A stretch of DNA of 32,496 nucleotides, taken from positions 1 through 32,496 of the IMG/VR virus record IMGVR_UViG_3300012940_000068; one strand, written 5' to 3'. The stretch is from a virus. Taxonomy: Duplodnaviria > Caudoviricetes. How positions within the stretch are numbered: position 1 is the stretch's first letter; the number at the start of each line of letters is the position of its first letter. Of this stretch, positions 1-32,496 are shown one piece after another. The translations under genes were made by a program, and so were the position numbers. Below the pieces are notes generated by a model. The model saw nothing but the letters and a program-made list of their open reading frames with translations, was not told the origin of the DNA and ran no database searches.

Positions 1-76
1 GCCGAAGAAAGCAAGGAGGAAGAAGTAGGGCAGTGATGCTTAATTCTCCGCAGATCGAGTAGGAGATGATAAACTT

Positions 77-493
77 ATGGCAACGACAAACGAAGTGCCG
101 GGCAGTGGTGGAACACTCCCGGCGCGGTCACTGACACAGGAGGTCAATGACGTGGGCAAGTCTGCCATATCCCCCAGCGTTTCCTCTACCCATCTCCTCT
201 TTTCCGGCAAACCGAATTTCTTCGGCGGGCTCTCGAATGAGCGCGATCTTGTGCCGTTGATCCCGACTGAGTTTCGGAACCACCGGAACCCATGGACGGC
301 GCTTGCCAGTTCGGTCTTCTTCCGAGGGGCAAACATCGCCGGGTGGTCGTTCAGGACCGTAAACCAGGAGATTCGCACGCAGCAGCTCGCATGCTTCAAG
401 GCGGCGCTGAGCGGATTTGACCTGCAGCATGAGGACAAGGAAGCGCTCTGCGGCTGGATGCTCTCAGAGATGCTGACCGAACTTCCGCGCTAG
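77..493 (+). CDS. Hypothetical phage protein (138 aa; true start may be downstream)
   Basis: AGGAG at 61-65 upstream; protein-like C-terminal half (NPWTALASSVFFRG...HEDKEALCGWMLSE). Confidence 0.7.
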   Translation: MATTNEVPGSGGTLPARSLTQEVNDVGKSAISPSVSSTHLLFSGKPNFFGGLSNERDLVPLIPTEFRNHRNPWTALASSVFFRGANIAGWSFRTVNQEIRTQQLACFKAALSGFDLQHEDKEALCGWMLSEMLTELPR

Positions 494-621
494 TACCCCC
501 TTCGTACACTTACCGATAACGACCAGGGGCGCAGGCCGCGCCGGGGGCCCGGACAACACAGGAACACTCGAAGGCTCGGGCGATATCGCCAGACCGCCGT
601 CTTTAATTAGCGAGGCGAATA

Positions 622-924
622 ATGAAAACCAGCGGCTATCTCGTTATCAATGACCGTGGGTCCATGCGGGTCACGAAGAATCCGCCATCGCTCGAGCCGA
701 ACGAGATTTCGGCGCATCTGAACCTCGATATCCCGAACCAGTTCTTCCAGCGCCCACGGCTCGCCATCACGATCGGTATCCCGAATGACGTGATTGCAAA
801 TGTGCCCGCCGATGTTGCGGTTGAGATCACGGCAGAGGCGGTCGCAGGCGCGCTACGCATCGATGTCGATGATGTGCGAGATGGGCTAACCGATCTGCTC
901 GATAACCGTAAGGCATCCGCATGA
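622..924 (+). CDS. Hypothetical protein (100 aa)
   Basis: GAGG upstream; ATGA overlap with the next gene. Confidence 0.75.
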   Translation: MKTSGYLVINDRGSMRVTKNPPSLEPNEISAHLNLDIPNQFFQRPRLAITIGIPNDVIANVPADVAVEITAEAVAGALRIDVDDVRDGLTDLLDNRKASA

Positions 925-1334
925 CCGCCCCACAGCGCACGCGCACGGGCCGGGTGCTGACTGAGCGCACCTACGAGGTGCCGTACAAGCTCCCGCCTGA
1001 ACTGAGCCCAAACGGGCGAGCGCACTGGCGGACGAAGGCGCGACTCACGAGCCAGATCCGATGGGCCGCGGCCATGACGGCACGGGCAAACCCAATCGCC
1101 ATCACAGGCAACGCGGTGCGGTACCGCGTGGAGGTGGGGCTGACGAATCGGCAGTGGGCGAAGAATCCAGATGGCGATAACGTCGCCGCGAATCTCGCGC
1201 TCAAAGCGGCCCGCGATGGATTTGCGGATGCCCTCACTGATCACGACGACAGCGAGTGGGAGTGCCTCGGCGTCACGGCGGTCAAGGACCCGGCAAACAA
1301 GGGGTTCATTCGGTTTGTGATTTCTGCTGGTTGA
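921..1334 (+). CDS. RusA-like Holliday junction resolvase/endodeoxyribonuclease
   Basis: LPPELSPN..HW N-terminal motif, PDGDN and DGFADALTDHDD acidic motifs resembling the RusA family; typical position in the phage middle region. Confidence 0.7.
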   Translation: MTAPQRTRTGRVLTERTYEVPYKLPPELSPNGRAHWRTKARLTSQIRWAAAMTARANPIAITGNAVRYRVEVGLTNRQWAKNPDGDNVAANLALKAARDGFADALTDHDDSEWECLGVTAVKDPANKGFIRFVISAG

Positions 1335-1391
1335 CCGCGATCGCCGGCGACCCGTGCACGATCGTGCGGGTGTTTGAGGTAGGAGGGTGAG

Positions 1392-1610
1392 ATGGCATAT
1401 CAGACAAACGCAGCCTGGATGATCTGGCATGGCATCAACGGAGAAAGCAAGGTCTTGGCGGACCGCAACACGCTGGAGGCGATTGTTCACCTGGATAAGC
1501 CCGTCAAGATGAAGATGAAGCCAGACGATATCAACGAAAAGTTCGACGACCTGATCGAGGCGATCAACGAGGCTCGGTCGTGGTTACTCGCTGATCTGAA
1601 GGAGAAGTGA
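1392..1610 (+). CDS. Hypothetical protein (72 aa)
   Basis: Strong RBS AGGAGG at 1381-1386. Confidence 0.75.
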   Translation: MAYQTNAAWMIWHGINGESKVLADRNTLEAIVHLDKPVKMKMKPDDINEKFDDLIEAINEARSWLLADLKEK

Positions 1611-1611
1611 G

Positions 1612-1845
1612 ATGGAAGACATGTTCGTGGATGTGTACGAAAAGAAGAAACCGATCATCGTCAGTCGAACGAACGACGATTCAGTGGTCGCGCTTCATGT
1701 CCCGGGAATTGTCGATTCTCGATTCGTTATCAGTCGGAGCGCTGCCAGAGACCTTTATCAGTGGCTAGGGGACTACCTCAAAGATACCGAAACAAAAGAT
1801 GGCATTGAGCTCGAACCAGCCGCCGAGCCGCGCGGTGAGGACTGA
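1612..1845 (+). CDS. Hypothetical protein (77 aa)
   Basis: AAGGAG RBS; starts 1 nt after the previous stop. Confidence 0.7.
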   Translation: MEDMFVDVYEKKKPIIVSRTNDDSVVALHVPGIVDSRFVISRSAARDLYQWLGDYLKDTETKDGIELEPAAEPRGED

Positions 1846-1846
1846 G

Positions 1847-2128
1847 ATGAAGTTGACCGTCGTTGATTGGGAGCGAGTGCAGAACGAGTGCTTCACCGAT
1901 GAAGAGCACTCGGAAGTATTTCGCGACGGGGATCACCGCGACCTACACGCCATCATTGAGGATCGAACTTGGGGGAAGCGCTATTCGTCAGAGGTTACCA
2001 TCGGGTTGAACAAATCCTTCACCGCCATCGCAACCGAGGCATTGGCTCGCGCAAATGCACGACGAGCAGCAGCCACCCAGTCCGCACCGGCAGCGCCCGG
2101 GCGAGAGGAGCCAACCAATGCAGACTGA
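1847..2128 (+). CDS. Hypothetical protein (MKLTVVDW..., 93 aa)
   Basis: In-frame ATG 1 nt after the previous stop, with GAGG RBS. Confidence 0.7.
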   Translation: MKLTVVDWERVQNECFTDEEHSEVFRDGDHRDLHAIIEDRTWGKRYSSEVTIGLNKSFTAIATEALARANARRAAATQSAPAAPGREEPTNAD

Positions 2129-2609
2129 GACCCCGGACCTGCGCGAGGTGATCGTCGCGCTCATGAATGAGGCCGAGGGAAAACGGAGCGCCATCAATTG
2201 GGAGGACGATCCAGCGAACGAAGCACTAGACCGCGAAATCGCGCTCAGCTTTGCCGATCGAATCTGTGACGCCGTCCTCACCGCCCTCGCCGCGACCCTG
2301 CCGCAGCGGCTAGATGCGGCGATCGAGCGGTTCCACGACAGCATCATTGCGTGGATGGATACCAGGACGACCGATTTATCACTGGCGTGTGACGCCGCCG
2401 AACGGGAGCTCCGATCCCTGCTCGCCGTCGCCAGCCGCGCGGAGGTGACGGACGAAATGGTCGTTATTCGCCGTGACGATCTCGCCGAGTTGTATTCGGC
2501 GGTAAACGCCGATCTGGGGTGGGAGCTCACCCATAGTTACGAGTGGAGCGGTATCGGTAACCGCATCGAAGCCGCCCTCACCACCATGGAGGCCGCCGAT
2601 GGCGAGTGA
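2118..2609 (+). CDS. Hypothetical protein (MQTETPDL..., 163 aa)
   Basis: GAGGAG RBS; 11-nt overlap with the upstream gene. Confidence 0.7.
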   Translation: MQTETPDLREVIVALMNEAEGKRSAINWEDDPANEALDREIALSFADRICDAVLTALAATLPQRLDAAIERFHDSIIAWMDTRTTDLSLACDAAERELRSLLAVASRAEVTDEMVVIRRDDLAELYSAVNADLGWELTHSYEWSGIGNRIEAALTTMEAADGE

Positions 2610-2751
2610 GGCAGAAGTGGCGGCGGTGGCTGATGAAGCGATGGTGGAGCGTTTTGTGGAGGCGATTGGGAATCGCTTCGATCAAATTGGCCCACTGACG
2701 GCGCTGATGATTGCGCGTATGGCAGAAGCCGCGTTCGGGGAGGAGGGGTAG
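2599..2751 (+). CDS. Small hypothetical protein not in the ORF track (MASEAEVAAVADEAMVERF..., 50 aa)
   Basis: Read by hand: GGAGG RBS, ATG 2599, TAG 2749-2751; exactly fills the gap between neighbours. Confidence 0.6.
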   Translation: MASEAEVAAVADEAMVERFVEAIGNRFDQIGPLTALMIARMAEAAFGEEG

Positions 2752-2754
2752 GCG

Positions 2755-3198
2755 GTGAGTGACCGTTTCGCGACACTGAAGGATCGGCTCCGTGACGCCG
2801 TCGCCAACAATCCGGATTTCAAAATCCACATCGATAACGACTATGAATTCCAGCTGATCTACTATCCGGACGCGGATGTTCGGCAGGGGCCGATGAATTT
2901 CAGCGTCACGACCAACTTCGACATAACTCACGGCACGATCACCATTCCCGCTGTATTGCAGTTCTCCGGCTACGATCCCCCGAAAGACGCCGCGCTATTG
3001 CTTCGCATCATTGCCGATGAGCTTGATTCTTCCCCGCCACCCGCCGCCGGGATCGACCGGGAGGCGCTGCTCATGTGGCTGAACGGTCTTCTCTGTGATG
3101 AGTACTCCAACGATGACTACGCTGACGGCTACTACGGTGCGATCAAGGATGTCATCGGGTACCTCTCCCCAGCCCCGGGAGATGGCGATGAAGGCTGA
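2755..3198 (+). CDS. Hypothetical protein (147 aa)
   Basis: GGAGG RBS, GTG start, tight packing. Confidence 0.7.
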   Translation: MSDRFATLKDRLRDAVANNPDFKIHIDNDYEFQLIYYPDADVRQGPMNFSVTTNFDITHGTITIPAVLQFSGYDPPKDAALLLRIIADELDSSPPPAAGIDREALLMWLNGLLCDEYSNDDYADGYYGAIKDVIGYLSPAPGDGDEG

Positions 3199-3478
3199 GA
3201 TAAGGGAGAAGGTGGTCGGGGCCATCAGGCCAGAGCTCATATCAGGGTATGCCGATGGAGAAATGCGGATCTATCTCGGAAACCGATCACACATCGCAAA
3301 CGCTTGCGCCGATGCCGCCATCGCGGTCGTGCTGTTCGAGATCGATGCCGAGCTGGAGCGGCGGATCGCGGTGCACGAAAAGCAAGCATCGTTCTACGGG
3401 CCTGGTGCGTTGATTGCGCTGAAGTCATTCCGCAAGCACATCCGCGCGCTGGGCGAGGGAGATGGCGATGAAGGCTGA
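3177..3478 (+). repeat. 22-bp perfect direct repeat GGGAGATGGCGATGAAGGCTGA at 3177-3198 and 3457-3478
   Basis: Read directly; each copy carries an RBS, a start codon and the upstream gene's stop codon. Confidence 0.9.
3188..3478 (+). CDS. Hypothetical protein (MKAEIREK..., 96 aa)
   Basis: GGGAG RBS; 11-nt overlap with the upstream gene. Confidence 0.7.
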   Translation: MKAEIREKVVGAIRPELISGYADGEMRIYLGNRSHIANACADAAIAVVLFEIDAELERRIAVHEKQASFYGPGALIALKSFRKHIRALGEGDGDEG

Positions 3479-3713
3479 CCCTATCACGGAACGATTGGCT
3501 GAAGCTATCGCCAACGCCGAAGCCGATGCTGGGTACAACTGGTCATGGGATGAATACACCGGTGAGCATTTCCCCCGGTGGGATGAATTGCCGGACGAAG
3601 ACGATGACTGCGGGCACGATCACTGGGTGCGGGGACGCAACTACTACCGCATGCGGGCAGCGGCTGACTTGGCGGTGATGCGTGAATTGGGAGTGATCCA
3701 TGACGAGCGCTGA
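3468..3713 (+). CDS. Hypothetical acidic protein (MKADPITE..., 81 aa)
   Basis: Starts inside the second repeat copy. Confidence 0.7.
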   Translation: MKADPITERLAEAIANAEADAGYNWSWDEYTGEHFPRWDELPDEDDDCGHDHWVRGRNYYRMRAAADLAVMRELGVIHDER

Positions 3714-4005
3714 ACTGCGGGAACGGATCATGCGGGCCATATTCGATGCCGATTGCACCATCTGGAATGACCACACCGAGGCGTTCGAGGACGACGATCA
3801 TATCCACCTTGGGGCCGAAGCCGATGCCGTGCTCGCCGTCCTCCAGGCATCGCGGGACGAGCAGCGGGCAGAATTCCTCAACTTGAAGGTCAGCCTCGTG
3901 AATGCCGCTCGGCGTGGGGACATGGACCGCGTTTCTGAGATTGAGGAGAAACTGAACGATTGCTTCGACGCGGCGTTCGGCGGGGCGGAGGAGGTGACGG
4001 GGTGA
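3700..4005 (+). CDS. Hypothetical protein (101 aa)
   Basis: GGGAG RBS; overlapping start. Confidence 0.7.
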   Translation: MTSAELRERIMRAIFDADCTIWNDHTEAFEDDDHIHLGAEADAVLAVLQASRDEQRAEFLNLKVSLVNAARRGDMDRVSEIEEKLNDCFDAAFGGAEEVTG

Positions 4006-4262
4006 TGACACACATTAGCATCGTAACGGAACTCCTTCGCGAGTACAGCCAAGGCGCAGATGAGCGCGATATTGCAGAGAAGATCGTTCACCAGCTTATT
4101 CCGCCTGGATCGATCCTTGTGAGTTATCACGTAGCTCGGGAGTTGTATCGGGATATCCAGGAGGGCAGAATCACAAGGGCGCTTTCGACTCTCGAAGACA
4201 TCGCCGAGGCGGGTTATCGGTCAACCGCCACCCCGGACCCGCAGCCGGACGGAGGGGCGTAG
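4005..4262 (+). CDS. Hypothetical protein (MTHISIVT..., 85 aa)
   Basis: TGATG stop/start coupling; GGAGG upstream. Confidence 0.65.
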   Translation: MTHISIVTELLREYSQGADERDIAEKIVHQLIPPGSILVSYHVARELYRDIQEGRITRALSTLEDIAEAGYRSTATPDPQPDGGA

Positions 4263-4264
4263 GG

Positions 4265-4531
4265 ATGGCGGTTTATGCTGATGATCCACGGTGCGTCCGT
4301 TGGACCGCGATTGCCGAGGGTCATATCCACTGCTCGCAGTTGTTCGTATGGTGGGAAGGCGATGACCTACATGCCCGTTGTGAGCATCACGAAAAGGCGA
4401 ATGCCGTCGCACTCTCCCAGGCCCTGCCCGGCAATCGGTTTGCAATCGCGACGTACATTGATGGGGTAAAAGAGAAACGGGACGCGGTGATGAGAAAGCA
4501 CGACCCGTCCGGCACGCGCCGCGGCGGATGA
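4265..4531 (+). CDS. Hypothetical Cys/His-containing protein (88 aa)
   Basis: GGAGG upstream; tight packing. Confidence 0.6.
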   Translation: MAVYADDPRCVRWTAIAEGHIHCSQLFVWWEGDDLHARCEHHEKANAVALSQALPGNRFAIATYIDGVKEKRDAVMRKHDPSGTRRGG

Positions 4532-4550
4532 TGCGGGTGGAGGTGGAGTG

Positions 4551-4778
4551 ATGGAAACTGATGGCAAACGGTACTACTCAATTGAGCCGCTCGGCTATTC
4601 GGTCGAGTACGGGACATCAGGCTCAACAATCCGGCTCGATCACAGTCCAAGTAAGCGCACGCTGACCTTGACACCAAATTTCAATCGAGAACCGTCCGAG
4701 CCAATCGAGATGCGGCTGAGCGAGGAGAACAACGAGATCATCGGGGCGATCCTACAAGACTGGGCAAGGAGTTTGTAA
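4551..4778 (+). CDS. Hypothetical protein (75 aa)
   Basis: GGAGG/GGAG upstream of the ATG. Confidence 0.65.
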   Translation: METDGKRYYSIEPLGYSVEYGTSGSTIRLDHSPSKRTLTLTPNFNREPSEPIEMRLSEENNEIIGAILQDWARSL

Positions 4779-4813
4779 GTGCCGAAGCGCTGATGCCGGC
4801 GCGGGAGGGGGAG

Positions 4814-5020
4814 ATGGGTTCCATTCTGGACAGCATTGGGATATTCGGCGTGGCGATGATCGGCTGCGTCACGATGATTCTCGTTGGCGTCACATGGATG
4901 GTTTTACTCGAGCGAGATCAGCGTTATTGGCGAAGCGAACGAGACAAGAATATCCAACGGCGTCTAGAGCGTGGGGAGATCGACGAACTAGGCGCGAAGT
5001 TCTTACGAGGTAATCGCTAG
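4814..5020 (+). CDS. Small single-pass membrane protein
   Basis: GGAGG RBS; hydrophobic stretch IGIFGVAMIGCVTMILVGVTWMVLL followed by a charged tail. Confidence 0.65.
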   Translation: MGSILDSIGIFGVAMIGCVTMILVGVTWMVLLERDQRYWRSERDKNIQRRLERGEIDELGAKFLRGNR

Positions 5021-5254
5021 ATGCCGTCCCGCGACACCGACTGGGATTGCCTGGCGTGTAAGCGCTGCCTGGGGTGGATCACGTTCGATCGCTTCGAGCG
5101 GGCACACCTCAATTGCTCGCTCGAGGTGACCGGTGTGCAGCAAGCGACTGGGGCGCTGACGCCGTCTCCCTATTGGACGGTTGGCTGTGTCTGCGGGGAG
5201 ACGCGTAACTTCTTTGGGTACGCCGTGCATCTCAAGCTCGCGAACGCGGCATGA
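5021..5254 (+). CDS. Zinc-ribbon protein (W-x-CxxC...CxC), loosely Com-like
   Basis: DWDCLACKRCLG and VGCVCGETRNF; GAGG RBS. Confidence 0.65.
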   Translation: MPSRDTDWDCLACKRCLGWITFDRFERAHLNCSLEVTGVQQATGALTPSPYWTVGCVCGETRNFFGYAVHLKLANAA

Positions 5255-5281
5255 CGTTTTGCGCGAACGAAATACGCCTGA

Positions 5282-5402
5282 TGCTACACTTGTGACATAA
5301 CCGAATGTGGTGGGTTGCCCGCCGGTGCTGCGCTCGTTGGATTCATCGCGGATGAATGTGACGATGCGTGGCTCGGCGGGTTGCTGGTTTAAGTGGGCAG
5401 CG
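5282..5402 (+). promoter_or_regulatory. Putative extended -10 promoter (TGcTACACT) and structured leader of terS
   Basis: TG 5282-5283, TACACT 5285-5290; long imperfect hairpin 5318-5380. Confidence 0.5.
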
Positions 5403-5993
5403 ATGGCGGAGACGAGTCCGGAAAAGCTGAATGATCGGCAGATGGCCTTCGTTGCCGCCTATCTAAACGAGGCTCGCTTCAACGCGACCAAAGCCGCGGA
5501 AATCGCCGGGTACAAGAACGCTCGCCAGAACGGCACCCGGCTATTGTCAAATATTGTCATCAAGGCTGAGATCGATCGCTGGCGGGCAGAAATGAAGCAG
5601 TCGGTCATTGCCGATAGCGTGTATCGCGTCGCACGGATGCGGGAACTCGAACTGAAGTACTTCGCGCTGATTGATGCTCGAGCCGTTGATCTCAAGGATG
5701 AAGCGGCTGGCGGTGAAACTGGGCTCCTTGTTCGGCAAACGAAGCAGATCGGCGGTGGTCCGACAGCCGAGAAGGTTGTTGAATACGCCGCCGATACTGC
5801 GGTCACGCGTGAGATCCGCGAGCTCTACAAGCAGGTCGCCCAGGAACTCGGACAGTGGATCAGCCGGAGTGACAACACTACAAAGATCAGCGTTGAAGCG
5901 GACGAGTTGGCCCAACGCGTTGCCGAGGAGCTTGGCCTTGATAAGGGCGAGGTGCTCGCTGAGGCGCAAGCGATCATCGCGGGTGGACGTTGA
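5403..5993 (+). CDS. terS: Terminase small subunit
   Basis: KLNDRQMAFVAAYL..FNATKAAEIAGY..ARQNGTRLLSN HTH signature (Terminase_2-like); immediately upstream of terL. Confidence 0.9.
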   Translation: MAETSPEKLNDRQMAFVAAYLNEARFNATKAAEIAGYKNARQNGTRLLSNIVIKAEIDRWRAEMKQSVIADSVYRVARMRELELKYFALIDARAVDLKDEAAGGETGLLVRQTKQIGGGPTAEKVVEYAADTAVTREIRELYKQVAQELGQWISRSDNTTKISVEADELAQRVAEELGLDKGEVLAEAQAIIAGGR

Positions 5994-6814
5994 TGGTAGC
6001 CACGATGATCGACGCCATTGGGATCGTAGCCGTGCGTCATCGGCACCGGCGATCCAGTGCGGTCCCCACTCCCGTTGAACTTGCGGAGCGCCTCGGCATC
6101 GAGCTCGATCAGTGGCAACGAGATGCGCTCATGGCGCCGCAGTCAGGGAAACTGCTACTCGCGTCCCGTCAAGCAGGCAAATCGACCACGGCAAGCATCG
6201 ATGTGCTGCACACCGCGCTCTATAAACCGGGGTCGTTGTCCCTCATTCTCTCGCCAAGTGAACGGCAATCCAAGCGACTACTGCGAACGGTGCGGAAGCA
6301 CTATGCCAAGTTGGCCGATGAGTTTCCGGTGCGAACTATGGGACAGCTCAGCATTGAGCTAGAGAGTGGCTCAGAGATTCATGCCCTCCCTGGATCGGAA
6401 GAAACCATTCGTGGATTCTCGGCGGTGAACAAACTCGTGATCGATGAGGCATCGCTCGTTGAAGACGACCTTTACCAATCGGTGCGTCCGATGCTCGCGG
6501 TGTCCGGTGGCGAGATGACCGCCATGACAACCCCGCGTGGCAAGCGGGGCTGGTTCTATCGTGAATACACCGACGGTGGCGCGGATTGGCATCGTGCCCG
6601 TGTTACCGCCTACGACATCCCCCGCATTTCCCGCGCATGGCTCAACGCCGAACGTAAGAAGATCGGCGAGTGGTGGTTCAGCCAGGAATACCTCTGTGAG
6701 TTTGTCGATACCGACGACCAACTCTATCCGACAGACCTGGTCGATGCGGCCGAAAGTGATGACGTTGCGTCATTCGGCATCCCGATGCTGGGAGGTGGGG
6801 GATGGGCGAGTTAA
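5993..6814 (+). CDS. Terminase large subunit, ATPase domain only
   Basis: LDQWQ adenine-binding motif, Walker A ASRQAGKST, Walker B KLVIDEA, motif C TTPRG; ends shortly after FSQEYLCEF. Confidence 0.9.
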   Translation: MVATMIDAIGIVAVRHRHRRSSAVPTPVELAERLGIELDQWQRDALMAPQSGKLLLASRQAGKSTTASIDVLHTALYKPGSLSLILSPSERQSKRLLRTVRKHYAKLADEFPVRTMGQLSIELESGSEIHALPGSEETIRGFSAVNKLVIDEASLVEDDLYQSVRPMLAVSGGEMTAMTTPRGKRGWFYREYTDGGADWHRARVTAYDIPRISRAWLNAERKKIGEWWFSQEYLCEFVDTDDQLYPTDLVDAAESDDVASFGIPMLGGGGWAS

Positions 6815-7479
6815 TGCCGCCATCAACGTACCTGCTCGGACTTGACCTCGGGCAGTCCCAGGACTCCACCGCGCTCATTGCCGCATCGGTGACCGAGAAC
6901 GCGGCTGCCGACCATGAGTACGACGTAGGGCATATTGAGCGCGTCGGGCTTGGAACCCGGTACCCGGAAGTTGTCAAGCACGTGTGCGATGTTGTGGATT
7001 ACCTGCGTCGCCCGTATCACGTGCCGGGCATGCCAAAGGGCATCGAAAAGCGGGCGGATGTGTACCTGATTATTGATTACACCGGCGTCGGTCGACCCGT
7101 TGCCGACATGTTTCTTGATGCCAAGCCCAATTGCAATTTGACACTGATTACGATCACTGGTGGCGGTGCAGTTACGGCGGATCCGACAGGGGGGTGGAGA
7201 GTCCCCAAGCGCGACTTAGCGTCTTCGGTCCAGGTCGTCCTCCAAGACATGCGAGTTCGGTGGGCAAAGGGATTACCGCTAGTTCCTGAGCTCAAGCGTG
7301 AACTCACCGGATTCCGCGTCAAGATCAATGCTCGTGGGCATGACAGCTATGGAGCTGGTGAGGATTGGCGTTCAGCGCCGCACGATGATCTCGTGCTCGC
7401 ACTTGCGATGCTCGTTTGGTATGGGGAAACGAGACTTGTTCGAGGTCCGCTCGCCTGGTTTGTAGGAGACGACGAATGA
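6802..7479 (+). CDS. Terminase large subunit, RNase H-like nuclease domain as a separate gene
   Basis: LLGLDLGQSQDSTA, IIDYTGVGRPVAD and HDDLVLALAM catalytic motifs; own RBS GGAGG at 6791-6795; alternative ATG at 6814 (TAATG coupling). Confidence 0.88.
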   Translation: MGELMPPSTYLLGLDLGQSQDSTALIAASVTENAAADHEYDVGHIERVGLGTRYPEVVKHVCDVVDYLRRPYHVPGMPKGIEKRADVYLIIDYTGVGRPVADMFLDAKPNCNLTLITITGGGAVTADPTGGWRVPKRDLASSVQVVLQDMRVRWAKGLPLVPELKRELTGFRVKINARGHDSYGAGEDWRSAPHDDLVLALAMLVWYGETRLVRGPLAWFVGDDE

Positions 7480-9593
7480 ACCCAATCACGCGGCTCCTAA
7501 CTAGGCTTGGGAAAGGCATGGTCGAATCCACGGGATCCCGGGCATACCCGGTTGGACCAGCGATTGTTGAGCCCTACGAGGAACGGTGGGGACACGACGA
7601 TTCGGCGTATTCGCCGTCGGAATACCTCGATTACATCGCAACATCGAACAACGTCTACACCTGCGTGACGAAGCGGGCGAATGCCATGTCGGCGCTCCCG
7701 ATCAAGGTCTACAAGGGAAAAAAGAAGGATTCGCGGAAAGAAGTCGAGACCGGATCGCTCCGTAATCTGCTCGATAGCGTTAACCCTTGGATGACTTGGG
7801 ATCGGCTGATTAACCTCACAGAGCAATATCTATGCTTATCGGGTGAGGCGTTCTGGTTCCTGGAGCGCGGACGGCGTGGCGATCAGATGCCACAGGAAAT
7901 CTGGCCCGTTCGTCCGGATATGGTGCGCATCGTTCCTGACCCGGTGAACTTCATTCGTGGGTTCCTGCTCTATCCGCAGACTGGCGGCGAGCCGATCGCC
8001 TATACGCCGGATGAAGTGATCTGGTTCCCGTACCCGAACCCGAAAGACCCATATTCCGGGTTGGCGCCACTCGCGGCCGCGCGGCTTGCCGCCGATACCG
8101 CCTCTGCGGCCATGAAGAGCAACTACGGCATCTTCAGCAATGGTACGCGGCTTGGCGGCGTGATCTCCCCCCCGGATAACACGAGCAACATCACGGACGC
8201 GCAGGCGAAGGAGCTCCAACTCCTGTTCAACAAGAAACTTCGCGGACCGGACAAAACGCACGCACTCGCCGTACTTGCCTACGCTGTGAAGTTCCAGGAA
8301 TGGACGATGACGCCGAAGGACGCGGAGTTCCTCGGCGCGCTCGATTTGACTCTGGAAGAGATTGCTCGCGCGTTTGGCATTGCGCCTGACTTGCTCGGCG
8401 GAAGTAAGCGCACCTACCAAAACGCCCCTGAAGCTCGGTACGCATTCTGGGCCGACACGATCATGTCGGAAGCCCGGTTCATCCAAAATGTCATCACCGA
8501 GCGGTTGGTGCCGATGTTTGGCGATGAAGCGGATAGCGTGGAGTTCGATTTCTCTGATGTCGACGCCATGCGCGAGAACGAGGATGCCAAATGGAAGCGC
8601 GAAATGGAGCAGATCAATACCGGGGTGCTCCTGCGCAATGAATGGCGAGCAGACAAGGGCATGCCGGATGTGGAGTGGGGCGATGTCTGGTGGACCTCGT
8701 CGACGATGACCCCGATCTCGAGTGGTGCAATTGATCTCCCCGAATCGACGCAAGCGCCACCGGCTCTAACTGAGCAAGATGGGGTAATCGTCCCCGAGCC
8801 TCGGCATCACGTCCGTGCCGTCTACGGGTCTGACGACCATGCGGCGTTGTGGAAGCGGTATATCCGCCGCATCGACCCGCTCGAACGGAAATTCGGCGAG
8901 ATGTGCGCGGACCTCATGCGCCGGCAAAAGCGAGCGGTGCTCGCCAAGCTCCGGCAACGCTCGGCGCTCTCGGTGCGGGAGGCTGCCGCGGTGTCCGACG
9001 ATCCGTTCGACCTTGCCCGGTGGAACAAGACCTTCCGCGAGACCAGCCGTCCAACCTACCTGTCGATCGTCGAAACCGTCGGGCAAGCGGCGCTTGATGA
9101 CGTAAAGGTGAGCGCCGCGTTCGACGTGCTTGACCCCAACGTCGTGCGGTTCATCGAGCGGTCGTCGCAGCGGTTTGCGCGCGAGGTCAACCAGACCACC
9201 TGGGACAAGCTACGGGCAACGCTCCAAGAGGGCGTGAAATCCGGTGAAAGCATCGACGATCTCGCCGCCCGAGTAGAAGCCACGATGGGTGAGCGCATCC
9301 GCTCCAGCGCGGAGACCATTGCCCGCACGGAAACCATCGCGGCATCGACCGGTGGCACGCTGGAGAGTTGGCGACAGAGCGGCGTTGTGGGTGGAAAAGA
9401 GTGGAATGCGACACTTGATGAACGGTGCCGCGCCAGTCACGTCGAAGCCCACGGCCAGCGAGTCGCGCTCGACGCCAATTTCGAAGTTGGTGGCGCAACC
9501 GGCCCGGGGCCGGGGCAGATGAGTGACCCATCCGAGAGCGTGAATTGCCGGTGTGTGGTGGTGCCGATCCTCGATATCGATTGGGAGGGGTAG
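7476..9593 (+). CDS. HK97-family portal protein fused to a C-terminal MuF/SPP1 gp7-like minor head domain
   Basis: Portal motifs (VYTCVTKRANAMSALP, LSGEAFW, YSGLAPL, FSNG, IARAFGI, NEWRA); C-terminal IARTE..KEW..TLDERCRASH..NCRC MuF motifs; ATGA overlap. Confidence 0.9.
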   Translation: MNPITRLLTRLGKGMVESTGSRAYPVGPAIVEPYEERWGHDDSAYSPSEYLDYIATSNNVYTCVTKRANAMSALPIKVYKGKKKDSRKEVETGSLRNLLDSVNPWMTWDRLINLTEQYLCLSGEAFWFLERGRRGDQMPQEIWPVRPDMVRIVPDPVNFIRGFLLYPQTGGEPIAYTPDEVIWFPYPNPKDPYSGLAPLAAARLAADTASAAMKSNYGIFSNGTRLGGVISPPDNTSNITDAQAKELQLLFNKKLRGPDKTHALAVLAYAVKFQEWTMTPKDAEFLGALDLTLEEIARAFGIAPDLLGGSKRTYQNAPEARYAFWADTIMSEARFIQNVITERLVPMFGDEADSVEFDFSDVDAMRENEDAKWKREMEQINTGVLLRNEWRADKGMPDVEWGDVWWTSSTMTPISSGAIDLPESTQAPPALTEQDGVIVPEPRHHVRAVYGSDDHAALWKRYIRRIDPLERKFGEMCADLMRRQKRAVLAKLRQRSALSVREAAAVSDDPFDLARWNKTFRETSRPTYLSIVETVGQAALDDVKVSAAFDVLDPNVVRFIERSSQRFAREVNQTTWDKLRATLQEGVKSGESIDDLAARVEATMGERIRSSAETIARTETIAASTGGTLESWRQSGVVGGKEWNATLDERCRASHVEAHGQRVALDANFEVGGATGPGPGQMSDPSESVNCRCVVVPILDIDWEG

Positions 9594-9595
9594 CG

Positions 9596-9907
9596 GTGGG
9601 CAAGCTGTACTGCCTGAAAGCCGATATGGGCTATGCCGAACAATTCACCGATTCGACAGCGCTACCCGATGGTGTTGTTGCGGTGTCGGGGAAGTTCGCC
9701 GCCGGTGACACGACCGAGGACGAAACGGTTTACGTGATCTATAGCCGCGGCGATGGGACGAAGCGAGTCTCTATTGGGGATTGGGTCGTCACGTCTCTGA
9801 GTGGGACACGGACCATTTTCAATAACCGGGACTTTCTCAACCTTTTCGTATTGGCGGAAACGATGATTGAGGATATCCAGGCAGCGATGGGAGATGAGGA
9901 GGCGTAA
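9596..9907 (+). CDS. Hypothetical protein (103 aa)
   Basis: GGAGG RBS, GTG start 2 nt after the portal stop. Confidence 0.7.
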   Translation: MGKLYCLKADMGYAEQFTDSTALPDGVVAVSGKFAAGDTTEDETVYVIYSRGDGTKRVSIGDWVVTSLSGTRTIFNNRDFLNLFVLAETMIEDIQAAMGDEEA

Positions 9908-9911
9908 GCTC

Positions 9912-10139
9912 ATGCACTTCATTCACCGCTACGTCACCATCGACATCTACGGGAGACGACTCTGGCAGGAGTGCCGGGTGTGTGGAAAGCAACGAGCATT
10001 CGATTTGCCATCGTCAATGCTGCACAGCGGGAATCACAACACAAGGCCACAAGGGGTGATTGGATCGCCGCCGAGCCCGAATGCGCGACGAGTTGTTACA
10101 CGATCGACAGTGGTGGATCAAAAGGCGGACGCGGCATGA
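9912..10139 (+). CDS. Small His/Cys protein (HxxH...CRVC)
   Basis: GAGGAGG RBS; ATGA overlap with the next gene. Confidence 0.6.
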   Translation: MHFIHRYVTIDIYGRRLWQECRVCGKQRAFDLPSSMLHSGNHNTRPQGVIGSPPSPNARRVVTRSTVVDQKADAA

Positions 10140-10354
10140 CCTTTGCCTCAGCAATACACCAACCAGCTCTCATCGTCACCCGCTCTGGCCGGCAATGGTG
10201 GGTCTGTCCCGAATGCAACAAGACCATCGCCGAAGTGAAGCGTGAATCGATCGTGATCGAGATGCGAAACCGGCGTTTGGTGGTATCGGGGATGGCGTAT
10301 TCGCAGGTCTGCCCCCACTGTCACGCCACGAGTGAGTACCGGCAAGCGGCGTAG
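10136..10354 (+). CDS. Com-like zinc-ribbon protein (72 aa)
   Basis: WVCPECNKTIAE...QVCPHCHATSEY; two CxxC pairs, architecture like phage Mu Com. Confidence 0.7.
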   Translation: MTFASAIHQPALIVTRSGRQWWVCPECNKTIAEVKRESIVIEMRNRRLVVSGMAYSQVCPHCHATSEYRQAA

Positions 10355-10356
10355 TG

Positions 10357-10481
10357 TATAGTGTGATCAAGACATAAGCCCACTCATCGCTGGGCGTTAC
10401 TCCTGAGCGTTCCGAGCGCTGCGATGTGTCGTCAGAGAAGGCGGCGCATCGCAGCGTTTTTGCGTTTCAGGAGTGACCTCA
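10357..10481 (+). promoter_or_regulatory. Leader A: -10 box, hairpin P1 and attenuator upstream of the protease/capsid operon
   Basis: TATAGT 10357-10362; GCCCA-CTCATCGC-TGGGC 10378-10395; homologous to 17708-17829. Confidence 0.75.
10416..10467 (+). terminator. Intrinsic terminator within leader A
   Basis: 18-bp stem (10416-10433/10440-10457, with G-U pairs), loop AGAGAA, followed by TTTTGCGTTT. Confidence 0.85.
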
Positions 10482-11510
10482 ATGCCCGAGTACATGCGGG
10501 GCTATTGCGATCGAGCCGCGGCTGGAACCGGGAAGCCGGGCACCCCGATTCGATTCGTCGCCTCAACCGAGAACGTTGGCCGCGATGGCTTGATCCTCGA
10601 TGCCGATGGCTGGGAGCTCGATAACTTCCGTGCCAATCCCGCGTTTCTCTGGGTCCACGACTACATGGGCGAGCGGATGCCGATCGGCCGCGTGATCAAT
10701 GTGGAAGTCAAAGAGCGGCAGCTCATGGCGGATGTCGAGTTCGACCAGGAAGACGACTTCGCCCTGCAGGTCGAATCCAAATACCGGCGCGGGTTCCTGA
10801 ACGCCGTTTCGGTCGGATGGGACACCAAGGAATTCGCTCCTACCGAAAACCCGAATGTTGCTGGGCGATCAACGCGCCAGGAACTCCTTGATATCTCCGC
10901 TGTCCCGATCCCCGGCGATCCGAAGGCACTCAAGGAGCGCCAGATGCGGGCGCTCAAAGCGCTCGGTACCGAAATCCTCGAACTGGCCGATGGGAGTGAT
11001 GATACGACTCCTCCATCGGCTCAACCAACCAAGCCGACTCCAACCCCTGCACCTGACGCCGCGAGGCTGACCTGGCCCGATACCGCCGCCACGATGGTGG
11101 CCCTGTATCAGCCCTTCAGCCCACGACCGGACGATGAGCGGCGCGCGGAGTACCAGAGGCTCGACCGCGAGTACAGCCGCCACGGCAAGACCTCGCCGGA
11201 GTTCAAAACCGGCGCTGAGCTTGAAGCCCTGTCGCCGGACGACATCCGGGGATTGTTCAGTGCCGGCGAGCCGGAGTTGTTCCCCGAGAAGTTTGCCGCC
11301 ATGGCGAACCGTGCCGGAGCGGTGCTTTCCCAGCGCAATCGATCGGACCTCGATAAGGCCGGATCACTGTTGATCGAAGCCAACGACCTCATCAAGGCCG
11401 TGATCGAACGCGCCCAGAAGGAAGCTGACCAGCAGGACGAGCAAGACACCGAGCGCGCGGCGCTGGCCGCGATCACCCAGTTGCGAGACAAGTTCAAAGG
11501 AGTCGCCTAG
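10482..11510 (+). CDS. HK97-family prohead protease with a C-terminal extension
   Basis: FVASTENVGRDG, FLWVHD, PIGRV, LNAVSVGW, ELLDISAVPIPGDP motifs; CAGGAG RBS. Confidence 0.92.
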   Translation: MPEYMRGYCDRAAAGTGKPGTPIRFVASTENVGRDGLILDADGWELDNFRANPAFLWVHDYMGERMPIGRVINVEVKERQLMADVEFDQEDDFALQVESKYRRGFLNAVSVGWDTKEFAPTENPNVAGRSTRQELLDISAVPIPGDPKALKERQMRALKALGTEILELADGSDDTTPPSAQPTKPTPTPAPDAARLTWPDTAATMVALYQPFSPRPDDERRAEYQRLDREYSRHGKTSPEFKTGAELEALSPDDIRGLFSAGEPELFPEKFAAMANRAGAVLSQRNRSDLDKAGSLLIEANDLIKAVIERAQKEADQQDEQDTERAALAAITQLRDKFKGVA

Positions 11511-11512
11511 TC

Positions 11513-13003
11513 ATGTCCACTACGCAGCAGTTCGAGGAAGCCGTCAAGGATATCGCCGACCAGCTCGAAGCCCTCGGGCAGGCGGTCAATCCGCAGAAGA
11601 TCGAAGAGACGGTGCGCACGGTCTTTGCCGACGTGATCAAGCAGCCGGACTTCCTGCGCAAGATGCGGTTCGGCAGTCCGGAAGAGACCAACCTGATTGC
11701 CGCGAAGTTCCGCCGCCACGGCTTCAACCAGGCGGATATCGAGTTCCTCTACGACATGCAGACCAGCCTCAAGGGGCAGCGAAACGGCGATAACGGCGCG
11801 TATCTCGGACCGTCACAGGAACTTGAGGGCGCGTTCAATGCCGTTTCGGATGCTTACTACCTCACCCAAGAGGAAGTTCGGGCCATCGACAAGCAGGCGA
11901 TCGATAACCTGTTCGCCCGCGTGCCGAAGACTCGGGCGGCACGGAAGTCGTTCTTCGCCGAATACAAACGGGCGACCGGCGCGATGGATACCGCGGAGTC
12001 CGGCTACGGATCGCAGCTCATTGGCGCCCAGTACGTCGGCGATCTGTGGGATGGAGCCCGTGCGGAGTCCCGCATCTTTGCCCTGCTCGATCAGTTCGAA
12101 ATGACAGCGCCGGTCGCGTACCTGCCCGTGGAAGCGGACCTGCCGGAAATGCTCTACGTTGGCGAGTCGACCTCCGCCAGTGCGACCAACTACGACGCCG
12201 TCATGACGGGCTCGAACCGGGTCACCGTCGATGCCAAGAAGCTGATCATCCAGCAGATCTACAGCGGCGAGATGGAAGAGGATTCCATCATTCCATACAT
12301 CCCGTTCTTGCGTCGTCAGGCTGCGCTCGCGCTCGCGCATTACAGCGATAGCCTCGTGCTGAATGGCGACACCACGAATGCGAGCACCGGCAACATCAAC
12401 CTGGATGACGCCGATCCCGCGGATACCAAGCACTACCTTGCCTACGACGGCATTCGCCACGTGGGCCTGGTTGATAACACCGCCAATGGTCTCGATGTTG
12501 CTGGTGCCGTATCGCTGAACACGTACCGCGATCTCCGTGGACTGATGATCGATCGCACCAACCTGTTCGATTGGGGGCACCCGACGAACCGTGACGACCT
12601 GGTCTTCATCACCGATACCGTGACCGGCGACCGCACGGCGCTGCTCGATGAGATCGTGGTTGCGAAGCAGATGCTCGGCGCGAATGCCGATTTGCTCAAC
12701 GGCGAGATTGCCCGCATTCTCGGTCACCCGGTGATCTCGAGCATGGCGATGGGCCTGACCGAAGCCGACGGCAAGATCAGTGCCACACCCGCCAATAACA
12801 CCAAGGGGCAGATTGCCGCGTTCAACCGCCGCGGCTTCAAGGTCGGGATGCGCCGGCGTGTGAAGTTCGAGACCGAGCGCCTCGTTCGCACCGATCAGAC
12901 CGTGCTGTCGTGGAGTCTGCGCATGGGCATGGGGCGCTTCACCGCGACCGGCAACGTTTCGGGCATCGAAAGCGCTGCCGTCGCCTACGACATCTCCCTC
13001 TAG
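11513..13003 (+). CDS. Major capsid protein (HK97 fold)
   Basis: 496 aa after the protease; N-terminal helical delta-like region, YVGE, EMEEDS, VLNGD, ILGHPV motifs. Confidence 0.9.
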   Translation: MSTTQQFEEAVKDIADQLEALGQAVNPQKIEETVRTVFADVIKQPDFLRKMRFGSPEETNLIAAKFRRHGFNQADIEFLYDMQTSLKGQRNGDNGAYLGPSQELEGAFNAVSDAYYLTQEEVRAIDKQAIDNLFARVPKTRAARKSFFAEYKRATGAMDTAESGYGSQLIGAQYVGDLWDGARAESRIFALLDQFEMTAPVAYLPVEADLPEMLYVGESTSASATNYDAVMTGSNRVTVDAKKLIIQQIYSGEMEEDSIIPYIPFLRRQAALALAHYSDSLVLNGDTTNASTGNINLDDADPADTKHYLAYDGIRHVGLVDNTANGLDVAGAVSLNTYRDLRGLMIDRTNLFDWGHPTNRDDLVFITDTVTGDRTALLDEIVVAKQMLGANADLLNGEIARILGHPVISSMAMGLTEADGKISATPANNTKGQIAAFNRRGFKVGMRRRVKFETERLVRTDQTVLSWSLRMGMGRFTATGNVSGIESAAVAYDISL

Positions 13004-13019
13004 TTACGAACGGACTCGT

Positions 13020-13043
13020 GCCCGGCGGGTCATCCCGCCGGGC
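13020..13043 (+). terminator. GC-rich hairpin after the capsid gene (mRNA-stabilising or weak terminator)
   Basis: GCCCGGCGGG-TCAT-CCCGCCGGGC 10-bp stem; no long U tract. Confidence 0.55.
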
Positions 13044-13065
13044 TTCGCCACAAGGATGAGCCGAC

Positions 13066-13491
13066 ATGAGCATGATCACGCGGGATATCAGCAAGGGCCA
13101 ACTCATTCCGCTCGTTTTCGGCCAAGACGCCGTCGCGGCATCGCAGACGGATGTTCAACTCCCGACGGCGGCCGGCGAAGGATCGCAGGCGGTCGACGGC
13201 TACGCCATGCCGTTCGACTACCAGGTCGTGGCGGTCAGCGCTTCACTCTCCGCGGCGGCAACCGCCGGGACACTGAGCATCGGCGCCACGATCAACGGCA
13301 CCGAAGCGGCGGATTCCACATTCGTCGTTACCACTGCCACTAATGCGTATCAACGTGTCTTACGGGGCAAAGCGCGTGGAGCGGCGGGGTCACGCCTGGG
13401 AGCGGAGATCACGACGAATTCCGGGTGGGATGGCACGACATCAGACCTCGTGGTGACGGTATGGGTTATTGCGTCCCTCGACGGCATTTAG
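13066..13491 (+). CDS. Putative capsid decoration/cement protein (beta-rich)
   Basis: Directly after the capsid gene; Ala/Gly/Thr-rich with alternating beta-strand pattern. Confidence 0.6.
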   Translation: MSMITRDISKGQLIPLVFGQDAVAASQTDVQLPTAAGEGSQAVDGYAMPFDYQVVAVSASLSAAATAGTLSIGATINGTEAADSTFVVTTATNAYQRVLRGKARGAAGSRLGAEITTNSGWDGTTSDLVVTVWVIASLDGI

Positions 13492-13500
13492 GAGGCTCCG

Positions 13501-13956
13501 ATGGCACGCTATCTCTTTACCCAGAACTATTCCAGCAGTTATGGTCATGGCCGTGCGGGTGACGAAATCGAGTTCTCGGCTGAAACCGCGCATGCAATCA
13601 ACCGCGACGCGCCAGGCACGCTCAAGATGGTGCGTGAAAAGCAGGACGATAGTGCCAAGCAGGTTGCACAGGCGGTCGATCGCGTTACAGAGCTTGAGGC
13701 CGAAAACGAAGCCCTCAAGACGCGGATTGCGGAACTCGAAGCCGCTACCACCCCGAGTGAAGGCGATGCGTCAGAGCACGTCGGTTCCGGCCCGTTGGGC
13801 GACGGCGACGGTGTCAATCTCGGCACGGCTGCCGTCGAGCCGGACGACGAGGATGACAAGAAAAAGAGGCGGTCTCTTGACGCGCCACCAAGCGACCGCA
13901 TGGTAAAGACGGCATCCCGTCGCGCCTCCAAAACCGCCAAGGACGATCAGGAGTAG
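13501..13956 (+). CDS. Hypothetical head-region protein with coiled coil and charged tail
   Basis: AGGAGG RBS; VTELEAENEALKTRIAELEA heptads. Confidence 0.75.
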   Translation: MARYLFTQNYSSSYGHGRAGDEIEFSAETAHAINRDAPGTLKMVREKQDDSAKQVAQAVDRVTELEAENEALKTRIAELEAATTPSEGDASEHVGSGPLGDGDGVNLGTAAVEPDDEDDKKKRRSLDAPPSDRMVKTASRRASKTAKDDQE

Positions 13957-13958
13957 CC

Positions 13959-14285
13959 ATGATCGCGACGATCGCCGAAACCGAGTCTCTCTCGAGTGTC
14001 GTTGCGCTCGACAACCTCGTCATGGTTGCGATCCAGATGCCGGATGAGTGGGATGCCGCTACCTTGACCTTTCAGGCATCGACAGACGAGCAGGGGCCAT
14101 TTACCGACATGGTCAATGCCTCCGGCGCCGCAATGGAGGCGCAAGCGGCCGCGTCGCAATGGGTAGCGTTCCTGCCGACGGACTTTTGCAGCGTGCGGTA
14201 CCTCAAAATCCGGAGCGGGACAGCAGCGGCCGCGATCGCCCAATCGGCAAACCGTGTCCTGCGCGTTGTCGCGATCACGGTGTAG
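13959..14285 (+). CDS. Hypothetical beta-sandwich virion protein (108 aa)
   Basis: CAGGAG RBS; WDAATLTFQAS..RYLKIRSG pattern. Confidence 0.7.
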   Translation: MIATIAETESLSSVVALDNLVMVAIQMPDEWDAATLTFQASTDEQGPFTDMVNASGAAMEAQAAASQWVAFLPTDFCSVRYLKIRSGTAAAAIAQSANRVLRVVAITV

Positions 14286-14298
14286 GGGGAGGGACACC

Positions 14299-14871
14299 AT
14301 GAGCTTACTCACCTCCCTCATCAGCCCGATCCAGACCCCCACCGACGCCCACATCGCGGCGATCGCGGAGGCGCGGGTGGGGGGCGAAGATCCAACGCCG
14401 TACCCGATCACGCCGGTGTCCGGCGGTTCGATTGCGGCCTGGCCGGGTGGGAATCAGGGCATTTTCGTCAAGTTCCGGCTCGGTCGCGGGCGTCATGCCG
14501 TTGGGCTCCGTGTCCCGGTCGGCACGCCATCGGGCAATGCCAAGGTCGCGCTGTATGCGTCAGATGGTACGACCGCTACACAGATCGCGCTCTCGGCATC
14601 GACGGCACTGACCGCAACGAACGATTTTCAGGAAATCCCCTTTGCGGCGGCGGTCGATCTCGTGACGTTCACGGACTATTACGGGTTTCTTGCTGTGGAT
14701 AACGCCACCGCGACGTTCTACCGGCTGACATTCGGTGCAGGCGGCATCGCGGCCGATCTCGGCTATGCCGTCATCACCAACGTCTTTACGACGCCACCGG
14801 CCACACAAACGGTGTCGGGGCTCACGACTGGTGCCGCCAGCGGCTATACCCCGGTCCTGGCGTTGTACTAG
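14299..14871 (+). CDS. Hypothetical beta-rich virion protein (190 aa)
   Basis: GGAGG RBS; GNAKVALYASDG strand pattern. Confidence 0.7.
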   Translation: MSLLTSLISPIQTPTDAHIAAIAEARVGGEDPTPYPITPVSGGSIAAWPGGNQGIFVKFRLGRGRHAVGLRVPVGTPSGNAKVALYASDGTTATQIALSASTALTATNDFQEIPFAAAVDLVTFTDYYGFLAVDNATATFYRLTFGAGGIAADLGYAVITNVFTTPPATQTVSGLTTGAASGYTPVLALY

Positions 14872-14873
14872 CC

Positions 14874-16490
14874 ATGAGTGATGGTCCGTCCAATGCCCTC
14901 ATCCGCGAGCTCTCCAGGCGGGCGGCACTCATCCCGCAGCAGCGTGGGATCGTGACGCCGAATCCGGGGAGCGTGCGCATCCGCCCATTACCGGGCGTCA
15001 TGGCGGACCCGCCGACCGTGACCACCCCGGCCGGCAACACGGCATCGGCGATTACGACCCTCAACGGCGCGGTCGGGGCCGGTATCGATCTCGCGTCCAC
15101 GATTGGCGATAACGGCACCGCAACCTCCGCCACGAGCACGACGCTCACGCAGACCGGCAAAAATTGGGGGACGGCGAATCAGTACCGCGGCTACGATGTC
15201 ACGATCTGGTCAGGCACCGGGGCCGGGCAAATCCGTACCATCGCCTCGCACACGGCCGATACCCTGACCGTCGATGACCCATGGGACGTGACTCCCGACA
15301 ACACGAGCGTCTACGGCTTCTGGAATGTGCGCAAACACCGCGATTGGTCCTACCGGCACGCCGACATGATCGTGCATATCGCCAACCCGGCCACGTCGGG
15401 CTTTACCACCAACCGGGGTGATGTCAATTCCACCGTGCGGGCCGATACGCTGCCGATCGGGAGTGGCCGGTACTGGATTTGCTTTACCCACTGGGGCGAC
15501 CAATTTGAGATTCGTCACCGGGGCGCGGTCGGCAATCAGTTTCGGATCATGGTTGATAACAACTACGTGCAGTACACCCCGTACGCCTCAACGTCCGGCG
15601 ACAACCTGATCTACCGCACCCGCGTGGACTTCGCCAACGGCGAGACCGATGCCGCCACGCGGGCGACGTTCCGGGCGATGCGCAACATCGTCATCGAGTG
15701 CGCGGCGTCGTTCTCGTTCATGGGGCTGACGATCGGGCCAACGGACTCCGTATGGGCGCCGACCGACCCGACGACGCCAAAAGCGGTGATGATGACCGAC
15801 TCGTACGGCAACACCGGCAGCCTAGCAGTCTTTACCGCGTTCGGCGACACCCTCGCCAAGTTGCTCGGCATTCCGTGGATGCAGATCACCCCGGCGGGCG
15901 GGACCGGCTACGTCGCCACGAACGGCGGGACCTCGCCGACCTTTGTCGAGCGGTATCAAGCCGATATTGTCGATCGCGATCCCGACATCGTGTTCATCTA
16001 CGGCAGCCAGAATGACGGGGGGCTCGCCGGGATTTACACCGCCGCCCGAACCGTTCACGCGGGCGTACGGGCCGGTGTCGGGGCGACCGTCCCGGTCATC
16101 GTGTTCGGGCCATCGCCCGTCACCGGCGGTCCGGGTGCGACCACGATCCTGAGCCGTGACGACAACATGCGGGCCGGTCTCGATTCCCTCGCCGCCGGGG
16201 ACATTAATTTCTACGTGGACATCTTCGGCGGTCCGTATCCGTACTCGGGATCAACGAGCGATTACGTTGGCACCGGGCTGATTCGAGGCTTCGGCATCAA
16301 GAACACGCCGACCCATTCGGGGAACCGTGACGATTACTACGGGGGCACCACGGGCAGCGATAACAGCCATCCGACCCAGGACGGTCATGATGCCTATGCG
16401 TACTTCTACGCTCACGCCTTCTCGGAGTGGGTTGACGCCGGATGCCCGCAGGCGTACTGGCAGCCTGGTCGCGGGCTCGTGGTGGTGTAG
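14874..16490 (+). CDS. SGNH/GDSL hydrolase-domain virion protein with an N-terminal beta module
   Basis: Block I variant MTDSY, block II AGGTG, block III GSQND, block V DNSHP. Confidence 0.8.
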   Translation: MSDGPSNALIRELSRRAALIPQQRGIVTPNPGSVRIRPLPGVMADPPTVTTPAGNTASAITTLNGAVGAGIDLASTIGDNGTATSATSTTLTQTGKNWGTANQYRGYDVTIWSGTGAGQIRTIASHTADTLTVDDPWDVTPDNTSVYGFWNVRKHRDWSYRHADMIVHIANPATSGFTTNRGDVNSTVRADTLPIGSGRYWICFTHWGDQFEIRHRGAVGNQFRIMVDNNYVQYTPYASTSGDNLIYRTRVDFANGETDAATRATFRAMRNIVIECAASFSFMGLTIGPTDSVWAPTDPTTPKAVMMTDSYGNTGSLAVFTAFGDTLAKLLGIPWMQITPAGGTGYVATNGGTSPTFVERYQADIVDRDPDIVFIYGSQNDGGLAGIYTAARTVHAGVRAGVGATVPVIVFGPSPVTGGPGATTILSRDDNMRAGLDSLAAGDINFYVDIFGGPYPYSGSTSDYVGTGLIRGFGIKNTPTHSGNRDDYYGGTTGSDNSHPTQDGHDAYAYFYAHAFSEWVDAGCPQAYWQPGRGLVVV

Positions 16491-16499
16491 GAGGCAGGG

Positions 16500-16868
16500 A
16501 TGGTCGATGCAGTGGTCAACGTTCCATATCGATTCTGGATCATTGATCTTCAAGATCTCGATGGGAATCCAATTGTTGGGGCAACGTGGGACACCTCGGG
16601 CTGCACCAATACCGATGAGGCCGTGATCACCAGTCCAGACAATGACAGCGATTACCTCGTAACCATCACAGCAGCAGCGACGGGAGCGTGGAAATTCAAA
16701 GCGATCCCCAATGACGAACCGTTGCTGATGCAGGCACGCACGATTCAGGTAGGGACCGACTCCGCCGCCGCCCTCCTCGCCGCGCCGGTGGCGGGGTATG
16801 GCGCGGGGACGGTGGGGTACAGCATCGAGGCAACCTTCAAGCGGCCGATCAGGGCAGGTGATGTATGA
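16500..16868 (+). CDS. Hypothetical Ig-like virion protein (122 aa)
   Basis: AGGAGG RBS; beta-rich; ATGA overlap with the next gene. Confidence 0.7.
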   Translation: MVDAVVNVPYRFWIIDLQDLDGNPIVGATWDTSGCTNTDEAVITSPDNDSDYLVTITAAATGAWKFKAIPNDEPLLMQARTIQVGTDSAAALLAAPVAGYGAGTVGYSIEATFKRPIRAGDV

Positions 16869-17698
16869 CGCTCCTCAACACGACCGCGATCGCTAACTTC
16901 AGCCTGCTCACAAGCGGCCAGACCTTCACCCGTACTGCTTCGTCGATTGCGGGTACTGCAATTGCCTGGGATCCAAACTTCACCGACAACGGCGATGGGT
17001 CCTATACCGCAACGTACCTCGTCAACCAGCTTGGGATTTGGCAGTGGGGCGGGGAATCGACCGACGGCACGGTCGTGTCAATCGAGTGGGATGTCACGTC
17101 CGTCAACACGAACTACACGACCCTGAACGACCTCAAGGCGAGGCTCAACCGCGGGGATATCACCGTCACGAACGACGACGCCCGTCTTGAGGCTATCATC
17201 GCGGCTGCCTCGCGCGAAATCGACGGAATGACCAACCGGGTCTTTTACCAACTGCCCAATGAAACTCGGTACTTCACCGCCGACTGTGGCGACTGGCTCG
17301 CGATCGATGATCTCGTCAGCGTGACCAGTATCGCGACCGACGATGGCAGCCGCACCTACGGCACGACGTGGCAGGTGACAGACTACGATCTGGAGCCGTA
17401 TAACGCGGCGTCGAAGCAGTTCCCATACACTAACTTGCACATCGCACCGAATGGACACAATGCATTCCCGCGCACCCGGCGTGGCGTGCGCATTACCGGC
17501 ACCTGGGGCTGGCCCGCCATCCCGTCAGCGGTCACGGAAGCGTGCCTCTTGATCGCGCAGCGGCTTGCCACGCGAAGCAAAGCTCCGTTCGGGGTTGCGG
17601 GCGCGCAGGACGGCACGGCAGTCTATCTCCCGCGTACCGATCCGGATGCACGGGCACTCCTTGAACCGTATCGCCGGTTCGCGGTCGGCGTGATCTAG
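16865..17698 (+). CDS. Head-tail connector (gp6/gp15-like) with an N-terminal Ig-like extension
   Basis: YTTLNDLKARL..DDARLEAIIAAASREIDGMTNRVF..WGWPAIPSAVTEACL..LLEPYRR; N-terminal TDNGDGSYTATY motif. Confidence 0.82.
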   Translation: MTLLNTTAIANFSLLTSGQTFTRTASSIAGTAIAWDPNFTDNGDGSYTATYLVNQLGIWQWGGESTDGTVVSIEWDVTSVNTNYTTLNDLKARLNRGDITVTNDDARLEAIIAAASREIDGMTNRVFYQLPNETRYFTADCGDWLAIDDLVSVTSIATDDGSRTYGTTWQVTDYDLEPYNAASKQFPYTNLHIAPNGHNAFPRTRRGVRITGTWGWPAIPSAVTEACLLIAQRLATRSKAPFGVAGAQDGTAVYLPRTDPDARALLEPYRRFAVGVI

Positions 17699-17707
17699 GG
17701 CATCGGG

Positions 17708-17829
17708 TATACTGACCATAATCAAAGATGACCCACTGATCGCTGGGTAACTCAGGCGCACACACGCCGCGATCGCTTGTCAGAGGAGGCAGGCGATCGC
17801 GGCGTTTTTGTTTTGCGTGAGGACCGGCG
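17708..17829 (+). promoter_or_regulatory. Leader B: -10 box, hairpin P1 and attenuator upstream of the neck/tail operon
   Basis: TATACT 17708-17713; ACCCA-CTGATCGC-TGGGT 17731-17748; homologous to leader A. Confidence 0.75.
17764..17814 (+). terminator. Intrinsic terminator within leader B
   Basis: 18-bp stem (17764-17781/17788-17805), loop AGAGGA, followed by TTTTGTTTT. Confidence 0.87.
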
Positions 17830-18384
17830 ATGGCGCAGGTGGATGCGGAAATCAAGGGATTGGACGAGCTGATTCGCAAGCTCAGTCCTGACCTTGTCGC
17901 TGCTCCGGTTCGCCGGTTTATGGAGCGTTCCGCAATCCTGATCCAGGGCAAGGCGCGGCAAAACGTCAAGAGCGACACCGGTCGCCTCGCCAACTCCATT
18001 GCGTACGAAATCCATGGTGCCCACGTCCCGTTGTGGGCGACGGTCGGAACGAATCTCGACTATGCCGCTGCACGTGAGTTCCAACGCCCACCCGGCAAGA
18101 TGCCGCCGCCAGGCGCGCTGGTTCCGTGGATGAATCACGTGGGCATTCCGCTCTCCGAGTACCACGGTTCCACGGTTGGGCTCTCGCCGGATGCGCGCGT
18201 TGGGAATAGCGCTTATTCCCCAATCGAATACCTGATCGCCCGCAAGATCGGCCGCGAGGGATCACCCGGTCATCCCTATCTCCGCCCAGCGCTCAAGGAC
18301 TCCGAGGGGCAGATCACCGGGCGATTGCTCGAGACATGTGCTCGTGAGATCGAAGCCGCAGCGAGCCAGGGGGTGTCGGCGTAA
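17830..18384 (+). CDS. HK97 gp10-like neck/tail-completion protein
   Basis: EIKGLDELIRKL..DTGRLANSI..VGTNLDYAA..HPYLRPAL. Confidence 0.85.
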   Translation: MAQVDAEIKGLDELIRKLSPDLVAAPVRRFMERSAILIQGKARQNVKSDTGRLANSIAYEIHGAHVPLWATVGTNLDYAAAREFQRPPGKMPPPGALVPWMNHVGIPLSEYHGSTVGLSPDARVGNSAYSPIEYLIARKIGREGSPGHPYLRPALKDSEGQITGRLLETCAREIEAAASQGVSA

Positions 18385-18851
18385 TGGCGCTCGATGCGGT
18401 CATCACCACCATCCAGGACGTCGTGCGGCAGGTGCCGGGCATTGGAGCAAGCCCCGATAACCCACCGTCCCAGGAACTCCGTGACCCCGTACTGCTGGTC
18501 TACCCCGGTGACGCGACGAGCTGGCTGGGTACCTCCGTCGGCGCCGGTGGCGTGCCCAACCGCTGGGACTTCGAAACGATCATGATCGATGTCTTTGTCT
18601 ACGTCGCGGATGAACTGGAGATCGCGTTTCAGCGCATCCGTCCGTTTGCCGATCCGGTGCGGAAAGCACTGTTCGACGCGTTCGCCCGGGACAAGTTCGG
18701 CGGCACCGTTGCCGGACTCGGTGATGTCACTAATCGAAGCGCGATCCGGCCATACCGCCGCTCATCGATGTCGTTCATGGCAGGCGGCATCAACGTGCTC
18801 GGGTACCACCACGAGCTCGATGTGACGTACCAGGAGGTGATCAGCCGGTGA
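18384..18851 (+). CDS. Putative tail terminator protein
   Basis: Position between the neck and tail tube genes, size 155 aa, TAATG coupling. Confidence 0.6.
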   Translation: MALDAVITTIQDVVRQVPGIGASPDNPPSQELRDPVLLVYPGDATSWLGTSVGAGGVPNRWDFETIMIDVFVYVADELEIAFQRIRPFADPVRKALFDAFARDKFGGTVAGLGDVTNRSAIRPYRRSSMSFMAGGINVLGYHHELDVTYQEVISR

Positions 18852-19198
18852 CCGATCCCAAGCGCACGTGGCGCGGGCGCCAGCTCTACCAGTGCGACCA
18901 GTGCCCATACAACACGATCCACGAACGGCACTACCAGGAGCATCTACGACTCGACCATCCCGAACCGAAGCCGCACCCATTGCGGCCGGTAGCAGCCCAG
19001 GAGGACGAACCCAATGGCGCGAGTGACCCACACGGCGCAGAAGAAAGCGACCGCGAGCCCGCTGGACGGGGTAGTCCTGACGGAGACCGCGGCGGACGTG
19101 ACGAACAAGGAACAGGTGAAGTGGACGGGGAGAGAAATCATCGTCGCCCACAACACCGGCGCCAGCGCGCGAACGGTAACGATCACGAGCACGGCTGA
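18848..19198 (+). CDS. C2H2 zinc-finger protein; C-terminus overlaps the next gene by 185 nt
   Basis: YQCDQCPYNTIHERHYQEHLRLDH; CAGGAGG RBS; GTGA overlap. Confidence 0.6.
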   Translation: MTDPKRTWRGRQLYQCDQCPYNTIHERHYQEHLRLDHPEPKPHPLRPVAAQEDEPNGASDPHGAEESDREPAGRGSPDGDRGGRDEQGTGEVDGERNHRRPQHRRQRANGNDHEHG

Positions 19199-19358
19199 CA
19201 GTCTCGGGCGCACCGGGGACATCACCGCCGATTCCATTGCCGCCGGCGCGATTGCGTTCTACGGCCCGTTCAACGGCGAAGGCTGGAAGCAAGCTGACGG
19301 CTACATCTACTTCGAAGCCAACAACGCCGAGGTGAAGTTCGGCATCATCGGCTGGTAG
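19014..19358 (+). CDS. Hypothetical tail-region virion protein (114 aa)
   Basis: AGGAGG RBS; beta-rich; directly before the tail tube gene. Confidence 0.75.
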   Translation: MARVTHTAQKKATASPLDGVVLTETAADVTNKEQVKWTGREIIVAHNTGASARTVTITSTADSLGRTGDITADSIAAGAIAFYGPFNGEGWKQADGYIYFEANNAEVKFGIIGW

Positions 19359-19382
19359 GCCAGCCAGGAGGAGACCAGCGCA

Positions 19383-19823
19383 ATGTCGCTTTCAAGTGCC
19401 GTGAGTTCCTTCGGGACACTCTTGCAGATTGGAGATGGGGGCAGCCCATCGGAAACGTTTACGACAATCGCCGAGGTGCTGGACATCGACGGCCCGTCGT
19501 ACACCTCTGACACCGAGGAAGTCACCAGCCACAGCACTGTCGGCGGGTACAAGGAGTACATCCGCACCCTCAAGGACGGTGGCGATGTCACCTTCCCGAT
19601 GAACTTCTTTCAGGACCCGACCCAGACGGCCCTCTGGGACGCCTACGAGTCGGGCGAGCGAACCAACTTCAAAATCATCTACCCGCTGCCGGGTGTCGAT
19701 AACACCGTCACGTTCGCCGCGTTTGTCACCGATATCGGCGGAAGCGCGCCGGTGCAGGGCATCTTGCAGCGCAACGTCACGCTCAAGGTCACCGGACAGG
19801 CGACCTGGAGCGAAACCGCATAA
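19383..19823 (+). CDS. Major tail tube protein
   Basis: GTLLQIGDGG..FTTIAEVLDIDGP..EVTSH..YKEYIRTLKDGG..TLKVTG. Confidence 0.9.
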   Translation: MSLSSAVSSFGTLLQIGDGGSPSETFTTIAEVLDIDGPSYTSDTEEVTSHSTVGGYKEYIRTLKDGGDVTFPMNFFQDPTQTALWDAYESGERTNFKIIYPLPGVDNTVTFAAFVTDIGGSAPVQGILQRNVTLKVTGQATWSETA

Positions 19824-19828
19824 CGCTG

Positions 19829-19950
19829 GGCGTCCGCAATGTCCCGGTGCTCGGCAGCCTCCAGGCGCCGGGCATTGGGGCGCCATCTCGCACGGTGCGG
19901 GGTGGGATTGCCAACCATAGGAGGCTGACCACATGGAGGCTGCCGACATG
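19829..19950 (+). promoter_or_regulatory. Structured intergenic element with anti-RBS loop and tandem RBS/ATG
   Basis: Hairpin 19829-19884; loop 19851-19863 is the exact reverse complement of 19934-19946. Confidence 0.65.
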
Positions 19951-20430
19951 AGCGAATTTCCCGAACCATACGACCATGGCGCCCCGGCGGAGCCGGTTCC
20001 TGTGCCTGACCCCGAATCCGTGGACGCGCCGAAGCACTTTCTAAACATTGCCGAAATCTTCGCGACGCCGAAAGTCGTGACTGAGGACGTGTTCGTCCCG
20101 CAGTGGAATGGTTGGGTGCGGGTCAAGGGGTTGACGGCGGCCGAGCGCGACGCCTTCGAGGAATCACTGATCAAGCGCAAGGGCAAGAACCAGGAGATCA
20201 ACCGGCAGAACGTCCGGGCTCGCCTGATTGCCCGCACGGTGGTGAACCCCGAGACCGGCAAGCTGATGTTTCGCGACATGCACGCCGAGCAGCTCGGGCA
20301 GCTTCTTGCCGGGCCGATGGACCTGTTGTTCGACACGGCGCAGCGGCTTTCCGGGTTCCGGGATGAGGACATCGAAGACCTGGGAAAACCCTCAGAGGAG
20401 ACGAGCGACGGCGATTCCAGTTCCGGTTAG
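19933..20430 (+). CDS. Tail assembly chaperone (gpG-like); alternative start at 19948
   Basis: VFVPQWNGWVRVKGLTAAERDAFE; lies between tail tube and tape measure; ends near a slippery site. Confidence 0.85.
   Translation: MEAADMSEFPEPYDHGAPAEPVPVPDPESVDAPKHFLNIAEIFATPKVVTEDVFVPQWNGWVRVKGLTAAERDAFEESLIKRKGKNQEINRQNVRARLIARTVVNPETGKLMFRDMHAEQLGQLLAGPMDLLFDTAQRLSGFRDEDIEDLGKPSEETSDGDSSSG
20382..20388 (+). other. -1 programmed ribosomal frameshift site G-GGA-AAA
   Basis: X-XXY-YYZ heptamer in frame; the -1 frame is open through RRFQFRLALALGKTRWEL into ORF 20472-20816. Confidence 0.85.
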
Positions 20431-20816
20431 CGCTCGCACTCGGGAAAACCCGGTGGGAGCTGATCAACTCGATGTCGGCGCTCGAAGAGGCGGAATGGAT
20501 GGCGTACGCCCAGATCGAACCGTTCGGCGAGGAACGCAACGATCTGCGGGTCGCGATGATGGCGGCCGATATCGTCAACCACCTCAAGAGCATCGCTCAC
20601 ATGTGGGCCAAGAAGGGATCATCCAAACCGCAACCGGCCAAGATCGAGGACTTTATGCCGTTCAGCGGTAAGGACCGCGAGGTTGCGGTAACGCCGGTCG
20701 AGGAGCGCACGGAGGACGATGTCAAGCGGAACGCCGAGCGTCTGATGGCCAAGATGAAAGGTCTTGCGCCGTTTAGCGGCAAAGCGGAGCCGCGGGTGAT
20801 CCGCAAACGGAACTAA
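20382..20816 (+). CDS. Tail assembly chaperone gpT-like portion (made as a G-T fusion)
   Basis: RLALALGKT..EL..MS..E..EWMAY..EPFGEER.DLR.A pattern. Confidence 0.8.
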   Translation, partial: GKTLRGDERRRFQFRLALALGKTRWELINSMSALEEAEWMAYAQIEPFGEERNDLRVAMMAADIVNHLKSIAHMWAKKGSSKPQPAKIEDFMPFSGKDREVAVTPVEERTEDDVKRNAERLMAKMKGLAPFSGKAEPRVIRKRN

Positions 20817-20842
20817 CGACGAAACGGTAAGGCGGGGCTGAC

Positions 20843-23800
20843 ATGGCGACAATCGCAGATCTCGATGTCAGGCTCCGCCTCACCGATATGGTCTCGGACA
20901 AGCTCGAAGGGCTTGGCAAAAAGATCGGAGAGATCGGCAAGGGGCTCACGGCCGCCGTAACGACGCCGCTCCTCGGCGTCGGCGTCGGGATGGTGAAGCT
21001 CGCCTCCGATCTCAACGAGTCGACCAGTGCGGTCATGACGACCTTTGGCGATGGCGCCCAACAGGTCCTCGACTGGTCGAAAACCTCCGCCACGTCACTG
21101 GGGTTATCACGCAACGAGTACCTCAGCACCATGGCCGTCATGGGCACCTACGGCGATGCCCTGGGGTACAACGGCCAACAGACCGCCGAGTTCGGCAACG
21201 AGCTCATTGGAGCCGCCGCCGACTTAGGATCGTTCTACAACGCAGCGACGCCAGATGTCCTCGGCGCCATGCAAGCCGCGCTGCGCGGGGAATTTGATCC
21301 CCTGGAGCGGTTCGGCATCCGGCTCAACCAGGCCACGCTCGAGCAGTACGCCATGGAGCAGGGCATCTCCGACGGCAGCGCCGCGCTCACGGACCAGCAA
21401 AAGATTCTCGCGACCCAAAACTACATCCTGGATCATCTCGGGGCCGCCCAGGGCGATTTCGCGCGCACGAGCGGTGGGCTCGCGAACTCGATGAAGATCC
21501 TGAAGGCGACCCTCATGGACACCGGGGCCCAGCTCGGGCAGGTGCTCTTGCCCTACGTCTTGCAGGGCGTCCAGGCATTTCAATCGTTCCTCGGGCGCAT
21601 ACAGTCGCTCTCGCCGGGCATGCAAAAGCTGGTCGTGGTCTTCGGGTTGGCCGCCGCGGCGCTCGGGCCGTTGCTCATCGCCATCGGAGCGATGCTGCCG
21701 GCATTGTCGCTACTGCTCGGGCCCCTCGGGCTGGTGATTGCGGCGATCGGGTTGTTGAGCGCTGCGTACATCGGCAATTGGTTCGGGTTCGGGGATGCCG
21801 TCGATTGGGTCGCCGGAAAAGTCGCTAAGTTTGGCAAGCTCTTCTTCTCCATCTTTTCGGCCAATCGAAAGATCGGCAACAACGTCATTCTTTCGACGTT
21901 TGCCGCGCTCGGGGTCACCCTCAGCAAGCTCACCGGCATCAATCTCATGAAGTTCTTCGCTGTCCTCTACCGCGGCTTCATGCGCCCACTCAAGGCCGTC
22001 CAGAAGATCGGGGACGGCCTCCTTGATTTCAGTAAAGCCCTGTTTGACGGCGATTGGGACGGGGCGCTTGATGGAATTCGCAAGGCATTTGCCGGGGTCG
22101 GCGATCTCCTTACGTCGCTACCGAAACTGGCCGGCGAGATGCTCCGAAACATCTCCACGGGGTTCGCACCACTCGATTCGGTTATTCACCGATTTGGTGG
22201 CATCCTCGTTTCGCTCGGACGCCTCTTCCAGGAAATCTTCCAGGGCGATTTCGATGGCGCCCTGAAGGTCGCGCGGCACGTGATCGACCAGATCGGGGGG
22301 CTCTTCACCGCACTCGGCAAGCTCATCATGTCCACCTTCGACGCGATCCCCTGGGGGACGCTGTGGGACGGGCTCCTCAGCGCAGGGGAAGCGGCAATTT
22401 CTGCGCTTGGCGGACTGTTGGGCGACATTGCCGGTTGGGTGCTCAATATCGGAGCCCCAGCACTCGGCGGGTGGATTGTCGAGCAAGCGGGCAACCTGTG
22501 GGGATGGCTCAAAGATACGGCCGTCCCCGGGTTTTTCGATCTGGTTGGTGATATCGCGGCATGGACGCTCAACGTTGCGGCACCTGAGCTTGGCGGGTGG
22601 ATTGCTGGGCTTGTTGGGGGTATCTGGGGATGGATCAAGGGGCTGCTTGGTCTTGGGGAGGCCACGACTGGGGACGGGACTGGTGGCCCGGAAGCAGATA
22701 ACACGGTCACGCTGGGGAGTTGGATTCTCGATACGGGCATTCCAACGCTATTGGGCTGGATAAAAGACGTTGCCGGGGACATCTGGAGTGGATTGATCAA
22801 ACTCGCTAACTGGTCGGCCGATCGCACGTTCGAGTTCGGTATCTGGTTCCTTGAGGTCGGAGCGCCGACGATTCTCGGGTGGCTCGTCGACAATAAGGGC
22901 GGCATTTGGACAGCGATCAAGATTCTTGCCGGATGGCCAGTCTATGTTGCGATTTTCGAGACGCTTGAATGGACGCTCTTTGTTGGTGCCCCCGCGCTTA
23001 CGGGGTGGCTCATTGACCATCGCGGAGAAATATGGACGGCCATCAAAATTCTGGCTGGCTGGCCGGTTGTACTCGCTGTCTTCGAGAGCCTTTCGTGGAC
23101 CCTTTCCGTTGGGGCACCGGCGTTGGTCGGATGGCTTGTGGACCATAAGGGCGATATTTGGACTGCCGTGAAAATCTTGGCCGGATGGCCGGTTGTCCTA
23201 TCGCTCTACGAAACCATCTCATGGACTCTATCGGTTGGCACGCCTGCCGTCGTTGGATGGTTGGTCGATCATAAAGATGATATCTGGACGGCGATCAAGA
23301 TTTTGAGCGGGTGGGCTGCGATCGAATACCTTTGGGGGCTTGGCGGATGGACGCTAAATATTCCCACGCCTGATGTGATTGGGTGGATGAAAGCGTATGC
23401 GACCGATTTGTGGAACGCCATCAAGCGGCTCGTCCCCGGCTGGCCGGACTCGATCACTGGGAGCGTTGACATCTCACTCGATGGCATCTTCAGTGTGGCT
23501 GAAGGATTCCTTGATAAAGCGGCTGGAGCGATTGCCTCCGCTGCAGGGTGGGTTTGGAATGCAGGAAAGTTTACTTGGAATTTGATTGTTGATGTCACAA
23601 CGACTCTCAACAATACTGACAGTACGGGGAACACCAATGTTGGAACTGGAACGAACGGCAATGTCGGGACATCTGGTGCACTCATTAATGGCGGCTTGGG
23701 TATAGGCGGTGGCGCTGGCGCCGGAGGCATGCTCGATATCGGGAAGTTCATCGATACCTCCGGTGTAGAGGGGCTCCTGCGGGAGAGTGTCTCGAATGCG

Positions 23801-24592
23801 GCCAACACTATTCGGCACGACAAATCACTGGAAATCAAAGCATCAATCGGAGCTGATACTGAACCGATGGAAGATGCCCTTGGCATCGCGCTGAAGCTTG
23901 GTGTTGCATGGAATTCGGCGATATTTGATAAGGCGGTACTTGGCGCACAATATGAACTTGTCGACAAAGCATCACAGGTAAGTTGGATCCTTGGCAACGC
24001 GTGGAATAACGCGACATTCGACAGGACCGTATTTGGCGCGCAGTACGATCTTGTCGATCGAGCAAGTCAAGTCAGCTGGACACTCGGAAACGCGTGGGCT
24101 GCGAGTCGCCATGTGGGGACGTTTGATGCAACGTACACAGCGGTTGGAGCGGCATACTCGACCAGCTTCGTGATGGGGAATACATGGGCGGGGCAGGTAT
24201 TCACTGCTCGATTTTCGATCGATACTTCACCGCTTGACGCGGCTTATCAGCATGCTCTTGCGATCGCGCAAGCCGTCCGAGACATCATGCCGTCGTCGCC
24301 AGCGAAACGGGGTCCGTTGGCGTTTACTCCGTCTTTTGCTTGGATAGCGAACGCGCTTACTAACGATCTCTCCGGTATGCCAATGCAGACGGCGTCAGTC
24401 ATGGATCGCGTCGCCAGCGAGTTCAATCGACGAACACGCGCAATGAGCGCTGAACTCAATTCGGCTACCTATGGGGGTGCTGCGAGTGCGATGCAGTTTA
24501 CAAACTACGGTCCGCAGTATATCTCCGCCAGTGATCCACGGGAATATATCGAGGACTGGCGTCAACAGGCCGTAACTGGGGCGAGGCCTTGA
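20843..24592 (+). CDS. Tail tape measure protein (1249 aa)
   Basis: MATIADLDVRL start, hydrophobic central segment, Trp-periodic repeats, position after the chaperones. Confidence 0.93.
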   Translation: MATIADLDVRLRLTDMVSDKLEGLGKKIGEIGKGLTAAVTTPLLGVGVGMVKLASDLNESTSAVMTTFGDGAQQVLDWSKTSATSLGLSRNEYLSTMAVMGTYGDALGYNGQQTAEFGNELIGAAADLGSFYNAATPDVLGAMQAALRGEFDPLERFGIRLNQATLEQYAMEQGISDGSAALTDQQKILATQNYILDHLGAAQGDFARTSGGLANSMKILKATLMDTGAQLGQVLLPYVLQGVQAFQSFLGRIQSLSPGMQKLVVVFGLAAAALGPLLIAIGAMLPALSLLLGPLGLVIAAIGLLSAAYIGNWFGFGDAVDWVAGKVAKFGKLFFSIFSANRKIGNNVILSTFAALGVTLSKLTGINLMKFFAVLYRGFMRPLKAVQKIGDGLLDFSKALFDGDWDGALDGIRKAFAGVGDLLTSLPKLAGEMLRNISTGFAPLDSVIHRFGGILVSLGRLFQEIFQGDFDGALKVARHVIDQIGGLFTALGKLIMSTFDAIPWGTLWDGLLSAGEAAISALGGLLGDIAGWVLNIGAPALGGWIVEQAGNLWGWLKDTAVPGFFDLVGDIAAWTLNVAAPELGGWIAGLVGGIWGWIKGLLGLGEATTGDGTGGPEADNTVTLGSWILDTGIPTLLGWIKDVAGDIWSGLIKLANWSADRTFEFGIWFLEVGAPTILGWLVDNKGGIWTAIKILAGWPVYVAIFETLEWTLFVGAPALTGWLIDHRGEIWTAIKILAGWPVVLAVFESLSWTLSVGAPALVGWLVDHKGDIWTAVKILAGWPVVLSLYETISWTLSVGTPAVVGWLVDHKDDIWTAIKILSGWAAIEYLWGLGGWTLNIPTPDVIGWMKAYATDLWNAIKRLVPGWPDSITGSVDISLDGIFSVAEGFLDKAAGAIASAAGWVWNAGKFTWNLIVDVTTTLNNTDSTGNTNVGTGTNGNVGTSGALINGGLGIGGGAGAGGMLDIGKFIDTSGVEGLLRESVSNAANTIRHDKSLEIKASIGADTEPMEDALGIALKLGVAWNSAIFDKAVLGAQYELVDKASQVSWILGNAWNNATFDRTVFGAQYDLVDRASQVSWTLGNAWAASRHVGTFDATYTAVGAAYSTSFVMGNTWAGQVFTARFSIDTSPLDAAYQHALAIAQAVRDIMPSSPAKRGPLAFTPSFAWIANALTNDLSGMPMQTASVMDRVASEFNRRTRAMSAELNSATYGGAASAMQFTNYGPQYISASDPREYIEDWRQQAVTGARP

Positions 24593-25327
24593 TTATTCGC
24601 AGGTGTATCCACCACTCGCTCGCTCGGTGACAAGAAGGTTGTAGTGACTACCGAGAACATAGACCACAACTACATCGCGAACGAAGCCTCCAGGTTGCAC
24701 TGGAGTGGGATTGATCGGGTACTCCGACACAAAATTAACGTAGCCAGCGTCGTCTCGAGAGATAGCAAAGAGGATTGGCTGTTCGCCTAATGACGTTCCC
24801 TTATTCCGTAGCACAATTGGTCCGCGGAGACGGTCATCGCCGATCATCATCAATTGAGAATCATCGAGTTCATACTGAACGGTCGCGAGATTGGATGGTG
24901 TTGTTCCGTGAGAGTCACACGATTCAATCGCAAGAATCGTGTACCCATCAATAAGGGCAATTTCAGTATCAGTCATGAATCCCGTAAAGACACCGCGTTC
25001 GCCGGGAGCAAGTTCTGGTTGAATAGTCCAAACATCCTGGCCGGCATAAATGTTCTTCTCCTTATCAGTGAATTGAATTCGTAGCGTCGGCATGGATATC
25101 GTGACGTTTGAGTCATTCCTGATTTCGCCGTAGAGATTCCATCCTCCGGGAGCATCGATAAATCGATAGTAGAGCAATGTAATTCCATATTTGAGTGGCT
25201 GCTCTTGAAACGATGCCGGAAAAGTCGGCGATGGCGTCGCCTCCTGCGCCATAACCGCGCTCGGCAGGAGGAACGTTGCCACGATCGCCAATACAAGGAT
25301 TCGGTGCATCATCCAGAACCGCGTCAT
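24593..25327 (-). CDS. Secreted protein with signal peptide and FxLYD-like domains
   Basis: ILVLAIVATFLLPSAVMA-QEATP signal; YGEIRNDS..LRIQFTDKE..LAPGERGVF; AGGAG RBS. Confidence 0.75.
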   Translation of the reverse strand: MTRFWMMHRILVLAIVATFLLPSAVMAQEATPSPTFPASFQEQPLKYGITLLYYRFIDAPGGWNLYGEIRNDSNVTISMPTLRIQFTDKEKNIYAGQDVWTIQPELAPGERGVFTGFMTDTEIALIDGYTILAIESCDSHGTTPSNLATVQYELDDSQLMMIGDDRLRGPIVLRNKGTSLGEQPILFAISRDDAGYVNFVSEYPINPTPVQPGGFVRDVVVVYVLGSHYNLLVTERASGGYTCE

Positions 25328-25899
25328 CATGCCTCTCCTGGCTCACTGGATAGCGGGGCCATCCCGGCAATCGTTTCCGCCCATATTCGGGTGCGTTTAC
25401 GGTTGGTGTCCCGTGCAAGTTTGCGCAAGAGGAAGAGGTCGAGTAGCCACCAAATGCCAGCGCCACCGAGGGTCAATGTTTGGATAACAGCGGATCGCTT
25501 CAACCCGAAGTAATACCGGTGACCACCGAGGAGCCCAAAGAACATCCAGAAGATGAAGCCAACGAACGCGGATCGATCGGCTGGCATTGGGGCAATGAGC
25601 TGCCTACGTGCGAATTCCTCGTCGGTAAGCTGCTGGAGTGAAATGAGGAGTGGATCGGACGGAAGGTCATGGAGAGATTGGCGTGCAGTCGATGCCGCTC
25701 CCCGCTTCCCTGAACGCTTTCCACCCTGGGCGACATAGGAAATGCCAGTGCCGGGGATTGACGCGGTTACGCGAGTGCCCCGCGGCCCTGTGCCGACACG
25801 AAAGCCCTTGACGCCGTAACTCGTGCCAATTCCGCGCTTGCTGAGGTTGATCCGCATGTGCTTGCCCACACGGATGCTCTTGCTAAAGCGGAAGCCCAT
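25327..25899 (-). CDS. DUF4236 + TM2-domain membrane protein
   Basis: MGFRFSKSIRVG..RINLSK.GIG.S.G..G.R...GPRG....SIPGTGISY (DUF4236); FWMFFGLLGGHRYYFG..TLGGAGIWWLLDLFLL (TM2). Confidence 0.88.
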   Translation of the reverse strand: MGFRFSKSIRVGKHMRINLSKRGIGTSYGVKGFRVGTGPRGTRVTASIPGTGISYVAQGGKRSGKRGAASTARQSLHDLPSDPLLISLQQLTDEEFARRQLIAPMPADRSAFVGFIFWMFFGLLGGHRYYFGLKRSAVIQTLTLGGAGIWWLLDLFLLRKLARDTNRKRTRIWAETIAGMAPLSSEPGEA

Positions 25900-25989
25900 A
25901 CTACTCCCCTTCGAATGGCGCCATTGTAAGGCATCGCGGGGGCGGGATGATTATTGACCGGGATACAAGGCCGCCATTTAACCGTCTAC

Positions 25990-26018
25990 TTGCAGTGACA
26001 GTGCAGACCATATAGAAT
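25990..26018 (+). promoter_or_regulatory. Sigma70-type promoter, rightward half of a divergent region
   Basis: TTGCAG 25990-25995, 17-bp spacer, TAGAAT 26013-26018; a leftward TACAAT lies at 25923-25928 on the - strand. Confidence 0.65.
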
Positions 26019-26073
26019 CCGCGCCATTCAACGGTTTACGTCAATCGGACTGGCCCAATGGGGAGGGCGCATC

Positions 26074-26286
26074 ATGGCCAAGGACAAGTGCCGGGATTGC
26101 AAAAAGTGCACCGAGCGTGGGATCGTGAAGCTCGTGAAGAAGACTGCAAATACGGCACTTATCGCAGGAACGCTGGGTGGATCAGCGGTGGGAGCGAAGG
26201 CCGTGAAGGGTCTGCGCCAGATCTGCCCGGTCTGCGGCCACCCGATTACAACGCATGAGCTTGTGGATGGCCGATTCAAGGACTAA
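26074..26286 (+). CDS. Small Cys-rich protein with a central hydrophobic Gly-rich helix (70 aa)
   Basis: GGAGG RBS; CRDCKKC...CPVCGH....H. Confidence 0.75.
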   Translation: MAKDKCRDCKKCTERGIVKLVKKTANTALIAGTLGGSAVGAKAVKGLRQICPVCGHPITTHELVDGRFKD

Positions 26287-26289
26287 CAC

Positions 26290-26508
26290 ATGAGTCGAGG
26301 GCGGAAGACACTCATCGCGTTATCACTGTTGGGATCGTTGGTGATCGCGGCGTTCACCGTGCTCGCCATGGGGAATGCTCGCGTCTGGCTCGATGAAGCG
26401 GCAATCATGTCGGCTACGGATGCACGGGTGGTGTTTTATGGAGCAATCGTCGCCTGTGGATTGCTGCTCATTGGAATGATTGCAACACTAACGGCACCCA
26501 GAACGTGA
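26290..26508 (+). CDS. Small two-TM membrane protein (72 aa)
   Basis: AAGGA RBS; two hydrophobic segments. Confidence 0.75.
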   Translation: MSRGRKTLIALSLLGSLVIAAFTVLAMGNARVWLDEAAIMSATDARVVFYGAIVACGLLLIGMIATLTAPRT

Positions 26509-26511
26509 ATC

Positions 26512-26533
26512 GCCGGGTTTGTAAAAACCCGGC
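26512..26533 (+). terminator. Hairpin directly after the small membrane gene
   Basis: GCCGGGTTT-GTAA-AAACCCGGC; no U tract. Confidence 0.45.
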
Positions 26534-26730
26534 AGCGTTGCACGCCCATAGCAAAACTCCCCGTCGTCGGTTGATAGCGGGGTTTTGCGGGTATTCTCGA
26601 CAACCCGCAATCCTTACAGAAACGATTAGCGACCGTATTGCGATATACGTAGCTATTCGCTATACATATATCAGCGTATCCGTGTAGACTAATCCGCTGT
26701 GCAATCTTGCACGAAACACGAGTGCTGGTC

Positions 26731-27090
26731 GTGCTTAACAACGACGTATTGCTTTCACTCATTCAGCAAGCGGTCCTCGCCGGCAACTACTTTGTTCGAG
26801 CCCACACCTTTCAAAGACATGGGCTTGAAGGTTTCACGTCAGATGACGTGAAGAATGCCATCGTTAACGGGGAGATCGTTAGTCGCCGCGATGATGAAAC
26901 AAAGTGCGTTATTTGTGGCACATCATCCGCGCTCGCAGAGCGGCCCGGGTTTCTGGGACGTTATATCCATTGTGTCGCCCATTGGGATGACATCAAAATG
27001 ATCGTCATCTGGACGGCCTATCGTCCCCAGGCGTCAATTTGGGCGACGCCGTTTGAACGGCATCCGGAGGTTAGAGAGGGAACACCGTGA
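26731..27090 (+). CDS. DUF4258-family protein (putative RNase toxin); start uncertain (26707-26731)
   Basis: YFVRAHTFQR...DDVKNAIVNGEIV...IHCV...IVIWTAYRP..W pattern. Confidence 0.75.
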   Translation: MLNNDVLLSLIQQAVLAGNYFVRAHTFQRHGLEGFTSDDVKNAIVNGEIVSRRDDETKCVICGTSSALAERPGFLGRYIHCVAHWDDIKMIVIWTAYRPQASIWATPFERHPEVREGTP

Positions 27091-27395
27091 TGAACCTCGA
27101 CATTCTAGAGCAGGCTGTTGGCTGCCCGTCGTGCCGAACAGAAATGAAGTCTGTTCGCGGTACGTTGCGATTCGAGGATGACGGGATTGGGATTGAAGTT
27201 TCCAACGTGCCCATGCTTCGGTGCGAATCCTGCGGCGAGGAGTTCGTCCCCGGACCGATATCCGAGGTGATCAGCAAGTTTGTCAATGACTTAGCTGACG
27301 AGGCGCGAAATGCTCCGATTGAAAATACCGAACTGAAGACCAACTATCAGGGACACGTTCCTGATCTTGTGGGCGCGCCTGTCTACGCCGATTAG
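27090..27395 (+). CDS. YgiT-type (MqsA N-terminal-like) zinc-finger protein
   Basis: CPSCRTEM...IEVSNVPMLRCESCGEEF; coupled to the DUF4258 gene; no HTH. Confidence 0.85.
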   Translation: MNLDILEQAVGCPSCRTEMKSVRGTLRFEDDGIGIEVSNVPMLRCESCGEEFVPGPISEVISKFVNDLADEARNAPIENTELKTNYQGHVPDLVGAPVYAD

Positions 27396-27482
27396 CAATA
27401 CTCCAAGATAACAGCGATTGAACGAGGATGGTGGTGTTCGCCGTCCTCGTTCGTTCCCTCAGACGCCCCAACCACCCTCCGC

Positions 27483-27563
27483 TATACTGCTGAGTGAAAC
27501 CACACGCCCCAGGCTGCCGGGCGTCAGGGTGGCGATGCCGCTTGACGTATCTGGAGCCATTAC
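27483..27563 (+). promoter_or_regulatory. Putative -10 box and structured leader restarting tail-tip transcription
   Basis: TATACT 27483-27488; overlapping hairpins; GGAG at 27553-27556. Confidence 0.45.
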
Positions 27564-29960
27564 ATGCGGGCAGTCTCATTCGGCGGGGTAGCGTTCAACT
27601 CGTTTGGGCTCGGCTTCGGCATTGTGCGGGGCCTGCCGGGAGAGGATCGTTCCCCCTCATGGCTCCAGCGGCGGGGCGGCGGGCCACTGTCGGCCGGGAT
27701 TGGCCGCAATGGCCGATCGATCCCGATGCAGTTCCATGCCCCGCTCGCCGGCGGCGTCAGTGACGACGATGTAGAGGCCCGGCTCCTGCGCCTGCTTGGC
27801 TCGCTCGATCTTTCCCAGGACGATCCCAAACCGTTAGTGGCCGAAATCGACATAGACACCGATAACGACGGGTTCGTGGACACGACCGAAACCGTTTCAG
27901 TCGCGGCCTATGTCGGCACCTACGCGTGGAAGGACGGCGGCGCCAAAATGCTGACCGTGACGTTCGTGACGAACGATCCGGTTTGGCGCGTGCTCACGGC
28001 CTCGACCGACAGCGGCAACATGATCGCGAGCTCCGGGGCATCGTTTAGCGTGATCAATGCCGGGCTCGCTCCGGCATACCCGATTTACAAAGTCGGTTGG
28101 ACCGTGCAACGTTCCGGCAGCGCCGAAACCGTCGGGTGGCGCTACCGACGGCGTGTCACCCTCGCGAACAGTTCGCCCCGAACCGAGTACCGTGAAACCC
28201 GCTTTATCGACCTCGGGGACACCGCCACGCTGGTCTCGAATAGCAAGGCGCGGACCGATGGCAACGATCTGCGAATCCGGCTCAATGGACGCGAACTGCC
28301 CCGTACGCTGATGAACTGGAACACCCTTCGCACGTTCGTGGCGGTCGTGGTCACGATTCCCGCAAACAACAGCATTACGCTCGATATCGTCTACGGAAAC
28401 CCCAATGCCGGGAGTCCTGAAACGCTGAATGCGCTGGGCGGCGCCCGGCGGCGCACGGATCTCTTCACCGCGATCGATTGCTACGCCGTCAGCGGTACCG
28501 CGACCAGCGGGGGAAGCAACACCCTCACGTGCTCGGCATTGTCGATGGTGACCAACCGGTTCCGGGGCGGATTCATGCAAATCGTCGGCGGTACCGGTGT
28601 CGGACAGCGCCGCCGGTTGAGCGCAAATACCGCCACGCAGTTCACGACGACGCGGAACTGGACGACGAACCCGAATAGCACGAGCGTGTTCGTCGTCTGG
28701 TGCTCCGGGTATTACGTCGATGGCGGATCGGTCAGTTCCGCAACATCGACGTCACTCACGGACTCGTCACAGACCTATGGCCCGAATGCCCTGATCGGCG
28801 GCACGGTCACGGTGCCGTCCACCGGAGATGTCCGGCGGATCATTGGCAACACCGCCACTCGGATCGATATCGATGCGGCATGGAGCTCGGCCCCGACCAC
28901 GACCACGCCGTATTACGTGGAGCGTCCGGGCGTGCATCGCTACGCGGTGGACAAGACCGTCAAGCGGGCGACAGACGATGTGTGGCTCGGTACCTGGTAC
29001 CAGGATGCACGCTATACCGCCCCCGGGGTGATCCAGACCGCCGCCGATGGCATCGCCAACGCCTGGCAACCGTACTTGCTTCTGCGGAACAATGACGCCT
29101 ACGCCCAAAAATCCACGACCCCGTTCGACGTCGGCGGCGGCGATATCGATTACTTCAATGGGCTTGATGTCAACCGAGGCCCCGGTCGCGACACGCCGTT
29201 CAAGGAACAAGGGGCTGCGGATGGGATCACGATCACGCACGCGCACGGGTACGACGCCGCTTATCTCGATTACCACTACCTCAACCCGAGCGGGATTGCA
29301 GCCGCGACATTTCGCCTGCGAACCGACGGCGGGCTCGAGTGGCAACCGCTCTTCACCGATACCACGACCTATGCGTCTCTCACCGCGGTAGCGGCCGCGT
29401 GGTATGACCTGACCTTCAACGACGAGGTTGGGCTGCATCTATACCTCGGACTGTTGCCCGCCGACGAGGTCGAGATTCCGTCGACCGTGTCATCGACCAC
29501 CGTTGCGACGGTGCGCACCTATCAGCGACTTGAGGTCTTCACGCATCTCGCAACGCAATCGATCGGGGCAATCTCGTCCGAGCAGGAGGTCTATGACCTT
29601 CAGGCGGTGCTCCAAATCGCGGCGTTGACGGCCGACCCGCCGTACGACCAGGTGGTCTTGGGAGGACCTGGTCACTGGCTACATTTGGAAGCGACCGAAG
29701 AAATCTGGTTGCGTACCGATCCCGACAGTACCGATCCCATCCTCGGCATCTACGACGCCGGCACCGGCGTTTTGATTCGCCCGGCTCCATGGGCGGGGAT
29801 CGTCCAGCGGGTCACCACCGATATCAACGGCGACACGATCGCGGTCGTCTCCAACCGATTCGCGCCGCTCGCGAACGGAACGAATGAGATCGTCGTTTTC
29901 GAGGAGCAGATCGGCACGCTGCTCGTCGGGCTCGAATGGATCGAGGGCTATCCAGCCTAA
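27564..29960 (+). CDS. Distal tail (Dit-like) protein with inserted DUF2341-like and beta-repeat modules (798 aa)
   Basis: First structural gene after the tape measure; TVTFVTNDPVW, VINAG..PAYPI, LANGTNEI Dit-like motifs; WRYRRRVTL..DGNDLRI..IVYGNPNA DUF2341-like. Confidence 0.7.
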   Translation: MRAVSFGGVAFNSFGLGFGIVRGLPGEDRSPSWLQRRGGGPLSAGIGRNGRSIPMQFHAPLAGGVSDDDVEARLLRLLGSLDLSQDDPKPLVAEIDIDTDNDGFVDTTETVSVAAYVGTYAWKDGGAKMLTVTFVTNDPVWRVLTASTDSGNMIASSGASFSVINAGLAPAYPIYKVGWTVQRSGSAETVGWRYRRRVTLANSSPRTEYRETRFIDLGDTATLVSNSKARTDGNDLRIRLNGRELPRTLMNWNTLRTFVAVVVTIPANNSITLDIVYGNPNAGSPETLNALGGARRRTDLFTAIDCYAVSGTATSGGSNTLTCSALSMVTNRFRGGFMQIVGGTGVGQRRRLSANTATQFTTTRNWTTNPNSTSVFVVWCSGYYVDGGSVSSATSTSLTDSSQTYGPNALIGGTVTVPSTGDVRRIIGNTATRIDIDAAWSSAPTTTTPYYVERPGVHRYAVDKTVKRATDDVWLGTWYQDARYTAPGVIQTAADGIANAWQPYLLLRNNDAYAQKSTTPFDVGGGDIDYFNGLDVNRGPGRDTPFKEQGAADGITITHAHGYDAAYLDYHYLNPSGIAAATFRLRTDGGLEWQPLFTDTTTYASLTAVAAAWYDLTFNDEVGLHLYLGLLPADEVEIPSTVSSTTVATVRTYQRLEVFTHLATQSIGAISSEQEVYDLQAVLQIAALTADPPYDQVVLGGPGHWLHLEATEEIWLRTDPDSTDPILGIYDAGTGVLIRPAPWAGIVQRVTTDINGDTIAVVSNRFAPLANGTNEIVVFEEQIGTLLVGLEWIEGYPA

Positions 29961-29970
29961 GGGGGCCGTG

Positions 29971-31716
29971 GTGGCGATTGCGAATGATGCCCTGGTCACA
30001 ATCAGCAAGCCCGGATGGGTCAATCCGCGCCCGGTGCTTATGTCCGGCATCGTTGCTACGTGGGTGATCAATCAGGCTGGAACGTTTTCCGGTCTGCTTC
30101 CTACCAGCGATGCGCTCGCGCTGGGATACACCGACCTGATCGGGAGCTGGCTGTATTACGAGCATTCATCCGGACGCATTTGGAGCGGCGTCATTCAGGA
30201 CGAACCGTCCGATCTAAGTGGTGGCACCGTCGAAATCGCCGCGGCAACGATGCACGCGCTGCTGATGACCCGAGTGGCGCCAATCATCTATTCACCGCTG
30301 AGCGGTCATGCCGGCGCGCTGGCGCGCCGCTCGATCACGGACGTGCAAACGGCCGATCCGCTGCCGTTTCGCGGGATATCGGCGGACGAGACCGGACCCA
30401 TCATTGAAATCGAGTCCCGCGGCACGACCATCTACGACACGTTGACCGACCTGGCGGGTCAGAGCGGCCAGGAGTACGACATCACCGTCGATCGCGCGCG
30501 GAACATTGATTTTCAATGGGTGGTGCGCCTCGGGGAGGATAAGACCGACCGTGTGTTGCTGGCCGAGGGCTACCAGATCGTCGGCGGTCGCATCGACCGG
30601 AGCCTGCCGTCGGTCACCAATGACATCATCGGCGTAGCGGCTAACGACGATTACGCCCGTTCGTCCACCGTGCGCCTCGAAGCATCCGCGAGCCTGTCGC
30701 GATTTGGTCGTCAGCAGTCGATCCGGCGCTACGACGGCGTCGTTTCCGCCAGCGCGATTCGGGCGAAAGTCCGCAACGATCTCATGACCGAGCGGGATGG
30801 CGTCTATCTCCCGACCATCACCGTGCCATCGAGTCACCCGATCGTCGCCGATATCCAGCTCGGCGACACGGTTCGCTACTGGTCCCAGGGCAAAAATCGC
30901 GAGCTCGATTACACCGTCAAGTCGATCACCGTGCGCGATACAGGCACGGTCGAATTGGCCGGGGTCGCCACGGAGGTGCGCGTGCCACAGATATCGGCAG
31001 GATTTCGTCCGGATCTCTTGAGCGGGCTGCTCGCCTGGTACGACGCCGCGGATGCGTCGACGATCGAGCTCTACGCGGGCGTCAATCGCGAGGTGCAGAC
31101 GTGGAACGATAAATCCGGGAACGACCTCCACCTCTGGACGCTCTTTCCGCTGGTCAATTTGACGCCGACCTACGAGCCGTACACGCTCAACGGGCGGTCC
31201 GCCATCCGGATGGGGGCCAATCGCCAGATGCGCTCGCCGAGCATCGATCTCTCAAGCACCACCGGGCTCACGATCTTCGTGGTGGCAAAGCGGAGCGGGA
31301 CAAGCGATTCGGTCGTCGGCATTGAAGGAAATCTCCAACGACACTATCTCGGGGTGGCGGGATCGGACCAGATTACCGGTACGCTGGAGGGGAATGTCGG
31401 CACATCGAGTTATCGGCACGCAAACGCCTGGGGCGCCAGCGTATTCCATGTGGTCTCCATGATCAGCGATACGACGCTCGGGGCTGACGAAGTGACGGTT
31501 TTCGACAACGGCGTGTCGAATGGGATGCGGCCAGACAACGCCAATAACACCGGCGGGTTCGGAGCGACGTCGGTCATTTTCGTCGGGTACAGCGCAAACT
31601 CGTTTGATGTTTGGGACGGCGATATCGCCGAGATCGTGATCTACCAGCGAGCGTTGCCAGCCGATCAGCGTATGGCCGTGGAATCGTATCTGCGCCGGAA
31701 ATGGGGGCTGGCATGA
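29971..31716 (+). CDS. Tail-tip hub protein with a C-terminal LamG/concanavalin-like domain
   Basis: N-terminal hub pattern (IWSGVIQD, IQLGDTVRY); LLAWYDAAD..VQTWNDKSGN..GDIAEIVIYQRAL..VESYLRRKWG. Confidence 0.78.
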   Translation: MAIANDALVTISKPGWVNPRPVLMSGIVATWVINQAGTFSGLLPTSDALALGYTDLIGSWLYYEHSSGRIWSGVIQDEPSDLSGGTVEIAAATMHALLMTRVAPIIYSPLSGHAGALARRSITDVQTADPLPFRGISADETGPIIEIESRGTTIYDTLTDLAGQSGQEYDITVDRARNIDFQWVVRLGEDKTDRVLLAEGYQIVGGRIDRSLPSVTNDIIGVAANDDYARSSTVRLEASASLSRFGRQQSIRRYDGVVSASAIRAKVRNDLMTERDGVYLPTITVPSSHPIVADIQLGDTVRYWSQGKNRELDYTVKSITVRDTGTVELAGVATEVRVPQISAGFRPDLLSGLLAWYDAADASTIELYAGVNREVQTWNDKSGNDLHLWTLFPLVNLTPTYEPYTLNGRSAIRMGANRQMRSPSIDLSSTTGLTIFVVAKRSGTSDSVVGIEGNLQRHYLGVAGSDQITGTLEGNVGTSSYRHANAWGASVFHVVSMISDTTLGADEVTVFDNGVSNGMRPDNANNTGGFGATSVIFVGYSANSFDVWDGDIAEIVIYQRALPADQRMAVESYLRRKWGLA

Positions 31717-32300
31717 CCCCACCACAACGCCGGGTCGTGTCTCCTAGTCGTGCGACGGATGAATTTGCCGCGCGTCGGCTCGGGTACAAGCCCCAATCCG
31801 AGATCGAGCGGGAGCGGGAACAGCAGAGTCGGTACATCGACGACAAGACCCGACGGGCCACGATATTGCCAACCCGCGGGCTTCTCTTTTACCGCGAGGC
31901 AGCCGGGAATGGCACCCAGGTGATGCGCCGCGCACCGGTTTTGCCATCGTCAGCGATAACGACCGCCGTCAGGTATCCGTTCGGCGCCGCCGGGCGCATC
32001 ATTGGAGCGTCTCTCTGGGTTAACGCCGCCTGGGCCACGGGCACCGCGGTGTTGCAGGTGCGCGTGAGCAAGAGTGGCGGATCGGAAACGGTCTACACGA
32101 TCGCTGATTGCGTGATCGATGGAGCGACGGTCGACGGGCATGCCCGCACGCAATCAGCGGAATGGCTCTGCCCCGTTGCGAATGGCATTTCGTTCGCCAA
32201 GGGTGACGAGATGCGGGTGTCGGTATCGGTCTCGAGTTGGACCGGCACGCCGGATTGGGGAGCAGAAGTCCTCGTTGCCTATGATGGGTTGTCAGGCTAA
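31713..32300 (+). CDS. Hypothetical beta-rich tail protein (195 aa)
   Basis: ATGA overlap; C-terminal domain resembles 13066-13491. Confidence 0.7.
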   Translation: MTPPQRRVVSPSRATDEFAARRLGYKPQSEIEREREQQSRYIDDKTRRATILPTRGLLFYREAAGNGTQVMRRAPVLPSSAITTAVRYPFGAAGRIIGASLWVNAAWATGTAVLQVRVSKSGGSETVYTIADCVIDGATVDGHARTQSAEWLCPVANGISFAKGDEMRVSVSVSSWTGTPDWGAEVLVAYDGLSG

Positions 32301-32458
32301 TGACCCGCTCCCCGCTCCGTTGCCCGCACTGCAAGGCGCAGATCGGCTGGCGCCGGGATACCACGCCGCTGGTCTTTCCGCGGGTTAAGATCAGTGAGTA
32401 TACAGACGATGGGGCCACCGTGTATGTCTGCCCGGAGTGCGGGTACGAAAAGCGGTAG
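32300..32458 (+). CDS. Small zinc-ribbon protein not in the ORF track (MTRSPLRCPHCKAQIGW...YVCPECGYEKR, 52 aa)
   Basis: Read by hand; TAATG coupling; two CPxC motifs. Confidence 0.7.
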   Translation: MTRSPLRCPHCKAQIGWRRDTTPLVFPRVKISEYTDDGATVYVCPECGYEKR

Positions 32459-32496
32459 GAGCCGGAGCAGCGGGAAAGGCACAAAACGGCGTAGGA

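Follow-up and report, generated by a model that had tools for sequence, protein, structure and literature searches.

Two RNA leaders stand in front of virion genes in the stretch of viral DNA analysed here, the window (IMG/VR record IMGVR_UViG_3300012940_000068, 32,496 nt; all coordinates are positions in it). With a probability that we put at roughly 0.57, these leaders stop head and tail transcription by default and are opened by the adjoining zinc-ribbon protein, which would stabilise a pseudoknot. The structure itself is well supported by sequence comparison; it consists of two hairpins (P1 and P2), a terminator, a 6-bp helix between the P1 loop and the terminator 5' arm (the loop:arm helix), and the mutual exclusion of this helix and the terminator. 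The trigger, the direction of the switch and the promoters are what we infer. In the computed OFF fold, P1 is accompanied by an 18-20 bp terminator with its U tract, and on read-through an outer stem would additionally hide the region of the ribosome-binding site (RBS) and start codon. The proposed ON fold would combine P1, the pseudoknot, P2 and a 7-bp tip; these elements fill the whole 5' arm, so that the stem beside the U tract is blocked and the RBS is left free.

Two leaders before the head and tail genes

The features of copy 1, before the prohead protease gene, and of copy 2, before the Neck1 gene, are as follows.

Copy 1
10136-10354, +, zinc-ribbon gene, 72 aa, CxxC-x31-CxxC, unnamed family; candidate regulator
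10357-10362, +, -10-like hexamer TATAGT; putative promoter, without a -35
10378-10395, +, P1 hairpin, loop 10383-10390; pseudoknot 5' strand 10385-10390
10396-10410, +, linker, with ACTC at 10399-10402; in the OFF fold after read-through, paired to the RBS region
10406-10420, +, P2 hairpin; its 3' strand doubles as the base of the terminator's 5' arm; putative protein site
10421-10426, +, switching strand; its partner is the P1 loop or the terminator 3' arm (10447-10452)
10414-10459, +, terminator-like hairpin, 7-bp tip 10427-10446; T5 at 10457-10461
10469-10484, +, RBS (AGGAG, 10469-10473) and start codon (ATG, 10482) of the prohead protease gene
10482-11510, +, prohead protease gene, followed by the major head gene

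Copy 2
17708-17713, +, -10-like hexamer TATACT; putative promoter, 9 nt past the head-tail adaptor stop
17731-17748, +, P1 hairpin; pseudoknot 5' strand is loop bases 17738-17743
17750-17753, +, ACTC
17755-17768, +, P2 hairpin
17769-17774, +, switching strand; its partner is the P1 loop or 17795-17800
17764-17805, +, terminator-like hairpin, 7-bp tip 17775-17794; T5 at 17805-17809
17819-17832, +, RBS (GAGGA, 17819-17823) and start codon (ATG, 17830) of the Neck1/HK97-gp10-like gene; hidden by the outer stem when OFF
17830-18384, +, Neck1/HK97-gp10-like gene; opens the tail block

The two leaders are real paralogues. Their local alignment scores 56; the best of 300 shuffles reaches 24, and no other part of the window exceeds 25. 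Both have low folding energies (z = -8.4 and -6.9, with 0 of 200 shuffles as stable), and they are the two longest of the 15 terminator-like sites in positions 1-19000 (18 and 20 pairs; the next has 8). No third copy was found in the window. A first-pass annotation of this DNA had described a shared architecture at 10357-10481 and 17708-17829, and all the features that it named are located there. The compensatory stem changes that it reported are also present, with both sides changed in 6 of 23 pairs and no pair broken. Two U-G pairs are retained between the copies, which favours an RNA of the + strand.

Two claims of that annotation held in part. The hexamers that it took as -10 boxes are in place, 15 nt before P1 in copy 1 and 17 nt before it in copy 2, but no consensus -35 was found upstream of them (0 sigma-70 sites). 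Each leader does lead into an RBS, but not in both cases that of the first structural gene, since copy 1 serves the protease, which is preceded by the terminase and portal genes and is not the first gene of its module.

The annotation's view that the motif lies outside described RNA families agrees with an Rfam 15 cmscan of the window, in which no family reached the gathering score; the sub-threshold matches (E up to 10) were chance matches to miRNA, snoRNA and ctRNA, far below that score. This comparison takes in LOOT, pistol, preQ1, guanidine and the Weinberg 2017 phage motifs held by Rfam. Three of the homologous leaders described below (L286, L287 and L293) also gave no Rfam match at E<=1. 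No published description of the motif was found in a literature search, where subscription papers may bear on novelty; the main text of PMC5737381 contains no such motif, and its supplement may bear on novelty as well. Passages of PMC13551039 have no bearing on it. The first-pass annotation mentions neither the loop:arm pairing nor P2, and it also lacks the outer stem over the RBS and the zinc-ribbon gene.

Homologous leaders and the loop:arm helix

Homologues with covariation, which had been proposed as a check, were found in related phages in the form of six further distinct leaders. Four of these were found independently of the loop:arm pairing, L111 by a model without the pseudoknot, while a codon pattern representing the zinc protein led to L286, L287 and L293. 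The sample thus comprises eight distinct leaders, among which two pairs are within-phage paralogues. The genes that follow encode a protease (window, L111, L287 and L305, with a weak match in L304), the terminase small subunit (L293), a neck protein (window) or, as a possible lysis gene, a weak Rz-like match (L286). A TAnnnT-type hexamer lies upstream of most homologous leaders; a clear promoter is lacking in L111, whose zinc gene has its stop codon inside the P1 loop.

No leader was obtained from an exact 16-mer scan of IMG/VR (29 matches, none with a terminator), from a gapped pattern built on both copies (26 matches) or from single-protein scans with the protease and neck proteins. INPHARED phages gave no DNA match and no credible protein match. 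When 151 genomes from G001's phylum were searched as possible hosts, model R3 had two matches, both plain terminators without a pseudoknot. Over 401 genomes, the zinc profile had four weak matches, none with a leader, and a pattern had 20 matches in 18 genomes, with no convincing leader. A descriptor scan of 4.7 Mb returned two chance matches without a terminator and missed L111, and a match in G410 (E=0.004) was discarded as a leader after inspection.

The P1 loop can pair with six complementary bases in the 5' arm of the terminator. Because the loop pairs with the arm and P2 takes up the base of that arm, the H-type pseudoknot fold and the terminator are mutually exclusive. Over the eight leaders, which have seven different loop sequences, 47 of 48 loop:arm pairs are Watson-Crick in a fixed register, whereas the same arm bases in the terminator form 37 Watson-Crick and 5 G-U pairs and are unpaired at 6 of the 48 positions; the loop is therefore not a mere repeat of the terminator 3' strand. 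These counts exclude alignment A9, where P1 is out of register in two rows. In the six-leader alignment A7, all 36 cells of the helix are Watson-Crick and five of its six pairs vary on both sides. The whole ON structure is 95% paired in this alignment, which 0 of 500 shuffles matched, and slid controls are 30-61% paired. The two later leaders, which lay outside model building, have 6/6 and 5/6 loop:arm pairs, and the null fraction per leader is 0.008-0.025 in seven leaders and 0.20 in L304. The three core pairs of P2 are invariant, and for this reason covariation is no proof of P2.

The terminator is retained in all eight leaders (5-8 T per 9-nt tail). Like transcription attenuators in general, the leaders have a terminator together with a mutually exclusive alternative helix that is conserved by covariation, and the regulated attenuation proposed in the first-pass annotation gains support from this predicted antiterminator fold. 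ViennaRNA, whose scoring does not extend to pseudoknots, predicts a P1-open antiterminator helix for nascent copy 2; the covariation would fit this helix and the intact-P1 pseudoknot alike.

The zinc-ribbon gene and the proposed trigger of the switch

An unnamed zinc-ribbon family of about 70 aa is encoded by every leader-bearing phage, usually directly upstream of the leader; in G408 and G412 an unrelated ORF lies between the two, and copy 2 has no adjacent zinc gene. Five of the six other leader records were reached via the zinc gene, and only L111 tests the association independently. Among the loci fetched by structural proteins, L111 alone has a zinc-family gene and alone has a leader, and none of the 63 loci that match both a portal and a protease/capsid has the zinc gene. 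The window protein has an all-beta structure model (pLDDT 81.5) with no PDB match at E<=0.001 in a fold search (best Z 2.8), and small uncharacterised phage zinc proteins resemble this model at TM 0.56-0.64. The protein reached no NCBIfam curated cut-off.

In the proposed mechanism, transcription would start at the -10 hexamers and end at the hairpin. The sequencing runs listed for this DNA comprise one of DNA, possibly the source, and none of RNA. The OFF fold is about 10-20 kcal/mol more stable than the ON fold, so that ON requires a ligand or a kinetic trap. The zinc ribbon would be this ligand, with P2 (conserved sequence GAGCGC...CGCC) as its candidate site, and copy 2 would be served in trans. 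The purpose may be silence in the lysogen or in early infection, followed by coordinated late expression. The broader proposal is that a zinc-ribbon family reads an RNA with a pseudoknot and releases a double lock of terminator and hidden ribosome site, that the cassette was duplicated before separate virion operons, and that one 72-residue protein times the whole of assembly with no need of Q, N or a late sigma factor. It appears as likely as not that this is a new class of control over phage late genes.

To our knowledge, the switching on of late genes is little understood in temperate phages other than those of the lambdoid and Firmicutes models, and a 95-nt RNA with a 72-aa protein is a candidate pair for such control. 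If true, this would mean that a pseudoknot serves in nature as an antiterminator with a large bias towards OFF, that Rfam gains a new RNA family, that an unannotated family of zinc ribbons has a role, and that a compact switch from protein to RNA is at hand for synthetic use.

The two-state RNA may also be real but triggered by a host metabolite or ion, in the manner of a riboswitch, or by another phage protein; the zinc ribbon would then work at the promoter after its gene, on DNA or on polymerase. This is rather unlikely. With its compactness and its closing pair of A-C or A-U, the P1/pseudoknot/P2/tip fold is aptamer-like; however, the 16 columns that are invariant among the leaders lie nearly all within stems or the U tract, and few invariant unpaired bases are left, whereas most metabolite aptamers have many. 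The -10-like hexamers after zinc genes, which lack a -35, also occur without a leader (L284, L297 and L280) and would fit a DNA-level activator equally, and the leader is absent from 4 of 9 zinc-gene records searched whole (17-35% complete). Against this, virion genes lie downstream, and in G405, which also encodes an integrase and a repressor, gene and leader are duplicated together, with two leaders each after its own zinc gene.

The same parts with the opposite polarity, in which the protein would clamp P1 or the OFF fold and turn the late genes off, or with mainly translational control via the RBS-covering stem as in Mu Com/mom, form a still less likely explanation. A repressor would add little, since OFF is already ahead. 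P1 does compete with the open antiterminator helix, but its sequence is variable among homologues and inverted in L286, whereas the P2 region is conserved. The RBS and start lie under an outer stem that exceeds shuffles in six of eight leaders (0, 10, 7, 2, 20 and 9 of 200 as good); the linker:RBS pairing of copy 1 is matched by 0 of 200 shuffles and the outer stem of copy 2 by 10 of 200. In L286 (125/200) and L287 (116/200) the stem is no better than shuffles. L293 combines a weak U tract with a strong stem (2/200). Against this reading, seven of the eight leaders have 6-8 T per 9-nt tail.

Lambda pR'-tR' with Q, N/boxB and HK022 put also place a promoter, a short leader and a terminator before late genes. 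Ordinary promoter-proximal terminators with a processive antiterminator of this Q/N type, or with short trans-acting RNAs, would make the loop:arm match incidental. L207 and the closest relative, L177, do share the promoter/short RNA/terminator/late-gene layout without the pseudoknot; L177 has a different leader and no zinc-family gene in its covered part. This reading is nevertheless improbable in view of the loop:arm pairs, which are better kept than those of the terminator. What sets the leader apart from the lambda and HK022 systems is an alternative fold of its own, directed against a single terminator. No Q- or N-family protein was matched among the 51 ORFs of the window, which is incomplete, or 44 of the 60 listed ORFs of the complete G405.

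Finally, P1 as a DNA operator (CCCA-N8-TGGG) behind the promoter, with terminators that merely end upstream operons, shares 13 identical bases with the promoter spacer of L081, near its protease gene, but is hardly tenable and largely refuted by covariation: P1 and loop sequences differ among homologues with pairing kept, U-G pairs are retained, and the head-tail adaptor is coupled to the next gene without a spacer in 117 of 131 relatives, so that a plain terminator at that site would cut the operon.

Comparison with known RNA switches

In BglG/LicT-RAT and ANTAR systems, a protein stabilises the weaker fold that overlaps the terminator 5' arm, as proposed for the leader. The protein fold is unrelated, and the leader has no Rfam match and would use as its antiterminator an H-type pseudoknot whose loop 3 contains a hairpin. 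In preQ1-II, guanidine-IV, fluoride and ZTP riboswitches and in pistol, a hairpin loop pairs with a downstream strand of the terminator or RBS helix, as in the leader, which differs from these in its scarcity of invariant loop sequence and its phage virion context.

The nearest likeness is to Mu Com/mom. As described in the accessible part of PMC6483171, Com, a zinc finger of small size, binds to an RNA hairpin adjoining an inhibitory structure. In both systems a small phage zinc protein with four cysteines is encoded directly before a structured leader; a small hairpin adjoins an inhibitory structure, and the OFF fold hides the RBS. Unlike Com (PF10122), the leader-linked protein has 31 residues between its cysteine pairs and lacks a PF10122 match: this family is not among the best 25 Pfam matches of the window protein (E up to 0.057) or the best 25 of 127 Pfam families for 31 family members. 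The leader also goes beyond the translation block of mom, with a terminator and a pseudoknot, virion-gene targets and several copies per genome. GAG(N)2CC or CC(N)2-3GAG is absent from both leader bodies, and only the copy 2 RBS fits. The first half of P2, GAGCGC, resembles the Com GAG(N)2CC core (PMC6483171, accessible part); a degenerate Com-like half-site is present in seven of the eight leaders, and the weakest P2 half-site is that of copy 2.

Two leaders ahead of virion genes

The window, which is the entire virus record (32.5 kb), carries a siphovirus-type module of terminase, portal, protease, major head, head-tail adaptor, neck, tail tube, chaperones and tape measure. No integrase was seen among its 51 ORFs, and the record looks partial. 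Two leaders lie within this module, and no third copy was found in the window:

10136-10354, 72-aa ORF with four cysteines (the zinc gene), stopping two bases 5' of the first hexamer
10357-10481, leader copy 1, before the prohead protease gene
17708-17829, leader copy 2, before the Neck1/HK97-gp10-like gene

The -10 boxes, hairpins, ACTC, terminators, U tracts and RBS claimed in the first-pass annotation are all found in both copies. Their homology holds (they align with a score of 56, whereas none of 300 shuffles exceeded 24), as does their structured nature, with folding z-scores of -8.4 and -6.9 relative to shuffles. The compensatory stem changes are also borne out, as 23 of 23 pairs are kept between the copies and six are changed on both sides, and neither copy matches any Rfam family. 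By gene order, copy 2 is a lineage-specific insertion, because in 117 of 131 distinct head-tail adaptor ends the next gene follows within 20 nt; the spacer is 21-59 nt in four and at least 60 nt in one, and nine ends were not scorable.

In both copies, the 5' arm of the terminator consists of three modules, namely the 3' strand of the second hairpin (P2), a six-base complement to the loop of the small first hairpin (P1), and a 7-bp tip hairpin. The single loop base differing between the copies co-varies with its arm partner. In the read-through RNA fold, the RBS is the pairing partner of the ACTC linker.

Homologues and the loop:arm helix

The motif recurs in related phages. Structural-protein searches gave 223 loci besides the window's own contig, and a covariance model of the two copies, with the pseudoknot left out, returned one clear match in 152 of these (L111, E 1.5e-6), located between a zinc gene homologue and a protease. 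L111 also has endonuclease-like ORF insertions by the zinc gene (5848-6531) and at the head-tail adaptor/neck junction (10598-11095). About 30 short proteins are related to the zinc protein, and codon patterns for the latter led to 13 IMG/VR stretches, three of them chance; in L286, L287 and L293 a leader lies directly 3' of the zinc gene. A second model, built from six leaders, added a second leader in G405 (L305) and one common to G408 and G412. Among zinc-gene records searched whole, a count that leaves out L111's record, five of nine have the leader, and the four without it are 17-35% complete.

In the six-leader alignment, the loop:arm helix is paired in 36 of 36 cells, with covariation in five of six pairs. 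The sequences being so few and partly related, shuffle counts for it are not probabilities, but four of the homologues were discovered blind to this helix. Every filled P1 cell is paired (P1 is inverted in L286), the P2 core is without variation, and the terminator covaries as well (93% paired). Across eight distinct leaders, 47 of 48 loop:arm pairs are Watson-Crick, and the helix always ends one base 5' of the 3' strand of P1; within the terminator, the same arm bases form 37 Watson-Crick and 5 G-U pairs, with 6 positions unpaired. Loops fit the arms of other leaders mostly at 2-4 of six bases. The first loop is short, the second stem has 6 bp and the second loop is absent, a geometry that suits an H-type pseudoknot; the helix may instead form with P1 open. 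That a conserved, uncatalogued two-state RNA is real is very probable.

Proposed attenuation and its trigger

The leader's default state is predicted to be the terminator (OFF) fold, because computed OFF folds reach -35 to -53 kcal/mol, against -17 to -23.5 kcal/mol for cores of the pseudoknotted ON fold plus -6 to -10 for the duplex, ON energies that carry no pseudoknot terms. An outer stem covering the RBS/start region is better than shuffles in six of eight leaders. Transcription would begin near the hexamer, with P1 and P2 the first to fold, after which the P1 loop would capture the terminator 5' arm. Unaided, terminator formation would displace P2 and the loop:arm pairing, whereas a bound factor would keep the ON fold until the polymerase is past the U tract, with the RBS still accessible.

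From its distribution, the zinc ribbon is the best candidate for this factor, since among the structural-protein loci gene and leader each occur just once, both in L111, and since in the complete, integrase-bearing G405 both gene and leader are duplicated. Against this, most of the other phages' leaders were ascertained via the zinc gene itself, some records have the gene and no leader, and hexamers also occur 3' of zinc genes where the leader is absent. The full mechanism, a two-state RNA with attenuation triggered by the zinc ribbon, is given slightly better than even odds (about 0.57).

The hairpins bound by Mu Com carry GAG(N)2CC and adjoin a translation-inhibition structure (PMC6483171). 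The zinc-ribbon/leader system would operate likewise, yet it is not a member; PF10122 (Com) is not matched among the protein's best 25 Pfam matches, and exact GAG(N)2CC is absent from the bodies of the window's two leaders. The same pool of phages also contains simpler relatives. In L207, a pair of bipartite GAG(N)2CC hairpins (245-331 and 11134-11195) overlaps terminators, and in L290 one such hairpin near 881, behind a short Com-like zinc finger, overlaps a terminator; these hairpins fit the Com SELEX motif. On this mechanism, the leader would be a new form of protein-triggered attenuation, and no published description was found in the literature searched, a supplementary motif set lying outside it.

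Other leader types and neighboring elements

L177 carries a third leader type. In this locus, the closest relative (48% for the protease and 69% for the tail tube), units of promoter, leader and terminator lie ahead of terminase, protease and tail tube (1506-1590, 5814-5930 and 12087-12200). Two of these units share the core GCCACCGGGC, a potential pairing partner of the terminator arm, and no gene of the zinc family lies in the examined part of L177. In L081 (1160-1200), 13 bases identical to the copy 2 P1 loop and 3' strand fall between the -35 and -10 elements of a promoter-like site 5' of the protease region, possibly by chance. Further elements of the window are as follows:

5021-5254, second cysteine-rich ORF, alignable to the zinc-protein family over at most 21 columns
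5285, extended -10-like site 3' of that ORF
5021-5400 region, long hairpin without U tract, ahead of the terminase small subunit
5990-7479, terminase large subunit split over two adjacent ORFs (ATPase domain and nuclease domain)
13013-13045, inverted repeat of high GC content that lacks a U tract, 3' of the major head gene
24593-27395, insert of low GC content that separates the tape measure from later tail genes and contains two ORFs on the reverse strand (one DUF4236/TM2) as well as a pair, DUF4258 and zinc finger, that looks like a toxin-antitoxin module
27483, -10-like site without leader, ahead of the next tail block
32300-32458, third small CxxC...CxxC ORF (52 aa) at the record end, weakly similar to the zinc-protein family (E 0.086)

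CATAA recurs 3-10 bases 3' of -10-like hexamers at 5285, 10357 and 17708 in the window and in L177, L284, L286 and L287, where it perhaps marks the start site.

Follow-up and report, generated by a model that had tools for sequence, protein, structure and literature searches.

Phage late genes are opened by factors that modify RNA polymerase or by activation of a promoter, and in lambdoid phages promoter-proximal terminators stand before them. Elsewhere, BglG/LicT/SacY proteins act with the RAT element, a protein-held RNA structure over the 5′ arm of a terminator that leads to read-through, and ZTP-type switches are pseudoknot ON switches similar in design to the fluoride riboswitch. In the fluoride riboswitch (RF01734), as set out in the available text of PMC11077080, a 6-bp pseudoknot over the terminator base forms first and gates termination kinetically, being displaced unless stabilised, and stronger pseudoknot pairing leads to ‘broken ON’ switches. 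ANTAR and other RNA-binding antiterminators likewise give read-through by means of a protein-held structure that overlaps a terminator arm (available text of PMC12591593); the whole words ‘phage’ and ‘pseudoknot’ are absent from the main text of this 2025 review. In phage Mu, Com is a small four-cysteine zinc ribbon that acts at the mom leader, where control is translational and the structure that inhibits translation is a helix hiding the ribosome-binding site (available text of PMC6483171). GP20-a (RF02991) and six further GP20 candidates are structured RNAs located upstream of head genes (available text of PMC10690425). The literature search, which covered few subscription papers and neither the PMC5737381 nor the PMC10690425 supplements, found no description of the element reported here.

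The DNA analysed (the window, i.e. the whole record of 32,496 bases) has a tailed-phage gene order of terminase, portal with Mu-F domain, prohead protease, capsid, adaptor, neck, tail tube, chaperones and tape measure, and a related protease occurs in three GTDB genomes labelled Thermomicrobiales, Acidimicrobiales and Conexibacter. Leader A is flanked by a 72-aa four-cysteine ORF upstream and the prohead protease gene downstream, and leader B by the head–tail adaptor gene and an HK97-gp10-like gene (Table 1). These are the strongest terminator-like sites in 4000–23900, and they are homologous, with 15 of 18 positions identical in the P1 hairpin, 35 of 47 in the terminator region and 11 of 12 in the terminator apex (10431–10442 in A). 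Both have a −10-like box that would mark a promoter; a consensus scan gave no full promoter match and the leaders have no good −35 box. No variant of either leader is seen in one DNA sequencing run, which may be the record's own source.

Table 1. Features of leaders A and B and of neighbouring genes in the window (S2, loop–arm helix; P1 and P2, hairpins; promoters are putative).
Feature	Position	Strand	Remarks
Third leader, differently built	5285..5402	+	before terminase small subunit; −10-like box, AACCGAAT start motif
Four-cysteine zinc-ribbon ORF, 72 aa	10136..10354	+	CxxC-31-CxxC; ends 2 nt before leader A −10 box
−10-like box, leader A	10357..10362	+	without good −35; putative promoter, start near 10369
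P1 hairpin A	10378..10395	+	5 bp, 8-nt loop; loop bases 10385–10390 are 5′ strand of S2
Linker (L3), leader A	10396..10405	+	10-bp complementarity to ribosome-binding region 10468–10477
P2 hairpin A	10406..10420	+	3′ strand is first 5 nt of terminator arm
S2 3′ strand, leader A	10421..10426	+	inside terminator 5′ arm, immediately 3′ of P2
Intrinsic-terminator-like hairpin A	10416..10461	+	with T run (hairpin 10416–10457); 18 bp, −34.5 kcal/mol
Prohead protease gene	10482..11510	+	first gene 3′ of leader A; start is Met conserved in ≥90% of 76 relatives
Capsid gene	11513..13003	+	next after prohead protease
−10-like box, leader B	17708..17713	+	9 nt past stop of head–tail adaptor gene; putative promoter
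P1 hairpin B	17731..17748	+	loop bases 17738–17743 are 5′ strand of S2
Linker, leader B	17749..17754	+	17751–17754 complementary to 17818–17821 in ribosome-binding region
P2 hairpin B	17755..17768	+	predicted; 3′ strand in foot of terminator arm
S2 3′ strand, leader B	17769..17774	+	inside terminator 5′ arm
Intrinsic-terminator-like hairpin B	17764..17809	+	with T run (hairpin 17764–17805); 18 bp, −36.2 kcal/mol
HK97-gp10-like neck/tail-completion gene	17830..18384	+	first gene 3′ of leader B; then tail tube, chaperones, tape measure

An earlier note had drawn attention to a complementarity between the P1 loop and the 5′ arm of the terminator in both leaders, and this observation is borne out in each of its details. 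The loop hexamer CATCGC of leader A is complementary to GCGATG in the arm, and GATCGC of leader B to GCGATC; each target begins 5 nt into the 18-bp terminator arm, and the single loop difference between A and B is compensated in the arm (10385/17738 with 10426/17774). The resulting helix (S2) has four G–C pairs and no wobble, and its predicted H-type geometry consists of a 5-bp stem, a 2-nt L1, the 6-bp S2, no L2, and an L3 of 10 nt (A) or 6 nt (B) together with P2. Judged by the standard spacing rules for H-type pseudoknots, the predicted arm pairing is the one with standard spacing among the loop's possible partners, of which there is more than one, as 4 bp with the linker (likewise covarying) and, in leader B, 8 bp with the start-codon region are possible as well. 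The caution that CGATCG-like words are common in this DNA also holds, GATC-type words being frequent, with 31–43 copies of each hexamer in the record. When 200,000 random 8-mers of this contig are used as loops, so that its CGATCG richness is included, the six bases at the 3′ side of the loop match the arm by chance in 0.57% (A) and 1.1% (B) of cases, and any 6-bp loop–arm match is found in 1.4% (A) and 2.6% (B). Four of 176 like-shaped hairpins on both strands have a match, two of these being leaders A and B (others: 2/174). Given these chance levels and the two matches among other hairpins, the loop–arm match alone is uncommon but not extraordinary. With a strict descriptor applied to 61 terminators, 6 bp are found only in those of this record, and five of the 59 others reach 5 bp, from the 5′ side of the loop. 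The survival of all six S2 pairs through the divergence of A and B, including one compensation, has a chance of ∼0.010–0.016 in a simple substitution model applied post hoc to two copies that, being homologous, are not independent samples.

A second predicted hairpin, P2, absent from the first reading, occupies the foot of the terminator arm, and the 5-nt offset of the S2 target arises because the P2 3′ strand is the arm foot. P2 and S2 abut, and together cover 11 (A) and 10 (B) of the 18 arm bases. The arms of A and B differ at positions 1, 5, 11, 12, 13 and 15; of these, 5 and 11 lie inside the block of P2 core and S2, and for each of them both the 5′ partner and the 3′ arm carry the corresponding change, whereas positions 12, 13 and 15, outside this block, change freely. 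A three-way covariation is thereby seen in S2 (loop 10385/17738, 5′ arm 10426/17774, 3′ arm 10447/17795; C, G, C to G, C, G) and another in P2 (5′ strand 10406/17755, arm 10420/17768, 3′ arm 10453/17801; A, T, A to G, C, G). All ten pairs of S2 and the 4-bp P2 core are Watson–Crick in both copies, with a chance of 0.0005–0.0008 of all ten being kept (same simple model, post hoc, two homologous copies), and the foot pair of P1 is also compensated (G–C in A, A–U in B). Further to these helices, the linker of leader A may form 10 bp with the ribosome-binding region (chance 0.00045 in one test, p 0.003 in another) and that of leader B a 4-bp core (chance 0.03 and p 0.017, respectively), with one compensated pair between the copies. 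An identical C/G swap is thus found at five positions, i.e. loop, linker, 5′ arm, 3′ arm and ribosome-binding site, and pairing of the ribosome-binding region at p ≤ 0.05 is seen in 7 of 41 leaders, including A, B and the relative L141. As S2 belongs to a predicted 10-bp antiterminator with two compensations, accompanied by a helix that would hide the ribosome-binding site, the observation is stronger than first reported.

The predicted architecture has parallels in each of the described systems. A pseudoknot strand that overlaps the 5′ arm of the terminator is predicted in leaders A and B as in fluoride- and ZTP-type switches, from which they differ in having no Rfam match, an extra P2 at the terminator foot, phage structural genes downstream and no known ligand pocket. 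The putative antiterminator (P2 and S2) overlaps the 5′ arm as in RAT and ANTAR systems, but it is predicted to be knotted, and the P1 loop is 8 nt; no Pfam match to a CAT/PRD or ANTAR protein was obtained among 37 ORFs, and of the ANTAR pattern of two hexaloops with A1 and G4, the terminator apex loop alone has A1/G4. A putative promoter followed by a terminator before late structural genes is shared with lambda PR′-tR′-Q and with BrrG/GafZ of gene transfer agents; A and B differ in that every gene block has its own short leader with a competing RNA fold, that the ORFs scanned gave no Q-like match and that the pause element is not enriched. Leader A resembles the GP20 RNAs as a structured element directly upstream of head genes, but no Rfam family is matched at leader A or B, the five matches up to E 5 in the whole record all lying elsewhere. 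By the features tested, the leaders would resemble pseudoknot ON riboswitches and RAT elements in how they work without belonging to either kind, nor to the Com/mom or Q systems, and they are best filed as an undescribed variant of the terminator/antiterminator attenuator at phage late operons, with two copies in its support.

The fold consisting of P1 and the terminator is calculated at −42.7 (A) and −42.4 (B) kcal/mol, and the full knotted form at ∼−22 to −26 kcal/mol (self-chosen Dirks–Pierce-like penalty, no coaxial stacking). The original argument that 6 bp cannot prevail unaided over 18 bp requires correction in its count, as P2 adds 4–6 bp at the arm foot, and stands in its outcome, as the OFF form is still more stable than the ON form by ∼19–20 kcal/mol. 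Such a gap is beyond what a protein or metabolite could pay at equilibrium, and the switch must therefore be kinetic. When the S2 strand has just emerged, the knot comes to an estimated −19.6 (A) and −18.7 (B) kcal/mol by a rough penalty model, and the best unknotted fold to −15.4 and −15.1 kcal/mol; the 3′ arm reaches S2 21 nt after S2 is complete, and the terminator hairpin is complete after 31 nt. As the predicted knot and the strong terminator compete for the same bases, an on/off switch for the late genes is likely. What the earlier note proposed, a pseudoknot exclusive of the terminator with ON logic, is thus kept as to the alternative pairing, the H-type geometry and the logic, all as predicted, while the exclusion would be kinetic only and leader B can form S2 unknotted. 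On the whole we lean, with reserve, towards reading the duplicated leader before the capsid and neck/tail blocks as a transcription attenuator, in which a knotted ON fold forms first and gives way to the terminator unless held by a protein that is probably phage-encoded. RNA polymerase would start ∼7 nt past the −10 box, or come from upstream, and P1, P2 and S2 are predicted to fold before the 3′ arm has been made. This arm would by default nucleate at the apex and displace S2 and P2 to give the 18-bp terminator, and a late factor on the P1/S2/apex surface may slow this displacement until the polymerase clears the U run. In read-through RNA the linker is predicted to pair with the ribosome-binding site as a second, translational lock, which the knot may hinder. 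If this is correct, the leader RNA itself decides read-through by the choice between knot and terminator, amounting to riboswitch-like control in a phage that is probably worked by protein; if the pairing fails, the leaders join the promoter–terminator leaders that are frequent in these phages anyway. The element is shorter than 115 nt, with two natural variants and the exact mutations named, and is therefore cheap to test.

The relatives comprise 230 loci, collected from an alignment of 76 proteases and one of two capsid sequences. Upstream DNA was long enough in 109 distinct protease loci (this record included); 19 of them have a terminator no more than 130 nt from the protease start, a −10-like box precedes 18 of these 19 terminators, and three loci (L109, L111, L150) have a second leader 6–8.5 kb downstream, at the neck position. 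In most relatives the 5′ segment folds with the arm foot into a simple hairpin, and in L112, L116 and the two L159 leaders the 5′ strand and the arm change together. Own-arm pairing of the 5′ segments beats shuffles (p ≤ 0.05) in 7 of 34 boxed leaders, A and B included, as against 1 of 30 other hairpins; with swapped partners, a hard control given that the leaders share GC words, only 1 of 17 leader clusters falls in the top tenth (Mann–Whitney p 0.013 versus other hairpins). Covariation in homologues, which the earlier note had named as a check, did not materialise, there being no third copy and none of 12 upstream hairpin loops in relatives pairing by at least 5 bp with the arm. In IMG/VR, a scan with the exact two-part pattern gave no match, and P1 with the apex gave 108 loci, none of which folds into the leader architecture. 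P1 with the linker gave at least 118 loci, with no third copy in the 93 distinct matches examined among the matches listed; the apex with the T run gave nine loci and no third copy; and P1 with the arm word gave 59 loci, which are in no case followed by a terminator and, where they recur, are coding sequence. A covariance model run on 196 of the 230 related loci (34 distant or duplicate loci omitted) found no third copy, the best outside match having an E of 0.14, and on 151 genomes of one order it returned three matches, all without P1. In a genome of the Thermomicrobiales order, a chromosomal hairpin (L466, near 1500) has the GCCGCGATCG stem word and a GGAGAA loop without P1; it resembles the window terminators, and the apex may thus be ordinary terminator vocabulary. 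The relative most like leader A, L141, has the order zinc ribbon, box, P1, anti-RBS linker, GCG-loop-CGC and terminator but is without S2, a 5-nt loop pairing with the linker (5 bp) and not with the arm.

As to the trigger, the earlier suggestion of a stabilising protein or small ligand holds in its first half, with a phage protein as the likeliest, if candidate, trigger; a ligand is without support (no Rfam match, structural genes downstream), and stabilisation at equilibrium would be too costly. The 72-aa ORF upstream of leader A offers a parallel to Mu, namely a small four-cysteine zinc ribbon beside a structured leader with a predicted helix hiding the ribosome-binding site. It was rejected as a Com member, PF10122 being absent from its 23 weak families at E ≤ 0.05; it has a 31-residue spacer, and mom as described in the available text of PMC6483171 is without a terminator. 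The Com target motif given in the same text, CC(N)2-3GAG, is absent from leaders A and B and is found in 3 of 34 leaders versus 3.7 expected. A structure model of the ORF is composed of beta-strand (pLDDT 68.5), with no fold match at E ≤ 0.001, no relatives by word search and unnamed clusters only in the Atlas. Counting zinc-ribbon ORFs whose end lies no more than 350 nt from the protease, 4 of 19 protease loci with a leader terminator have one as compared to 4 of 90 without (Fisher p 0.030), or 3 of 18 versus 4 of 90 when this record is excluded (p 0.089); of the four zinc-ribbon loci without a counted terminator, two (L117 and L138) have a leader-like hairpin that the terminator filter passed over. 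No zinc ribbon adjoins 15 of the 19 protease leaders, nor leader B; its lack beside leader B is compatible with action in trans. Provided that the switch is operated by protein, we regard the zinc ribbon as a possible but tentative candidate. The fuller proposal, in which a zinc-ribbon protein from the end of the terminase–portal block clamps the knotted leader, thereby making the capsid and tail blocks accessible to transcription and translation alike and setting the order of the late genes, with the leader a knotted member of a wide, undescribed family of phage attenuators, we hold to be doubtful.

A switch of this kind could do without a pseudoknot if P1 opened and the loop–arm helix closed a three-way junction with P2. 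The best unknotted fold of leader B has just this form, with all six S2 pairs and P2 and with P1 open (probability 0.03), and simple hairpins are used by the relatives; yet the unknotted ensemble of leader A retains P1 (0.84) and does not form S2, P1 has a compensated pair of its own, the spacing fits an H-type knot, and the knot is estimated ∼4 kcal/mol lower in both leaders (rough penalty model), and we consider the junction unlikely. It is very improbable, in our judgement, that A and B are plain terminators with a chance match inherited through leader duplication, even with the frequency of GATC-type words, the missing third copy, the many rival pairings and the post hoc nature of the analysis in its favour. 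An ancestral match of ∼1% would have to be combined with a chance of ∼0.001 for keeping ten pairs with two compensations, and the terminator lies 20–25 nt before the protease start, too close for a promoter to fit in between, so that it must be passed somehow.

The main alternative to a protein holding the knot, as to the trigger, is a Q-like factor of the lambda PR′-tR′ type that modifies the polymerase such that both terminators are ignored, P1 being a loading or pause site and the loop–arm match incidental or a matter of tuning. Such a scheme would agree with promoter-proximal terminators before late genes, as in gene transfer agents (available text of PMC11150451 and 10.1101/2024.11.20.624540), with a RusA-like gene upstream and with most leader-bearing relatives having no adjoining zinc ribbon. 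We rate it as rather unlikely, in that the ORFs scanned (37 and 23) gave no Q-like or sigma-like family match, where many upstream ORFs are without a family and part of the genome may be missing from the contig; leader A lacks the NANNNT pause element, which B has and which is found in 8 of 34 leaders versus 11.5 expected (box positions in this 34-leader count are off by one base in some rows, so that its −35 counts are too low); comparison of A with B found no conserved block upstream of the two −10 boxes; and a processive factor leaves the compensated S2 and P2 pairs unexplained. If instead no factor were involved, kinetic competition alone could fix read-through in a leaky attenuator that balances the amounts of portal, capsid and tail. 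The G–C-rich S2 would suit this reading, stronger pairing being what yields ‘broken ON’ fluoride switches, but capsid genes presumably need high output, which a −35 kcal/mol terminator together with a helix hiding the ribosome-binding site would limit strongly, and P1 and the apex are conserved beyond the needs of pairing; this makes it improbable. An orphan riboswitch for a host metabolite or ion, to which the likeness with fluoride- and ZTP-type ON switches might point, is barely credible in view of the structural genes downstream, the Rfam result at the leaders and the confinement of the element to one phage, with unrelated 5′ folds at that place in relatives. Our preferred reading thus remains the knotted attenuator held by a protein.

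The third leader of the window (Table 1) has a 7-bp 5′ hairpin and a long hairpin with a weak T run, the first overlapping the foot of the second, and a 77-aa four-cysteine ORF (5021–5254) ends 30 nt upstream of it; the 5021–5402 region shows a logic as in leaders A and B in unrelated sequence. A third small CxxC...CxxC ORF (32300–32458) lies at the contig end, where the sequence beyond is cut off. Among the relatives, L206 has a true Mu Com gene (864–1046; PF10122, 9e-09) placed between its Mu-F and protease genes, and no leader terminator was detected there. CTTGA-type loops are found at the terminator foot (L138 near 9735, L156 near 4500, L135 near 2715, L439 near 3860), in hairpins whose stem is compensated (GCGC/GGCC); these match the Com target motif fully or almost so, without being enriched over all leaders. 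The motif GGYGAC-N6-GCCRCC, a hairpin with an A–C mismatch, occurs in L109 (1984–2056 and 9038–9110), L123 (5540–5608) and L126 (3467–3535), twice per leader at the terminator foot and apex, and looks like a tandem protein site. A leader subfamily of the form GCC..C/A..GCGGC (L120 9909, L146 7933, L150 9903 and 18411, L111 4798 and 11071, L268 1681) has a conserved C–A mismatch at the terminator foot and a protease without an adjoining zinc ribbon. In 15 of 34 boxed leaders, an AACnGA-like conserved motif distinct from NANNNT is present 6–11 nt past the −10 box, and probably lies at the transcript start. Elsewhere in the window, the large terminase is split over two overlapping ORFs, 5990–6814 (ATPase part) and 6802–7479 (nuclease part), and a cassette at 24593–27395, between the tape measure and tail genes, contains a pair of genes on the reverse strand (one of them DUF4236/TM2) and a YgiT/MqsA-type zinc-finger ORF (27087–27395). 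The tape measure gene has at 22435–23386 five degenerate 40-nt repeats that are spaced by multiples of ∼126 nt.
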